Part shown: one piece after another, positions 1-64,000 of the stretch | Numbering within the stretch: the first letter of the stretch is position 1 | Layout: every line of letters starts with the position of its first letter | IMG/VR virus record: IMGVR_UViG_3300013093_000020 | DNA from: a virus | DNA length: 64,000 bases | Direction: 5' to 3' (one strand) | Program-made: the position numbers and the translations under genes | The notes under the pieces: model-generated | Told to the model about the DNA's origin: nothing | Databases searched by the model: none | What the model saw: only the letters and a program-made list of their open reading frames with translations

Positions 1-3000
1 AATGTGTAGTTTTGTAAAATTTGTTTTACACCGTCGCCGTAGTTTGCAGTATTTCCTGTGGCATTTCCAGTTGAAGCATACGCTGTGTTAGTCAATGACG
101 ATGTGTTATAGTTTACAGGCCATGGTAAAACATAACTGTTTAATGTGCCTGTACCTGCATTTAACAAACTAATCAATGTAGATGCGTTATTGACTACACT
201 TGAAACAGCACTTGTACCATATGTAAATGACACATTTTGTGAAGTAGTGTTAGTCAATGAAACTGCCGATGATTGATTAGTTACTGGAGTTGCACTAGTA
301 ATAGAGAATGTTGTAGTATTAATTACAGTGTTAACATAATATGTTGTTCCACCTGTAATGCCACCAAACGAGCTGGCAAATACTACCGGTGTGCCAACAG
401 TTAACGCCGCAGTGCTTGCAGTTGTTACATAACCAGGTGATCCGCTAGTAGTAGCAGTAGCAGTTAATGTTAATGCAGAATAACTACCAACATCGCCTGC
501 TGGCAATGTAGTAACTTGTGTTGCTGTATTACCGCTAGTAGGAGTAATAGTGGTATTGCTGATCAAACTTGGTAGTAATGACTTGATACGATTTAATGCG
601 CTGGCATTTTTATTGGTAACAGATGTCAATACTGGGTCAGCTGCATATGGTTGAATTACGGTTGAGCGCAATTCGTCGCCTACTATTGCTGTATAGGTTG
701 GTAAGTTGATTGGCAACACTTCGTTGTATGTGCCGGTTTTTACGCTGATAGTTGTATTTGGATTTAATGCTACTGGTATAGCTGTAGTTGTACCTGCTAA
801 TAGTCCAGTGGTGATAATGCCTACTAGGTTTTGTGAAATTGTAGTACTACCAGTTTCTGCGGTATATCCTGTTGTAGTATTTTGAATTGCACGACTGCCT
901 ACACTAATTCCGTTTAACGATTGATAGTTGTTTGTTGGCGCAGTATTGGCCAATACATTACCAATTAAAGTGCTTAGATATGCATATCCGCCTGCACTTT
1001 GTTTTACTTGGTAACTTAAAGTTGTTGTTATAAATGTGCTAACGCCGCTGAAATATGATAGTGCGGCTGCTGTAGTTTTAGCAGTACCACCATGGCCTAG
1101 GTCATATATAACTGCATCGACAATAATGCCAGTGTCTCGTTCGCATTTTGCTGAATTGTAGCTTAACTGTGCAACCATAGATCCGCTTCCGCCTGAGAAG
1201 CTAGTTGCAGATCCGTTATAAGTTGTACTTACACTGAATGTTGTACTGCCGCCAATGCTAACCACATAGTATGTTGTTGATGCATTTACACCGCCAAATG
1301 TAGAACCAGTAAACACAATAGGCATACCAACTACTAAGTTAGCGGTCGATGCTGCTGTGATGGTTGTTGCACTGATGTTTGTAACTGTTGCCTGATATGT
1401 ATAAACAATGAAGTTTGTAACTTCTTTCATCATGAATTGTTTATTAATCTGTAACAAATATTGAGCTTGTGGATTTTGATATCCTGCTTCAATTTGTTGG
1501 CAAGCATACTGAATTGTTTTCCATGGAGTATCAACTGTTAGACCATATGTTGGTGCTGGGCCGTCAACACCTGCTGGGCCAACATAGACTAGGTTGTTGA
1601 TCAATCCATAGTTTTGCCATGCTGGATAGCCGTTTGTTGAACGCAATACTTGGCCGTTAGTGCCAATTGGTAAGCGAGTTGGACCGTTAGGACCATAGTA
1701 GAATGTATCGCCAGCTGTGGTCAGTGTTGCAACTTCGGCTCCTGCAGCTAACAAGTTCCAGTATGTGCCAGTTGTATCAGCATCTGGTCTGTTACCTGAT
1801 GCTGCTGAATGTGCTTGGACACAAATATAACTATTTGCACCAAAGAATGCAACATCGCCTAAGACATAATTAGTGCCACTGGTCCATGTCACTGAAATAC
1901 CACTATATGTAAATGTAGCAATAGCACCAGTTGATACTGTTGATACTGTAATTAGTAAATCATTAACTGGACTTAGACCGCCAATGCTGGTTCCTAAAAT
2001 TTTAATTTGATTAGATGCTGCATATCCTGATCCAGGTGCAGTATTAGTTACTGTGTACACAGTGCCTGTTCTTACCACAGTAAATGTTGCACCATTACCA
2101 GTACCGGACACATTAGTACCACTTAGACCAGTGTATGTCTGCGGATTATTAGTCCACTGTAGGCCTGAATTTAATTTGCTCCAATATGTTGCATTTCCTG
2201 GTTGTGCAGCAATCGTTGCTGAAACGCTTTGTGCGCTGGTATTGCTTAATGCAAATGCAGAACCACCAGGTGTTAGGCTAACGCTAAATTGTGTTCCAGT
2301 AAATCCACTAAGAACATAATATGTTGTTCCTGCTACTAAGTTGCCGACGTTTGATGCGACAGTAACAGACATACCAGTAACAAAACCAGTTGTTGATGCT
2401 ACTGTGATTAAATTACCAGTACTAGATGTAGCTGTAATTGTTTGTGTTAATGTTGGGCTGTCGATAATTGATAGGTATGTATAACCGTGTAATCTTACAA
2501 CAGAACCAACTTTGTAGTATGTATTGTTTACCCAGTCGCCTTGGAAACTAAATCCAGTAGTTACCGGAGTCCAATAGCTAGGAGCATTACTCGGTTGTTG
2601 GTTAGTATTAATCTGTGTGGCCACATATGAGTAACCGCCATAAGTTACGATGTCGCCTACATTATATGCTGTACTATTAGTCCAAGAATTTAAAAATTCA
2701 AATCCGTTTAAGAAAATTTGGAAATAAACACCAGTGCTGTCAATGCTCGAGCTAGAAGTGTGTGGTGAAGTACAAATATATAAGTTAGCACCAGATTTTA
2801 CAACATCGTTTAATTTATAACGAGTGCTTGCTGCCCATGTGCCAAGGTATGAAATACCTGCATTAAAAGTTTGCCATGCACTTTGATTTTGTTCTAGACC
2901 TAACGAAGCAGTACTAGCAGAGACGTGTGCTGTTGCGCAGTAGTATGCGTACCCGCCGTAAGTTACAATATCACCTAAATGATAATAGGTGTTAGTAGCC

Positions 3001-3614
3001 CATGCGCTGCGATAATTTGTGCCTAATGCAAACTGATCCCAATATGCTATTTCAGCTTCTAGTCCGCCAACTGTGGTTACTGTACCGGCAACTGTTTGGC
3101 TACCCGTTGCTGAACTTGTATATGACACAGAGCTTGTTGTACATGCTGTAACAGTAAATGTTCCATTGTATGGACCAGTAGTATTAACACCAGCAACTGT
3201 AATAGTTTGGCCAACACTGTACGGTGCCGAACCCTGTGTACTAAATGTAATAGTTGCCACAGTACCGGTACCGCTTGCACCTGTGGTTGTTAATGTTACT
3301 GCGCCTGTCGATGCGGCAGAATTATGAGCTGTATTAGCTTGGTATACAATGCCATAATACTTAACCAAGTCGCCTTTGTTATAGTATGTTGATGTTGCCC
3401 AGTTGCTTTTCCATTGTTGACCATCAGCAACTAGACTCCAGTAGCTAGGTACAGCATTTAAGTCGGTAGCAAATAAACTTGAACTTGTATTGTTAATCAC
3501 GCAAATGTAGGTTTTTCCGCCTACTGTAACAACGTCATCAACTACATAGGTGTAATTTGACTGCCATGCACCTTGATAAACAAATTTAATTCTACCTAAT
3601 AGATATTCTGCCAT
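1..3614 (-). CDS. Giant virion adhesin/fibre protein with CBM5/12-like repeats (N-terminal part; runs off the window edge; absent from the ORF track)
   Basis: ATG at 3612-3614 after an AAGGA SD. Reads MAEYLLGRIKFVYQGAWQSNYTYVVDDVVTVGGKTYIC..., with repeated W-x4-Y-x2-GD-x-V-x-Y-GG-x2-Y-x-C units. Architecture parallels the 2953-aa neighbour. Confidence 0.85.
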   Translation of the reverse strand, partial: MAEYLLGRIKFVYQGAWQSNYTYVVDDVVTVGGKTYICVINNTSSSLFATDLNAVPSYWSLVADGQQWKSNWATSTYYNKGDLVKYYGIVYQANTAHNSAASTGAVTLTTTGASGTGTVATITFSTQGSAPYSVGQTITVAGVNTTGPYNGTFTVTACTTSSVSYTSSATGSQTVAGTVTTVGGLEAEIAYWDQFALGTNYRSAWATNTYYHLGDIVTYGGYAYYCATAHVSASTASLGLEQNQSAWQTFNAGISYLGTWAASTRYKLNDVVKSGANLYICTSPHTSSSSIDSTGVYFQIFLNGFEFLNSWTNSTAYNVGDIVTYGGYSYVATQINTNQQPSNAPSYWTPVTTGFSFQGDWVNNTYYKVGSVVRLHGYTYLSIIDSPTLTQTITATSSTGNLITVASTTGFVTGMSVTVASNVGNLVAGTTYYVLSGFTGTQFSVSLTPGGSAFALSNTSAQSVSATIAAQPGNATYWSKLNSGLQWTNNPQTYTGLSGTNVSGTGNGATFTVVRTGTVYTVTNTAPGSGYAASNQIKILGTSIGGLSPVNDLLITVSTVSTGAIATFTYSGISVTWTSGTNYVLGDVAFFGANSYICVQAHSAASGNRPDADTTGTYWNLLAAGAEVATLTTAGDTFYYGPNGPTRLPIGTNGQVLRSTNGYPAWQNYGLINNLVYVGPAGVDGPAPTYGLTVDTPWKTIQYACQQIEAGYQNPQAQYLLQINKQFMMKEVTNFIVYTYQATVTNISATTITAASTANLVVGMPIVFTGSTFGGVNASTTYYVVSIGGSTTFSVSTTYNGSATSFSGGSGSMVAQLSYNSAKCERDTGIIVDAVIYDLGHGGTAKTTAAALSYFSGVSTFITTTLSYQVKQSAGGYAYLSTLIGNVLANTAPTNNYQSLNGISVGSRAIQNTTTGYTAETGSTTISQNLVGIITTGLLAGTTTAIPVALNPNTTISVKTGTYNEVLPINLPTYTAIVGDELRSTVIQPYAADPVLTSVTNKNASALNRIKSLLPSLISNTTITPTSGNTATQVTTLPAGDVGSYSALTLTATATTSGSPGYVTTASTAALTVGTPVVFASSFGGITGGTTYYVNTVINTTTFSITSATPVTNQSSAVSLTNTTSQNVSFTYGTSAVSSVVNNASTLISLLNAGTGTLNSYVLPWPVNYNTSSLTNTAYASTGNATGNTANYGDGVKQILQNYT

Positions 3615-3634
3615 TTTTTATTCCTTTGATATTA

Positions 3635-3641
3635 TATTTAT
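3635..3641 (-). promoter_or_regulatory. Late promoter (ATAAATA, T4 gp55-type)
   Basis: GATAAATA about 20 nt upstream of the ATG at 3614, in an intergenic gap. Confidence 0.65.
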
Positions 3642-3664
3642 CTTATCCTAAAACTTCATGTTTG

Positions 3665-6600
3665 TTAACGGTGAGCAAAGTTCTTAATAAAGAACGCTTG
3701 CGCCATCATTCCACCGTCAACGCCGGCATATGGCCCTTGCATGTGTACAGTGACCGGTATTTTTACGCTAGATCCGGGAGTGCCAGCAACTACGGTGCTG
3801 CCAATAATATTTGGACCACCAATCGTTACAGTACCGGCTGTAGTGTTTCCAGTAAATGTATTTGAACCGCCCTGGCTTAGACGAGCTGCAAGATAAGTTT
3901 TTACAGCTTTTTGTGTTGATAAAATGTTGTCACTATTTGCCACAAAAGTACCGTCAGTACTGAATTGAGTAATAATCACACTTGATCCGCCAACACTAAT
4001 ACCACCCAATGTCAACTGATTTAAACCTTGTAGTCCAAATTGGCTGGCACTAATTGTAACTGTGCCAGTTGCTTGTTGAACTCCAAACAAGTTACCAACT
4101 TTAAAGTTTCCGTCTTGGTCAGTCGATGTATAGAATACACGACCGTAGTTGTTTTCAATTGTTTGATTTTGTGGTGACAGCAATGTAGTTCCTGGAACAG
4201 GTACTCCTGGGTAATTACTTTGGTATTGGTCCCCGTAGCCAATATTTAAGAAGTCATGGTTGGTAGCACGAACCTGACTGTATTTTTCTCTAATTATCAA
4301 TGCAGTTCCTGTAGAAGGAGCTAACAATGTGCTCATACTTGGAGAAATTGTCAATAGCGCAGTAAAGTTAGGTGCAGTTGTTCCATATAGTCCAGTAGCA
4401 CTGGTAACTTTATAAATTGTACTATTGTTACTAATAACCAAATCGTCTCCAGGTCTTGGAAGATTTGACAAATTGTTTATGTACAAGTTATAATTGTTTT
4501 GATATTGATCTGCTGATCCAGAGCCATTTACGGCAATACTAGTTCCAGACACTGTGTATCCAGCACCATTAGATACAAATGTTGGGGTAGCTAACACGCC
4601 ATTTGCTGTTCTTAATGCATAAGGTGCTGTTGAAGTATTGTTTGGATCAAATATACTCAATGTTGGAGTTGAGGTATATCCGCTACCAGGTTCAAACTCA
4701 TATACAGTTGCCATAGTACCTGCCGATATATTTGGTCGGCCTTTTGTTTGTGCTCCTGCACTAGTAATGCTTCCTGAGTTAACTCCGCCTGTGCCGCCAA
4801 CAGTTACAAAAATACCAGTATAAGGGACAGTATTCATCACAGCAGTTACTACAGCAGTTGTACCGCCACTAGGTGGTGCAGAAACTGTAATAGTTGGAGT
4901 AGAAGTATATCCACTACCTGGTGTAATAATTGTAACTGCGGCAATGCCGCCATTTAATATTGTGCAAGTTGCAGTTGCTTGAACTGTTGCACCACCTCCA
5001 CTAAATGTCAATGTTGGTGCTGTTAAGTATCCACTTCCTGCAACTCCAATATTGTAACCTGTTACATACGCAGTACCTGTAAAACCAAATGCAGTTGCTG
5101 CAGAAGTAATTGCAACGCCAGTTCTAATTTTCCAGAAATTGCCATCCTCACTTGTATAGCAAGTTGCATTTCCAGAATTAACTGCGGTAAACACCCCTTG
5201 TCCGTAAGTTATCGAAGTTGCTGTGATTGAGTATGTGCTAGTATACCAAGTTATTCCGTCAAAGCTATAAGCAGGAGTTGCGCTAGTGCTTGAAACTGCT
5301 ACAAATCTACCGTTACCATAGGCAACGCTAGACCATGCTGTTGACACTGGTAATGTTCCGCTAGTCCACGATGCACCATTGTTAATACTATATGCGCTTT
5401 GTGTACCGCCCGATGCAACGGCTACCCATTTGTTAGCACCATAGGCCAACCCAGTCCAGGTAGTGTTAGGTAATCCAGATCCAGAACTCCATGTACTTCC
5501 GTAACTTGTCGAATATGCAACATTGCTAGTTCCTGATGCAATGGCAACGAATGTACCGTTACCGTAGACAATATTAGTCCAAGTGCTAATACTTGGCAAA
5601 TACGCTGTCTTCCAGCTTTGACCGCTTGAGTTTGATGAAATAACAAATGATCCTGGAATACTTGTTCCGCCAGTTGATATAATTACCCAAGTTCCTTGAC
5701 CGTATGCAACTCCGGTCCATGCCGCAGAGAATGGGATCGTTATTGAAGACCAATTATTTCCGTCAGAACTTCCAATAATTGTAGATCCGCCCGCAGGTAC
5801 AGCAATAAAATAATTTGCGCCATACGCTATTGCGGTATATCCTGCTCCAGCACTCTGACTTGGTAGTGTCAAATATGTTTGAGTAAATGCCGGTTGTGAG
5901 TAAGTTAATCTTGGTTCAATGTAATAAATTGTACTAGTATCAAATACTGAAACTGGAGGCGTGCCAGCAATAACATGATCCCAGCCAACTTGGCCCATCT
6001 GCATTGATCCTGTAGAACTTGCTAAAGTTACGGCCGATACACCATTGCTAGTAGCAGTAATAGTAAATGTATTTGTGCTACCGGCATTAATTGCTAGAAC
6101 ATAATATGTTGTACCTTGTGTCACGCCGCCAAACAACGGTGTTTGGAATAGTGTTGACATGCTACCGTACCCAGATGTTAGTGATTTTTTAGCGGTAGTA
6201 CTAGTTAGTGTCATAGATCCAGATCCAACAGCAGTTAAAGTAAATGTTGTTGGAGCGGTTCTAATAGTCATATAACCAGTAGCAGTTGACAATGCTACAG
6301 CTGATCCGCCAACTGTATTACTAATAGTAAATGTTGTTGCGTTGTTAATCGCTAGTATATAATACTGCGTTTCAGACACAAGTCCACCAAAACTATTGCC
6401 TGTAAAGAAAATTGGATTACCTGCAATAAATCCAGTAGTTGAAGTTACTGTGATCAAGTTTGTAATAGCTGCTGTTGATGTTGCAGTAGTATTGATTAAA
6501 CTTGTTGCTAGTTGAATATGATAAGTGTCTGGAATATTAGCAATATAATAAGTTGTACCTGCTACAACACTACCAAAAGTAGTTCCAGAAAATACTATAG

Positions 6601-9600
6601 GATTACATGGAACTAAGTTTGTAGTCGCCGTAACTGTGATCACATTAGGATATGTTACTGTGTTAATGACTACACTAGTTGCTGTTGCTGTTGCAGTAGT
6701 AGTTACTAATGCTGTACTAATAGTAAATTGTGTGCTACTAATAACATTATTAACATAGTACAGAGTTCCTGCAACTACACCGCCCAGTGTATTTCCTGTA
6801 AACTGAATGGGCATGTTTGGAGACATGTTAGTAGTTGATCCGACCATATAACCTGTGTTAGATGGGTAGTTCAAACTCATATTACCTACCGCAGTGTATA
6901 ATGATAAAATAGATCCGCTCTGTGTTGCACTAACTTGAATAGTATTATTGTCAAGAATATTACTAATATAATATGTGTAACCGCTTACTAACCCACCGAA
7001 TATGCCGCCGGCAGTGACAGTTAAAATACCAGATCCATTAGTTAATGCTAGAGTGGCACCGCCTACATATTGGCCAATAGTAATTGTTCCGCCTACACCC
7101 GGAGTTGGTATTGATAGAACATAGTATGTATTGCCTGCAACAATATTACCGAAAGCAGTACCGTTAAACACTATCGGCATACCTATTGTTATGCCAGCAG
7201 TGTTTGATAGCGTAACAAGATTACCTGCCGCAGATGTTTGTGTAGCACTAGTTGTGTAGGTAAATGCGTTACTAAATGTAATTGCCATACCAGTTGATAA
7301 CACACTAGTACCTGAAGTATAAATTGTGTTTATTTGCCCACCAGTTGTAGCTGTAACTGTAACCGTGGCTTGTGATGTTTGTGTCACTATTGAGTTATAG
7401 TAATTTGGCACAAATTGAATTGGCTGATTAACGTATAGAGTGTTAACATCTGCACTAGGATCTAGGCTAAACGCATTTGTTGCCGAACTTGAAGCATTAA
7501 TTAACACCGGAGCAAATGATTCTTTTAAGACTGTTGTATATTTGTTGCTGGCATTATATGATGATATAAATCCGTATTGGCCAACACCGGTACCGCTATT
7601 GATAAAAATTCTCATACCAATATAGTTAGTGGCAGAGTTAACATCAGATTGCGCCAAAGTAATATAACCAGTAGAACTACTGCCACCTTGTGCATTGTTA
7701 CTTGCTGTTAAATAACCAAGACCGCCGACTCCATTGCCGTTGTCTATCATTCGTGTTTGGAAAACACTATTTGAACGAATTTCATCGCCAACGGTTTGAA
7801 CACCAGTACCACTAGAATTGATAATATAATCAGCATAGGCAGTATATAATCCAGAAGTATTAGTTAGATAGAAGCCAAGTGATGCTGATCTTTCTAATTG
7901 TGCTCCGTAGACATAGGTATTACCAATTGTGCCAAAGCGAGTTCTTGGATATATCCTATATTGCAAGTTTGTATTTTGTGCAGTGGTATCGTATACTGAG
8001 AACCAAATTCTATACCAACCATTTTGTAACGTGTTTACACCATACTGTGTTGGTAATAATCCGCTACCATCTTGACTTGACGGAATAAGAGTAGCTGTGC
8101 TAAAATTAAATGTTACTGCACTTGCTCGTGTACTTGTGCCTGTAAAGAACGCATATAAATCAATTGCAGAAGCAGTACCTTGTTTAACATGTAAACTTAA
8201 AATATATGGTTGGTTAGATCCTGCAGGAACAGTGCCTGCACTACTAATACCAGACGGTGTTGAAATAGCACTACCTGTTAGATTAGTAACTGTAATAGTT
8301 AAATCGTTAGTGACGTTAACACCGCCTAACTGGCTTCCATAAATTTTGATTTGGTTACCCACAACATACCCGCTACCGCCACTGGCCACTGTAACAGAAT
8401 ATGATGTTGCATTGATAGTGATATTAAACAATGCTCCTGCACCGCTACCACTAATGTTTGATCCAGCGACGTTAGTAAAACTAGTTCCTTGCGGTGTTAC
8501 TGATACATTTTGATACAAGTAACTTGTGTCAGTACCGCCAGTGGCAGAAATAAATGTCCATGCATCGGCCAATGAGTCAGGACTTACTGTATTTTCAGTA
8601 AATGTTATATTACCGTCGTTGATCCAAGCACCGTTCTGAAAATTATTGCTATATTGCAACAAATTGGTCACGGCTGAAACATAGTTTTGACCGGCGTTAG
8701 TGTAAGTGTATTTCATTAGACCGTATGATCCAGCTGATGGGTATGTAAATGCTGGAATAACTGTAGCTGGTCCATATTGGTTATTAACTGTTGCACTGAT
8801 CGGAGTTTCGGTTGTGTCATACCCTTCAGCTACTAGTCCAAATGTACCGTATGAGCTGTTACCGTTTGTTGCACGAATTTTTCCGCCCGCTTCAGCAAAA
8901 TAACTTGTGTAAGCATAGTAAGAGAATACAGACACACATTCAGTAAGTGCTCCTGGTCCATAACACCAAATACCAATACCATCACTAATAACCTGTGTAA
9001 AGTCGTTTGAAACAATAGATTTATTCCCACCATTATGCAGTGTTCCGTCAATTTTACATCCAACGCTGCCTACACCAAATGTAGTGACGTTTTGTACATA
9101 AGGAGATCTACGGAAAATCCACGCTGTTGTATCACTTGGACCAGTGCCTGGATCTAACGCAACATAGGCATTACCTGTTGGTCGTTGAGTCGCATATTGA
9201 TTTTGTGCAGTTAATGTACCTAATTTTCCAACTAGACTCATATTGCGTAAGCCGCTGCCGTTTCTCATGCGGAACATGTCTACGATTGCATGCCCGCCGA
9301 TGGCTTGCATTAAACCATTACCTCCGGATAATGTTATCAATACAGATCCAGTTACTAATGATCCTTGTGTTTGTGATAGGTTAGACACTGACCCCACAGC
9401 GTATGCTAACCCATTAGGAGTAGTGCTTACTGTTATTGCTCCAGTAGCTGTTGTTAGTATGTAGTATACTGCTCCTGGAATAATATTTCCAAACCCAGTA
9501 TTAAATGCTATAGGTGCCCCGACTGTTAAACCAGCAGAACTAGTAACTGTTATGGTGCTGCCTAACGCTCCGGTTACTGTTATAGCCGGAGTACTAGAAC

Positions 9601-12526
9601 TACTAATAGCAAAATTTGATGAAGTTACTGTTGACCCTACAACATAATAAGTCTGTCCGGCTGTGATAGCAGATTCAAAAGCTGTCAGTGTTACTGGAAG
9701 ATTGTTATTAGTTGTTACAAATTGTATAGGGCATCCGTCATACAGCCCAGTAGTCGAACTAACGGTGAATAATTGTGTTGCCGCTGTAGAAATTGTTGTA
9801 TATGTATTATAAATTATCTTAGGTTGTACAACAACTCCGCGCAACTCGTCGCCAACTAATGCACAGTTTTCTGGAACTACAATTGGTAAAGATTCAGTAT
9901 AAGTTCCTGTTTTAACATAAATTGTTGAACTGATGCCAGAATTAGGAGTTGGTAAGTTTGTAGTGCTTTGTGATGCTAATGAATTGTAAATTAAATTAAA
10001 CAAAATATCAACATAAGTGTTGCCTGCACCGTTTGGGGCTAGTGGATTTGCTAAAGTTGTTTGTGATTCTACACCATTTAATCCCACTACTTGATTAATT
10101 CTTGATCCAGCAGCTATACCGTTTAATGCTTGATAGTTGTTTGCAGGTGCAGATTGATTGAGTACATTATTAATCAAACTATACATGTAGTTTAATGCAA
10201 TTACAAAATTAGGCATGTCTGCCGCAACTATAGTGCTAATAAAGGAATTTACACTACCAAAAGCAAAATAACTTTGTGCAGCTGCTACTGTTTGACTATT
10301 TCCACCTCGTGTAATATCATAAACAATAGCATCAATAATATATTCTGCATCTCGGATTGTTTCTGAAGGACCAACTGAGCTTGTATACCAAGTTCCATTA
10401 GTAACACCATTTAAATTATTGTTTAAAGAATATACAAGATAATTGTACATCTCAGTCACAATCCATAATTTATTTTTTGTTAAAATATTAGCAGTGTTTG
10501 GATATAATGTACCATTTAAAACATAGTTACATGCATAAGCAATAGATGCAAACGGTTGATCCCAGGTAGTACCATTAGTTAAGCTATTATCAACACCATT
10601 AGGTGCAACATAAAACACATTCTTTGTTTGGTTAATAGTCGACCATGTTGGTAATAGCACACCGGTAGCGCCAATAGTTGATCGCAATAGTTGTCCGGTA
10701 GTTCCTATTGGTAAGGCTGTGTTAGTAGGCGTAGTTGTTGATATATTGTAAGTTATATTACCTACAGTATTCAATGCATTGTGGCGAGCATGTAACACAT
10801 AAGGAATCCAGTATTGATTTGTAGTATCTTGATCTGGACGAGATTGTTTTGGTGAAGCTTGTATACAACGATATGTTGCATTTTGCCAAATAACTAAATC
10901 ACCTAGTAGATAGGTTGTTGTTGAATTCCAGAAACTTGCCCAATATGCTCCAGGGACGATTAAATTCCATGATGTTGAGTTAACTCCATAGAAATTAATA
11001 GTTTGGCCGTTAGTAAGTGCAGAATCAGGTGCTGAGCTTAATACTACTGTAGGAGTTCCAAATGTTCCATTGCCGGCAACCGTACCAGTAGCTGGATAAG
11101 TTAATATAACTGTTGATCCACTAATGCTTGCGACTTGTGATAAGCCATTTATGCCTGCGCCAATAACGCCTTGATTTACTGCTATGCCAGATGTACTACC
11201 TACGGTAATAGCGTTAGTACCAAAAGATACTAGACCGCTAACAGCAGATACAGTGTTTGCACTTAATGTAATTGTATTTGTTGCAATATTTTGTATAGTG
11301 GTTCCGCCAGCAATACCAGATGCGCTGACATTCATGCCTACTACTAGTCCGGCATTTGATGTTACTGTAATAGTCGGTGATCCGCTAGTGCCTGTTGCTG
11401 TGACTGTTACTGCGGCTGATGCAACCGTAGTAGTTACGGAACTTGCTAAACTAGCACTAATAATACTCTGGCCGCTGGCAAATCCGGAACCTATGGCAAT
11501 CATACCAGGAACTAGGGTATAGATACTTGATACAATTACTGTAGAACCAGAACTACCTGTTGAATTATATGTAACTGCTGATGAATAATTATTGGGATCT
11601 TGTGATGTGCTGTTGGCAATAGCAACATACAGTTCACCGTTTCTACGAACTACATCACCAATTTGATAACTAGTACCGCCAGTCCAATCTCCTGATGCTA
11701 GATACCCTTGGTTGAATAATGCCCAATCAGTGGCATCAGTATTTGGAATGTTGTTAGTATTATTATTAGTTAAACAGATATAGTCATAACCGCCATATTG
11801 TACAACGTCACCAGGTTGATATGCAGTACCTGAATTCCAAGTACCTAGATATTCTTCGCCTGGTAAGAATAAACTAAAATTACCAGCGGCCATTACTGGA
11901 CCTGATGTGTGCGCGATTGTACAAATGTATAAGTTAGCATCAACTTTTACAACATCTTGTACTTTGTACCTAAAAGAAGCTAGCCATGGTCCTTTGTAAT
12001 CAATACCTTGATTTAGAATAGTCCATGAACTTTGGTTGGCTTCAAGGCCAAGTGTTGCGCTAGCGGCAGAAGTATGGTTAGTGTTACAGACATAAACAAT
12101 ACCGCCATACTTGACAGCATCGCCAACACCGTAATTAGTATTTGGTAACCATGCAGTGTGCCAATTGGTAAATGTAGCCAGTGTTGTAAATTTAGAAAGA
12201 TCAAGAGTTGTTGAGCTTGTGTGATTAGCAGTACACACATACACAGCACCGCCATAGGTAACAATATTTCCTAGACTATAATAGGTACTTGGTGACCATG
12301 CGTTAGTCCAAGTTTTACCATCAAGAATTAAATTCCAATAAGGAGTGCTAGCACCGGCACCGGTTACATGATATAAATCTTGATAAAAATCTCCGCTAGT
12401 ATGTGGTACTAGGCAAACATACATTTTACCTTGATATGTAATGACTGCGTCTCTGTTATATGTAGTAGTAGTGGCCCACTGACCTGTGTAGTTGAATCGT
12501 AAACTACTAATTCTAAATTCTGGCAT
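3665..12526 (-). CDS. Giant virion adhesin/tail-fibre protein, 2953 aa (CBM5/12-like repeats, beta-helix-like region, repeated beta modules, BNR/Asp-box-like propeller)
   Basis: N-terminal W...Y..GD.V.Y.G..Y.C repeats; FYVAPNGVD and TIYVKTGTYTE.LPI.VP...LVGDELR motifs typical of pectin-lyase-fold starts; repeated GxxxGTxYYV modules; W..VAYGNG.FVAV...YS.DG.TW repeats. Confidence 0.85.
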   Translation of the reverse strand: MPEFRISSLRFNYTGQWATTTTYNRDAVITYQGKMYVCLVPHTSGDFYQDLYHVTGAGASTPYWNLILDGKTWTNAWSPSTYYSLGNIVTYGGAVYVCTANHTSSTTLDLSKFTTLATFTNWHTAWLPNTNYGVGDAVKYGGIVYVCNTNHTSAASATLGLEANQSSWTILNQGIDYKGPWLASFRYKVQDVVKVDANLYICTIAHTSGPVMAAGNFSLFLPGEEYLGTWNSGTAYQPGDVVQYGGYDYICLTNNNTNNIPNTDATDWALFNQGYLASGDWTGGTSYQIGDVVRRNGELYVAIANSTSQDPNNYSSAVTYNSTGSSGSTVIVSSIYTLVPGMIAIGSGFASGQSIISASLASSVTTTVASAAVTVTATGTSGSPTITVTSNAGLVVGMNVSASGIAGGTTIQNIATNTITLSANTVSAVSGLVSFGTNAITVGSTSGIAVNQGVIGAGINGLSQVASISGSTVILTYPATGTVAGNGTFGTPTVVLSSAPDSALTNGQTINFYGVNSTSWNLIVPGAYWASFWNSTTTYLLGDLVIWQNATYRCIQASPKQSRPDQDTTNQYWIPYVLHARHNALNTVGNITYNISTTTPTNTALPIGTTGQLLRSTIGATGVLLPTWSTINQTKNVFYVAPNGVDNSLTNGTTWDQPFASIAYACNYVLNGTLYPNTANILTKNKLWIVTEMYNYLVYSLNNNLNGVTNGTWYTSSVGPSETIRDAEYIIDAIVYDITRGGNSQTVAAAQSYFAFGSVNSFISTIVAADMPNFVIALNYMYSLINNVLNQSAPANNYQALNGIAAGSRINQVVGLNGVESQTTLANPLAPNGAGNTYVDILFNLIYNSLASQSTTNLPTPNSGISSTIYVKTGTYTESLPIVVPENCALVGDELRGVVVQPKIIYNTYTTISTAATQLFTVSSTTGLYDGCPIQFVTTNNNLPVTLTAFESAITAGQTYYVVGSTVTSSNFAISSSSTPAITVTGALGSTITVTSSAGLTVGAPIAFNTGFGNIIPGAVYYILTTATGAITVSTTPNGLAYAVGSVSNLSQTQGSLVTGSVLITLSGGNGLMQAIGGHAIVDMFRMRNGSGLRNMSLVGKLGTLTAQNQYATQRPTGNAYVALDPGTGPSDTTAWIFRRSPYVQNVTTFGVGSVGCKIDGTLHNGGNKSIVSNDFTQVISDGIGIWCYGPGALTECVSVFSYYAYTSYFAEAGGKIRATNGNSSYGTFGLVAEGYDTTETPISATVNNQYGPATVIPAFTYPSAGSYGLMKYTYTNAGQNYVSAVTNLLQYSNNFQNGAWINDGNITFTENTVSPDSLADAWTFISATGGTDTSYLYQNVSVTPQGTSFTNVAGSNISGSGAGALFNITINATSYSVTVASGGSGYVVGNQIKIYGSQLGGVNVTNDLTITVTNLTGSAISTPSGISSAGTVPAGSNQPYILSLHVKQGTASAIDLYAFFTGTSTRASAVTFNFSTATLIPSSQDGSGLLPTQYGVNTLQNGWYRIWFSVYDTTAQNTNLQYRIYPRTRFGTIGNTYVYGAQLERSASLGFYLTNTSGLYTAYADYIINSSGTGVQTVGDEIRSNSVFQTRMIDNGNGVGGLGYLTASNNAQGGSSSTGYITLAQSDVNSATNYIGMRIFINSGTGVGQYGFISSYNASNKYTTVLKESFAPVLINASSSATNAFSLDPSADVNTLYVNQPIQFVPNYYNSIVTQTSQATVTVTATTGGQINTIYTSGTSVLSTGMAITFSNAFTYTTSATQTSAAGNLVTLSNTAGITIGMPIVFNGTAFGNIVAGNTYYVLSIPTPGVGGTITIGQYVGGATLALTNGSGILTVTAGGIFGGLVSGYTYYISNILDNNTIQVSATQSGSILSLYTAVGNMSLNYPSNTGYMVGSTTNMSPNMPIQFTGNTLGGVVAGTLYYVNNVISSTQFTISTALVTTTATATATSVVINTVTYPNVITVTATTNLVPCNPIVFSGTTFGSVVAGTTYYIANIPDTYHIQLATSLINTTATSTAAITNLITVTSTTGFIAGNPIFFTGNSFGGLVSETQYYILAINNATTFTISNTVGGSAVALSTATGYMTIRTAPTTFTLTAVGSGSMTLTSTTAKKSLTSGYGSMSTLFQTPLFGGVTQGTTYYVLAINAGSTNTFTITATSNGVSAVTLASSTGSMQMGQVGWDHVIAGTPPVSVFDTSTIYYIEPRLTYSQPAFTQTYLTLPSQSAGAGYTAIAYGANYFIAVPAGGSTIIGSSDGNNWSSITIPFSAAWTGVAYGQGTWVIISTGGTSIPGSFVISSNSSGQSWKTAYLPSISTWTNIVYGNGTFVAIASGTSNVAYSTSYGSTWSSGSGLPNTTWTGLAYGANKWVAVASGGTQSAYSINNGASWTSGTLPVSTAWSSVAYGNGRFVAVSSTSATPAYSFDGITWYTSTYSITATSITYGQGVFTAVNSGNATCYTSEDGNFWKIRTGVAITSAATAFGFTGTAYVTGYNIGVAGSGYLTAPTLTFSGGGATVQATATCTILNGGIAAVTIITPGSGYTSTPTITVSAPPSGGTTAVVTAVMNTVPYTGIFVTVGGTGGVNSGSITSAGAQTKGRPNISAGTMATVYEFEPGSGYTSTPTLSIFDPNNTSTAPYALRTANGVLATPTFVSNGAGYTVSGTSIAVNGSGSADQYQNNYNLYINNLSNLPRPGDDLVISNNSTIYKVTSATGLYGTTAPNFTALLTISPSMSTLLAPSTGTALIIREKYSQVRATNHDFLNIGYGDQYQSNYPGVPVPGTTLLSPQNQTIENNYGRVFYTSTDQDGNFKVGNLFGVQQATGTVTISASQFGLQGLNQLTLGGISVGGSSVIITQFSTDGTFVANSDNILSTQKAVKTYLAARLSQGGSNTFTGNTTAGTVTIGGPNIIGSTVVAGTPGSSVKIPVTVHMQGPYAGVDGGMMAQAFFIKNFAHR

Positions 12527-12549
12527 GGTTATTTCCTATGGTGTTAGTG

Positions 12550-12556
12550 TACTTAT
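12550..12556 (-). promoter_or_regulatory. Variant late promoter (ATAAGTA)
   Basis: Same position relative to the start (12526) as the other ATAAATA boxes, with one mismatch. Confidence 0.45.
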
Positions 12557-12562
12557 GCTATT

Positions 12563-12934
12563 TTAGCTGTATGAAGGATAGTTTGCGTAGGTTGAATTAA
12601 TTCTGGCAACAAGACTACCTGCAGCATTAATGTAATAGTACATGTTACGATTGTCCCAACGATATTGATCAAAGAATAAATTTGGATAAGGGCGACTGTG
12701 ATCTGTAGCTAGTCGACCATCAAAGTAGTCCACGCCCCACTCAAAATCTTCAAAGTTATTTGCAGCAGTACCTGTAATATTAACAGTGATTGTTTCTGTT
12801 GATGTTAAATTGTCAACACGAGTAAAATACAATTTACCGTCATCAGTTCTGCGTAGCCCGTAAAAATAACGAGGAACCCCTGCCCCTAAAACTTGATCTT
12901 GGTTTAATTCGCCTGCATAAAATGGTGATGCCAT
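12563..12934 (-). CDS. Hypothetical virion protein, 123 aa
   Basis: ORF with AAGGA SD inside the structural operon. Confidence 0.75.
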   Translation of the reverse strand: MASPFYAGELNQDQVLGAGVPRYFYGLRRTDDGKLYFTRVDNLTSTETITVNITGTAANNFEDFEWGVDYFDGRLATDHSRPYPNLFFDQYRWDNRNMYYYINAAGSLVARINSTYANYPSYS

Positions 12935-12944
12935 GATTTATTCC

Positions 12945-13541
12945 TTATTGAATGATGACATAGCTTGCAACTATATCTAATGTATTTGTAACATTGGCGC
13001 TAGCTGTGACAGTCATATTGGGACCTAAGACCAGTCTTTCCCCGCCGTTGATTAACTTGGCTGTTTGATTAGCTGGAATAGGAATTTGATAAGCATAGTT
13101 GGCTGTGTTATTATTGTTATTTCCATCAACTATTTGGATGGTTACAAATGCCAGTTGCGAACTTGTATTAGCAATACTTAGGCCAACTACAGTGACTCGA
13201 GCATTTGATGCACTAGCAACTATCGGAGTTGGTCCGCCTGCCACAACATTTAGACTGCTACCTGACTGTGTGGTTAGGACAAAAGCAGATCCACCGCTGG
13301 TTGCGCTGATAGTTATTTGAGCAGTGTTTACTATTGATGCAATGAAATATGTTGTTCCTGCAACAATATTACTACCGCTAAGACCATTTCCGCTAAACAC
13401 AATTGGCATGTTTACATACATGCCTGCGGTGCTTGATACTGTGACAATATTGCCCACTGATAATGTGGCTGTAGCTACTGTGCTAACTGTGGTTGTTGTG
13501 CTTATATTTGAAAATAAAGCGTTGCTAAAAGTTGTTGACAT
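12945..13541 (-). CDS. Virion structural protein, 198 aa, with an inserted beta module
   Basis: Contains the GMYVNMPIVFSG...IVAGTTYFI module also seen in the giant fibres; C-terminus resembles 16621..16968. Confidence 0.7.
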   Translation of the reverse strand: MSTTFSNALFSNISTTTTVSTVATATLSVGNIVTVSSTAGMYVNMPIVFSGNGLSGSNIVAGTTYFIASIVNTAQITISATSGGSAFVLTTQSGSSLNVVAGGPTPIVASASNARVTVVGLSIANTSSQLAFVTIQIVDGNNNNNTANYAYQIPIPANQTAKLINGGERLVLGPNMTVTASANVTNTLDIVASYVIIQ

Positions 13542-13547
13542 TATAAA

Positions 13548-14591
13548 TTATCCTAACATTAAGGCGGCTTGCACGCCAAGATCTTGTCCTACAGCAGCAG
13601 TAACCCCTGTGAGCAAACCTGCTATGTTAATCCATTGGGTACCATTCCAAACTTCAACTAATTGCTGTGTTGTATTGAAACGAGTCATACCAGTTTCATA
13701 TGCAGTGGGTCTTTGCTGGTCAGTTCCATTGGGTAACACTACACCGTTAGTACCGGCTATTTTTACATAACCAGAGCCACTTTCTGCAAAAGTTGAAATT
13801 GAGTTGGGTACTACGTTAATTATCTGATTATTAAGGAATTCAAAATTTCCTAATTGGACGCCACCAGTTCCGCTAGTATTGAAAACGATATTTGTATTTG
13901 TCTGCGTACTGCTGATAGTGTTTCCGCTGATATCTAATCCGCTGGTTTGAAAATCTGTGGTATTTACTGTGGTAGCATTTAGGGTTGTGATAGAAGCTGT
14001 TGCTGTGTAGATATTTTTCCAGCGTAAACTTGCACTGCCTAAATTATATGTTATATCTGTGTTAGGTACTATATTGCTGTTAACTTCACCGTCAAATGTC
14101 ACAGTATCAGTATTGGCATTACCTAGCGTAATATTGCCATCTGCGGTGATATTGCCGGTGGCATGCAGATTGCCGTTAACTAGAGTGTTAGAATTTACAA
14201 CGACTTGACCTGTTCCCGACGGGCTCAACTGTATATTTGTATTTGATCCTGTACTACTAACAGTATTTGAATTTAGGCTTAAACTACCAACATTGAGTGT
14301 GCCTTGATATACAACTCCGCCGCTGGCAGGAGTTAGGTTTATTGTAGTATTTGAACTGCTGATTGTGTTACCAGATATGGTAAAACTAGCTAAGGTAGCA
14401 GTGCCGGCTGTTAAATTTGTGGTGTTTGTTGTACCGTTTACATCTAGGTCGTAAGCAGGAGTGGCGGTGTTCACGCCCACACGCAGATTATTAACATCCA
14501 GATATAATAAGCTCGTCTCAAAAGCCAGATTCACGCCTTGGCGAACCAAGTTGGCTTTTAAGAGCGGGCCTGTAATTCGACCGACAGCCAT
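13548..14591 (-). CDS. Virion fibre-like structural protein, 347 aa (paralog of 14750..15838)
   Basis: GRITGPLLKANL..LAFETSLLYL start; NGNLHATGNITADG beta repeats; C-terminal GT..QRP...G..RFNT motif. Confidence 0.75.
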   Translation of the reverse strand: MAVGRITGPLLKANLVRQGVNLAFETSLLYLDVNNLRVGVNTATPAYDLDVNGTTNTTNLTAGTATLASFTISGNTISSSNTTINLTPASGGVVYQGTLNVGSLSLNSNTVSSTGSNTNIQLSPSGTGQVVVNSNTLVNGNLHATGNITADGNITLGNANTDTVTFDGEVNSNIVPNTDITYNLGSASLRWKNIYTATASITTLNATTVNTTDFQTSGLDISGNTISSTQTNTNIVFNTSGTGGVQLGNFEFLNNQIINVVPNSISTFAESGSGYVKIAGTNGVVLPNGTDQQRPTAYETGMTRFNTTQQLVEVWNGTQWINIAGLLTGVTAAVGQDLGVQAALMLG

Positions 14592-14719
14592 CTGCTCTCC
14601 TTGACCCCGCGTTTCACGGTTAACCTAGTTTGGATTTCTCCGCATCCCTCTCGGGCTCTTTGTCGGTTTACCACAGTTTAGTATCGGGGGCTTAAAACGG
14701 TCTAGCCCCTCAGTAATAC
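14592..14719 (-). ncRNA. Candidate structured 5' leader RNA
   Basis: GC-rich intergenic sequence between a CTAAATA box and a GGAG SD. Stems GGGGCU/AGCCCC, CCC-GAGA-GGG, CCGUG-AAA-CGCGG and GGUAAACC/GGUUAACC. Confidence 0.45.
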
Positions 14720-14726
14720 TATTTAG
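14720..14726 (-). promoter_or_regulatory. Late promoter (CTAAATA)
   Basis: TAAATA box in the intergenic region upstream of 14591. Confidence 0.55.
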
Positions 14727-14749
14727 CGTATTTGAGTTTTTGGGCTTGA

Positions 14750-15838
14750 TTAGAGGTTAAAAATAAGGGCCCAATCTGAAATGACATCGTCAAATTGAGA
14801 TGTGGTTAACGGAGGGTTAGCTCCTTCGACGGCAATCCATGAGTTACTATCTGTGCTATAAATTTCTGCAATACCAGTTTCTGTATTGTATCTGAATGTA
14901 CCGTTTTCTGGATTTGCAGGTCGTTGTCCGGTATTCCCCAACGGTATAACAACTCCATAGGTTCCGGCGAATTTTACATATCCATAACCAGTATTAGATA
15001 AAGTGAGAGCAGTATTGGTATAATTCTGTATGGCATTGCCTACTATCCAATTTACTCCGTTAAAACTAACATTGGCAAATCCATTAGGGGTTAAATTAAT
15101 AGGTTGACCAGGACTAGTGTTAGTAATAGTATTGCCGTTAAACTGTATATTACCAGCATTTAGAGTAGCACTAGATAAATTTGTACTATTAAATGTTGTT
15201 GGATTTAATGTTTGAGTATAAGCATTGTTCCATCGTAGACTAGGACTACCTAGCGTAAACAAGTTATCACTGCTAGGTAAAATATCACTGTTTAATTCTG
15301 CTTGAAAATTAACAGTATTGCCTGTACTGCTTCCTAAAGTAACATTGCCATCCCAAGTTATATTTCCTGTAGCATGCAGATCGCCATTGATCAATGTGTC
15401 AGAATTTATGACAACTTGTCCTAGACCGGAAGGTGATAAATTTATGTCTGTGTTTGATGTAGTTGCAGAAATACTATTGTTGTTTACTAGTAAATTAGCA
15501 GTGGTAACACCTTCTGTTCCTAATAGACCTACAACATTTATTGTAGGATTATTAGATTGGTTAGGATGAAATGTTATGGATCCTGAGAGATTTTGGATGT
15601 AGTTAGTACTAATACTAAACCCACTACTGATATTAGTGAATTGAGGGACCTGCAAAGTCGTAGTATTGGTAGTACCGTTGACTGTTAAATCACTAACAGT
15701 GGAATTAGTTTTTATACCTATCTGCTGCCCGTTTACTGCTAGGTATAATAAACTTGTTTCAAAAGCTAGGTCAGTGCCATGGCGATATAAATTATTCGCA
15801 AGTAGCGGGCCGCTTATTCTGCCTAGTTCGGCTCCCAT
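14750..15838 (-). CDS. Virion fibre-like structural protein, 362 aa (paralog of 13548..14591)
   Basis: GRISGPLLANNL..LAFETSLLYL; INGDLHATGNITWDG; GNTGQRP...GTFRYNT. Confidence 0.75.
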   Translation of the reverse strand: MGAELGRISGPLLANNLYRHGTDLAFETSLLYLAVNGQQIGIKTNSTVSDLTVNGTTNTTTLQVPQFTNISSGFSISTNYIQNLSGSITFHPNQSNNPTINVVGLLGTEGVTTANLLVNNNSISATTSNTDINLSPSGLGQVVINSDTLINGDLHATGNITWDGNVTLGSSTGNTVNFQAELNSDILPSSDNLFTLGSPSLRWNNAYTQTLNPTTFNSTNLSSATLNAGNIQFNGNTITNTSPGQPINLTPNGFANVSFNGVNWIVGNAIQNYTNTALTLSNTGYGYVKFAGTYGVVIPLGNTGQRPANPENGTFRYNTETGIAEIYSTDSNSWIAVEGANPPLTTSQFDDVISDWALIFNL

Positions 15839-15848
15839 GGGCTAGTCC

Positions 15849-16619
15849 TTATTGATCAAATCCGATCAATACCGTCACTGGCGAACCAATAACACCTGAG
15901 TAGTATGGATCTGATGTAAAGTTTAGATAGTATCCTGATGCAGCTGTGAATGTCAGTGTAGTACCACTGGCAATATTTCCGCCGCTGATTGCTTTGCTAA
16001 GAGTAATACTGGTAGCACTTGTCACTGTTGCTACAGTACCTGTTTGAAGGTATGCACTGCCTGTTACAATGCTACCTTGTGGTATAGTAGCTGTGCTCGA
16101 CACTGTGATGGTTGTTGTGCCATTGTTAGCCTGTGCCGTTGTGGCCTTTGTGGCAACAGGATTTTGTGTAATTACATAGTTAGTGTTAAAAATTTGAAAC
16201 ACATTACCAATTAATACTATTAAATTTTGTCCGCCCCACGACACATTGATACTATATTGACCGGTTTGACTTCCTGATCCTGTTTGAACAACTGTGGGAG
16301 GTGCAGGATTCAACGGACCATAAAAATAGGTATATCCATCGATGTTACCAAGACTTTGCTGTGTAATACCTGTTGATTCTTTATAGCGAATAGCTCGCCA
16401 TGTAGCTGATCCACCTGTGCCCTGATAAACTTCAACTTCATGAGTTGTAGTATTGTAGCGCATCATACCTTCTGTTTGACTAGAAGTTAGTGAGTCATTG
16501 CTTTTTGGTAACACTAAGTTATCTATTGAATCTAGTTTAAAACTATTTCCAGTAGTGACACTCGCACGAGGATCATAGATTGCTCTGCGATTAAGTGTTA
16601 GTGTTTTTAAAAATCTCAT
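15849..16619 (-). CDS. Virion structural protein, 256 aa
   Basis: EGMMRYNTTTHEVEVY motif shared with the neighbouring fibre-like proteins; Thr/Ser/Gly-rich. Confidence 0.7.
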   Translation of the reverse strand: MRFLKTLTLNRRAIYDPRASVTTGNSFKLDSIDNLVLPKSNDSLTSSQTEGMMRYNTTTHEVEVYQGTGGSATWRAIRYKESTGITQQSLGNIDGYTYFYGPLNPAPPTVVQTGSGSQTGQYSINVSWGGQNLIVLIGNVFQIFNTNYVITQNPVATKATTAQANNGTTTITVSSTATIPQGSIVTGSAYLQTGTVATVTSATSITLSKAISGGNIASGTTLTFTAASGYYLNFTSDPYYSGVIGSPVTVLIGFDQ

Positions 16620-16620
16620 G

Positions 16621-16968
16621 TTAGACTGCCAATGTACTTAATACTACGCTAACACCAGTACCCGAATACGCAGAACTTGCTATCCCGCAGATAACGTCAT
16701 TATTACCCAGTACAAATTTTTCTTGATCAAAACTAACTGTTTCACCCGCAGGTATTGCCAATGCGCTGACTATAGTACATTCTGGATTTACATAGGCACT
16801 TTTTGTATTTGGTACAGCATATAATGTAAGATTAATAGAACTTCCGCTATTGTTACAAGCTATCATAGTTGTTATAGCGTTATTACCAGAACTAGTATAG
16901 ATAGTTGTTCCATTAGGTGTGCCGCTACTTACTGCTGTGGCTGTTATTGGTATAGCTGTCAATGCCAT
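16621..16968 (-). CDS. Small virion structural protein, 115 aa
   Basis: IPAGETVSFDQEKFVLGNND motif resembles the C-terminus of 12945..13541; AAGGA SD. Confidence 0.7.
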   Translation of the reverse strand: MALTAIPITATAVSSGTPNGTTIYTSSGNNAITTMIACNNSGSSINLTLYAVPNTKSAYVNPECTIVSALAIPAGETVSFDQEKFVLGNNDVICGIASSAYSGTGVSVVLSTLAV

Positions 16969-16978
16969 GTCTTGTTCC

Positions 16979-18175
16979 TTATAATAAAATACTTAGCAAC
17001 ACAGCTCGGTTCTTAGACACAAGTTCGTCTGATGTTGTGGTATTTGTAAAAAATATTCCAGATTTTCCAGGACCTGCACTAGTTGACTTGCTGTAAATTT
17101 TTGTCAGGCCTGTAGTAGTTGTTGGACTTGTTGTGGTATCATCAATATTCAAAACTCCATTAACTTCTACATTACCGCTAGCACTAACTAACAATAAATT
17201 GCTAGTGACTGTAGCATTTATGTATCCTGAATTGCTAGTGACTGTGAGATTCGTTCCGCCCGGACTAGTGCTGATTGTAATATTAACTCCGGATACAGAA
17301 GTTATATAATATACAGTACCTGCTGTAATTCCGCCGTATGGGCTACCTGAAAATACTATTTGAGCTCCTACTGCTAGTCCAGTGGCAGCGCTCATTGTGA
17401 TTAAATTAGGCGCTGTTGTCTGTGTCATCTGCACAGAATAAGTAGCTGTGCCCGTCGACAATGTATTGTTGTATACATTTAGATTATCAACTGTAACACC
17501 TGTAGCATTAGCTGTTAGTCTTACAGCTCCATTAACTGTTAAATCTATATGATCACTCCATGCACGACCAATTGAATTGATTGTAACATTGTTGTCGGGA
17601 GTATAATAGAATCTATCCACTTGTGCATTACCTTGATAGGCAGAAACATAGTGCTGCACCCAGTCTTTGCTAACTAATGCATTTAAATTTTGATTGAAAG
17701 TATAGTTTATACTTGATGCGTAGCTATTTTGATTTACAACACGAACTAAATTAGTTGTATTATTAAGGCTGATTAAAAAGTCATAACCCGTAGCAACACC
17801 ATAATTGGCTGCTGTTACTCCGGCAAATCCTCCACCGGCCAATGTGGCTTGCCACGAACCATAAGTATTTGTCTGTGTCTGCGGATTGTAAAATGGAATA
17901 CTTTCATTAAACAACCACTGAGCTGCAGGAGTACTTGGTCCTCGCTCTACTTCGATACCTGCTGTGCCTAATGAAATGCCATTGCCGAGCTCTCCATAAT
18001 TCAATTGAATGATGTTATCTTTAATAGTGGTATTAGAAGATTCAATGGTAGTCATCGTACCCTTGACATCTATATTACCATTAACGATAACATTGCCTGT
18101 GCCTGGGTTAAGCGAAATCGTACCGTTAGTTGAAATAACAGTATAGTTACCTTGTATCTTGACTACTCTTGACAT
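16979..18175 (-). CDS. Virion fibre-like structural protein, 398 aa
   Basis: GNIDVKGTMTTIES...IKDNIIQLN...AGIEVERG motif common in phage fibres; internal GxxAGTVYYI module. Confidence 0.7.
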   Translation of the reverse strand: MSRVVKIQGNYTVISTNGTISLNPGTGNVIVNGNIDVKGTMTTIESSNTTIKDNIIQLNYGELGNGISLGTAGIEVERGPSTPAAQWLFNESIPFYNPQTQTNTYGSWQATLAGGGFAGVTAANYGVATGYDFLISLNNTTNLVRVVNQNSYASSINYTFNQNLNALVSKDWVQHYVSAYQGNAQVDRFYYTPDNNVTINSIGRAWSDHIDLTVNGAVRLTANATGVTVDNLNVYNNTLSTGTATYSVQMTQTTAPNLITMSAATGLAVGAQIVFSGSPYGGITAGTVYYITSVSGVNITISTSPGGTNLTVTSNSGYINATVTSNLLLVSASGNVEVNGVLNIDDTTTSPTTTTGLTKIYSKSTSAGPGKSGIFFTNTTTSDELVSKNRAVLLSILL

Positions 18176-18185
18176 AGCGTTCCTT

Positions 18186-18214
18186 AGGAGGGGGTCGTAG
18201 CCCCCTATTTCCTA
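18186..18214 (-). other. GC-rich intergenic hairpin abutting the SD of 18175
   Basis: AGGGGG-CUACGA-CCCCCU with flanking UAGG/CCUA. There is no U-tract, so it may be a stabiliser or processing site. Confidence 0.45.
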
Positions 18215-19213
18215 TTATACAGTTACACTAGGTTGGATATATACACCGGCTGGTGCAATAACCTTCCATGGAGCAGTTTGACCTGTTGTATATGTCCAAG
18301 GACCTGATCCGTATTGTGTGACTACTGCTCTACGAGCAGTTAGTTTTGTAATATAATATGTACCACCACCTGCATCACTAGCTGTTAAATTCATTTGACC
18401 TGCTGCCAATGAACCTGTAGCAACTGCAACCAATTTACATTGTCCAATGTATTGACCGGTGGCACCAGTCTTAACTAGATAACGATGACTTGATTCTTGT
18501 TTGATAATGTCATACTCTTGTGCGCTTCCTGAACCGGCGACATAGGCAAAACCAACTAATGATGGGCCAACTGGGAATTGTTGTGAGCTATCGCCTGAGA
18601 AAGTTGTAGTCAATGTTGGAACATTTAGGCTAGGACTTGTACCACCTAGTGTAGCCCATGTCAATGTTGGTGCTGAGTTATAACCACTACCTGCTGTTGT
18701 TACAGCAATGCTCTTAACACGGAATTTAACTGTGGCTTGTGCGTTAGAACCGCCAGCGCCTTGGATGCCCCAAGTAGTGATACCAGTTCCGTCAATGCTT
18801 GTAAATTCACCGCGACTTGTAATGTTGATAGCAGACACATTACCAGAACCGTTTGTGTTTATAGTAAGAACTGGGGTTACACTTGCTTGACCATACAATC
18901 CAACTAGAGCTGTAACAGCTGCACCTGTTTGATTAATTGTATAACCTGTATTTGTTCCACCGACAGTGATGGATTCAATTTCCCATGTAACCGCTAATAC
19001 CGCTGTTACACCAGTTGGCTCATCCGGAGCTGCAACTGTCAATGTTGGAAAATGTTTGTATGTATCGTTAATATTGATACTACCGCGACCTGCATCTGGC
19101 TGGCTAACGCTGGCAATTCCTTCGCCACCGATACCGCTGTTTACACCGATTTGACCATATGTCTCACCGGCATTTTTATTACCGAAAAATCTTTTCTTAA
19201 TTGGGCGTCCCAT
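18215..19213 (-). CDS. Virion protein downstream of the major capsid gene (possible head decoration/fibre), 332 aa
   Basis: Strong AAGGAG SD and its own late promoter; GSGY..APT modules. Confidence 0.7.
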   Translation of the reverse strand: MGRPIKKRFFGNKNAGETYGQIGVNSGIGGEGIASVSQPDAGRGSININDTYKHFPTLTVAAPDEPTGVTAVLAVTWEIESITVGGTNTGYTINQTGAAVTALVGLYGQASVTPVLTINTNGSGNVSAINITSRGEFTSIDGTGITTWGIQGAGGSNAQATVKFRVKSIAVTTAGSGYNSAPTLTWATLGGTSPSLNVPTLTTTFSGDSSQQFPVGPSLVGFAYVAGSGSAQEYDIIKQESSHRYLVKTGATGQYIGQCKLVAVATGSLAAGQMNLTASDAGGGTYYITKLTARRAVVTQYGSGPWTYTTGQTAPWKVIAPAGVYIQPSVTV

Positions 19214-19236
19214 TTTGTTTCTCCTTAGTTGATTTG

Positions 19237-19300
19237 TGTCTAGCGTTCTAGGCTATACGCGGTTGGGGTTCCGCATAAACTCACCCTATGTGAGCGGACA
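19237..19300 (-). ncRNA. Candidate cloverleaf/four-way-junction leader RNA
   Basis: P1 UGUC/GACA enclosing GCUCAC/GUGAGU, UAUGCGG/CCGCGUA and UAGC/GCUA, with 0-1 nt linkers. Confidence 0.5.
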
Positions 19301-19303
19301 ATG

Positions 19304-19310
19304 TATTTAT
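19304..19310 (-). promoter_or_regulatory. Late promoter (ATAAATA)
   Basis: Located just downstream of the capsid terminator and upstream of 19213. Confidence 0.7.
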
Positions 19311-19318
19311 GCTAGTCA

Positions 19319-19346
19319 AGAGAAAGCCTACCGAAGTAGGCTTTTT
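19319..19346 (-). terminator. Intrinsic terminator after the major capsid gene
   Basis: AAAGCCUAC-UUCG-GUAGGCUUU then CUCUU. C(UUCG)G loop as in T4 terminators; A/U tracts on both sides suggest it may be bidirectional. Confidence 0.85.
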
Positions 19347-19366
19347 CATGTTTCTAAAGTAACGGA

Positions 19367-20536
19367 TTACTTGAATGAAACGTTTGCAATGCTTACACGA
19401 CCTAGATAGTCAGCAGCGTTACCTAGAGAAGAAGCAGTATTGCTTAACTCTACATAACCGTACCTAGTCATAAATGATACGACTGGTTCGAATGTGCTTG
19501 GATCTAGAACAACACCGCTTGACATCAATGGGATGTATGGGCAGTAGAAAGCTGCTGCATCACTCTCGCTTGCACCCTTGTAACCGATAAGAATATCAGT
19601 TGAGTCAGCTGAGTAGCTGTTTACATAAACTTTCATTGCGTTGTTTAGTGTACCAACTAACTTGGTGTTTGTTGGAGCTTCGAAAGTACCTTCTGTTGTA
19701 CGAGCAAATGCGCTTGTAGTAGCAGATTGTAAAATTGTCAAAGCAAATGGACTTACAACAGCCCAGTTACCGGCACCACGACGTGTACGCTGAGCAATTA
19801 AGTTAGCAACACGGTTGATTTGGATAGCTAGGGCAGCATGTTCGTCACCAACGAATGTTGCTGTACCAGAAACTTGTGATTGATCAAAAGTTTCAACTGC
19901 TGTACCTGCCAAGCTGTATAGGCTTGCTAGGATTTCTTGGTCAATTTCAGCAGTAATTTCTTGTGCTAGAGCTGCCATAACTTCAGCTTCGATATCAATA
20001 CCTTGCTGAGCTTGTGCATCTTGAGCAGCTTCAAAAGTCCAACGAGCTGATAGCTTACGAGTCTTAGCTTCAACTGTTTGTTTCAAGATTTGAATGCTCA
20101 TTCTGTTGCCAGGCAAACCTTCCAACGTTGCTGTTGAAGTTGCTTTACCTGCGGCTGTACCAGAATAGCCTTCAGCTATCTTGAATGGGCTTAGAGCCTC
20201 TTCGCCTGCTGCTATGCTTGGTGAACCACTTCCTGTGAAGTTGTCAGCGTAACGAACACGCAAAGTGTGGATTTGACCCACTGGACCAGTCATTGGTTGT
20301 ACACCTAGTAATTCGTTAGCAATAACGGTAGGCATAACACGGCGGATTACTGGAAGAATCACGCGGTTTAATGTTGCGACGTTGCCGGCAGAAGTGGCAC
20401 CAGCTGTTCCTGCTTCCATCAAATACTTGCGAGTATTTTCTAGAGTAGCGTTCATAACTGATTTTTTAGTGCCTTGTAAGCCTTCTAATAGGGCTTCTTT
20501 TGTTTCTACCCAACGGCTTGATAGTAGTTCAGACAT
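19367..20536 (-). CDS. gp23: Major capsid protein (T4 gp23-like)
   Basis: LPVIRRVMP..IANELLGVQPMTGPVGQI, KTRKLSARWTFEAAQD, EITAEIDQEI, FYCPYIPL, FMTRYG. Confidence 0.97.
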   Translation of the reverse strand: MSELLSSRWVETKEALLEGLQGTKKSVMNATLENTRKYLMEAGTAGATSAGNVATLNRVILPVIRRVMPTVIANELLGVQPMTGPVGQIHTLRVRYADNFTGSGSPSIAAGEEALSPFKIAEGYSGTAAGKATSTATLEGLPGNRMSIQILKQTVEAKTRKLSARWTFEAAQDAQAQQGIDIEAEVMAALAQEITAEIDQEILASLYSLAGTAVETFDQSQVSGTATFVGDEHAALAIQINRVANLIAQRTRRGAGNWAVVSPFALTILQSATTSAFARTTEGTFEAPTNTKLVGTLNNAMKVYVNSYSADSTDILIGYKGASESDAAAFYCPYIPLMSSGVVLDPSTFEPVVSFMTRYGYVELSNTASSLGNAADYLGRVSIANVSFK

Positions 20537-20547
20537 TTAATTTCTCC

Positions 20548-21642
20548 TTAAAATTTTAGTCCAGCTAGACGACGGATATCGATAATATTACCTTCGTCCG
20601 CGCTGCTACGGTTGCTGTTGGAAATTTTATTTCCTGTAATCTCTTTAGCCTCAGTAAGTGCCTGTTTCTTCTGCGGAGCTTTGCCAGCTACTACAGCTGG
20701 TAGATACTTGTCAAAACTTTCATAAAGTTTTGTCGTTTTCACGCTCTCCATTAACTCGCTCATGATTTCTTTTTGTTCGGTGTTTAAAGGACCTAACAAC
20801 TCGCTCATGATTTGTTTACGTTCTTGCGATTCTTTTAGAGTCGCAACTTCTGCATGTTTACTTTCTAACAAAGCCTCAGCTTCGGCAACAGCTTGTTCAG
20901 CTTCGCGGATAGCTTGCTCTTTCATGTCTATGACCTTGAGTAATTTTGCAGTTTCGGACTTCTCGTTTAGGTAACTGTTTTGATATTCTGAAGCATAAGC
21001 TTCGAATAACTTACGACCAAAATCATTACGACGAGCTGCATCAATGTCTTCTTTCAAGCTGTGTAGTTCAGAACGGAGTCCTTCGCTAACAACTGATTCA
21101 ACTTTTTGTGCGGCACGCTTAACGAAATCAGTCTTTACCTTAGCAAGCTGTTCGCGTCCTTCGCGGACTAAACGTACTTTGGTTTCTGCCAAATCTTGTT
21201 TGTCTTTGTAAAACTCAGCGATTTCTTGTGCTAGAGCTTCAACAACAAATTGTTCTAATTTACCAAACTTATCAGCCATTTCAACTTGATCTTCGTGTAG
21301 TTCACGAACTTCAGAAGCTAGTTGACGAGTAATAAATTCTTTTACTACTTCGCTATCTTTCTTCATTTTCTTTGCTAGCTTAACTTTCATTTCAGCTAGG
21401 GCCTTACGATCTTCAGCAAATTCTACAACCTCAGCTGATAATTGATCAGTGACCATACGGTCAATGGCTTCAATCATTACACTGCGATCGTGCTCATATT
21501 TTTGAGCGAACTCTTCGCGCAATTGACTAGCTACTAGTTCGCGATTCTCTGTGATCTTCGCGTCCCATGCTTGTTCAATGCTTTGTTGGATCTCTTCAGA
21601 AATCACATTGTTTTCAAATAACTGTTTTAGTGCGTCCAACAT
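20548..21642 (-). CDS. gp22: Prohead core scaffold protein (gp22-like)
   Basis: Glu/Lys-rich coiled coil between protease and capsid genes; C-terminal IRRLAGL. Confidence 0.85.
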   Translation of the reverse strand: MLDALKQLFENNVISEEIQQSIEQAWDAKITENRELVASQLREEFAQKYEHDRSVMIEAIDRMVTDQLSAEVVEFAEDRKALAEMKVKLAKKMKKDSEVVKEFITRQLASEVRELHEDQVEMADKFGKLEQFVVEALAQEIAEFYKDKQDLAETKVRLVREGREQLAKVKTDFVKRAAQKVESVVSEGLRSELHSLKEDIDAARRNDFGRKLFEAYASEYQNSYLNEKSETAKLLKVIDMKEQAIREAEQAVAEAEALLESKHAEVATLKESQERKQIMSELLGPLNTEQKEIMSELMESVKTTKLYESFDKYLPAVVAGKAPQKKQALTEAKEITGNKISNSNRSSADEGNIIDIRRLAGLKF

Positions 21643-21655
21643 GTGATTCTCCTTA

Positions 21656-22282
21656 TTATTGGAGTTTGCTTATTATACCTAATAAGCTCTCTTTTAGATA
21701 TTTTTGTGCTTTAGGATCACCCTTGACCTCTTGCGCTATGCGCAAGCTTCTAAGTCCACCGCGATTGTTCATCAAGTGTTCATAGATTGGTGTAGGATAT
21801 GCACCCGGTGCACTGGGTTGAGCTACCATATCTACCGTGATAATCTCAAAATCTGATACTTCACCGGAACCGTCTTCTTTGACATTTCCAGATCCGCGAC
21901 TGCTTACTCCTAATTTCACACCGCTTTCAAGCATAGTGCGAATTAGTTGTCCCATCGGTGTAGGTAAAATTTTCATTTTACCGTACCCATTTGGACCGTC
22001 CATCCACATTTGAGTTATCATATGGGACACACGGTCTAGGTTAATTTTTAGGTCATCTGGATGATCCACTTCACCAAGCACTGAATAACCGTTTTGAATC
22101 TGATCATTGAGAGTCTTGACAGCCTTGCCAATCTCGCTCACAGGATAAACTCGTTGATTTGCGTTTCTGATTCCGCCTTGGATACAGATACCGCTCATGT
22201 ACAAGTTTTTCCCATCTTTCTCGTCTGACTCGACGATCATTTTAGCTTGGTCGAAACTTAAATTTTCTCTTAAGTGAAACAT
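21656..22282 (-). CDS. gp21: Prohead core protease (gp21-like)
   Basis: RNANQRVYP, LGEVDHP, RVSH, TPMGQ, GVSSRGSG, D.VAQPSAPGAY. Confidence 0.95.
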   Translation of the reverse strand: MFHLRENLSFDQAKMIVESDEKDGKNLYMSGICIQGGIRNANQRVYPVSEIGKAVKTLNDQIQNGYSVLGEVDHPDDLKINLDRVSHMITQMWMDGPNGYGKMKILPTPMGQLIRTMLESGVKLGVSSRGSGNVKEDGSGEVSDFEIITVDMVAQPSAPGAYPTPIYEHLMNNRGGLRSLRIAQEVKGDPKAQKYLKESLLGIISKLQ

Positions 22283-22296
22283 CTATAAGGGCCTAA

Positions 22297-23298
22297 TTAA
22301 CGAACTTTCTTACCGTTGATTACAGTATTTTTACTGTCATCAACAAAACCTTGGCTGTGAGCGCCGGTTCCGACCATTCCGCCTTTACCGCCTTTCTTCT
22401 CTGCGCCATGTCCGTCTGTTACTTTCTTAGTAAATGCTTTTGTAGATGTCTTTCCTGGGGCACTATTTTGCTCCCAATCTGTACCAGTAAACTGTGTACC
22501 TGACTCTTGAGCAATACCCTTCATGTGCTTGTTAGGTGTTGTACCGTTTGGATCTTTTTCAGCAAAGTTCTGAGCAATATTCTTTGTTGAACCGCCCATG
22601 TTGTTTACCATTTTACCACTTACTGTACTTTGACGGTTAAATGCAGCTTTCATACCGCCGCCTGTGTTAGCACCTACATTGTGGTCTGCTGTACTAGCAA
22701 CTTTACCACCTTTGTATGGCTCACCAACTTTAACCATTTCTACACCTTCCATGAAAGACATTTCGTCTTCTTGGCTGCCCATTCCCATGTCGTTTGCCAT
22801 GTCTGTATCTGGCATTCCGTCACCGTGGATACCTGGGTGCTCATGTTCTTCGTGTTCTTCACCAGCCATTAGCTGTTCAAATTCTGCTTTTAGATCTTCC
22901 AAGGCGTCTTCTAGATCCATAACGCGGTCTTCTAACCCCTCGTCACCTTCTCCGCCTTCTTCGCCGTCATCTTCTGTGTCGTCAATGAAATCGTCGCCGG
23001 CATCACCGCCAACTTCACCATCGTCGTCTGACTCTTCACTGTCATCTGACTCTTCGCCATCATCTGACTCTTCACTGTCATCGCTTTCTTCTTCAGAACT
23101 TTCTTCTTCTGAACCTTCGTCGTCTTTAGCGAATGGGTTTGAATCACCTTCTGACAAGCTAAAATCGCTTTCTAGTAATTCTTGATAAATTTCGCGGCTT
23201 TTTGCAACCACTATATTATGAAATATTTCTTTTGCTGTTTCTTGATCTTCGTTGATCAATGCCTCAAGCATGGCTTCAAATTGGGTACGATCAGTCAT
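22297..23298 (-). CDS. Highly acidic prohead core/internal protein (gp67-like position)
   Basis: Asp/Glu-rich low-complexity central part; lies between portal and protease. Confidence 0.65.
   Translation of the reverse strand: MTDRTQFEAMLEALINEDQETAKEIFHNIVVAKSREIYQELLESDFSLSEGDSNPFAKDDEGSEEESSEEESDDSEESDDGEESDDSEESDDDGEVGGDAGDDFIDDTEDDGEEGGEGDEGLEDRVMDLEDALEDLKAEFEQLMAGEEHEEHEHPGIHGDGMPDTDMANDMGMGSQEDEMSFMEGVEMVKVGEPYKGGKVASTADHNVGANTGGGMKAAFNRQSTVSGKMVNNMGGSTKNIAQNFAEKDPNGTTPNKHMKGIAQESGTQFTGTDWEQNSAPGKTSTKAFTKKVTDGHGAEKKGGKGGMVGTGAHSQGFVDDSKNTVINGKKVR
23021..23092 (-). repeat. 18-bp coding tandem repeat (EESDD[S/G], about 4 copies)
   Basis: Imperfect repeated gtcatctgactcttc units. Confidence 0.75.
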
Positions 23299-23337
23299 GT
23301 TAAAAGTCTCCTGTGATGGTTGTACAAGGCTGTAAGA

Positions 23338-23344
23338 TATTTAC
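23338..23344 (-). promoter_or_regulatory. Late promoter (GTAAATA)
   Basis: 40 nt upstream of the ATG at 23298. Confidence 0.55.
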
Positions 23345-23399
23345 AACTTATGGGTAAAAAGAGGTGCAATATGCCATAAAAACGACATATTTTGATAAT

Positions 23400-23639
23400 T
23401 TATACAGTTTGTTGCGGTGGCGTGTAGTACATGCTATGTATAAACGCTAACTCCTGTTCTTGCTCTAAGATATGAGCTTCGCTTGCTTTACGCAGTTCAT
23501 TGATCTGTTTCAAACTAAGCCTAGTCTTGCGAGTATCATTGCGCAACATGACATCGCTGTCACGCTTAGGCTCATAACGCAAATCATTAGATGTGCGCCT
23601 TGTTTCAGGATCAATATAAAAAAGCTCTCTTAGGATCAT
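23400..23639 (-). CDS. Small head-module hypothetical protein, 79 aa
   Basis: ORF directly after portal; DTRKTRLSLKQINELRK; an ATAAATA box overlaps the portal stop (23644-23650). Confidence 0.75.
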   Translation of the reverse strand: MILRELFYIDPETRRTSNDLRYEPKRDSDVMLRNDTRKTRLSLKQINELRKASEAHILEQEQELAFIHSMYYTPPQQTV

Positions 23640-23646
23640 GCTTTAT

Positions 23647-25413
23647 TTATGCAGCTGGAGGTGTTCCAGCACCACCCGGTGCCATTCCCGGAGCTGCAGG
23701 TGCTGCTCCAGCGCCGGCTGCGGCAGCTTCGTCAGCTGGATTAGTCATACCTTCTGGTGCTTCTAGGTCGCCAGCAGTACTCATGTCGCTATCGATGCCG
23801 GCAGAACTGAGTCCTGCACTACGCAATTCTCCGCTAGAATCAGTATGTGTAGGTTCACCTTTACCTGCTTCCTCGGCCCACATGCGTTCATTTTCTGCCA
23901 TTTCTTCGTCGGTTAATCCTAAGAAACGCTTGAGTGCAAAACGCTTGCTCATGTAGGGAATAGCTTGTACTGTATTAAATGTATTGATGCGCTCAGTGTC
24001 CATAGCAGCTTGACGACTGCTAGCAAAGTTCATTGGCGGATTGAACTTCAACTCAAATAAACTTGTATCTATGTTAAGTCCTTTTGAGTAAACAAATCGT
24101 TTAAATTCTAAATCAAAGCGTTCTGTAAGCAACATTTGTAAGCGTTCACAGTACTTGTTGAAGCGCAATTCTTGGATATAAGCTGTTCCCACACGCCCGT
24201 CATTGTAACTGCTTTGACTGTCTTCAGCGCCTGTTGGCAAATAACTGCTAGGAATACGCAAGCCACGGAATAATTTATTAGTAAAATATTTTAAGTCTTC
24301 AATTTCGCCCAAATTTGTTCCGCCTGGCAGTGTTTCTACCTTAGATCCACGACCATCTGCGGTGCTTGGGAAGAAATAATCTTCATTAATACTCAATGGA
24401 TTATAAGCACTGTCTATGACATTGGCTCCACCACCAGTCTGGCTAGGTATGCGTCGTTGATGTATTTCATTCTTTACACGCTCGACAAATGCCATAGCCA
24501 TGTGTGCAGGCATATTTCCAACGTCTACATGGAAAACTCTGCGTTCTGGTGCTCGTTGTATACGATAAATGATAATCGCATCCTCTAGTAGTTCTTTCTG
24601 CTTGTAGACTTTGAAGACATCTTCAAGCAGGCTAGTACCAAAAGGATACATGTTGTCTAGCCCTTCGCTTAGGCTTAGATGTATCACATGCTCGGCATTG
24701 ATAGCATGTTCAGTTTGTCCCATGCTGAAGCGGCTGCCTGTACCGCTTTGTGGGAAACTACCGGCTCCACGAGCTTGCGATCCCGAACCTAGATAACCTG
24801 ATCCGCCACCGCCTGACCCACTACCGCCGGCCATTTCTCTAGGATTAACATTAGGTGTAATTTGAGTAGCAACTAGATTTTCAAAGTTAGGCGCCAGATC
24901 TTTGATAATGTATTGTTCTGGCTTTTTACCGTCACTTTCATTGACAATTACTTTAGTAACTTTGCTAGGATCAACATAGACCCATTTCTGTGTTTCTGGA
25001 TCGCGAATAAAAAATGCATCACCGTATTTGAATGTGTTACGGAAGATACGGAATATTCTTGTGTCAAATTTTTGTAGCTTTGACCACTGTTGTAGGTACT
25101 CGCCTAGGATCTTAATTTCACTATTTGTAGCCTTGTGGCGCCAAAAAACTTGAAAAGGTGTCTTACCATCTTTGTTCTTCTGTGTGCAGAATTCTGCTAG
25201 AATATCTAAGGCAGCATTAATTTCAGGATCGCTATCCATGGTCTCATACTGCATGTAACGCTCTGCACGATTAGGTGCTCCGGCGTATACATCTGGTAGA
25301 TAACTTGAATAATTTGAACGAGCAGGTCCAGCTCTATTGCTAGAATTAATGCCACTGACCGGGCTCATTATTGTGCCAACGGGTGCTGGGCTAAAATATT
25401 TTTTCCAACTCAT
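23647..25413 (-). CDS. gp20: Portal vertex protein (gp20-like)
   Basis: LLEDAIIIYRIQRAPERRVFHVDVGNMP, EDYFFP, VETLPGG.NLGEIEDLKYF..KL.RGLRIP.S, ELRFNKYCERLQ. Confidence 0.96.
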   Translation of the reverse strand: MSWKKYFSPAPVGTIMSPVSGINSSNRAGPARSNYSSYLPDVYAGAPNRAERYMQYETMDSDPEINAALDILAEFCTQKNKDGKTPFQVFWRHKATNSEIKILGEYLQQWSKLQKFDTRIFRIFRNTFKYGDAFFIRDPETQKWVYVDPSKVTKVIVNESDGKKPEQYIIKDLAPNFENLVATQITPNVNPREMAGGSGSGGGGSGYLGSGSQARGAGSFPQSGTGSRFSMGQTEHAINAEHVIHLSLSEGLDNMYPFGTSLLEDVFKVYKQKELLEDAIIIYRIQRAPERRVFHVDVGNMPAHMAMAFVERVKNEIHQRRIPSQTGGGANVIDSAYNPLSINEDYFFPSTADGRGSKVETLPGGTNLGEIEDLKYFTNKLFRGLRIPSSYLPTGAEDSQSSYNDGRVGTAYIQELRFNKYCERLQMLLTERFDLEFKRFVYSKGLNIDTSLFELKFNPPMNFASSRQAAMDTERINTFNTVQAIPYMSKRFALKRFLGLTDEEMAENERMWAEEAGKGEPTHTDSSGELRSAGLSSAGIDSDMSTAGDLEAPEGMTNPADEAAAAGAGAAPAAPGMAPGGAGTPPAA

Positions 25414-25416
25414 TCT

Positions 25417-27792
25417 TTATGACATCCTGTTTTGACTTAGGTTATTCAAACCGCGGACTTGCTTGGTACTATTGTCTGCAACTACTTCAAAATGTTGAAC
25501 AAGAGTAGCCATCATAGTATTTAATTGATTGATGCCTGCTGACAGATTATCTTGAGCATTAGCCTCAGGAGCAGCCGATGTTGCATCCACTTTTGGACTC
25601 GAATCTTTTTCTTTCTTATCAGTTTGTAGAGTATCTGTGACCTGTTTAAATGCCTGCACAAAGGATCCAATCCTTGTTTCTACACTTGTAGCATTGGTAT
25701 TTGTTATACTAGCAAATGTTTCATTTGTTTTGGCAAAAAGTGTTTGTAACTGATCAACAGGATTAATGTTAGATATAGCCGTGACTATATCATTTTTATC
25801 AGATGTTATCGGTGTTGTATCAACTTGTCGTTGTATTGGCAATTCTTTTATAGCATTTACCACAGCTTCAATAGGTATACCCTGTGTAGCCGGATTCATA
25901 TTCTTACCAAAGGCAGCACCAGTGCTGGCCAAATTTCCAATCTGATCACTTAGACTTCTAAATATCATTGGCAAACTATTGACATAGTCCGTTTCTTTGG
26001 GATTAAGCACACGCTCTCCGCGTTCTACGCTAGTCACTATATCTTCAGGTTCAACATTAAGACCGATCATACCCGTTGTACCTAAATCTCTCGTTCGTGT
26101 TCCGTCAGGATTAAAACGCTCTGGGTATCGACGTCTTTCTTCTGCTTCGCGAGCTTGTTTATCGGCATCTGATTGTGGAGTTGGTTGTGTGTTAGGATTT
26201 ATAGCCGTTGATGGCACGGCTGCAGCTTTTTTAGCTTTTTCTATTAGGTCGTCAACAAATGTATTCAATTGACCCATAATGGTAGGCAAAATTTTTGATC
26301 GTTGTTCTGCTGTGATCATAGATTCATTCCACTTGGTCAAATTAGTATTCATTTCAGATAGTCCGGTTTTTATTGCGGTACTATTTGCTAGATATCTATT
26401 AAGTTCCTCTGTCACTGTTAGATTTACTTTATCTAATGCTTGTTTGGCATTGTTAATAGCTATACTAGCTTGCTCACCTACGGGTCTTTCATCAGGTTTG
26501 GTTATCCTTTGATTTTTAACCATTTCATTATACAATATTCTTAGGCTAACATCATCTGTAATTTTTTGTTTTGTTGCTTCGGCGTAGGCCTGTGTTTGTT
26601 TTCTTTGCTCTTCAGTCAATGGACCAAAATATTTACTTTGTAGGTCTGTGGTCAATTTATCTATATTCTGGCCAGCCGGACCACTACTAGCCAATGCCGC
26701 TACCATTCCTAAGAATTTAGGATCGTTGACCATTTCAGACATTCGCTGATTGATCCTAATAGCCGCGGCATCGGCTTCTTTTAATTTTGCAGCTCGTTCG
26801 TCAGGATTCTGTGTCCTTGCGGCTTCATCATATAATCGCTTGTTAGCAGCCATTTGATTTTGAATTTCTGCAGGTATGGCAGCTACTAGAGCTTGGTCTT
26901 TAGCATCCATTACCCCAGTTCTTAATATTCTATTAAAGTCTGCTAACACTGGTGATGCAGCTGCAAATATCAATTGTTGTTCTTTATAGGCCTTAAGTTG
27001 CTCTCCACTCATTAGACTTTCTGCTAGTCTACCTTTTATGCTGTCACTAATAGCTTTAGTTTCTTCTAATAGTTTGTCTTTTTGTACACCATATAAGCCA
27101 GCTAGGTCGTACAACACATCGCTTAGGTGTAGAGCAGTACTGGTTGCTGTTGTACTGGCTTTCCCTCCTGCTTCTGAAAATTTATTTGTGTTGAATGTTA
27201 CATATTCTAGTGTCTTGGCAAATTCAGCTTCACCTACTCCTAATCTAAGAAGTCCTTGACCAAATTGATCCATCTTCATTTCTTCAAGGCTACTCATAAA
27301 AGTATTGATGCTGTCCTCATAAGTTCCGCCCATTCTACGGAGACTGTTTGAATTATTTTTTATAATGTCATTATATTCTGCAGATGAAAGACCAGTAGCA
27401 ATAACCTGTCGTCTAAACTCAAGAAGATCTATTCTGGTATCTCCAAACTTGAGATTCTCTCGCATGTTTTGATTAGCTTCTAGTGCGTCTTTACTAAAAA
27501 CTTTAAGAGCTTCGCCGGCAAATCCGCCAATTATAGGAAATAATTTGAGTGTTTCTGCAGATAATTCAAATACATTAGCTAGTGTTAGTGTGCCTGTGGC
27601 TAGATGGGATAGTGCGTTGCCAGCTATAATTGCGCCTGATTGTAAAGTATTAGTTAGACCATTCAGGGCAGCTGTTGTACCTGCAGCCGCTCCTGCTGCT
27701 GAGGTTCCGCCTAAGCCGCCGCTTCCCGGTATACCTTTTAGCAAGTCATCTATTTTCGTGATCAGGGACTCGACACTAGTTTCTACATTCAT
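25417..27792 (-). CDS. Tape-measure-like / baseplate hub protein, 791 aa
   Basis: Long alpha-helical Ala/Gln-rich protein; divergent from the gp26-like chaperone. Confidence 0.55.
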   Translation of the reverse strand: MNVETSVESLITKIDDLLKGIPGSGGLGGTSAAGAAAGTTAALNGLTNTLQSGAIIAGNALSHLATGTLTLANVFELSAETLKLFPIIGGFAGEALKVFSKDALEANQNMRENLKFGDTRIDLLEFRRQVIATGLSSAEYNDIIKNNSNSLRRMGGTYEDSINTFMSSLEEMKMDQFGQGLLRLGVGEAEFAKTLEYVTFNTNKFSEAGGKASTTATSTALHLSDVLYDLAGLYGVQKDKLLEETKAISDSIKGRLAESLMSGEQLKAYKEQQLIFAAASPVLADFNRILRTGVMDAKDQALVAAIPAEIQNQMAANKRLYDEAARTQNPDERAAKLKEADAAAIRINQRMSEMVNDPKFLGMVAALASSGPAGQNIDKLTTDLQSKYFGPLTEEQRKQTQAYAEATKQKITDDVSLRILYNEMVKNQRITKPDERPVGEQASIAINNAKQALDKVNLTVTEELNRYLANSTAIKTGLSEMNTNLTKWNESMITAEQRSKILPTIMGQLNTFVDDLIEKAKKAAAVPSTAINPNTQPTPQSDADKQAREAEERRRYPERFNPDGTRTRDLGTTGMIGLNVEPEDIVTSVERGERVLNPKETDYVNSLPMIFRSLSDQIGNLASTGAAFGKNMNPATQGIPIEAVVNAIKELPIQRQVDTTPITSDKNDIVTAISNINPVDQLQTLFAKTNETFASITNTNATSVETRIGSFVQAFKQVTDTLQTDKKEKDSSPKVDATSAAPEANAQDNLSAGINQLNTMMATLVQHFEVVADNSTKQVRGLNNLSQNRMS

Positions 27793-27817
27793 AAAAAAAT
27801 TCCAAGAAATATGCGTA

Positions 27818-27842
27818 TATAAATACTACATATTATATTTAT
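27818..27842. promoter_or_regulatory. Face-to-face pair of late promoters: TATAAATA (+, 27818-27825) and ATAAATA (-, 27836-27842)
   Basis: Exact T4 late consensus on + and ATAAATA on - in the 62-bp gap between divergent genes. Confidence 0.7.
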
Positions 27843-27854
27843 CTGGAGCCCAAA

Positions 27855-28679
27855 ATGGCCATAAACAACCCTTTACAAAAGTATTTTAGACAGCCTAAGA
27901 TCTTTATCAAAATCCCCAGCGGTGGTGTCTACTGCCAAACTGGCACTATCAGTGGAGATCCTAGCAAGTTGGCCGTGTTTGGTATGACCGGCATGGATGA
28001 AATACTGCTGAAAACTCCAGATGCACTGCTATCCGGAGAAAGTGTAGTTAGGATTATAGAAAGCTGTGTGCCAGAAATCAAAGATGCTTGGGACCTCAGT
28101 AATATTGATATAGATGCTGTACTAAGTGCTATAAGGATTGCTACATACGGACAATCAATGTCGGTTACAAGAAACTGCCAAAGTTGCGGAGAAGAAAACG
28201 ATTACGATCTAGATCTTAGTTACATAATAGATCACTATAGCAAATGTGTTTACAACAGTCGATTAGTGCTAGACGACCTAGTTGTTACGGTCAAACCATT
28301 AACATATCGTCAAATGACTGATTTTAATTTAAGAAATTTTGAAATACAGCAACAGCTAAAGCAATTAGATTTAGAAGACAAGGCTAATAAAAAAATCTTA
28401 GCTGACATGTTTATACAGCTAGGAGAACTACAAAATGAAATATTTGCCGCCAGTATCGAAAGTGTCAGCACAGACAGTGTCACAGTTACCGAACGCGGAC
28501 ATATCATCGAGTGGGTACAAAACGCTGACATGGTGTTATTTGATCAATTAAAAGAACTAGCAGTGTCTAATCAACAAAATTGGGAAATACCTCAATTTGA
28601 TGTTGTATGCTCTCATTGTAATGCAGAGGGAAAAACAGCTATTCAACTTGACGCCGCAAGTTTTTTCGCGAAAGCCTAA
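27855..28679 (+). CDS. Baseplate hub assembly protein / tail assembly chaperone (gp26-like)
   Basis: IKIPSGG.Y, MT..DEILL, D.D.VL.AIRIATYG and two CxxC motifs (CQSC, CSHC). Confidence 0.8.
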   Translation: MAINNPLQKYFRQPKIFIKIPSGGVYCQTGTISGDPSKLAVFGMTGMDEILLKTPDALLSGESVVRIIESCVPEIKDAWDLSNIDIDAVLSAIRIATYGQSMSVTRNCQSCGEENDYDLDLSYIIDHYSKCVYNSRLVLDDLVVTVKPLTYRQMTDFNLRNFEIQQQLKQLDLEDKANKKILADMFIQLGELQNEIFAASIESVSTDSVTVTERGHIIEWVQNADMVLFDQLKELAVSNQQNWEIPQFDVVCSHCNAEGKTAIQLDAASFFAKA

Positions 28680-28900
28680 TTAGATTACCCGCCTCAGAAA
28701 TACAAGATTATCTAGTTAGGCTAGATGTGCAGATTAAACAATTCAAAGAAGAACTATTTAGACTAAGTTGGTTCACTAGAGGCGGAGTGTCAGTAACAGA
28801 ACTGTTGCATTATTATTCTGCCGAAGACCGAGAAATCCTAGATAATGTAATCAAATCAAATCTTGAAACTACCAAAGATTCAGGACTACCGTTCTTTTAA
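28661..28900 (+). CDS. -1-frame extension of the gp26-like gene via slippery T-TTT-TTC (predicted ~348-aa fusion)
   Basis: Open -1 frame RESLIRLPASEIQDYLVRLDVQIKQFKEELFRLSWFTRGGVS...DSGLPFF* fills the whole gap and has no ATG. The heptamer at 28661-28667 is in X-XXY-YYZ phase. Confidence 0.7.
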   Translation, partial: FFRESLIRLPASEIQDYLVRLDVQIKQFKEELFRLSWFTRGGVSVTELLHYYSAEDREILDNVIKSNLETTKDSGLPFF

Positions 28901-29676
28901 TTTGCTGCAGGAGCAGTCGGAGCTTGCGTAGGAAATTTCTTTCTAAATAAATGACCGTAGGTTGGTGATCCCGGTCTTATATCCTTGTACATATTCCAGT
29001 AAACAGTTTCAGCTTCCTTGGGATTATTTTCATCAGGCAAATTACTATCCGGTGGCGGAACATTAGATGCCGGAGGTTTTGGAATTTTACCATCGTCGTT
29101 GCTCGGAGGTGACGAAACATTGTCTATGGTACTGATACCAGTTGACGGGCCACCTTTAAGCAACCAATGTACAGGATCCTTGTCAGGAATAGGTCGATAC
29201 CAACCTTGCTTTTCCATCCATCGTGGATCTACTGTCTTGGAAACATCGATGGCATTTTTATGGAATATAATATCTTTGCGACCTTTATACTTAGGATCGT
29301 CAGGGTTTATTGGAATATAGACATTAGGATCTTTGTTCAGCCAACGGTTGTATAAATCTTTCTGCTGTTGATATGTGCGCTCTTGGCTAGTGATAGGTAG
29401 TTCTTTACCAAATTCAGCTTTGTAAGCCTGTTTGAGTTTTTCCACTGCCTGTTTGAATTGGGGCTGTACAGTTGGTGCAGGTTCTGCATGAGTAATACCA
29501 GATGCTTCGTCCGGAGTAACATCATAGACATAGACTTTGACTTTGTCTATCTGAGCCTTGTATTGAGGATAAGTTTTAATAATATAAGCTTCAAAAGTCT
29601 CATGTGCCATATTGTCGGGCACATCAAATCTTTCTTCTTTACCATCAGGAAATACTACTAAAACTTTCCTGGTCAT
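28897..29676 (-). CDS. Peptidase M15-like (VanY / L-Ala-D-Glu type) peptidoglycan hydrolase
   Basis: ITSQERTYQQQKDLY, HKNAIDV and DPVHW motifs; Pro-rich C-terminal linker. Confidence 0.7.
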   Translation of the reverse strand: MTRKVLVVFPDGKEERFDVPDNMAHETFEAYIIKTYPQYKAQIDKVKVYVYDVTPDEASGITHAEPAPTVQPQFKQAVEKLKQAYKAEFGKELPITSQERTYQQQKDLYNRWLNKDPNVYIPINPDDPKYKGRKDIIFHKNAIDVSKTVDPRWMEKQGWYRPIPDKDPVHWLLKGGPSTGISTIDNVSSPPSNDDGKIPKPPASNVPPPDSNLPDENNPKEAETVYWNMYKDIRPGSPTYGHLFRKKFPTQAPTAPAAN

Positions 29677-30572
29677 TTTTTATCCCAGCCGTGGAATTCC
29701 ATGTGCCCAGCATCTGATTTTTCATCAGATGAAGATGACGAACTGCTGCTGTTTGATTGAGATTTAGGTACAGGTACAGGCACGGGCTCCGGGGTCGAAG
29801 ACTTTGCGGCTTCTTTCTGACTGGAGATCCAACTTAGGACCTGTCCTGGTAAAGGGTCTAACATGGCTTGATTGTTATCTGCCAGTTTGTCAACTTGTAG
29901 CGCATACCATTCACCAAATTTAGTCACTGTGTCCCAGAAAGCAGGATTACGATTTAGTTCTCCTCCAACCTTCATATCAGCATAAGTGCCGCACCATCCA
30001 GCTACTACATCTCTTACTCCGTCACTGTTGGCGATCCTTGATCCGATATAGTCAGGTACAGCACGGGGAATAAACCCTAGACCAAATTGGCGTAGTGCTC
30101 CTTTGAGCAGGCCACGACTGGCCATACCTGCTGCTAAATTACCTACTAGTTCAGCCAGTAAATGTTGGCGATTGGCAGTAAACTGCTCCTGTGTCATGCC
30201 ATTCTCATGATTGTCAAGCTGTCGCTTGAACATGGCATCTGCATTGATAAAATTTGTAATAGGTTGAAGTACTTCGGGTAGTACTACTAGATATCTAATA
30301 GCTAGATTTACACTCTTAACAGCTACAGATGTAGTAAGTTTAGCTGCTCCAACTCCAGGAATACTGCTACCAGTACGAGATTTTCTTAATTCTTTTTCAC
30401 GACGCTTCAGTTCTGCTTCTCGAGCTGCTAGTTCTTTTTCTCGAAGTGCTGCTTCTCTCGCAGCCAGTTTTTCAGCCGCAGTCATTTCTTTACCTGTAGT
30501 CTTTCCCCCAAACTTTAACCAGTCCAGTACGCCTTCATTTGTTTGTTCGCTGATAATATCTGTGATTTTCAT
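29673..30572 (-). CDS. Hypothetical protein, possible internal virion protein (start probably ATG 30572, MKITDIISEQ)
   Basis: ATGA overlap with the peptidase gene; late promoter GTAAATA at 30595-30601. Confidence 0.7.
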   Translation of the reverse strand: MKITDIISEQTNEGVLDWLKFGGKTTGKEMTAAEKLAAREAALREKELAAREAELKRREKELRKSRTGSSIPGVGAAKLTTSVAVKSVNLAIRYLVVLPEVLQPITNFINADAMFKRQLDNHENGMTQEQFTANRQHLLAELVGNLAAGMASRGLLKGALRQFGLGFIPRAVPDYIGSRIANSDGVRDVVAGWCGTYADMKVGGELNRNPAFWDTVTKFGEWYALQVDKLADNNQAMLDPLPGQVLSWISSQKEAAKSSTPEPVPVPVPKSQSNSSSSSSSSDEKSDAGHMEFHGWDKK

Positions 30573-30594
30573 ATTCAATTCCGAGAAGTTTACA

Positions 30595-30601
30595 TATTTA
30601 C
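30595..30601 (-). promoter_or_regulatory. Late promoter (GTAAATA)
   Basis: 22 nt upstream of ATG 30572. Confidence 0.6.
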
Positions 30602-30611
30602 CATTGTGTGG

Positions 30612-30692
30612 AGATGTACTGCGTACATCTGTTCTTCGCTTCCGCTCGAACTTGTCTTCTTATTAGAAAAGGCAATAAAACGCGAAGCGTTT
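30612..30692. repeat. Cluster of short inverted repeats with GNA-type loops
   Basis: AGATGTAC-GCA-GTACATCT (- strand, 30612-30630); GTTCGAGCGGAAGCGAAGAAC (-, 30631-30651); AAACGC-GAA-GCGTTT (+, 30678-30692). Confidence 0.75.
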
Positions 30693-31075
30693 AAGATATT
30701 ATCCAGATTGTTCAGTCACACTTTGCCCAGGCAGGGCAAAGGACATTATCCGAGTTGAACATGTCACTTAGCGTTAGGGCATTACAGAGGCGGTCATCCG
30801 GTACCTCGAGCCCCGTCTTTATACGACGGCAATCTGCTGACATACGCTAACACATCCGCAGATCCGTGGGTTTTCCCCACTCCTTTAGCCTTTTTAAAAA
30901 TTTACGGCAAGCATCAAACTAGTTGTATGAAGGCATATCTAGTCATCGTCCGGTCAAGGATAGTGATGCATGACCCTGCCGTCAAGCAAGGAATTTCCGT
31001 GACTGCGATCCGAGATCCAGCTGTAAGGGCACAAAATTACATCGCCAGTGCGGGCTTATTTGACGGTTTTAGAGC
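30690..31075 (-). ncRNA. Candidate large structured ncRNA downstream of the GIY-YIG gene
   Basis: Non-coding, with many nested stems and 2-3 possible pseudoknots (see findings). Confidence 0.6.
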
Positions 31076-31510
31076 CTAGTTTTCTTGGAGTTTACGAATG
31101 TGTGAACCATGTACACGCACTTGAATATGACCATTATAGTAGTCGTTTGATTCAAGAACTCTGCGTGAAAACTGTTCGCGGGCCTCAACATAGCTGCATT
31201 CTGCCTTGCTACGGCAATAAAAAAGTATCTCTCTACGGAAGTTTTCAACTCCTAGAGCTTGTACATCACGAGTTAATTCAGGTGACGATCCATAGTAATC
31301 TCGCCAGTCGGAATCAATTTTGCTTCTGATCTTCTTTTTCTTTTTGTTGCCGTTCTTTAATTTTACTGTTCGATATGTGGTCTTTGAGAATTTTGCCAGC
31401 TTTTTGCCTATATACATGCGCCCTGTTGAGATGTTAGTGATGATGTAGACGAAGCCCGCACAGTCGTCCGGGAGTTCTTCTACAGTTTGGGAATTGAAAA
31501 GCCATGTCAT
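31076..31510 (-). CDS. GIY-YIG family endonuclease, catalytic domain only, 144 aa
   Basis: GFVYIITNISTGRMYIGKK, YYGSS, FRREIL, conserved Glu (YVEAREQF), YYN. Confidence 0.85.
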   Translation of the reverse strand: MTWLFNSQTVEELPDDCAGFVYIITNISTGRMYIGKKLAKFSKTTYRTVKLKNGNKKKKKIRSKIDSDWRDYYGSSPELTRDVQALGVENFRREILFYCRSKAECSYVEAREQFSRRVLESNDYYNGHIQVRVHGSHIRKLQEN

Positions 31511-31515
31511 GACTT

Positions 31516-31779
31516 CTAATTATCATCATTGCCTTGTGCCTTGAGTTGTTTTTGAGCGAGCCTACGAGCTTTGGCCTGTTTCATGTCTTCGTTCTTCCAG
31601 TGACGCCATTCTTGTAGCACAATACGGCGTTCACTGCATAATCTGCGTATTTCACTCATAGCATTACGAGTGTCCATACATGCCCGTTTGGTCCCAGTGT
31701 TCATCCAACGCTGGTTAGCTTCGAAGTAAGTTCGAAATGCAGCCATTAACTGAGCATGTAATTCTTCATCCTGATGCAT
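31516..31779 (-). CDS. Small basic helical protein, possibly Hc1/histone-H1-like nucleoid protein
   Basis: GTKRACMDTRNAMSEIRRLCSERR resembles the GNKAA..RARK.L.E..K helix pair; basic tail. Confidence 0.5.
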   Translation of the reverse strand: MHQDEELHAQLMAAFRTYFEANQRWMNTGTKRACMDTRNAMSEIRRLCSERRIVLQEWRHWKNEDMKQAKARRLAQKQLKAQGNDDN

Positions 31780-33560
31780 TATTCTGTGACTTCTAGATCC
31801 GTGGCATATGATGTAAAGCCATTTTCTTTGATGACTTTGAGTACATTGTTAACACGACCTACAAGCTCGTCCCTGTGCGATATTAAGAACACATTCTTTT
31901 TGCGTTCTCGAGTCATCTTTTTCAGCACAGCCAGTGCAGATTCGACGCCTGAGCTGTCTAGTCCATTGTCTATGAGCTCGTCTACAAACAGCAAGTTTAC
32001 ATTTTGATATAGACTTTCCCACACATCGCGGAACGCCCAACTTAGTCCTAGGATCAAGCGATTGCGTTCACCACGCGATAAGTTGTCAAAGTCTAAATCC
32101 TGTCCTAGCTGTGTAATTATCACGGTCAAGTCATTTTGAAAAACTACAGTATGTGGTAGACCCATGCGATCTAGATAGTAAGTCAATCGGTTATTCAAGT
32201 AAGCTAGGTTCTGATCAATGATCTTCTTGCGTATAAATGAATCTTTAGACGTTAATAGCTTGAGCAAGAATTCTTGATGCTCCCGCATAGTGGTCAAACT
32301 GTTGATTTCATCAAAACTAATTGCCTGTATGGCTGTGTTGCGCAGTTCATCTATCTGTTCTTGATAAGGATCAGACTCGCCTGCACGGATAGTTAGATTA
32401 GTTTCTAGAGTGTTCAAGTTGTTCTGATGCTTGAGAGCCTGCTCAACAGTGTCATAGTAAGTGTCCGGACGGCCATTTAGCTCGCCAATGGCTGAAATTT
32501 CAGCTGTGAGCTTGGCGAGGTCCGCAGCGATCTTGTCTTGATACTGTTGTGATTCTGAGAGATGTTTCATGGCACCGGCAGTCATCTCCTCGTGTTTGTG
32601 ATCATGCAACTGTTGATCGCAAGCATGACACTTCTTATTACTGAGAGAGGCCAACTCTGCGGTATACTTTTTTACCGCTTTTTCCGCTTGCGCTAGCGCA
32701 GCGTCTAACGTCGCTCGTTCCTTATTCAGGCTTTTTAGCTTCTGCGAAGCTTCTTCGTAAACTTTTAGCTCCGCATGCTTCGCAAGCTCAGCTTCAATAT
32801 CTACGCTCTCTAGTTCTACAATCGCGCGGCCGATCTTTTCAAGATCTTGAGTTTGCTGTTGTCGCCATGCACTTTGTTTCGACAATAATCCATCAACACT
32901 TTTTTGAATATTATCATTTGACTTCTTAGTAGCTTCGATATCTGCATTTGCTTGGAATATAGCTTCTTTAGTTTGTCTGACTAGTTCTTTAAGTGCTTCT
33001 GCTTTTTCACTTAATAGTGTAATACCTAGTAATTGTTCAATGATTACTCGTTGATCATTGGCTTTCATACTTAAGAAAGGCTCATTGTATGTGTTAAGCG
33101 CAATGATGTGCTTGAACATGTCGTGACTCATACCTAGTAAATCATCTAGATCCTTTTGTGTCTCACGCATATCCCCTTGAGCATCATCGGTTTCGCCTGT
33201 ATCTTGTTCTTGATCATTGACAAAGAATTTTAATACATTAGGTTTGCGACCTCTTTCAATACGATAGCTAGCACCATCTTTTTCAAATGCCAGCGTAACT
33301 AGCATATTCTTATTATTGATCTTATTGATCAAGTTATCTTTTTTAATATTAGTGAGCGCATTACCAAATAAAGCATAACTCAGTGCATTGACAATAGTTG
33401 TTTTACCTGTGCCGTTGCGTTCTCCGCTATCGCCGCCGCCTTGATCTAGATTCTCTCCTAGCACGAGTGTTAGGTTTTCTTGATCTAAATCAACTGCTTG
33501 GGTACTATTACCCACGCTCATAAAGTTTTTAACTGTTAATTCTTTTAATTTGATTGTCAT
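31779..33560 (-). CDS. gp46: Recombination endonuclease ATPase subunit (gp46 / SbcC / Rad50)
   Basis: KNFMSVGN, Walker A NGTGKT, zinc hook CHAC, signature LSRGE, Walker B LLFVDE, ISH. Confidence 0.96.
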   Translation of the reverse strand: MTIKLKELTVKNFMSVGNSTQAVDLDQENLTLVLGENLDQGGGDSGERNGTGKTTIVNALSYALFGNALTNIKKDNLINKINNKNMLVTLAFEKDGASYRIERGRKPNVLKFFVNDQEQDTGETDDAQGDMRETQKDLDDLLGMSHDMFKHIIALNTYNEPFLSMKANDQRVIIEQLLGITLLSEKAEALKELVRQTKEAIFQANADIEATKKSNDNIQKSVDGLLSKQSAWRQQQTQDLEKIGRAIVELESVDIEAELAKHAELKVYEEASQKLKSLNKERATLDAALAQAEKAVKKYTAELASLSNKKCHACDQQLHDHKHEEMTAGAMKHLSESQQYQDKIAADLAKLTAEISAIGELNGRPDTYYDTVEQALKHQNNLNTLETNLTIRAGESDPYQEQIDELRNTAIQAISFDEINSLTTMREHQEFLLKLLTSKDSFIRKKIIDQNLAYLNNRLTYYLDRMGLPHTVVFQNDLTVIITQLGQDLDFDNLSRGERNRLILGLSWAFRDVWESLYQNVNLLFVDELIDNGLDSSGVESALAVLKKMTRERKKNVFLISHRDELVGRVNNVLKVIKENGFTSYATDLEVTE

Positions 33561-34570
33561 AGGCTGTTATAAATGGCTAATAGCATGTTTTTGTCAAAGG
33601 CATCTGATTCGATACTGACTAATTGATTGCTTACAATTTGATTTACTGATTCAAATGCTTGTATATCAATATCTGTACTAATCTCAAGTTGCTTTTTCTC
33701 AGCTATTAGTGTTAATTCTCGTATCTTGTACTTGGCCATAAAGTCTTCTTTGATAAAGCTGGCCTCTTCAAATGTAATATCAATGTCAAGCGCAACTCTT
33801 AAATGTTGATTAGGCTTAACAATAGTATCGGCTTCGTCAATTAATTGACTTAGTTTTACAGTACGGAATGTGGGTTGATTGGGCCAGCTAAAGTATTCAG
33901 GCTCTCCTCCCCATTCTAATACCATCATACCACGATCATCGTCCCACGCATCGGCATAATTGTGCGGAAATGCATTGCCGATATAGATCATATTCTCCTG
34001 CCGTTGGCGCTTATGAAAGTGCCCACTGAACCCTAGCTCATAGTTTTGAAAACTGTCAAGTTGTATCTCCCCATGATCTGGCATCTGGATCATGGCATTC
34101 ATAAAAAAGTTAGGCAATTCAAAGTGACCAAAGATATATTTGCCACCTTTCCTTCCTACAGTTTTCCATTCTTCACCAACGAGCCAGGGACACAGTGTGA
34201 CATTTCCAATAGTAGTAGGCTCATGTACCACAGTGACGCCAGGTATATACTTTCCAAACTCCACACTGTGTATGTCCCGTTTGTCTTTATAGTACAGATC
34301 ATGATTACCAGGAAAGAAATAGAAGTTATCAAACGCCTGCCCCAGCTTTTCCAAGGCCCTAAGGCTATAATCCATTGTAGTAATGTTAAGGCTATTGCGA
34401 TTATGATGCCAATCGCCCATAAAGATACCTGTATCACATCCTTCCTCCTTGGCTTTTGCAATAAACCAATCTACGAAATCTTCGCAGTCTTGATTGTGTA
34501 TTGATGAATTGCTCTTTAGACCGAAATGAATATCGGTAAAGCAGGCTACTTTTTTAAATAAATTACTCAC
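33557..34570 (-). CDS. gp47: Recombination endonuclease nuclease subunit (gp47 / SbcD / Mre11)
   Basis: TDIHFG, GDWHH, GNHD, GHF, SGHFH metallophosphoesterase motifs. Confidence 0.96.
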   Translation of the reverse strand: MSNLFKKVACFTDIHFGLKSNSSIHNQDCEDFVDWFIAKAKEEGCDTGIFMGDWHHNRNSLNITTMDYSLRALEKLGQAFDNFYFFPGNHDLYYKDKRDIHSVEFGKYIPGVTVVHEPTTIGNVTLCPWLVGEEWKTVGRKGGKYIFGHFELPNFFMNAMIQMPDHGEIQLDSFQNYELGFSGHFHKRQRQENMIYIGNAFPHNYADAWDDDRGMMVLEWGGEPEYFSWPNQPTFRTVKLSQLIDEADTIVKPNQHLRVALDIDITFEEASFIKEDFMAKYKIRELTLIAEKKQLEISTDIDIQAFESVNQIVSNQLVSIESDAFDKNMLLAIYNSL

Positions 34571-35402
34571 TTGATTCCTCGTTGTGTCTTTTTAGTGCCG
34601 CTTCGTGCTCGCCAGCACCAGTTCTACTATAGCTAGGATTCATTCCATTCATTTCTAAAATATCATCACGGATATTTTGATTGCGTTTTTCGATATTAAT
34701 AACACGAACAAAACTATTAGTAACAGCCGCAGTAAAATATGCGAAAGGATTGTCTGATTTACTTTCGTCAAATTGTAATCCAATTTGTGTTAACTGCAAA
34801 ATGGCCTGTCCTTTCATTTCATCATTGTAAGTATATCCGCGAACATTACCACGGGTAGCATATCTCTCACATAACTTTAACATCATTCTAGCTAAAGTTG
34901 GAGTAATTTGACCTGCATCTTTGTCAAATTTGCCCTTTTCGATGCTACCCTTCCAATGACTTTTACCAACGCATACTAATTCATCTTTGTCATTGAATTT
35001 CCAATGCTGGAATGGAGGAAAGTTAACCTTGTCTCTATGATCAGCAAGACTTTTTGGATTCTTTTTACGAGTGTTATTGAGTGGAATATGATCAAATGTC
35101 ATGATCCTAAACACTAAATCAGTTTTAGCTATTTTTTTATAATCAACTTCGCAATCTGCTTGCTTGACTTTTTCTCCAGCAGCTTTTCGCCTCTGGTAAT
35201 CTTGTTCACCTAATCGCTTGGCTTGATTGCGTTTGGCTTCGGCTATAGTTCGGATATTAATTTTATCTAGATTAGGCAAAATAATATCATACTGATGGTA
35301 CTTTGGATCAATAAAACTGCAATACGAAGTTTTTGATCTATGTATTTCTAACAACATATCCTTGTTGTTTAGGTAATTTACTTTGGCTGGTATTGTTATC
35401 AT
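34563..35402 (-). CDS. gp55: Late-transcription sigma factor (gp55-like) with a large insertion
   Basis: YLNNKDML; RGYTYNDEM; FDESKSDNPFAYFT...NSFVRVINIEKRNQ; adjacent to gp47 as in T4-like phages. Confidence 0.88.
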   Translation of the reverse strand: MITIPAKVNYLNNKDMLLEIHRSKTSYCSFIDPKYHQYDIILPNLDKINIRTIAEAKRNQAKRLGEQDYQRRKAAGEKVKQADCEVDYKKIAKTDLVFRIMTFDHIPLNNTRKKNPKSLADHRDKVNFPPFQHWKFNDKDELVCVGKSHWKGSIEKGKFDKDAGQITPTLARMMLKLCERYATRGNVRGYTYNDEMKGQAILQLTQIGLQFDESKSDNPFAYFTAAVTNSFVRVINIEKRNQNIRDDILEMNGMNPSYSRTGAGEHEAALKRHNEESSE

Positions 35403-35422
35403 AACCCGTTCCTATTTTGTTT

Positions 35423-35451
35423 ATTATAAACTACGCACTTTATTTTGTCAA
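35423..35451 (-). promoter_or_regulatory. Consensus sigma70 early promoter TTGACA-N17-TATAAT for the gp55-gp47-gp46 operon
   Basis: Minus strand reads TTGACA aaataaagtgcgtagtt TATAAT; -35 at 35446-35451, -10 at 35423-35428. Confidence 0.9.
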
Positions 35452-35458
35452 CTAAATA
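35452..35458 (+). promoter_or_regulatory. Late promoter (CTAAATA) for the baseplate operon
   Basis: About 20 nt upstream of ATG 35478, before an AAGGA SD. Confidence 0.65.
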
Positions 35459-35477
35459 CTACTCAAAGGACAATATT

Positions 35478-36461
35478 ATGGCAGGAATTCCTACAACTGT
35501 TGCAAATGTATCAAATCTAGTATCTTCCGCTGCTACCGGAGTATCCACTCTTGGTAGTTTGGCCAGCGCCGCCAGTAGTGTTGATGGTATTGCCAGCGCC
35601 GCTAGATTGGCTTCTAGTGGACTTCCTGCCGCAGGTGAAGCTATTGGCGATGTTACCAGTGCCATCGCAGCATTTACTAGTGATGCTGATCCTAACGATT
35701 GGCGAGTAAGACTTAGTTTGAGTACTTGGAGTTCTTTTCAAAACAGTCCAGTATTGGCTCCATTGAAAAGTGCCGGCGGCCTCATATTTCCTTATACTCC
35801 GCAGATCACTATGCAGTCTAGTGCAAAATATGGAAGTGTAAGTCCGACACAGACAAACTATTTGTTTCATTATTTTCAAAATAGTGATCCCGGATCTATT
35901 AGTATAACAGCACCAATGCATGTTGAAGATAGCACACAGGCACTGTATTGGATTGCCGCCGTGCATTATTTACGCAGCCTAACAAAAATGTTTGCAGGTT
36001 CTGATCCTAAAGCAGGCAACCCTCCTCCTATAGTTTTCCTAAGCGGATACGGAAATTATGTATTCCATAATGTTCCTGTTGTAATTACAAAATTTAGTTG
36101 CGATTTAATGAACGACTGTGATTATATTCAAACAAATGTTGTAGGCAGCGCTGCTGGCCAAATACAAGGTATTGCTGATAGTGTGAGCGGCTTAACTGGT
36201 GCGGTTGGACAAATATTTCCCGATATTAACGGGACTTTAAATGCTATTAATGATGTAGCAGGCATTGTCGGACAAGTGGCTGCACTAGCAGGCCAGTTTG
36301 GTGTCGGTGGATCAGTTAGTGGCGGCAGTGCCTATGTACCGACTAAGAGTCAAATTAAAGTAGAGCTTACTCCGATGTATAGTAGAAACAGTGTCAAGAA
36401 CTTTAGTCTTGATAGATTTGTCGAAGGCGGCTATCTTAACAATCCATTTAGTTACATTTAA
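35478..36461 (+). CDS. Baseplate / tail-tube initiator-like protein (gp48/gp54-like); true start probably ATG 35478
   Basis: GLIFPYTPQI, PPPIVFLSGYG, VPVVIT.FS, YVPT motifs of tube-like baseplate proteins. Confidence 0.65.
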   Translation: MAGIPTTVANVSNLVSSAATGVSTLGSLASAASSVDGIASAARLASSGLPAAGEAIGDVTSAIAAFTSDADPNDWRVRLSLSTWSSFQNSPVLAPLKSAGGLIFPYTPQITMQSSAKYGSVSPTQTNYLFHYFQNSDPGSISITAPMHVEDSTQALYWIAAVHYLRSLTKMFAGSDPKAGNPPPIVFLSGYGNYVFHNVPVVITKFSCDLMNDCDYIQTNVVGSAAGQIQGIADSVSGLTGAVGQIFPDINGTLNAINDVAGIVGQVAALAGQFGVGGSVSGGSAYVPTKSQIKVELTPMYSRNSVKNFSLDRFVEGGYLNNPFSYI

Positions 36462-36463
36462 TT

Positions 36464-36769
36464 ATGACAGCCAAATATATTAATACAAGTCCTTGGTATA
36501 CTACTCCGATATTGAATAATCAATACCTTGATTATTTTCAAATTAGGTCAGTGAGTGCAGAACCCGATGACGTATCGTATGTTATACAAAGTCAATATGC
36601 ATATAGACCAGATTTATTATCCTATGACTTGTATGGAACAGAAAGACTATGGTGGGTCTTTGCACAAAGAAATTTGGATGTAATACAAGATCCTATTTTA
36701 GATTTTGTGCCAGGTGTGCAAATTTATATTCCTAAAAAAAGCAGCCTATTTACAGTACTAGGATTATAA
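36464..36769 (+). CDS. Baseplate wedge protein (gp53-like, LysM-like)
   Basis: RPDLLSYDLYGTERLWWVFAQRN...PG..IYIP. Confidence 0.85.
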   Translation: MTAKYINTSPWYTTPILNNQYLDYFQIRSVSAEPDDVSYVIQSQYAYRPDLLSYDLYGTERLWWVFAQRNLDVIQDPILDFVPGVQIYIPKKSSLFTVLGL

Positions 36770-36770
36770 T

Positions 36771-38963
36771 ATGGCCAATGTTGTCAGTGCAGTTACAAGT
36801 GTCACAGCGGTTACAGCTGCGGTAGTAGGTGTTGCTAAAATTGCCGGGTTAGGTTCAAAGAAAACGACCGGAGCTCCACCTGGAATAATTCCAAACCCAT
36901 TATCGAGCTATGCTAGTTGGAATTATATTATCAGCCTTGGTATTTTATCACCTGACGATGTTAACGATCCGTCAAATGTTATTAAGGGAACCGTAAGTCC
37001 TTTATGGATTCTCCATGGTGCTAATGCTGAGCCTAATAATAGAGTTAGAACTCCCTACGGACAATTTGATTTTTTTATTGATGATCTTGAAATTACTTGT
37101 GCATTAGGTCTTGAGAATGGTAATAATACCAACATGAGCAAGTATAAATTTAAAGTTATAGAACCATATAGCATGGGATTATTTTTGCTGGCTTGGCAAA
37201 CAGGAGCAGTTCAATTAAATTGGATTAACTGGAGAACAGCACCGTTGGTATTGAAGATAGAATTTAGAGGCAATACTGAAACTGGCATATTGTCATCTAC
37301 AATACCAAATACGACAAGATTTTTTATTATTAGTCTTGCTAAAATTACTACTAAGGTCACCGGTGCAGGAGCAGAGCATTACTGCGAAGCTACTGGATTC
37401 ATCGACGGCGCACTTAACGAAGATTCAGTAAGGGCTAAACAAGATGCTTCTCTTACCGGATCAACCGTACAAGAAATTTTGCAAACCGGTGATCAAAGTT
37501 TACAGGTAGTGTTGAATCAGCATCAAAAGACAACAACATATCAGAATGGGCTAAGTGTGCCTTCTAAGACTTATATTATTACTTTCCCTGATGATATAAC
37601 AGCAGGAAATGCCGGCAATAAAACAACTACTACTTCTTCAGCTACTGCCGATCCCACTGCAAGTGTATTAACTAAAGTTGGGGTACAAAAAACAAAACCT
37701 GTAGTTTCGGGTAACATATCAATTGACAACTATGCACAAAATACTACTGTGAATCAAATTGGACTAGCTACAATGGGATTTGATGTTACATTTAAAACTC
37801 CAGTATACCCATTACAAAAAAATAATTTAGTATATAATGCCAAAGCAAAAACTTTTAATAAGGCTAAAAACACTACTAAGATTAAAGCTAGCGAATTTAG
37901 ATTTAGTCAAGATCAAAAAATTGAGGATATGATCAATGAGGTAATACTCAGCAGTCAATATGCAGCTATGATAAATGATCCTCAAAATATAGATGATAGC
38001 GGATTTAAAGGATTATGGAGAATTGATTGCCAGAAATTTATTATTCAAGATCCTAGCAATGTTCCGACTACAGGCGATTACCCAGAAGTACTAGTATACA
38101 GAGTTATACCATATGATTCACATAGTTCTAAAGCCGCAGCTCCAAATACCGGACCTATCGGGATTAAAAATTATGCTAATGAAATAATAAAATCGTACAA
38201 TTATATTTTCACAGGTAAAAATACTGAAATTTTAAATTTTGAGGTTGCATTTAGTACACTAATGTATACCGCGTTCGGTTCGCAATCACCGTTGTCAACA
38301 CAAGACTATAACAATTTAACAAATACTACCCCCGGCAAGGATACTAGCAATTCAAATAAGACAAATCAACGACAACTTGCTGACGGCAATCTCCCGGTCT
38401 TCAGCGAAGGAATTGAAAATTCTTTAGTAAAATATAATGTTACTAACTCGAATACTACGGGCAAAGGCGGTGGTGGAACAGAAAGCGTCCACACTAAAAT
38501 AGCTAGAACTTGGTTTGATCTAGCCACAGCTAATCAATCAGACATGATGGTGTTGGATATGACAATTCAGGGAGACCCACATTTTTTAATAGCAAGTGGT
38601 TTCAGTAATTTTGTTTCTCCACCCCTTAGTCGCTTATTAAATTCTGACGGTAGTGCCAACTGGCAAGGTGGAGAATATCATATTAATATCACATTTCAAA
38701 CTCCGATTGACATCAATCAAACCACTGGCCTTTATAATTTTGGTAAGAGTAAAACAGCACCGGTAATTTTGTTTAGCGGCTTCTATTCAGTATCAAGAGT
38801 AGTTAATAGATTTGTACAAGGAAAATTCACCCAACAACTATTAGGTAATAGAATTGTAGGCGTACACAATCCGAATACTGCTACACCGAATCAAATCCTT
38901 AATAGTTCTACAGTAGACACAGTTAAGGGAGTTACATCAACGTCATCGGGGGCAAGTAGCTAA
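36771..38963 (+). CDS. Baseplate hub protein (gp27/GpD-like), 730 aa
   Basis: Lies between gp53 and gp5; LDMTIQGDP and FSGFYSVSRVVNRF..GKFTQ.L C-terminal motifs. Confidence 0.65.
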   Translation: MANVVSAVTSVTAVTAAVVGVAKIAGLGSKKTTGAPPGIIPNPLSSYASWNYIISLGILSPDDVNDPSNVIKGTVSPLWILHGANAEPNNRVRTPYGQFDFFIDDLEITCALGLENGNNTNMSKYKFKVIEPYSMGLFLLAWQTGAVQLNWINWRTAPLVLKIEFRGNTETGILSSTIPNTTRFFIISLAKITTKVTGAGAEHYCEATGFIDGALNEDSVRAKQDASLTGSTVQEILQTGDQSLQVVLNQHQKTTTYQNGLSVPSKTYIITFPDDITAGNAGNKTTTTSSATADPTASVLTKVGVQKTKPVVSGNISIDNYAQNTTVNQIGLATMGFDVTFKTPVYPLQKNNLVYNAKAKTFNKAKNTTKIKASEFRFSQDQKIEDMINEVILSSQYAAMINDPQNIDDSGFKGLWRIDCQKFIIQDPSNVPTTGDYPEVLVYRVIPYDSHSSKAAAPNTGPIGIKNYANEIIKSYNYIFTGKNTEILNFEVAFSTLMYTAFGSQSPLSTQDYNNLTNTTPGKDTSNSNKTNQRQLADGNLPVFSEGIENSLVKYNVTNSNTTGKGGGGTESVHTKIARTWFDLATANQSDMMVLDMTIQGDPHFLIASGFSNFVSPPLSRLLNSDGSANWQGGEYHINITFQTPIDINQTTGLYNFGKSKTAPVILFSGFYSVSRVVNRFVQGKFTQQLLGNRIVGVHNPNTATPNQILNSSTVDTVKGVTSTSSGASS

Positions 38964-38964
38964 T

Positions 38965-40605
38965 ATGGGACGACCTCAAACTTTCGGTAAATTTTTAAAT
39001 GTTAGCTATAATGCACTACCACAGGATAATTCAGGTCCTTTTTTAGCTATTGTTGTTGGCCACCAGGATTCGAGATACATGGGCAGGATAGCAGTTAAAT
39101 TATTGCGTCCTACTGATAATAGTTTAGTAGATGGTTCAATTAGAGTAGTCAGTCCACTGATGCCCTTTGCCGGTAGGACTTCATTAACGCCTAATTCTGG
39201 TAATGATAATAGTTATGACTCTACTCAAAAGAGTTATGGTATGTGGATGTTACCTCCGGATCCTGGCACACGAGTTATGGTATGGTTTATTAATGGTGAC
39301 CCTAAGTATGGGTACTATATGGGCTGTTTGCTAGACGAAGGTATGAATTTTATGATGCCTGGAGTCGCCGCCACTACTACAAATGCTGAATCGACTTCGG
39401 ACAGATTACCTGTAGCAGAATATAACAGAGGATACTATGGACAAAAGGGTGAAGGAAATGACAGCGAAGATCAAAATTTTGCTAACGACACTGATATACC
39501 AAAACCAGTACATCCATTTGCTAAAGTATTAAAAGCGCAAGGTCTTGATCATGACGACATTAGAGGAATTACTACTAGTTCTGCCAGGAGAGAAGCCCCT
39601 AGTATGGTCTTTGGAATATCTACACCCGGCCCTGTAGACAATCAAGCTAATGCCCCGACAGTTACCTTTGATGATGGCTCTGGTAATGTCGACGGAGTCC
39701 CTAGTAGCAGATTAGGTGGTACAACTTTCGTCATGGATGACGGTGATCCTGCTTTCTTGCGTAAAGGTCCTGCAAGTACTACTGCTCCAGATTATGCTGC
39801 AATTTTGCAAGGCGACGATCTACCCAGTGACCCAACGATTCCACACAACGAACTAGTACGCATTAGAACACGCACTGGCCATCAAATCCTTTTGCATAAT
39901 TCAGAAGATTTAATTTACATAGGTAATGCAAAAGGCACTGCATGGATAGAATTAACAAGCAATGGTAAAATAGACATTTATTCATCTGATAGTATTAGTA
40001 TTCATAGCAGTAATGATTTTAATTTTTATGCAGACCGTGATGTTAATATTGAAGCAGGAAGAAATATCAATGTAAAAGCTGCAGGCAAACAGCAGACAGA
40101 AATTGGCGCAGATAGTTCCACTATCATCGGCGGTGATAGCACAATTACTATTACAGGGTCTGTGAATCAAACAGTAGCTGCGAATTTCTTCAGCACAGTA
40201 ACTGGTAATGCCAATTTTAGCACTGCTGGTCAAAATAGTTTTTCTTCAGGCCAAGGAACAAATATATTATCTGCAGGAAATTTAGCGATTACAGGAGCTC
40301 CGATCAACCTTAATGGCCCTGTTCCAGCTACTGCTGCAATACCGGCTACTCCTGCAATCGCACTATCTGTGCATCAAGTTGCTATTAGCGCATCAGCTAC
40401 AATGACTAGTATTATGCAACGAATTCCACAGAAAGAACCATATATTAATCATGAAAATTATGATCCTAATTTAGTAACACCGGTATTAACAGATAGAGAT
40501 GCTACAGCAGATATTAAACCTCCAACTTGGAAAGCTAGTCCATACACTACTAGCCTCGATACATTTGTAACACCACCTCCGCCAGCCGACGACACAGGAA
40601 CTTGA
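38965..40605 (+). CDS. Baseplate central spike (gp5/VgrG-like OB fold plus beta-helix), no lysozyme domain recognised
   Basis: D..YMGRIAV, SYGMWMLPPDPGTRVMVWFING, RTRTGHQI, beta-helix repeats, INLNG. Confidence 0.85.
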   Translation: MGRPQTFGKFLNVSYNALPQDNSGPFLAIVVGHQDSRYMGRIAVKLLRPTDNSLVDGSIRVVSPLMPFAGRTSLTPNSGNDNSYDSTQKSYGMWMLPPDPGTRVMVWFINGDPKYGYYMGCLLDEGMNFMMPGVAATTTNAESTSDRLPVAEYNRGYYGQKGEGNDSEDQNFANDTDIPKPVHPFAKVLKAQGLDHDDIRGITTSSARREAPSMVFGISTPGPVDNQANAPTVTFDDGSGNVDGVPSSRLGGTTFVMDDGDPAFLRKGPASTTAPDYAAILQGDDLPSDPTIPHNELVRIRTRTGHQILLHNSEDLIYIGNAKGTAWIELTSNGKIDIYSSDSISIHSSNDFNFYADRDVNIEAGRNINVKAAGKQQTEIGADSSTIIGGDSTITITGSVNQTVAANFFSTVTGNANFSTAGQNSFSSGQGTNILSAGNLAITGAPINLNGPVPATAAIPATPAIALSVHQVAISASATMTSIMQRIPQKEPYINHENYDPNLVTPVLTDRDATADIKPPTWKASPYTTSLDTFVTPPPPADDTGT

Positions 40606-40617
40606 TAGGAAATAATT

Positions 40618-41064
40618 ATGACAACAAACGCAAATCTCTACGATAAAATCGTAATAAAATCTCCATACGATCCTAGAAATCTTCAAGGTCGTATGTATAA
40701 AGGATTTAGTACAATAAGTGCCGATGCAGTTAATTTTTCATTGTTTGATTATCAATTGATCAAGCAAGACATACTAAATCATTTCTTCACAAGACAGGGC
40801 GAAAGGCTAATGAACGCTACTTACGGTTGTGTGATCTGGGACCTTTTATACGAGCCATTAACTGAAGATTTAAAATATCTAATTAAAACCAATGTTGAAT
40901 ATATTGCTAATAGTGATCCTAGAGTAAGTGCTAAAGAAATACTGATATCTACATATGAAACTGGTATACAAGTGCAGATCACGCTAGAATATAAACCTTA
41001 TAACCTAAATGAGCAATTGACTTTACAGTTTGATCAAAGTAATAATTTGTTGTTAGGACAATAA
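40618..41064 (+). CDS. gp25: Baseplate wedge subunit (gp25-like)
   Basis: IKQDILNHFFTRQGERLMNATYGCVIWDLLYEP...DPRV. Confidence 0.9.
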   Translation: MTTNANLYDKIVIKSPYDPRNLQGRMYKGFSTISADAVNFSLFDYQLIKQDILNHFFTRQGERLMNATYGCVIWDLLYEPLTEDLKYLIKTNVEYIANSDPRVSAKEILISTYETGIQVQITLEYKPYNLNEQLTLQFDQSNNLLLGQ

Positions 41065-41086
41065 TATACACAGAAAATTCTACAAA

Positions 41087-41093
41087 ATAAATA
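41087..41093 (+). promoter_or_regulatory. Late promoter (ATAAATA)
   Basis: Upstream of ATG 41110. Confidence 0.6.
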
Positions 41094-41109
41094 TGATATA
41101 GGATAAAAT

Positions 41110-44100
41110 ATGACTTCTACGACACGACAAAATACGCTGCTAGCCGCAGAAGATTGGCACAAAATTTACCAAAGTTTCCGTAATGCCGACTTCACTAGCT
41201 ACGACTTTGACAATTTGCGTCGTACGATGATTGACTATATTCGTACAAATTACCCAGAAGATTTTAACGATTACATAGAAAGTTCAGAGTACCTAGCTCT
41301 TATAGATTTGATAGCTTTTGTTGGACAAAGCATTGCATATAGAGTGGATCTCAATGCACGAGATAATTTTTTAGAATTAGCAGAAAGAAGGGAAAGCATC
41401 TTAAGATTAGCTAATCTTGTAGGATACAATCCTAAAAGAAATATGTCTGCTAATGGGCTACTAAAAGTTACATCAGTTACTACTACAGAAATTGTATTAG
41501 ATAGCAATGGTAGAAATCTTGCTAATCAAACTATTCTTTGGAATGATAGCGCAAATACTAATTGGTATGACCAATTTTTTAAAATCATTAATGCAGCGTT
41601 CCCATCAGGACAACAGTTTGGGAACCCTGCAGATAGTGCAACCATTTATGGAATTCCTACTCAGCAATACAGATTCAACAGCAATATAGGTGCTGTGCCG
41701 GTATTTGCATTTACTGAAACTATAGGTGGACAGCCTATGAGTTTTGAAGTAACTAGTACTACATTCAATGGACAAAGTTATGTTTATGAAGAACCTCCAT
41801 CAGTAAAAAATAATTTAGCTTGTATCTTTAGAGATGATGGGTACGGGTACGGAAGTCCTACAAATGGATTTTTTCTAAATTTCACACAAGGTACTCTTAC
41901 ACAAGGTACATTCACTATCAGTCAACCGACAAGTAATGAAAGTGTAGATATAGCAGCTAATAATATTAATAATACAGATGTGTGGCTATATGGGCTCGAT
42001 GTTAACGGAAACGAATCAACATTATGGACACAAGTTCCTGCTTTGCAAGGTAATAATATTATCTATAATAGTCTTAAGAAGAATATCAAGAATATATTTC
42101 AAGTAGTTACTCAAGCCAATGATGCAGTAGCATTACAGTTTAGTGATGGAATATTTGGTAACCTACCATTAGGTACATTCAAAGTTTACTATCGCGTTAG
42201 TAACGGTTTAAGTTATATCATTAATGCCCGAGATATTAGGAATGTCTCAATTTCTATACCATATCTTAGTGCAAGTAACCAGCAACAAACTTTAACATTA
42301 AATTTAAGCCTTGCTAGTTCTGTAGTAAATGCCACGACATCTGAATCAAATGCCAGTATAAAAACAAATGCACCGCAAACTTATTATACACAAGACAGGA
42401 TGATTACAGGCGAGGATTATAATATAAATCCTCTGGCTGCAAGTACACAGGTTGTCAAAGTAAAAGCAATAAACAGGACATCGAGCGGAATTAGTAGGTA
42501 CTTTGATTTAATAGATCCTACTGGAAAATATTCAAGTACTACACTCTTTGGTACTGATGGTGCCTTGTATACAGAATATTATTTGAATGAATTCTTATTT
42601 TCATTCGTAACACAGACCGATATACAAGGTATTATTTACAATGACATTTTTAATATTTTAGCAGATACAAATTTAAAGAATTTCTTTTATTCTAATTTTA
42701 AAATTAATAACACATCGCCAAGTGTATGGACGACTGTCACTAGTGATAGTAATAGTACTACTGGATATTTTTTATCAACCATAGCTAATCTACCTGCAAA
42801 AATAGGAACTAACTCAACTAGTACACTATATTATGCACAGATTGGATCATTGGTAAAATTTACAGCACCAGCTGGAACTTACTTTGATACTACAAATTAT
42901 AATTCTATTACAACTATTCCAAATAGTGGATTACCTGACAATGCAACACAAGTGCTATGGTCAGAAATAGTAGGAGTTGTCGGCGATGGAACAACTACTA
43001 AAACTGTTACCGGTCTCGGACCAGTGACATTGAATAAAAAAATTCCAACCAATGCAATCGTATCAGCAATTATACCTGCATGGGCAACAGTTATAGATAG
43101 TTATACAGTAAACACTATCATTAATTTAATAGCATCATACCAGACTTTTGGTTTGACATTTAACACTTATTCGCAATCGTGGCAAATAATTATTGACACT
43201 AACCTTGATTCTAATGATGCATTTAGTTTAAATTTCCAAGGGAATAATGCTAATAAACAACTAGATGCTAGCTGGCTATTATTATTTTCTACAGATAAAA
43301 TAAGTTATACAGTTAAGATTAGAGAACAGCGTTATATTTTTGAAAGTGCTAATCAGATTAATTTTTATTTTGATGGCAGTAAAAAAATATATAACAATGT
43401 ATCAAACACAGTAGTAAAAGATGGGATTACAGTTCTCAATATCAATAAACAACCATTTAGTACCAATAGTTTTACCATCGACCAACCTTGGCAAATTATA
43501 AGCGAATATATAGGCATTGATGGATTTGTTGATAACACTAAATTAGTAGTTGGTTTCAATCAAACAGATAGTAATCAGGGCGTAGATAATCCAGAAACTT
43601 TTTACAATATTGTTTATGGCGGAAGCCCGGTCGAACCGACTTATATTTTACAACAAAAATATTCTGTAACAGATGGGCAGGAAGATTATCAATATGTCGC
43701 AAATACAGGACAGGTAATAATAATTACTACCAATAATCCATTACAGTCACTAACATCATATACTGATGGGCAGTACTTTTATTATCCTGACAGTGATACA
43801 ACTTTCAAATTACATTTAGCAACAGCAACACTAAATCCCACATTAGATTATAAAGTTTTTGTAGGACGAGATAATTTAAAATTCCAATATATCCATAATG
43901 CCGACTACGAGAGCAGGGTGGATCCGGGCGCAAGTAATATTGTCGATATCTATGTGCTAACACAAAATTATGATACTCAATTTAGACAATGGGTGGCCGG
44001 AGCAATACAAACTGAACCGTTGCCCCCTGGTACCGATGAATTGTATGATTTATTAAGTCCTAATTTAAATCTAATTAAGAGTATTAGCGATGACATAGTT

Positions 44101-44562
44101 TATCATCCTGTTACCTATGTTCAATTGTTTGGACAAACTGCCGCATCTGAATTACAAGCAAGTTTCCAAGTAATTATTAATCCTGAACAGGTAGTATCTG
44201 CTAATGATGTCAAATCAAGAATTATTACAGCTATTAATGAGTTTTTCTCTGTTAATAATTGGGATTTTGGAGATACATTCTATTTCACCGAACTTTCAAC
44301 TTATGTGATGAATAAACTAAGTCCTGATATTACCATGTTTATTATTGTACCAAGACAAGGGACTAGCAACTTTGGTAGCTTATTTGAAATTACATGTAAC
44401 GGTGACCAATTGTTTATTAGTACAGCAACAGTTAATGATATTGAGATAGTCACAGGCATAACCGCTACCGGCATTAAAGCAATTCCAACCCAGGCAACAA
44501 TGTCGACGACAGCATCAAGTCAAATTATTTTAAGCACAGCATACGGATCTTTAAATGGCTGA
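41110..44562 (+). CDS. Baseplate wedge protein (gp6-like), 1150 aa
   Basis: DFTSYDFDNLR, FNDYIESS, A.RRESIL.LA..VGYNP, FSDGIFG.LP, APQTYYTQDRMITGEDY. Confidence 0.88.
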   Translation: MTSTTRQNTLLAAEDWHKIYQSFRNADFTSYDFDNLRRTMIDYIRTNYPEDFNDYIESSEYLALIDLIAFVGQSIAYRVDLNARDNFLELAERRESILRLANLVGYNPKRNMSANGLLKVTSVTTTEIVLDSNGRNLANQTILWNDSANTNWYDQFFKIINAAFPSGQQFGNPADSATIYGIPTQQYRFNSNIGAVPVFAFTETIGGQPMSFEVTSTTFNGQSYVYEEPPSVKNNLACIFRDDGYGYGSPTNGFFLNFTQGTLTQGTFTISQPTSNESVDIAANNINNTDVWLYGLDVNGNESTLWTQVPALQGNNIIYNSLKKNIKNIFQVVTQANDAVALQFSDGIFGNLPLGTFKVYYRVSNGLSYIINARDIRNVSISIPYLSASNQQQTLTLNLSLASSVVNATTSESNASIKTNAPQTYYTQDRMITGEDYNINPLAASTQVVKVKAINRTSSGISRYFDLIDPTGKYSSTTLFGTDGALYTEYYLNEFLFSFVTQTDIQGIIYNDIFNILADTNLKNFFYSNFKINNTSPSVWTTVTSDSNSTTGYFLSTIANLPAKIGTNSTSTLYYAQIGSLVKFTAPAGTYFDTTNYNSITTIPNSGLPDNATQVLWSEIVGVVGDGTTTKTVTGLGPVTLNKKIPTNAIVSAIIPAWATVIDSYTVNTIINLIASYQTFGLTFNTYSQSWQIIIDTNLDSNDAFSLNFQGNNANKQLDASWLLLFSTDKISYTVKIREQRYIFESANQINFYFDGSKKIYNNVSNTVVKDGITVLNINKQPFSTNSFTIDQPWQIISEYIGIDGFVDNTKLVVGFNQTDSNQGVDNPETFYNIVYGGSPVEPTYILQQKYSVTDGQEDYQYVANTGQVIIITTNNPLQSLTSYTDGQYFYYPDSDTTFKLHLATATLNPTLDYKVFVGRDNLKFQYIHNADYESRVDPGASNIVDIYVLTQNYDTQFRQWVAGAIQTEPLPPGTDELYDLLSPNLNLIKSISDDIVYHPVTYVQLFGQTAASELQASFQVIINPEQVVSANDVKSRIITAINEFFSVNNWDFGDTFYFTELSTYVMNKLSPDITMFIIVPRQGTSNFGSLFEITCNGDQLFISTATVNDIEIVTGITATGIKAIPTQATMSTTASSQIILSTAYGSLNG

Positions 44563-47500
44563 TCAAACTAATCAAAATGGCAATAATTTTGCCAGCTCAA
44601 CTATAATTCCTCGCATCTATCAATCGGATGCAAATAAAAAGTTTTTAACTGCTACCTTAGACCAGTTAATGCAGTCTGGTACGGCTAAAAAAATAAATGG
44701 TTTTATAGGTAGAGAAAATGCAAAAGCATCGACTGGTAAAGATGTCTATGTGGCAGCAGTTGACCAAACAAGACAAAATTATCAACTTGAACCTGGGTTA
44801 GTTATAAAAGATACATTAGGTAATGTTACTTTTCTTAAAGATTATCAGGATTACATTAATCAACTAACAGTCTTTGGAAGTAATACTAGTAACCATGCTA
44901 GACTAAACAAACAAGAAATGTATTCTTGGGATCCGCATATCGACTGGGATAAGTTTGTTAATTTTCAAAACTATTATTGGTTACCATATGGCCCGGATGT
45001 TGTTAAAATTTCAGGGCAACAAAAAAATATAGTTAGTACCTATACTGTTAATCTAGTTGACGAAGGCGGCAACTATCAGTATGTCTTTACACCTGATGGT
45101 CTAACACCTAATCCTACAATTACTTTATACAAAGGGCAGACATATAAATTTGAAGTTAATAGTCCTGGAAATCCTTTTGCAATAAAAACATCTAGAACTG
45201 CCGGTAACTTAGATTTTTATAATGAATCTGAGCTAATAACTAATAATGGTGTTGAGGTAGGTACATTAACCTTCTCAGTTCCAGAAGATGCTCCTAGCCA
45301 ATTGTATTATTTGAGTAATAATGATGCTAATGCTGGCGGATTGATTTTAGTTCTTCCAATAACAGATAACTCTAGTTTAGACGTTGAAAAGGATATATTA
45401 GGAAAGAAGAATTATACTTTACCTTCGGGAATTTCTTTAAGTAACGGTATGAAGGTAGCTTTCGAAGGAACTATTACACCGAGTAATTATTCGTCTGGTA
45501 CTTATTATGTTGAAGGAGTAGGGACAAGTATATCTCTTGTATCTTCGGACTTGCTAGAAATTATAAAACCCTTTACAGCTGCAGATCCTGTGCCGTTTGA
45601 TAGCGGAGGATTTGATACACAACCTTTCAGTGATGCAACTTCTTATGCTGGAACAAATGATTACATCGTAATTAATAGATCTAGTAGAGATCAAAATCCT
45701 TGGTCAAGATTTAACCGTTGGTTCCATAAGGATGTAATAACTTTGGCTGCAGAAGCTAATGGGGATATTCCTAATTTAGATCAGGCAAGTCGAGCGATTA
45801 GACCTATTATAGAATTTGAACCAAATATAAGATTGTACAATTTTGGTACTAAAGCATTAGCCGATGTTGATTTGATAGATACTACAACTACAGATGTTTT
45901 TAGTTATGTAGAAGGAAAATTAGGCTACTATATAGACGGTATAGCAGTCGCAAACGGACAACGGATTTTATTTACAGCAGATACTGATTTGTTTGTAAAA
46001 AATAAAATATTCCAAGTAAATTATTTAAACATCGAAGGATCCAACCAAATCCATTTAACATTGGTAGATACTCCATTAGAAGATAATTGTGTTTTAGTAA
46101 AACAGGGTGTATCTAATCAAGGACAAACTTACTGGTTTGATGGATCAGTTTGGATTTTAGCACAACAGAAAAATACAGTTAATCAACAACCATTATTTGA
46201 TATTGTTGACAAAAATAAAATTAAATTCTCTGATATAACAACATATACCGGATCTACATTTGCCGGAACAAAATTATTTTCTTATGCAGTTTCGTCAACA
46301 GGAACTACAGACTCTGCTCTAGGTTTTCCTATAAAATACAAAAATATAGACAATATTGGTGATATAGTTTTTAATTTTAATCTAGCACAAGATTCATTTA
46401 CATACAAATTGAATAATACTATTGTTAGTAAAAATGTTGATACCGGATATCTCATCAGAACATCACTTGACGGATCTGCAGAATACATTAATGGCTGGCA
46501 AATTACCAGTATACCAGTTACCCAAGCTGCAATACGCATTTATAAAAATTCAGGATTAGTAAATAATTTTATAATTGATATTTTTGATGACGTTAATAAT
46601 TTAGATGATCTAATTGTAAAAATTTATATTAATGGTACACGATTAGGTTCGGAAAATTGGACGATTGCGAGTGGTACTACATTTAAAACAGTTGTACTAA
46701 ACACAGATATATTAACTACTGATGTTCTTACAATAAGAGCATTTTCTGCCCAACCTATAAATGATAAAGGGTATTATGAGATACCTTTAAATTTACAAAA
46801 TAATCCTTTAAACAGTAATATTGATACATTTACTTTAGGAGAAGTGATAGATCATGTTGGTTCGATTGTTGACAATATTTCTGGTTTTGTCGGGGTGTTC
46901 CCTGGTACTAGTAATTTAAGAGACATTGCTAATCTATCTACTTATGGTACAAAATTTGTACAGCATAGCGGACCGTTAAGTCTTGGATTGTATCATGTAA
47001 CAAATCAAGATACTAACATTATCAAAGCAATTGAAAAGTCGCAGAATGATTATAATATTTTTAAAAGAAACTTTATAACAGTTGCTGAAAACATCGGTAT
47101 TGATACTGACACAATTTCTTTAGTAGATTTAATTCTAGGAAAAATTAATTCCACTAAATCTAATACTGGACCTTACTATTTTAGTGATATGGTTCCTTAT
47201 GGAGCTAGTATAAAAACTGATATTACAGTTTTAGATGGCAGGACAAAAACTTATCCACTAAGTGCAGTTTTTAATTTAGATTCATTATCTTCTAAATCGG
47301 TATTGATTTATCAGAATAAAAATCAATTAATACATGGACGAGATTATACCTTTGATAATCAAGGATTTGTTATTATTACCGATTCTGTAAATTTGCAAGC
47401 AGGCGACATAATTTCAATATTCGAGTATGAAAATACTGATGGATCATTCGTTCCAGAGACTCCTACTAAATTAGGAATTTGGCCGGCTTATGAACCTAAA

Positions 47501-50500
47501 TTGTACCTAGATACTAGTTTAATTAACCCTGTGATGGTAATCCAGGGGCATGATGGTAGTCAAATACTTGCTTACGGTGATTATAGAGATAATTTAATTT
47601 TAGAATTAGAAAAAAGAATTTTCAATAATATCAAAGTAAAATATGATCCAACAATATTTGATATACATGATCTAATTCCCGGGTATACTAGAAACACAGA
47701 CTATACTTTAGATGAATTTAATGAAATACTTGCACCATATTTTTATAAATGGGCTACACTAGTTGATAAAGATTTTACAACTCCATTAAGTTTTGATAGA
47801 AATAACCCATTAACTTTTAATTATAAAGGTCATTATGCTCCCGATGGCCGACCAGTTCCAGGTTATTGGAGAGGAATTTATCGTTGGTTGTTTGACACAG
47901 ACCGTCCTAACTTATGTCCTTGGGAAATGTTAGGATTTACCATCGAACCTGTATGGTGGAATTCAGTATATGGACCTGCACCATATACTAGTGATAATTT
48001 AGTTTTATGGCAAGATATTGCCAATGGTGTAGTTAGAGATCCATCTGCTGCACCTTATGTAATTACGAAATTTATTCGTCCTTGGTTAATTAAACACATT
48101 CCTGTTGACAGTCAAGGAAATATACTTAGTCCGTACGATGCCGGTGTTGCCCAGGGCACTATAACTTATGATACTGCTGGCGATTATATATTCGGAGATG
48201 TAAGTCCTGTAGAGGCGGCATGGCGTAGAGGAAGTTATTATCCATTCGCTGTATTACTAGCATCTTTATTACTACAGCCTGCTAAAACAATCGGAACACT
48301 ATTAGATCGTTCAAGAATAGTAAGGAATTTATCTGGCCAATTAGTTTATTCTGACACAGATAACAGGATTAACCCAGGTTCGATTGAATTACCTGGCTTA
48401 TATAATAGTATTTCTACTACCAGGACCGCTGGAATAATAAATTATGCTATTAACTATGTATTGGGAGATAGCGTAATTAAGTACAACTCTTATGCTTACG
48501 ATTTATCTAATATTAATACAAATTTAACTTACAGGATTGGAGCATTCACCAGTAAAGATCAATTTAATATTATATTAGATTCGAGAACCCCATTGAGTAC
48601 GAGTAGTAGTGTTTTTGTTCCTCAAGAAAATTATGATATAGTATTAAATTCGTCAAGCCCTATAACTAAAATTAATTATAGCGGCGTTATTGTAACAAAG
48701 TTAACAGATGGTTATACTGTTTCTGGTTACATCTTAACTAATCCTTACTTTGAATATTATGATTATCAAGGTACCGGTATATCAGTTAATGTCGGTGGAG
48801 TGAGCCACTCCTATCTAGTATGGCATCCAAAGCAAACCTATGCCCCAGGAAATATTATTCAATATAATGGACAATATTATTCAGTATTGTCCTTGCACAC
48901 TACTATTGAAATATTCCAATCTCAGTATTATTCAGTTTTAGGAGCTTTACCAGTCACTGGCGGAGTTAATGCTTATTTTAAAAATACCTGGGACAAATCA
49001 AAAGTAATTAAAGTTCCTTATGGGACAAAATATAGTCACATACAAGATGTGGTAGACTTTTTGCTTGGATATGGTGAATACTTAAAAGATCAAGGATTTA
49101 TTTTTGATGAATATAATAATAATCTTAATGCTATATCTAATTGGGAAACAAGTACTAAAGAATTTATGTTCTGGACTACACAAAATTGGAGTACTGGAAT
49201 AGACAAGTGGCAAGAATGGTCTCCCACACAAACTATTAATTATAATTCTATAGTGAGATATGATGGTGATTATTATCAAGCATTACAGACAATCCAACCG
49301 GGAGATGCAACACCTAATACTAATAGCCACTATATAAAATTAGATGGATTAAGCACAGTAGGAAGTAGTGTTATAAGTCTAAGTCCAGCAGCAAATAAAA
49401 TAACCTTCAATGTACCATTGGCAGTTGTTGATGATATTACTAATCAATTCAATGGTTATGGAATTTACAAAGTTGATGGAACTGAATTTGATTTTCAATC
49501 TTTGTCATCATTTCGAAACGGCAATATAGTAACTTACACTCCCGATAACAATGACGGGATATACGGTGCTACTTTTTATCTAATACAGCAGGAACAAATT
49601 GTTATTATAGATAACAGTACAATGTTCGGTGACATTATCTATAATCCAGAAACTGGATATAGACAAGAACGATTAAAAATATCTAGTTATGTTACTGTAG
49701 GCTGGTATGGCGGATTTGATGTTCCTGGATTTATTATAGATCGAGCACAGATTAAAAATTGGGAATCTTATCAAGATTACAGTCTAGGTGATATTGTATT
49801 ATATCAACAATTTTATTATACAGCTAATAAATTTTTATCAGGCTCACAGTCATTTGAAGTTACAGCCAGTAACGGATCGGCAAATTGGATTAGATTAAAA
49901 TCTAAGCCACAACCGAAATTGATTCCAAACTGGACATACAAGGCTACCCAATTTACAGATTTTTATAGCCTTGGTGGAGATAATTTTGATACAAATCAAC
50001 GCTCAGTTGCTCAACATTTAATCGGTTATCAGAAAAGACAATACTTGAATGATATTATACAAGACGATGTAAGCGAATTTAAATTTTATCAGGGAATGAT
50101 ATATGAAAAAGGAACACAAAATGTTCTTAATAAATTATTCGATGTACTAAGTTCTGATAACCTAGAAAGTTTAAATTTCTATGAAGAATGGGCCGTTCGT
50201 GTTGGACAGTACGGTAGTTCTAATGCGTTTAATGAAATAGAATTTATTTTAGATGAATCTAAATTTATTACAACCCCGCAAGGATTTGAGTTATTACCGT
50301 CAGTAACTCAATCATACAAAGATTTTATCATAAGATTATCTCCTAAAGACATTTATCTTCCACCTTCTTCATACGATAGCAATCCTTGGCCGTTAATAAC
50401 AAATTACCAAAGTTTTCTAAGAAGCGCAGGTTATGCAAGATTAGACGAAGTAGCAGTTACTCTGAATTCTTTAAGTGACATAACATCTCAGAATATTAAT

Positions 50501-53500
50501 AATTTTAACGAGGGTGATTATGTTTGGTGCGGTTTTGAAAATATAAGTTGGAACATTTATAGATTAGTAAGGACAAATATTAGAGTTTCTAATATTCTTT
50601 ATAGCAATAGTGTTCTAACAATATCTACTACAAAAGATTTAGGATCAATAGTTGCTGGATCCTATATAGGTTTGAAAGAAACCGGAATAGTGGACATTAA
50701 CGGAACTTATGTGAATTCATTTGATGGGTTTTATCAAGTAAGTTCTGTTACAAATAGTACAATGACTATTAATGTTTCTTTGCCTAAACAACCATCTAAT
50801 CCTTTTACAGGGCAAGCAGACATTGTACTGTTTACTTTTTTAAGTCATCGTGCATCAAGTATTGATGTTCTTGACCAGGTAGTTACACCTGATTTGAAAT
50901 CTGGCGAGCTGGCATGGACTGACGACAACGGTAACGGCCTTTGGAGCACATGGCAAAATAATCCAGTATATGATGCATTTGAAGTAGCAAGCCCCTCAAC
51001 ATCAACTGGTTTAGGATTTGGATCATCTGTTGCTATAAGCCAACAAGGCAATATTCTAGCCACAACTAGCAACTCTGGCGAGTTGATAATATACACAAAA
51101 ATTAATTCAAACGCCCCATGGCAAATTAAGCAAGGTATTTTTATACCGTCCGGACTTATTGCACCTTATACCTTAGCATTATCGCCAGATAGTATATGGC
51201 TAGCAGTGGGCGTTCCGAGTGCAGCAAATGGCCAAGGTACTGTATTACTATATGAACAAGATAGTAATAAAATTTTTAATCTAAAAGATACTGTAGTAAG
51301 TCCTAATCCGACTAACGGTGAAAATTTTGGATCAAATATACAATTTAGACAAACTTCCCCAGCCAGCTCTAACAATTACAAATACTATACACTATTTGTG
51401 GGAGCTTCTGGTCACGGGTCCGGAACAGGCATTGTATATACAATTGATTATCAACAAGTTATACAGGCTTCTGCTATATATGACCCGAGCAATAGCAGTG
51501 ACGGGGCGGTTACTAATATTATTGTTACTAATCCGGGACAACACTACAGTACAAATCCACCGCCAACAGTATATATAACAGCGCCGACAGGAAATGTTCG
51601 TTCACAGGCCACAGCTTCTGCAACAACAGCGATTGTATCTGCTACTGTATATTCAACAATTGATTCCAACGGAATCAAATTATACTATGGCGGATCTGGA
51701 TACAATCTTGGAGATAAACTAAAAATTAATGGCGGAGTAACAAGCGGGTCATATGCTATACTAGAGGTAGTAGATGTAAATTTAGATCCAGGATCTACAC
51801 AATATGCTGTAGGCGGGATTAAATCAGTAGTTGTTAATTCATACGGTAATTATATTGCTTTCCCTTCGGGAATAGTACCAACAACTAATCTGACCGGTTC
51901 TGGTAGCGGCGCAGAATTTTTATTAGATACCGGAGTCATATCAGTTCAAATTACAAATCCAGGTAATGGTTATAGCCAGCCTCCTACAATTAGATTCTTA
52001 GGTGGTGGTGCTGGTGCCGAAGCTTACGGACTGATCGGCACTGCTGTAGTATTATCTAGTGTAAGCGGGATAGCACCGGGCATGATAATTTCTGGTACAG
52101 GATTTGTTAGCGGGCAAAAAGTATTACAGACCATAAATTCTTCTAGTACTGTAATTTTATCTGGAGCTCCTGATAGTACACCTAGCGGTGTAATGAACTT
52201 TATTATACCAGAATGGAATCATGCAGGAATAGGATCAATTATAGCCCCGTCGGGTATCGGCTTTGGAGCATCTTTAAAATCATGTTTATCGACCCTGGTA
52301 GTGTCTGCACCCGGCTCATATGGTATTGCTGGCAAAGTATTCGTTTATACAAACATTGATTCGGGTTACACATCACCTAGCCTAATTACTAATAATATTC
52401 AATATTTTGGATCTAGTATAGATTTGTCATCAGATGCTAAGTGGCTAGCGATAGGGTCGCCGTATGATTCTGACACATATCTAAACCAAGGTTCAGTCAA
52501 TGTCTATAACTTATCAAACTTGACGACTGTGTATCAAAGAATTCTAAGTAACAAGGCAGAGAAGAATGAATTATTTGGTATAAAATTAGGTTGGATGAAT
52601 AACAATCAAACTTTGGCAATTTATAGTGCAGGAGCAGATTCAGTAGTAGATGAAACCTTTGATGGGAATTCTACAAAATTTGATAGTGCGTTTACAAAAT
52701 TTAGAATTACAATTTTAGGAGATGGTAGGGTTGATATTTACGATAAATATAATAAGAATTATATTTTCAGTGAAAGCCTAGCTAATATTGCAGATATAGA
52801 TAGTTCGAGCGGAACGCCAACTTATACTGGTAGAAACTCTGCATATGGATCTGGATTTACAGTAGGAACTAATATTGTAGTTGTGGGTGCCCCGTCGGCA
52901 ATAGTTAATCATGTTCTTCAAGGTAGAATATTTTCATATAGTAAGGCGCCTAAGGTATTAAGTTGGAAAATTTTACATACTGAAATAGCTAAAACTGATT
53001 TAACAAAGATAAAAAGAGCATTCATTTATAATAGAGTGTCTAATAAAGTTGTTACATATTTGGATGTAATAGATCCATTACAGGGAAAAATACCGGGCCC
53101 CGCCGAGCAAGAAATAACATATAAGACATTTTATGATCCTGCGTTGTATTCGGTTAGTGATGTTACAGGAGTCAATGTGAATCCGGGACAGGCATGGGGC
53201 AAGGCACAAGTTGGAACACTATGGTGGGATTTAAGAACTGCTAAATTTATAGATAGTCATGATGATGATATAATATATAGAACTAGCAGTTGGGCTACCC
53301 TATTTCCTGGAGCTAGCATTGATATCTATGAATGGGTGCAAACAACTTATACCCCTAGTCAATGGAATGCTTTAGCAGACACTATTGCCGGCCTAGCGGT
53401 CAATATCAGCGGTCAAAGTTTGTACGATAACAATACATATTGTCTGGTGAAAAAATACGACAATATTAGTAAAACTATAAAAAATATATATTATTTCTGG

Positions 53501-56500
53501 GTAAAGAACAAAGCCGTAGTTCCTAAATTGCCTAATAGAACAATACCTGCAAGTGGAGTGGCCCAGCTTATCGGTAAGCCAGAAACTTATGGCTACAGTT
53601 TTTTAGCTCTAACCGGATCAAACAGTTTTAGTTTATTTTTAAATGATGTAAAAACAACTGTGAAAGGTACTAATTCAGTACTTAGTGTACAATATTGGAC
53701 TATTGATAATCCTAAAACAGCTAACATACATAGACAATATGCGATTATAAATGATAATCCCAATACTATTTTACCTTCTAAAATAGAACAAAAATGGTTT
53801 GATAGCCTATGCGGAAAGGATCAGAATGACAACGATGTCCCTGATATTTCCCTCCCATTAAAATTACAATATGGCGTAGAATTCAAACCTCGTCAAAGTA
53901 TGTTTGTAAATCGTATCGAAGCCTTGAAACAACTTATTGAGCAAGTAAATCGATACCTGATAACTTATGAAGTTGTAAATCAAAGAGACATTTCGCCTTT
54001 AAATTCATATGATACTCCGCCTGTTTATTCGGGAGCAAATAATACTTTATTTGTACCTAGTGGTCTTTTTGATACCGTTATAGATACTGATGCAGAATTA
54101 GTTTTTATTAATGTTGGTAATTTTACCAAACCTACACTACAGCCTATCATTGTTAATGGTAGAATTACTGGAGTAACTATCGTTGATCCTGGATTTGGAT
54201 ATTTCCAATCGCCTTACATAGAAGTTATGGGTACGGGAACAGGTGCAAAGATTAAAACTGTTGTAACTAATCGTAAAATAACTGGTGTAGAAGTATTATC
54301 AACTGGTGCTGGGTATGATTCTAGCACAAGTTTAATTTTAAGGAATTATTGTGTTTTAGTTCTAAATGATAGTCAAGCAAATAATACTTGGAGCATTTGT
54401 TCCTACGATACAACTAGCCAGACATGGTCAAGAATACAAACTCAAAGATATGATGTTAGAAATTATTGGTCTAAAGTTGACTGGTATGCATCGGGATATA
54501 ATAGTTTCACTGGCATCGATTATTCAGTGAATACTTTTTCTGATTTGAATAATCTGACAACAAATATAGGACAGATAGTTAAAATTAAAAATACGAGCCA
54601 AGGTGGCTGGATATTATTAGAAAAATTTGCTTCAGCAAATAGCGCAGACTGGACACAAAGTTATAAAACTATAGCTGTTGAAAATGGAACTATTCAATTT
54701 AGTTCAGGATTATATAACTTTTCTAATACTGTCTATGGTTTTGATGGAGCATTGTATGATGGTGCAGACTTTGATAATTCAGCAAGCACTGAACTTAGAA
54801 TTATTTTAAACACTATAAAAAATAATATTTTAATAGATGATTTAAAACAAAATTATTTAGATTTATTTTTCTATAGTGTAAGATATATCCTAAGCGAACA
54901 AATAGAAGTTGATTGGATTTTTAAAACCAGTTTTGTAAAAGCACAGCATAATGTGGGAGCATTGAACCAACCAGTAAATTATCAACCTGATAATTTACCA
55001 GATTTTCAAAATTATATTGCCGAAGTTAAACCTTATCGAACAAAGATAAGAGAGTATGTGAGCGATTATACATATACCGATCCTACAAATAGTGCTAGTA
55101 TAGATTTTGATTTGCCACCTATGTACGAAAATGGAAAAATAGTTCCGGTACAAGCTACAGTACAAGATGGTCAGATAATTGTAGATAATGTAGCAATTGA
55201 TTCTAGCGATCCGAGATACTATTGGAAACAAAATGCAGGTTATAAAGTTATTAATCTTGTAATAGTTGATGGCGGTCACGGATACCAATCAGAACCGATA
55301 GTTGAGTTTGTCAGCAATTCTGGAACAGGGGCACAAGCAAGGGCATTTATAGCAAATGGTTCTCTAAGAAATATTATTCTTACTAATACCGATGCCTATG
55401 GAGCATCCGGAAATGGATATTTGTCTGCGCCACTAGTAGTTTTGAATGGCGGATTAATTGATGGTGGTAAACCGGCTAGGGTAGTTGCAATAATTGGCGA
55501 TAGCCCTGTTAGATCTATCAATGTAGGAATTAAATTTGACAGAACTACTTATGGCTATTTCATAACTCAACTGACAGAAACAGAAACATTCATCTCTAAC
55601 GGCACCCAATTACAATTTCCGTTAAAATGGTCACCGAATATAGTTTTAGGTACTAATACAGTTACGATCGATGGACAGCCTGCCTTAAGAAATACATATA
55701 CTCTCACCACAGTTGAATCAACATCTAAAGGTTATAGGAGTTATACCGGATTGCTTACTTTCTTATCAAATGTAACTAAGAATGCAGTGATTGAAATAAC
55801 ATACACAAAGAATTGGAACTTACTAAACGCTGCAGATAGGATTCAATACTACTATAATCCAACAAGTGGTATGCCAGGAAAAGATCTTGCACAACTAATG
55901 ACAGGTATTGATTATGGTGGGGTAGCAGTCACCGGTATCGGATTCGATGTATCATATGGTTGGGATAGTGCTCCTTATTATTCAGATACTTGGGACAATA
56001 GTCAGGTATCATTCAATGACTATGCAGTTATAGTCGGAGCAGGAAATCACCTAATAACACTACCATATGTTCCACCCGGTGGCACTGAGCTTAACATTTA
56101 TTATAAAAAATGGTATGTTGAAACACATACAAGCACTGGTGTAGAAACGACATTTACATACAACATTAGAGTACAGACACCGCAGATAACAGCGACCTTG
56201 ATTAAGCCTTTAAGTTCGTCAAGTTTTACTAATATTGGCGGAAGTAATATATTAACACTTAGCGATACAAATGGCATTGAATTAAATGATATAGTAGCCA
56301 TAACTCCAACATCGGCTAATTCTCTGTTATTAGAAACTTATGTTTCAAACATTAGCGGAAATACTGTTACTTTGTCTGTCAATGATCCTAACACAGGATT
56401 ACCGACCCCAAGTGTATTATATAATACTCAAAACAGTTCTAATTCAATTGCATTTGATACTTCTTATGTTCTTGCTACAGCTACAACAAGTGCCGGAAAT

Positions 56501-59500
56501 ACAATTACTTTAAATTCTACACCAATTACAGCAAATTATGTAAGCGGCGGTGCCTATGTTAACGGTACATATACATTAGTATTAACTAATGTTACAGGTA
56601 CATTACTAGTAGGACAAACTATAATAGGTAATGGATATCTAGCATCACAAAATGTGCAAATAACATCAGTAACTAATACTATTAGTAATGGTATTGCTGG
56701 AGCAATAATTACTGTGAGTGGTACATATCATTCAGTACCCAATGTAGCACCTGCGCAGTTTGTGTTTAGCCCCTTATCGATTGGACAACCTGTTGCATTT
56801 AATAGTAGTTTTGCAAATATTGTTGCAGGCACATTATATTACATTTTATCTATAACTGGCAATACTATTACTGTTAGTGCATCACCATTTACAGACCCAA
56901 CACAGGCTACTCCATTTGTTGTAGGAGCACCAGTTATAACATTAAGTTCTACCTCAAGTATAACTAATTTAATTACAGTGAATGATACATCGACTCTCCG
57001 AGCAGGAACTACAATTATTCCTACAATTACTTTAGGGGGTATGATACAGGGAACACCGTATTATGTAAATTCTGTTATCAACTCAACGACCTTCAACATA
57101 AGCGTACAACCGTTTAGCGGTGTAGTATTCCAGTTAACTGACACCAACAGCCAAAATGTAACCATAAATGTAGGTATAAGTTCTCAACTTTTAAGATTAC
57201 AATTAACCTTAGAGAATACTGCTAATATACCATTAGGGGCCTTAATTACAGGGATTGGATTTAATGGCATAAGTTCAAATACCCAGGTTGTAGCAATAAA
57301 CAATTCAACTAACACAATTACCCTAAGTAAAAATATAACTCAAAATATTCTATCAGGTTCAGTGGTATCATTCAGTTATGCTATTCCCCTAAATTCTTCG
57401 GCAACATTTACAAGAACTATACCTAATGTAATACCTAAATTTGATATTACAGGAAAAGGAGTTATAACTTTATCATCACCCTTGGCTGCCGGAACAGTTG
57501 TTTCGATTGCTAGTTATCTGAATGATGTAAGATTAGATGATCCAAATTATGGAACTAATTTACAAACTAATACAAATGCAGTTATGAACACAGTGTTTGC
57601 AGATAGTATAAATTCTACTATCACTATACCTGCATCTTTTACAGTTAATGACGGTGATGAATTTATTGTAAGACAGTCTACTAGTGACGGAACTGTCAAT
57701 CTACAAACAAATGATTACGATACTGCAATAAGTGGCGGAGATTTAACTTATGGAACTGCGACAGGATTACTTGCAGATGATATTATATTAGATGGTGATA
57801 ATTTAATATCGACAGTTAACAGTTCTGCTCCTGAAGAAGTTATACCGGGACAAGTTTTTGATACTTTAGCTATAAAGGTATTTGAAAAACCTACAACTGC
57901 CACAGCACTCATTCGTACAGATAATTATCTGGCCGACGGTAGCACAACAATATTTGCGATCAGTCAGACACCGAATAGTAAAGCAGCTGTAATTGTAAAA
58001 ACTATACTAGCCGGAGTTCAAACAATTTTAACTTCTGGAACAGATTTTTCAGTTGATTATAGAAATAAACAAATTATTTTAACTAATGCTCCAGCATTGC
58101 ATACTTTAGTATCTATAGTAAGTATTGGTTTCAATGGAGCCAATATTCTTGATATCGATTATTTTGTTGCCGACGGAGTACGAGCTGAATATGTTACTAA
58201 TGTAACTTGGAGACCCAATGTCACGTCAATAGTCTATGTTGACGGTGTAGAATTACCATACGAAATATTCCAAACTGATAATACTTATGTTTCCCCAAAT
58301 CTTATTGGCATTCGCTTCGGCAAAGTTCCTAGCTTACAATCTTTAATTAATTTTGTTATAGTCGATGGTGTCGACCAAACATTTAGTATAGTCAATAAGC
58401 AAAATATTGTACCAGATGGGTCAACTACAGTGTTTAATTTAAACAACATAGTTGGTAATAGCTTACCTGCCGAAACAAATATGTTGGTTCGAGTTGGGCA
58501 AAATATTTTAACTGCTCCTACTACTAGTTACTTTACTTTATCAGTGGGTCAAACAGTTTATGTTTTAGATCCTAACAGAGTGGCTCCTAATTCTATATCA
58601 GCCCAAGACATCGTTGTAACTATTGGCACAATTACTCTTACTCCCGGTATTGATTACTATCTAGATATAAGCGGAGTTTCAGTTGATATATTTGAAAGTG
58701 TCTTAGGAAAGTATTCAGGAAAAACTATGGTTATAAGTGCAAGGACTGATGCTGGATATCTATATATTCCTCCTACCGGTATTTTTGCACCGCAAATAAA
58801 ATTTGCTGTCCCCCCATCAGTTGGTGCAGAAGTTGAAGTTATAAGTTATTACAATCATGATATATTGAATATTGAGAGAAGTACAATAAGTGCTACAGCA
58901 TTATCTGCTTTAACACCTAATACACCGGCATACTATAAATTAAATGGAATTTTAGGGGGAATTATTCCTTTAGATAGATCTGTTATAGATGAAAACTATG
59001 TTTGGGTAATTAAAAATGGAAAATTACTTACACCTAATGTTGATTATGTGCTATATGGTGGTAATCAAAATATAAGATTAGGAACCCCATCAATCGTATC
59101 TGATCAATTTACTATAATAACTTTCGGTGGAACTATTGTTTCTAACGGTGTTGCATATATGCAATTTAAGGATATGCTCAATAGAACAGTTTATAAACGA
59201 TTGAGTCTTAATAAACAGACTACATTAGTTAATGATTTATTCCCAACAGACTTAACTATAACAGTTGTTGATGCTAGTAATTTTGATATACCAAATGTAT
59301 CTAGCAACAAGCCCGGTATAATTGAGATTAGGGGTGAGCGTATTGAATACTTTACATTGAATGGTAATGTGTTAGGGCAACTTCGTAGAGGTACATTAGG
59401 CACTGGAACTCCGGCTATACACAAAGCTGGCTCGTATGTACAAGACATAGGTTCGGGATCTACCATTCCATATATAGATACTATAACTACTGACCAAACA

Positions 59501-60127
59501 GTATCAGATGGAACAAGTGTAGTAAACACGACTTTTGTACCATCCATTATTCCATCATTTAACACACAACACAATTATGATTCAGTTGAAGTATTTGTAG
59601 GCGGGTATGACGTGACTTCTGAATGGGCATCTGGAGCAAATTATGTTGTTGGTACTATAGTAACTGTGGGTCCTTATCAATATAGATGTATCACAGCACA
59701 TACTAGTTCTACAAATTTTGCATCGGATAGTGCTAATTGGGTATTTTTTATAGGTAACATAAGACTTAAAAAGAATTCTTATGCAGTGTTTAATGTAAAT
59801 CAAGCACCATATAGTCCCGAAGGCGATGTTACCTTCCCAGCAGATTTTACAGTAGACGGAATATCAGCACAGGTCACATTGACTAATTTATTAACTCCGG
59901 GCACAGGAGTAACAGTAATCAAGATGACTGGTGTGGATTTTGACGGTAAGAAAACTGTAAATATACTAAATGATAATGGCGCCGTAGCTCAGTTTATCAA
60001 AGCAACACCGGCGGTATGGTATACTGGAATACAGAATTATGGTTACAAATATGTTTTAAAAGATACATTTGATAACATCTTTGATACTTTTGATGAAACA
60101 AATCTAACTTTCGACCAAGGAAAATAA
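44555..60127 (+). CDS. Giant baseplate wedge/structural protein (gp7-like position), 5190 aa
   Basis: Overlaps the gp6-like stop; cupredoxin-like TITLYKGQTYKF..., CBM5/12-like units, FG-GAP-like propeller, GSGY modules, VKPYRTKIRE, RRGTLGTG. Confidence 0.75.
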   Translation: MADQTNQNGNNFASSTIIPRIYQSDANKKFLTATLDQLMQSGTAKKINGFIGRENAKASTGKDVYVAAVDQTRQNYQLEPGLVIKDTLGNVTFLKDYQDYINQLTVFGSNTSNHARLNKQEMYSWDPHIDWDKFVNFQNYYWLPYGPDVVKISGQQKNIVSTYTVNLVDEGGNYQYVFTPDGLTPNPTITLYKGQTYKFEVNSPGNPFAIKTSRTAGNLDFYNESELITNNGVEVGTLTFSVPEDAPSQLYYLSNNDANAGGLILVLPITDNSSLDVEKDILGKKNYTLPSGISLSNGMKVAFEGTITPSNYSSGTYYVEGVGTSISLVSSDLLEIIKPFTAADPVPFDSGGFDTQPFSDATSYAGTNDYIVINRSSRDQNPWSRFNRWFHKDVITLAAEANGDIPNLDQASRAIRPIIEFEPNIRLYNFGTKALADVDLIDTTTTDVFSYVEGKLGYYIDGIAVANGQRILFTADTDLFVKNKIFQVNYLNIEGSNQIHLTLVDTPLEDNCVLVKQGVSNQGQTYWFDGSVWILAQQKNTVNQQPLFDIVDKNKIKFSDITTYTGSTFAGTKLFSYAVSSTGTTDSALGFPIKYKNIDNIGDIVFNFNLAQDSFTYKLNNTIVSKNVDTGYLIRTSLDGSAEYINGWQITSIPVTQAAIRIYKNSGLVNNFIIDIFDDVNNLDDLIVKIYINGTRLGSENWTIASGTTFKTVVLNTDILTTDVLTIRAFSAQPINDKGYYEIPLNLQNNPLNSNIDTFTLGEVIDHVGSIVDNISGFVGVFPGTSNLRDIANLSTYGTKFVQHSGPLSLGLYHVTNQDTNIIKAIEKSQNDYNIFKRNFITVAENIGIDTDTISLVDLILGKINSTKSNTGPYYFSDMVPYGASIKTDITVLDGRTKTYPLSAVFNLDSLSSKSVLIYQNKNQLIHGRDYTFDNQGFVIITDSVNLQAGDIISIFEYENTDGSFVPETPTKLGIWPAYEPKLYLDTSLINPVMVIQGHDGSQILAYGDYRDNLILELEKRIFNNIKVKYDPTIFDIHDLIPGYTRNTDYTLDEFNEILAPYFYKWATLVDKDFTTPLSFDRNNPLTFNYKGHYAPDGRPVPGYWRGIYRWLFDTDRPNLCPWEMLGFTIEPVWWNSVYGPAPYTSDNLVLWQDIANGVVRDPSAAPYVITKFIRPWLIKHIPVDSQGNILSPYDAGVAQGTITYDTAGDYIFGDVSPVEAAWRRGSYYPFAVLLASLLLQPAKTIGTLLDRSRIVRNLSGQLVYSDTDNRINPGSIELPGLYNSISTTRTAGIINYAINYVLGDSVIKYNSYAYDLSNINTNLTYRIGAFTSKDQFNIILDSRTPLSTSSSVFVPQENYDIVLNSSSPITKINYSGVIVTKLTDGYTVSGYILTNPYFEYYDYQGTGISVNVGGVSHSYLVWHPKQTYAPGNIIQYNGQYYSVLSLHTTIEIFQSQYYSVLGALPVTGGVNAYFKNTWDKSKVIKVPYGTKYSHIQDVVDFLLGYGEYLKDQGFIFDEYNNNLNAISNWETSTKEFMFWTTQNWSTGIDKWQEWSPTQTINYNSIVRYDGDYYQALQTIQPGDATPNTNSHYIKLDGLSTVGSSVISLSPAANKITFNVPLAVVDDITNQFNGYGIYKVDGTEFDFQSLSSFRNGNIVTYTPDNNDGIYGATFYLIQQEQIVIIDNSTMFGDIIYNPETGYRQERLKISSYVTVGWYGGFDVPGFIIDRAQIKNWESYQDYSLGDIVLYQQFYYTANKFLSGSQSFEVTASNGSANWIRLKSKPQPKLIPNWTYKATQFTDFYSLGGDNFDTNQRSVAQHLIGYQKRQYLNDIIQDDVSEFKFYQGMIYEKGTQNVLNKLFDVLSSDNLESLNFYEEWAVRVGQYGSSNAFNEIEFILDESKFITTPQGFELLPSVTQSYKDFIIRLSPKDIYLPPSSYDSNPWPLITNYQSFLRSAGYARLDEVAVTLNSLSDITSQNINNFNEGDYVWCGFENISWNIYRLVRTNIRVSNILYSNSVLTISTTKDLGSIVAGSYIGLKETGIVDINGTYVNSFDGFYQVSSVTNSTMTINVSLPKQPSNPFTGQADIVLFTFLSHRASSIDVLDQVVTPDLKSGELAWTDDNGNGLWSTWQNNPVYDAFEVASPSTSTGLGFGSSVAISQQGNILATTSNSGELIIYTKINSNAPWQIKQGIFIPSGLIAPYTLALSPDSIWLAVGVPSAANGQGTVLLYEQDSNKIFNLKDTVVSPNPTNGENFGSNIQFRQTSPASSNNYKYYTLFVGASGHGSGTGIVYTIDYQQVIQASAIYDPSNSSDGAVTNIIVTNPGQHYSTNPPPTVYITAPTGNVRSQATASATTAIVSATVYSTIDSNGIKLYYGGSGYNLGDKLKINGGVTSGSYAILEVVDVNLDPGSTQYAVGGIKSVVVNSYGNYIAFPSGIVPTTNLTGSGSGAEFLLDTGVISVQITNPGNGYSQPPTIRFLGGGAGAEAYGLIGTAVVLSSVSGIAPGMIISGTGFVSGQKVLQTINSSSTVILSGAPDSTPSGVMNFIIPEWNHAGIGSIIAPSGIGFGASLKSCLSTLVVSAPGSYGIAGKVFVYTNIDSGYTSPSLITNNIQYFGSSIDLSSDAKWLAIGSPYDSDTYLNQGSVNVYNLSNLTTVYQRILSNKAEKNELFGIKLGWMNNNQTLAIYSAGADSVVDETFDGNSTKFDSAFTKFRITILGDGRVDIYDKYNKNYIFSESLANIADIDSSSGTPTYTGRNSAYGSGFTVGTNIVVVGAPSAIVNHVLQGRIFSYSKAPKVLSWKILHTEIAKTDLTKIKRAFIYNRVSNKVVTYLDVIDPLQGKIPGPAEQEITYKTFYDPALYSVSDVTGVNVNPGQAWGKAQVGTLWWDLRTAKFIDSHDDDIIYRTSSWATLFPGASIDIYEWVQTTYTPSQWNALADTIAGLAVNISGQSLYDNNTYCLVKKYDNISKTIKNIYYFWVKNKAVVPKLPNRTIPASGVAQLIGKPETYGYSFLALTGSNSFSLFLNDVKTTVKGTNSVLSVQYWTIDNPKTANIHRQYAIINDNPNTILPSKIEQKWFDSLCGKDQNDNDVPDISLPLKLQYGVEFKPRQSMFVNRIEALKQLIEQVNRYLITYEVVNQRDISPLNSYDTPPVYSGANNTLFVPSGLFDTVIDTDAELVFINVGNFTKPTLQPIIVNGRITGVTIVDPGFGYFQSPYIEVMGTGTGAKIKTVVTNRKITGVEVLSTGAGYDSSTSLILRNYCVLVLNDSQANNTWSICSYDTTSQTWSRIQTQRYDVRNYWSKVDWYASGYNSFTGIDYSVNTFSDLNNLTTNIGQIVKIKNTSQGGWILLEKFASANSADWTQSYKTIAVENGTIQFSSGLYNFSNTVYGFDGALYDGADFDNSASTELRIILNTIKNNILIDDLKQNYLDLFFYSVRYILSEQIEVDWIFKTSFVKAQHNVGALNQPVNYQPDNLPDFQNYIAEVKPYRTKIREYVSDYTYTDPTNSASIDFDLPPMYENGKIVPVQATVQDGQIIVDNVAIDSSDPRYYWKQNAGYKVINLVIVDGGHGYQSEPIVEFVSNSGTGAQARAFIANGSLRNIILTNTDAYGASGNGYLSAPLVVLNGGLIDGGKPARVVAIIGDSPVRSINVGIKFDRTTYGYFITQLTETETFISNGTQLQFPLKWSPNIVLGTNTVTIDGQPALRNTYTLTTVESTSKGYRSYTGLLTFLSNVTKNAVIEITYTKNWNLLNAADRIQYYYNPTSGMPGKDLAQLMTGIDYGGVAVTGIGFDVSYGWDSAPYYSDTWDNSQVSFNDYAVIVGAGNHLITLPYVPPGGTELNIYYKKWYVETHTSTGVETTFTYNIRVQTPQITATLIKPLSSSSFTNIGGSNILTLSDTNGIELNDIVAITPTSANSLLLETYVSNISGNTVTLSVNDPNTGLPTPSVLYNTQNSSNSIAFDTSYVLATATTSAGNTITLNSTPITANYVSGGAYVNGTYTLVLTNVTGTLLVGQTIIGNGYLASQNVQITSVTNTISNGIAGAIITVSGTYHSVPNVAPAQFVFSPLSIGQPVAFNSSFANIVAGTLYYILSITGNTITVSASPFTDPTQATPFVVGAPVITLSSTSSITNLITVNDTSTLRAGTTIIPTITLGGMIQGTPYYVNSVINSTTFNISVQPFSGVVFQLTDTNSQNVTINVGISSQLLRLQLTLENTANIPLGALITGIGFNGISSNTQVVAINNSTNTITLSKNITQNILSGSVVSFSYAIPLNSSATFTRTIPNVIPKFDITGKGVITLSSPLAAGTVVSIASYLNDVRLDDPNYGTNLQTNTNAVMNTVFADSINSTITIPASFTVNDGDEFIVRQSTSDGTVNLQTNDYDTAISGGDLTYGTATGLLADDIILDGDNLISTVNSSAPEEVIPGQVFDTLAIKVFEKPTTATALIRTDNYLADGSTTIFAISQTPNSKAAVIVKTILAGVQTILTSGTDFSVDYRNKQIILTNAPALHTLVSIVSIGFNGANILDIDYFVADGVRAEYVTNVTWRPNVTSIVYVDGVELPYEIFQTDNTYVSPNLIGIRFGKVPSLQSLINFVIVDGVDQTFSIVNKQNIVPDGSTTVFNLNNIVGNSLPAETNMLVRVGQNILTAPTTSYFTLSVGQTVYVLDPNRVAPNSISAQDIVVTIGTITLTPGIDYYLDISGVSVDIFESVLGKYSGKTMVISARTDAGYLYIPPTGIFAPQIKFAVPPSVGAEVEVISYYNHDILNIERSTISATALSALTPNTPAYYKLNGILGGIIPLDRSVIDENYVWVIKNGKLLTPNVDYVLYGGNQNIRLGTPSIVSDQFTIITFGGTIVSNGVAYMQFKDMLNRTVYKRLSLNKQTTLVNDLFPTDLTITVVDASNFDIPNVSSNKPGIIEIRGERIEYFTLNGNVLGQLRRGTLGTGTPAIHKAGSYVQDIGSGSTIPYIDTITTDQTVSDGTSVVNTTFVPSIIPSFNTQHNYDSVEVFVGGYDVTSEWASGANYVVGTIVTVGPYQYRCITAHTSSTNFASDSANWVFFIGNIRLKKNSYAVFNVNQAPYSPEGDVTFPADFTVDGISAQVTLTNLLTPGTGVTVIKMTGVDFDGKKTVNILNDNGAVAQFIKATPAVWYTGIQNYGYKYVLKDTFDNIFDTFDETNLTFDQGK

Positions 60128-60128
60128 A

Positions 60129-62279
60129 ATGTCGCAGCAAATAATAAGTTTAGGAAATACAACCAATGATGGCACCGGGGATAGTCTTAGAACAGGTGCT
60201 CAGAAAATAAATGCTAATTTTAGCGAACTCTATGCGGCATTAACAACAGCTTCGGTCAAAGGAATAGTACAAGGAGCAGGGATTAGTGTAAGTAACACCA
60301 ACGGCGTAGTTACTATAACAAACATAGCTGGAAATAGTGGGTCCTTTAAAAATATTGCTGTACCTGGCCAATCAAATATTTCTGCTGCGTTATTATCTGA
60401 TACATTGAATATCACTAGTGGCGGTAATATTACAGTTACTACTAATACTACATCTAATACATTAAATTTTTCTTTGGCAAATCCTGTAGTAGCTAATTTA
60501 ACAGGTAATGTAGCAGGTAATGTCACAGGAAATTTAACAGGTAATGTAGCAGGTAATGTAGCAGGAAATTTAACAGGTAATGTTACTGCTACTGAAGTAG
60601 ATGTCTCTACTCTTAAAATTACAGGTAACGCTATTACTGCTCAGCAAGCGATGGCAAATTTACAAAGCCAGATTGCTACACTAAATTCACAGTATTCAAC
60701 TTTACAAAGTGAGATAACAGCTGCTCAAAGCACAATAAGTGGATTAGACCCAGTATCACAAGCCGGGCTTATTGCAAATTATTATGCTCAAATAAGCGGA
60801 TGGCAAAACCAAGAAACTAATTTGCAAGGACAAATCCAACTTTTACAGCATCAGTATAATACTATTAGTGCAGGGCTTGCTAGCCCTAATGCAGCAATTA
60901 CCTATGATGCTGCTACATTAAATTTAAATGTTAGTACAGGAATAATTGCTTCTTCATTTACAGGTGCTATTGTTCCCACTGCACCAGTGGTATTTCCAAC
61001 TTATGATCAAACTTCTATAAATGCACTAACTCCATCTTCGGGAGCAGTTTTATATAACAGTTCTACAAGTCAACTTTTAGTATATGCTGCCGGATCGTGG
61101 CAACCACTAGGCGGACATATAAGTGTTGATGCTGGTACATTGATTGGAAACAGATTAGCATCGACTGTAACTAATTCAAATTTGACAACATTGGGAGTTG
61201 TCACCTCGGGAACATGGAGTGCAACACCGATTACAAATAGTTACCTAGCTAATCCAAATGTAACTATCAATGGAACAACTATTGCATTAGGAGCTAGCGG
61301 TAGTATCACAGTACCAGCATCGGCGATTACTGGCAACACTTTACCAACTACCTTAACTAATTCCTCATTAAACACAGTTGGAACATTATCTAGTCTAAAT
61401 GTTGCTACAAACATTAATGCAGCAACCATAAGCCTAACTACAGGATTGAGTATGGGCGGAGTGGCACTTATCGATAATCACGGAAACTGGCTCGGCCCAA
61501 CAGCAGGACTAGTGGGCGGACAAGGCCCACAAGGTGCTACAGGTGCTAAGGGAGATACCGGAGCATCTGGTACAATTACATTAGGGACAGTGACCACTCT
61601 AGCCTCAGGAAGTCAAGTACAAATAACCAATAGCGGCACGCCATCGGCTGCGGTGTTTAATTTTTCAATTCCACAAGGAGCCAAAGGGGATCCCGGCGAC
61701 ACGATCATTGGCCCAGCCGGTACTATTTCAGTTGGCACAGTTACACAAGGTATTCCGGGGTCAACACCATCGGTTACTAATTCTGGAACATCAACTGCTG
61801 CAGTTTTAAATTTTGTCATCCCTCAAGGAAATGTAGGACCAACAGGAACTGGCGTGGTCTACGGAGTTATTACTTTGTGGTATGGTGATGTAAATGCAGT
61901 GCCTGCACATTGGGCATTATGTGATGGTACTAATGGTACACCTGATCTTAGAGACAAATTCATTGTAGGAGCCGGTAGATCCTATAGTGTGGGGGAAACG
62001 GGCGGATCTGCAGATACTACTTTGCCATATCATACGCACTCAATTACTGATCCCGGTCATCACCATGAAGACCCCTACGCAGAAGGTGGAGTACCATTCC
62101 CAGTAGTGCCTAATACTTATGGAGCGGCCGGGTCCTCTGCTACAGACAGTGATCAAAGTAGGTACTATACAGGTATGGCTCTTACGGGAATTACAGCTAC
62201 AGATGCAGCAGGATCGTCGCCTACTGGAGCTAATTTGCCTCCATATAAAGCATTATGCTACATTATGTTTGTAGGATAA
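60129..62279 (+). CDS. Tail fibre: gp9/gp10-like N-terminus, coiled coil, collagen-like segments, tail-collar and HxH tip
   Basis: LGNTTNDGTGDSLRTGAQKINANFSELY; GPQGATGAKGDTG; WALCDGTNGTPDLRDKFIVGAG; HTH...HHH; NLPPY.ALCYIM. Confidence 0.85.
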   Translation: MSQQIISLGNTTNDGTGDSLRTGAQKINANFSELYAALTTASVKGIVQGAGISVSNTNGVVTITNIAGNSGSFKNIAVPGQSNISAALLSDTLNITSGGNITVTTNTTSNTLNFSLANPVVANLTGNVAGNVTGNLTGNVAGNVAGNLTGNVTATEVDVSTLKITGNAITAQQAMANLQSQIATLNSQYSTLQSEITAAQSTISGLDPVSQAGLIANYYAQISGWQNQETNLQGQIQLLQHQYNTISAGLASPNAAITYDAATLNLNVSTGIIASSFTGAIVPTAPVVFPTYDQTSINALTPSSGAVLYNSSTSQLLVYAAGSWQPLGGHISVDAGTLIGNRLASTVTNSNLTTLGVVTSGTWSATPITNSYLANPNVTINGTTIALGASGSITVPASAITGNTLPTTLTNSSLNTVGTLSSLNVATNINAATISLTTGLSMGGVALIDNHGNWLGPTAGLVGGQGPQGATGAKGDTGASGTITLGTVTTLASGSQVQITNSGTPSAAVFNFSIPQGAKGDPGDTIIGPAGTISVGTVTQGIPGSTPSVTNSGTSTAAVLNFVIPQGNVGPTGTGVVYGVITLWYGDVNAVPAHWALCDGTNGTPDLRDKFIVGAGRSYSVGETGGSADTTLPYHTHSITDPGHHHEDPYAEGGVPFPVVPNTYGAAGSSATDSDQSRYYTGMALTGITATDAAGSSPTGANLPPYKALCYIMFVG
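60495..60590 (+). repeat. 12-bp coding tandem repeat (N[L/V][T/A]G, about 8 copies)
   Basis: aatttaacaggt / aatgtagcaggt units. Confidence 0.85.
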
Positions 62280-62301
62280 AACTAGCAGATAATTTGTATA
62301 G

Positions 62302-62308
62302 ATAAATA
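62302..62308 (+). promoter_or_regulatory. Late promoter (ATAAATA)
   Basis: 20 nt upstream of ATG 62329. Confidence 0.65.
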
Positions 62309-62328
62309 TTGAATCAAGAGAGATCATT

Positions 62329-62943
62329 ATGCAAGGTAACGAAAAAACTGGAATTTATATTCGAGGGCATATCAAAATACACGATCCGTCAACAGGCGAA
62401 GTGTTTATTGATAAACCAAACGCAATCCATTACGAAAATATGAGTATAGCTCTCGCTGAAAGTGTTAGCAATAGCGGTAAAGGGATTATTAATCAAATGG
62501 CCTTTGGAAACGGTGGTACTTATGTTGACCCCACTGGTATTATTACATATTTGACCCCGAATACTTCTGGTTCAAATGCTGCTCTTTATAATCAAACCTA
62601 TGCAAAAATAGTTGATCAAACTAACACCCTTAATAATGATCCTACAAGGAATTTTTTAGAAACAAGACATACTACGGGCACAAACTATACAGATATTTTA
62701 GTAACTTGCCTATTAGATTATGGTGAAAATATCACAGGACAAAGTGCATTTGACACTACAAATAATAACAATAGTCCAGCAGTTATTGATGAACTTGGTC
62801 TTGTTTCATATAACTATACTACAAAAACACCGTTACTTTTAACACATGTGGTATTTCATCCTGTGCAAAAAAGTTTAAATCGTCTAATACAGATAGATTA
62901 TACAGTGAGAGTTCAAAGCCTTACTGGCGCAACAGGAGTATAA
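62329..62943 (+). CDS. Virion structural protein (baseplate/fibre attachment), 204 aa
   Basis: GHIKI.D, MAFGNGG, DELGL, LLTHVVFHPVQKSLNR.IQIDYTVR. Confidence 0.7.
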   Translation: MQGNEKTGIYIRGHIKIHDPSTGEVFIDKPNAIHYENMSIALAESVSNSGKGIINQMAFGNGGTYVDPTGIITYLTPNTSGSNAALYNQTYAKIVDQTNTLNNDPTRNFLETRHTTGTNYTDILVTCLLDYGENITGQSAFDTTNNNNSPAVIDELGLVSYNYTTKTPLLLTHVVFHPVQKSLNRLIQIDYTVRVQSLTGATGV

Positions 62944-62946
62944 TAT

Positions 62947-64000
62947 ATGCCATATCAAGTATCGTACACTGAAAATACTAATTCGTCAAAACCTGCAATC
63001 ACAGTTGCAGACCAGACACTGAATACTCAGACTAATCTTACATTTGTTGGAAAAAACTATGCTGGATATGCCCCATACCTGGCAAATGATCTACTACACT
63101 TGTTAGAAAATTTTGCAGCACCACAAGCTCCTGGCGCATCTAATTCAGCTATACCGGGAACACCGGTACAGGGCCAACTATGGTTTGATAATTCACCCGG
63201 GGTTAATTTATTAAAAGTCTTTGACGGAACTACTTGGAGTGCTGCAGGTAGTGTCAAAAAATCTCAAACTGCTCCTGCTGTAGCAAACAGCACAGTTGGC
63301 GATCTTTGGGCAGATACTACAAATAAACAATTATATGTTTTTTCTGGAAGTAATTGGATTTTAGTTGGTCCACAATTTAGCGGTGGGACTAATTCTGGTC
63401 CGCAAACTGAAACTTTATATGATAATGCTAACGGCGCACATAATGTTATTAGTTTGTATTCAAATAATAATAGAATAGCCGTTATTAGTGACAGTGCATT
63501 CACACCTAAGACAACTATTAGTGGATTTAATTCAATCAATCAAGGTATTACCCTTAATGCAACTAATGCCTCTAGTACCACTGCACCGACAAAATTTTGG
63601 GGAACATCTTCAGCGGCAGATAGTTTAAATGTTAACGGTTCAGCCATCTTAGCTTCTAATTTTTTAAGAGGCGATACTACAAGTATTACTAGTTTTCCAA
63701 TAAAGATACAAAGTGATGATGGAGTATTCATTGGCAGCGACGGAACATTGTCAATTACAAATCCAATTGGTAATAATGTCGCCGTAACACTTACAAGCGG
63801 CAAGGGAATTGATTTTAGTTTAAATGCAACACTAGGTGGTCAATCTGAAGGCCAAACTACGGTATTACATATTGATTCTAAAACTAGAGTTGGCATTGGG
63901 CAAAATAATCTTAACCCAACCGCTACATTAGATATCATTGGTAATGTTCAATCCACCGGACCTTTACTAGTTGAAGATACTACAACTTCTTCGGCTATTG
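62947..64000 (+). CDS. Tail fibre protein (N-terminal part; runs off the window edge; absent from the ORF track)
   Basis: ATG 62947, MPYQVSYTEN...LTFVGKNYAGY...LLHLLENFA...PVQGQLWFD...GDLWADT. Confidence 0.8.
   Translation, partial: MPYQVSYTENTNSSKPAITVADQTLNTQTNLTFVGKNYAGYAPYLANDLLHLLENFAAPQAPGASNSAIPGTPVQGQLWFDNSPGVNLLKVFDGTTWSAAGSVKKSQTAPAVANSTVGDLWADTTNKQLYVFSGSNWILVGPQFSGGTNSGPQTETLYDNANGAHNVISLYSNNNRIAVISDSAFTPKTTISGFNSINQGITLNATNASSTTAPTKFWGTSSAADSLNVNGSAILASNFLRGDTTSITSFPIKIQSDDGVFIGSDGTLSITNPIGNNVAVTLTSGKGIDFSLNATLGGQSEGQTTVLHIDSKTRVGIGQNNLNPTATLDIIGNVQSTGPLLVEDTTTSSAI

What the first reader, a model, noticed from the sequence alone, without database searches (positions are those of the whole stretch)
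30690..31510. Minimal GIY-YIG nuclease followed by a ~390-nt highly structured non-coding segment: candidate nuclease-ncRNA system
Seen in sequence: the genome is otherwise packed with short gaps, but the GIY-YIG stop (31076) is followed by ~500 nt with no credible ORF. On the gene's strand the segment has dense pairing potential. Elements are: an H-type pseudoknot GCAC/GUGC x UGUAA/UUACA (31022-31051); CCGUCAA/UUGACGG (31060-66 with 30979-85), which competes with ACGGCAGG..GCAUCA/UGAUGC.UUGCCGU (30964-82 with 30904-16); an ACUAG/CUAGU stem whose GCCUU loop could pair with a downstream AAGGC; GUGGG-GAAAA-CCCAC; an AUCUGC/GCAGAU stem whose loop UUAGCGU (30844-50) is a 7-bp complement of ACGCUAA (30768-74); CCGUC/GACGG; a nested GGGC/GAGG/CGG stem; CUUUGCCC/GGGCAAAG closed by UGUUCA/UGAACA; and two GGAUAAU repeats. 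Established: Seg/I-TevI-type GIY-YIG homing endonucleases carry C-terminal DNA-binding domains. This 144-aa protein has only the catalytic module plus a very basic insert (KLKNGNKKKKKIRSK). Inference: the RNA is co-transcribed from the sigma70 promoter at 35423-35451 and may be a partner or guide for the nuclease, a replication-primer (R-loop) RNA, or an unrecognised large phage ncRNA. I could not match it by eye to RNase P, tmRNA or group I/II introns.
Basis: partly seen in the sequence, partly recalled or inferred. Interest (0 to 1): 0.82.

Follow-up and report, generated by a model that had tools for sequence, protein, structure and literature searches.

The report
Full-length Polynucleobacter-1 twin-box phage RNA
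The gene-free stretch behind a small nuclease gene of this uncultured freshwater T4-like phage encodes a real, multiply knotted non-coding RNA of about 400-455 bases; its first third is the catalogued but unexplained Polynucleobacter-1 motif, the same RNA sits without any nuclease in mobile islands of Polynucleobacter chromosomes, and it is therefore an RNA gene in its own right rather than the nuclease's guide.

Summary
Observation confirmed. The ORF at 31076-31510(-) is a catalytic-domain-only SegE-type GIY-YIG nuclease. It is followed by 497 ORF-free bases that fold into a conserved RNA.

Rfam RF01718 (Polynucleobacter-1, function unknown) matches 30908-31056(-) at 73.4 bits (cut-off 37). 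The conserved unit is about three times longer than the Rfam model. On 41 diverse relatives, a 112-pair, 22-helix model with four pseudoknots is 86.8% paired, against 72.3% in shuffles. 84 of its pairs show compensatory change.

The uncatalogued part carries two 7-nt boxes, at 30751-45 and 30704-698. They are identical in 94 of 94 relatives, across 8 variants. No partner was found.

The guide-RNA reading is not supported:
- The GIY-YIG family is far wider than the RNA.
- All phage copies share one synteny (sbcD-sbcC-GIY-RNA).
- One relative carries a PD-(D/E)xK nuclease in the GIY-YIG slot.
- 21 homologous RNAs in Polynucleobacter chromosomes have no nuclease nearby. Each sits next to a DUF6641 gene in islands that carry a recombinase.

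Function remains unknown. Earlier agents of this scan found this "twin-box RNA" many times on other DNA. What I add is the chromosomal DUF6641 context and the nuclease swap.

The parts
31076..31510 (-). Minimal SegE-type GIY-YIG nuclease, 144 aa: catalytic domain plus a Lys-rich beta-hairpin insert, with no DNA-binding tail. It is a fixed upstream neighbour of the RNA in this phage clade. It is probably a recombination or packaging nuclease, not a partner of the RNA.
   Evidence: Pfam PF19835, E 4.6e-33, residues 3-129. phrog_447. The positions Y22, Y33, G35, R93, E109 and N126 are invariant in alignments A2 and A4. AF2 model pLDDT 90, with a beta-hairpin at 40-66; the best meaningful PDB match is the I-TevI catalytic domain 1ln0 (probability 0.82, E 0.44).
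30672..31066 (-). Core of the structured ncRNA, about 395 nt. It runs from the 5' pseudoknot strand CCGUCAA to the terminator-like hairpin and its U tract.
   Evidence: Conserved in about 150 related contigs. On A1: 112 pairs in 22 helices, 86.8% paired against 72.3% in shuffles (0 of 500 shuffles as high), covariation score 0.394 against 0.161. MI/APC on 94 representatives.
30908..31056 (-). 5' domain, equal to Rfam RF01718 (Polynucleobacter-1 RNA), full model 1-141.
   Evidence: cmscan 73.4 bits, gathering score 37, E 1e-13.
31029..31055 (-). H-type pseudoknot at the 5' end: GCC (31055-53) x GGC (31046-44), crossing GCACU (31051-47) x UGUGC (31033-29).
   Evidence: Helices 2 and 3 are 95% and 93% paired. 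GCC/GGC changes to GAC/GUC and to GUCC/GGAC in A1. MI pair 31055-31044. The chromosomal homologs show GGG/CCC changing to GAG/CUC.
30979..31066 (-). Pseudoknot of the 5' leader CCGUCAA (31066-60) with hairpin loop UUGACGG (30985-79). It is not part of the Rfam model.
   Evidence: Helix 1 is 81% paired, and 6 of 7 pairs have changes on both sides. MI 0.81-0.86. In the chromosomal copies CUACUG/CAGUAG changes to CUACCG/CGGUAG.
30768..30863 (-). Long hairpin 30863-52 x 30843-32. Its loop UUAGCGU (30850-44) pairs with ACGCUAA (30774-68), forming a pseudoknot.
   Evidence: Helix 12 is 93% paired with 12 of 12 pairs compensated. Helix 13 is 97% paired with 7 of 7 pairs compensated.
30777..30830 (-). 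Pseudoknotted core. GCCGUCGU (30830-23) pairs with AUGACCGC (30797-90) and crosses GGGC/GCCC (30813-10 x 30780-77) and GAG/CUC (30807-05 x 30789-87). It includes the near-invariant GGUACCGGAUGACCGCC.
   Evidence: Helix 14 is 100% paired, with C:G changing to U:A and A:U to G:C in 17 sequences each. Helix 15 is 96% paired with 4 of 4 pairs compensated.
30742..30767 (-). Twin repeat 1 (GUGAC...CAACUC-GGAUAAU-GUC). The 7-nt box lies at 30751-30745.
   Evidence: The boxes are identical in 94 of 94 representatives, across 8 variants. MI with the same position of repeat 2 is up to 0.97: GG in 49 sequences, AA in 45, none mixed. At least 34 state changes on a tree built without these columns.
30695..30719 (-). 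Twin repeat 2 (GUGAC...CAAUCU-GGAUAAU-AUC). The 7-nt box lies at 30704-30698.
   Evidence: As for repeat 1. The flanks keep fixed transition differences from repeat 1 (CUC against UCU, G against A).
30721..30741 (-). Hairpin CUUUGCCC/GGGCAAAG between the two boxes.
   Evidence: Helix 18. MI pair 30738-30724 scores 0.83 with 6 pair types.
30672..30692 (-). Terminator-like hairpin AAACGC-UUC-GCGUUU followed by a U-rich tail. This is the likely 3' end of the core RNA.
   Evidence: Terminator scan. Helix 19 is 84% paired, with 4 pairs compensated.
30612..30651 (-). Two further conserved 3' hairpins. The first is GUUC-GA-GC-GGAA-GC-GAA-GAAC. The second is AGAUGUAC-GCA-GUACAUCU. They lie after a variable AT-rich spacer (30652-30671) and are also present in the chromosomal homologs.
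   Evidence: Helices 20-22. nhmmer matches to this part in Polynucleobacter chromosomes.
30595..30602 (-). T4 late-promoter-like GGTAAATA (relatives have GATAAATA or TATAAATA) ahead of the downstream ORF. It separates that gene from the RNA.
   Evidence: Seen in alignment A1, columns 630-640. Comparison with the consensus TATAAATA is from my own knowledge.
31516..31779 (-). Small basic 87-aa ORF between sbcC and the GIY-YIG gene, conserved at 30-71% identity in the clade. No family assigned.
   Evidence: No similarity to DUF6641.

Best explanation
Shown. The gap encodes an autonomous, large, multiply pseudoknotted non-coding RNA on the minus strand. Its core spans about 31066-30672. Two more conserved hairpins extend it to about 30612. 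It is a full-length member of the family that Rfam models only in its first 141 positions (Polynucleobacter-1, RF01718).

Inferred, transcription. In the phage it lies at the 3' end of the gp55-gp47-gp46-orf87-GIY-YIG gene string. It is probably read through from that operon and ends at its own UUC-loop (UUCG-like) terminator. In Polynucleobacter chromosomes the homologous RNA is a separate unit, divergent from a DUF6641 gene.

Inferred, mechanism (about 35%). A rigid knotted scaffold displays two single-stranded, always-identical 7-nt boxes. Each box follows a GUGAC...CAAYYY leader and precedes a hairpin. This would let the RNA engage two copies of one sequence-specific partner that evolves as fast as the boxes. 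The partner could be a nucleic acid carrying the matching 7-mer or a dimeric protein. The RNA would then serve DNA replication, recombination or mobile-element conflict.

Inferred, the nuclease. The GIY-YIG protein is a conserved neighbour, most likely a junction or packaging nuclease of the recombination module, and not the RNA's effector.
For: Family membership: RF01718 scores 73.4 bits against a cut-off of 37, over the full model. Weinberg 2010 placed the motif downstream of a phage-like gene family and noted a variable 3' half (PMC2864571 supplement).

Real RNA, and longer than the Rfam model: conservation covers about 460 nt. The 112-pair model is 86.8% paired against 72.3% in shuffles and about 40% in slid controls. 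84 pairs show compensatory change (0 of 500 shuffles as high). Invariant G:U pairs fix the sense strand (columns 139-175).

Autonomy from the nuclease:
- RF01718 is found in 17 of 151 Polynucleobacter genomes, many on complete chromosomes.
- The chromosomal copies are colinear RNAs of about 520 nt with the same knots and twin boxes.
- These copies have no GIY-YIG or sbcC within 6 kb, and share no protein with the phage.
- All 21 non-phage copies lie 150-350 nt from a divergent DUF6641 gene.
- Single-copy GIY-YIG homologs in 498 cultured phages; the three checked have no RF01718 match, and 29 of 30 MAG-borne homologs under 50% identity have no gap.
- In the L257 contig a PDDEXK_15 nuclease replaces the GIY-YIG gene in front of an intact RNA.
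- In at least five contigs an ORF of 277-341 aa separates the gene from the RNA.

Twin boxes: identical in 94 of 94 phage representatives (8 variants) and in 16 of 20 chromosomal copies. There are at least 34 joint changes on the tree. The flanks keep fixed transition differences, which argues for selection rather than gene conversion.

Ends: a terminator-like site at 30692-30678, followed by a late-promoter-like motif.
Against: - No transcript evidence: no RNA runs hold the sequence, so the ends and expression are inferred.
- The folding-energy z-score is only -1.55.
- No partner for the boxes was found, so the mechanism is conjecture. I looked inside the RNA, in 150 kb of the phage record, in 659 kb of flanks of 103 loci and in the islands.
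- In phages the RNA follows a small nuclease gene in 73 of 73 informative loci (72 GIY-YIG, 1 PD-(D/E)xK). This leaves room for a functional tie.
- The phage record is only about 41% complete.
Confidence: 0.78

Rival explanations
1. Nuclease-RNA system. The RNA binds the adjacent DNA-binding-domain-less nuclease and gives it specificity through its variable boxes, or otherwise acts as its cofactor.
For: - In the RNA-first search, 67 of 80 phage loci have the GIY-YIG gene directly upstream on the same strand, and 5 more have it behind an insert.
- The nuclease has no DNA-binding tail and carries a basic beta-hairpin.
- In L257 the slot holds another small nuclease, PDDEXK_15. So a small nuclease followed by the RNA is kept in all 73 informative phage loci.
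- The boxes are single-stranded, fast-evolving and guide-like.
Against: - 21 chromosomal RNAs have no nuclease neighbour.
- The GIY-YIG family, with the same basic insert, is single-copy in 498 cultured phages; the three checked have no RF01718 match, and 29 of 30 MAG-borne homologs under 50% identity have no gap.
- Adjacency is confounded by clade-wide synteny.
- ORFs are inserted between gene and RNA in several contigs.
- No target complementary to the boxes was found.
Confidence: 0.07
2. Replication-origin RNA. The transcript primes or licenses DNA replication (R-loop or ColE1 RNA II-like) of the phage and of the chromosomal islands.
For: - In the phage the RNA lies beside the recombination and replication genes gp46/gp47.
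- The islands carry a clamp-loader-like AAA+ ATPase.
- In DUF6641 loci without the RNA, the same position holds a GCAAC iteron-like region.
- A variable AT-rich spacer follows the terminator.
Against: - Dense covariation, with G:U pairs and four pseudoknots, shows selection on a compact folded RNA. That works against a stable RNA-DNA hybrid.
- No iterons or unwinding element in the phage locus.
- A terminator lies inside the unit.
- An earlier agent working on other DNA also found no support for an origin (e1-5683642, not re-tested here).
Confidence: 0.08
3. Large ribozyme. The fold catalyses its own release from the operon transcript or another RNA reaction.
For: - Its size, the four pseudoknots and the many invariant unpaired nucleotides (GGUACCGG..ACCGCC, CACUAUCC..GGACGA) resemble catalytic RNAs.
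- In the phage the RNA starts only about 10 nt after a stop codon with no evident promoter, so it must be processed.
Against: - No match to any Rfam ribozyme or intron model, even at E up to 5.
- No conserved cleavage-site signature was identified.
- The twin boxes are not explained by catalysis.
Confidence: 0.08
4. Cis-regulatory untranslated region of a flanking gene: a 3' UTR stabiliser of the operon or a 5' leader of the downstream late gene.
For: Weinberg 2010 scored the motif as possibly cis-regulatory. The RNA abuts the GIY-YIG stop codon.
Against: - The downstream gene is not conserved (0 of 113 loci share orf301). It is separated from the RNA by a terminator-like hairpin and a late-promoter-like motif.
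- The upstream gene can be swapped or separated from the RNA.
- In chromosomes the RNA is divergent from its only constant neighbour.
Confidence: 0.04

Closest known systems
Polynucleobacter-1 RNA motif (Rfam RF01718; Weinberg et al. 2010, Genome Biol 11:R31, PMC2864571)
   Same: The window's bases 30908-31056(-) match the whole 141-position model at twice the gathering score. The habitat is the same (fresh water, Polynucleobacter). The position behind a phage-like gene is the same. The function is likewise unknown.
   Different: The Rfam model covers only the first third. The real conserved unit is about 400-455 nt. It adds two pseudoknots involving the 5' domain, a pseudoknotted core, two identical 7-nt boxes, a terminator and two 3' hairpins. 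The 2010 paper found no copy in any purified phage. Here the RNA is in hundreds of uncultured T4-like phage contigs.
Large ornate bacterial and phage ncRNAs of unknown function (GOLLD, ROOL, HEARO, OLE, raiA)
   Same: A size of hundreds of nucleotides, many covarying helices and pseudoknots, association with phages or mobile elements, and no known function. HEARO, from the same 2010 survey, later proved to be the guide RNA of IscB nucleases (from my own knowledge).
   Different: No sequence or model similarity. None of these is described with a pair of identical, co-changing boxes. Unlike HEARO and IscB, this RNA is not bound to one nuclease family.
I-TevI / Seg-type GIY-YIG homing endonucleases of T4 (Pfam PF19835 SegE_GIY-YIG)
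   Same: The protein has the GIY-YIG catalytic domain with all the conserved residues. It is encoded in a T4-like phage.
   Different: - It lacks the linker and the C-terminal DNA-binding domain.
- It carries a basic beta-hairpin.
- It is single-copy and vertically conserved across distant T4-like phages. That behaviour is that of a core gene, not a mobile homing gene.
T4 endonuclease VII (gp49) and its non-orthologous replacements (Petrov et al. 2010, PMC2993671)
   Same: - A small nuclease sits next to the recombination genes.
- The GIY-YIG slot is filled by a PDDEXK_15 / 'RusA-like resolvase' gene in one relative.
- No EndoVII family match was found in this record, Melnitz-3 or ACP17.
   Different: No resolvase activity has been shown. 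The assignment rests on context only.
P4 phage-plasmid RNA immunity (CI RNA seqB pairing with the two repeated boxes seqA and seqC; from my own knowledge)
   Same: Two similar short boxes sit in one transcript of a mobile element, and their sequence sets specificity and changes between relatives.
   Different: In P4 the complementary box lies in the same region. Here no complementary box exists in the RNA, its flanks or the islands.

Membership tests
Rfam RF01718 Polynucleobacter-1 RNA | Covariance-model score at or above the curated gathering score, over the full model | tested here: met
   73.4 bits against 37, model positions 1-141, E 1.1e-13.
Rfam RF01718 Polynucleobacter-1 RNA | The family's helices are kept by compensatory change in relatives | tested here: met
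   Helices 3, 6 and 8 are 93-100% paired with many both-side changes. Helices 4 and 5 are weaker (59-67%) because two structural variants are mixed in a MAFFT alignment.
Rfam RF01718 Polynucleobacter-1 RNA | Lies downstream of a gene of family GOS11034, which resembles PSSM2_218 of cyanophage P-SSM2 (Weinberg 2010 supplement) | tested here: inconclusive
   The upstream GIY-YIG has homologs in 339 Synechococcus and 22 Prochlorococcus phage records. I did not check that PSSM2_218 is one of them. The chromosomal copies have no such gene.
GIY-YIG nuclease superfamily (SegE-type, PF19835) | Profile match above the cut-off, with conserved GIY/YIG tyrosines, Arg, Glu and Asn | tested here: met
   E 4.6e-33, 114.5 bits against 25. 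Y22, Y33, G35, R93, E109 and N126 are invariant.
GIY-YIG homing endonucleases (I-TevI, SegA-G) | A separate C-terminal DNA-binding region (zinc finger, NUMOD or HTH) joined by a linker | tested here: not met
   Of 144 aa, the profile covers 3-129. The AF2 model shows one domain plus a beta-hairpin.
GIY-YIG homing endonucleases (I-TevI, SegA-G) | Sporadic, mobile distribution among related genomes | tested here: not met
   One place per record in 498 cultured phages. Present in nearly all clade members at a fixed position.
RNA-guided nuclease systems (IscB-HEARO/omegaRNA, TnpB-reRNA, Cas9-tracrRNA) | Obligate co-occurrence of the RNA with its nuclease across contexts | tested here: not met
   RNA without the nuclease in 21 chromosomal loci. 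Nuclease without the RNA in cultured phages and MAG contigs.
RNA-guided nuclease systems (IscB-HEARO/omegaRNA, TnpB-reRNA, Cas9-tracrRNA) | A variable guide segment complementary to a target | tested here: inconclusive
   The variable 7-nt boxes exist, but no matching target was found in the phage record, the flanks or the islands. Host genomes and complete phage genomes were not searched.
Known large RNAs (group I/II introns, RNase P, tmRNA, 6S, GOLLD, ROOL, HEARO) | A match to the family's covariance model | tested here: not met
   cmscan of 30500-31200 at E up to 5 returns only RF01718 and two chance lncRNA fragments. No tRNA or tmRNA in the window.
Holliday-junction or branch-resolving nucleases (functional class of T4 gp49) | Structure-specific cleavage of branched DNA | not testable with these tools
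   Context only: next to sbcCD, replaced by PDDEXK_15 / phrog_244 in L257, and no PF02945 match in this record, Melnitz-3 or ACP17.

The most novel reading that the evidence does not exclude
The twin boxes are a programmable address. The knotted RNA presents two identical 7-nt guides that direct a DNA-cutting or DNA-rejoining enzyme lacking its own DNA-binding domain to two identical half-sites. In phages that enzyme would be the GIY-YIG or PD-(D/E)xK nuclease. In the Polynucleobacter islands it would be the 188-aa catalytic-domain-only tyrosine recombinase. This would be a new class of RNA-guided DNA enzyme whose protein component is interchangeable.
Probability: 0.04. Interest if true: 0.95.

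Novelty: new member of a known kind. Interest (0 to 1): 0.58.

Why it matters
Polynucleobacter-1 has been an orphan Rfam entry since 2010. This locus and its roughly 150 relatives show that the catalogued motif is only the front third of one of the larger and more intricately knotted RNAs known from phages. The RNA is common in lake and marine T4-like phages, and it is shared with mobile islands of a cultivable host genus.

Its two always-identical, fast-changing boxes are a kind of covariation that ordinary RNA structure does not produce. They point to an unknown reader.

A cultured strain, Polynucleobacter QLW-P1DMWA-1, carries a chromosomal copy. This makes the question experimentally approachable. 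The result also warns against reading gene-RNA adjacency in one syntenic clade as evidence of a ribonucleoprotein system.

Tried and rejected
- Nucleotide similarity of the locus (megablast) and of the gap (blastn) to cultured phages: no match.
- tRNA and tmRNA scan: none.
- Sequencing runs: no RNA holder listed, only DNA lake metagenomes.
- Internal Watson-Crick partner of the boxes: none by MI. A G:U-permissive complement near 30910 occurs in 29 of 94 sequences, but it is a promiscuous U/G-rich strand and is absent from the window.
- Box or box complement in the 150-kb phage record: not enriched, 11 and 10 copies against 13.8 and 12.7 for same-composition 7-mers. One 10-nt complement at window ~9325-9334 lies inside a 2953-aa ORF and is about what chance gives.
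- Own-box complement in 659 kb of flanks of 103 loci: 42 against 37.3 for the other variants.
- Box copies at island or cargo boundaries, and inverted repeats around the invertible block: nothing consistent.
- Tyrosine recombinase or DUF6641 in the phage record: none.
- DUF6641 fold: pLDDT 78, no PDB match with E below 0.1. No profile similarity to orf87 or to the GIY-YIG protein.
- PDB sequence search with the GIY-YIG protein: only a chance hit at E 0.18.
- Hammerhead, K-turn, CsrA-site, -10 promoter, micro-ORF (AUG in box 1 to UAA in box 2) and parallel homoduplex readings of the boxes or the 3' hairpin: considered by eye. They were dropped because the variants or the chromosomal copies break them, or because they cannot be tested here.
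- Literature: no paper besides Weinberg 2010 treats RF01718. The 2023 viral csRNA survey excludes Rfam overlaps and motifs over 151 nt. One 2026 preprint on coevolutionary mining could not be opened.
Full report
WHAT IS THERE. The window is part of a 149,680-bp IMG/VR virus record that CheckV rates about 41% complete. On the minus strand it carries a run of T4-type genes: a gp55-like late sigma factor (34563-35402), SbcD/gp47 (33557-34570), SbcC/gp46 (31779-33560), a basic 87-aa ORF (31516-31779) and the 144-aa ORF in question (31076-31510).

The 144-aa ORF is a SegE-type GIY-YIG catalytic domain: PF19835, E 4.6e-33, residues 3-129. All catalytic residues are conserved. An AF2 model (pLDDT 90) shows a single domain in which the Lys-rich insert forms a long beta-hairpin. 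Its best meaningful PDB neighbour is the I-TevI catalytic domain, but the match is weak. The ORF is followed by 497 bases without a credible ORF.

A KNOWN FAMILY, BUT ONLY IN PART. Rfam's RF01718, Polynucleobacter-1 RNA, matches 30908-31056(-) over its whole model at 73.4 bits, against a gathering score of 37. Weinberg et al. 2010 described it from Lake Gatun reads and one Polynucleobacter genome. They reported that it lies downstream of a gene family resembling a cyanophage ORF, that its 3' half is variable, and that no purified phage carried it. Its function is unknown (PMC2864571). The flanks printed in their alignment already show conservation beyond the motif.

THE REAL UNIT IS LARGER. 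A protein-first scan of IMG/VR returned 80 loci with GIY-YIG homologs at 73-86% identity. Nearly all that reach far enough keep an ORF-free gap of 450-515 nt that is 70-80% identical to the window's over about 460 nt.

On 41 representatives with a mean identity of about 58% (alignment A1) I wrote a 112-pair, 22-helix model that includes four pseudoknots. The results:
- 86.8% of cells pair, against 72.3% in shuffles and about 40% when partners are slid.
- 84 pairs show change on both sides (0 of 500 shuffles as high).
- The covariation score is 0.394 against 0.161.

An independent MI/APC scan of 94 representatives finds the same helices. Folding energy alone is unremarkable, z = -1.55. Invariant G:U pairs place the RNA on the minus strand.

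Five do not: UGUAA/UUACA, ACGGCA/UGCCGU and local CCGUC/GACGG fail, CGG/CCG is uninformative, and UGUUCA/UGAACA is weak. The local CCGUC/GACGG hairpin is replaced by a covarying long-range helix, GCCGUCGU x AUGACCGC, which crosses the GGGC and GAG stems.

A terminator-like hairpin (30692-30678 plus a U tract) probably ends the core at about 395 nt. A variable AT-rich spacer follows, then two further conserved hairpins (30651-30612), and then a T4 late-promoter-like motif ahead of the next ORF.

TWIN BOXES. Each repeat has the form GUGAC, a linker, CAAYYY, a 7-nt box, RUC, then a hairpin.
- The boxes are identical in 94 of 94 representatives, although 8 variants exist: AGAUAAU, GGAUAAU, GGAUGAU, GGAUGAA, GCAUAAU, AGAUGAA, AGAUGAU and AGAUGAG.
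- The strongest mutual information of each box column is with the same column of the other box. For the first position, 49 sequences have G in both boxes, 45 have A in both, and none are mixed.
- On a tree built without these columns the box state changes at least 34 times. Recombination between phages may inflate this count. At least 7 double changes are needed in any case.
- The immediate flanks keep fixed transition differences (CUC against UCU, G against A). Selection, not gene conversion, therefore keeps the boxes equal.

I found no complementary partner inside the RNA, in the phage record, in 659 kb of flanks or in the chromosomal islands.

IS THE NUCLEASE ITS PARTNER? In an RNA-first scan using an 18-mer of the core, 67 of 80 loci have the GIY-YIG gene directly upstream and 5 more have it behind an insert of about 800 nt. 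But the whole order sbcD-sbcC-orf87-GIY-RNA is conserved in 116 of 120 loci with room. Adjacency therefore says no more than synteny does. Outside this clade the two components part:
- The protein is a single-copy gene in 498 cultured phages, including cyanophages, Melnitz, ACP17, phiM12-like and Stenotrophomonas phages. Melnitz-3, ACP17 and phiN3 have no RF01718 match, and the last two have no gap.
- MAG-borne homologs below about 50% identity that are not next to sbcC have gaps of 0-60 nt and no RNA.
- RF01718 occurs in 17 of 151 Polynucleobacter genomes, often on complete chromosomes, including the original NC_009379 site.

The chromosomal RNAs are colinear homologs of about 520 nt. They have the same leader-loop pseudoknot (CUACUG/CAGUAG changing to CUACCG/CGGUAG), the same H-type knot, the ACCGCC core, twin boxes of a different alphabet (AGCGAAA, AGAGAAA, GGAGAAA, AUCAAAA; identical in 16 of 20 copies) and the same two 3' hairpins. 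They have no GIY-YIG or sbcC within 6 kb. None of their neighbouring proteins has a homolog in the phage.

THE CHROMOSOMAL CONTEXT (as far as I can see from the earlier notes of this scan, this part is new). All 21 non-phage RF01718 hits lie 150-350 nt from a divergently oriented DUF6641 gene (cross-checked). Only the DUF6641-plus-RNA segment is conserved at nucleotide level across five islands.

Downstream of the RNA come, in order:
- variable cargo;
- a 188-aa tyrosine recombinase that consists of the catalytic domain only;
- two proteins of unknown family and a clamp-loader-like AAA+ ATPase. This three-gene block is inverted in two of the five islands.

A full-length integrase lies nearby in three of the five islands and a tRNA near two.

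DUF6641 is much commoner than the RNA: 78 of 151 genomes, about 155 copies. Most copies face a GCAAC iteron-like region and a 177-aa ORF instead. Four others face RF01718-negative variants of the RNA that still carry twin boxes. DUF6641 has no recognisable fold and is absent from the phage record.

WHAT THE NUCLEASE PROBABLY IS. In one phage contig (L257) the slot between orf87 and an intact RNA holds a PDDEXK_15 endonuclease (PF24608, E 5.6e-30; phrog_244, 'RusA-like Holliday junction resolvase') instead of the GIY-YIG gene. No EndoVII family member is found in this record, Melnitz-3 or ACP17. T4 relatives are known to replace or lack gp49 (PMC2993671). I therefore infer, from context only, that the minimal GIY-YIG protein is a branch-resolving or packaging nuclease of the gp46/47 module.

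The swap can also be read the other way, as showing that a small nuclease in front of the RNA is what selection keeps.

VERDICT. This is a real, large, multiply knotted RNA gene and a full-length member of an orphan Rfam family. It is not the nuclease's guide on present evidence, and its function is unknown. Earlier agents of this scan reached the same core reading on other genomes under the name 'twin-box RNA'. I reached it independently before reading their notes and adopt their name for it.

My best mechanistic guess, at about 35%, is a scaffold that shows two identical short single strands to two copies of one fast-evolving partner. Rival readings are an origin RNA, a ribozyme, a cis-regulatory UTR and a nuclease cofactor, each held at 4-8%.

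Noticed in passing
window 19211-19295 (-): Rfam RF02980 freshwater-2 RNA (cis-regulatory) at 69.9 bits, against a cut-off of 49.9. It ends in AAGGAG...AUG, that is, directly in front of a gene start.
   Followed up: no
L257:915-1481 (the IMG/VR contig also held as L127): In this relative the GIY-YIG gene is replaced, at the same slot between orf87 and the RNA, by a 188-aa PDDEXK_15 endonuclease (PF24608, E 5.6e-30; phrog_244, 'RusA-like Holliday junction resolvase').
   Followed up: partly
L277, L278, L279, L280, L281 (Polynucleobacter chromosomes): The islands that hold the RNA share a 188-aa catalytic-domain-only tyrosine recombinase. Next to it is a block of three genes (293 aa, 260 aa and a clamp-loader-like AAA+ ATPase). 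The block is inverted in L278 and L280 relative to the other three islands, so it may be an invertible segment. No flanking inverted repeats were identified.
   Followed up: partly
L289, L291, L296, L299, L310, L311 (Polynucleobacter): Most DUF6641 genes face a region of about 350 bp with 5-8 GCAAC/GTTGC iteron-like repeats and a 177-aa ORF of no known family. In L289, the one locus annotated, an integrase lies downstream of DUF6641. DUF6641 reaches 6 copies per genome.
   Followed up: partly
L008, L045, L060, L066, L076 (about 2926-3950 in each): In the four where the RNA was located (L008, L045, L066, L076), ORFs of 278-341 aa with no Pfam or PHROG family sit between the GIY-YIG gene and the RNA. 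L060 has a 277-aa ORF directly after the GIY-YIG gene, and no RNA was detected in that locus. Four other loci carry inserts of about 800 nt.
   Followed up: partly
window 3665-12526 (-): One open reading frame of 2953 aa. It was not examined.
   Followed up: no
window 30699-30746 (-): A 15-codon frame runs from the AUG formed by box 1 plus its fixed G to the UAA inside box 2. The GGAUGAA variants keep an AUG-to-UGA frame. The chromosomal copies have no such frame, so this is probably chance.
   Followed up: partly
G000, Melnitz-3 (MZ577098), ACP17 (NC_041997): No endonuclease VII (PF02945) match in these GIY-YIG-bearing T4-like phages. phiN3 has only a sub-threshold hit.
   Followed up: partly
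L210, L214, L217, L221-L223: These MAG-binned phage contigs (L222 and L223 are from a Tara Red Sea marine MAG) keep the 3' part of the RNA behind the GIY-YIG gene but have no RF01718 match. The 5' domain is therefore exchangeable.
   Followed up: no
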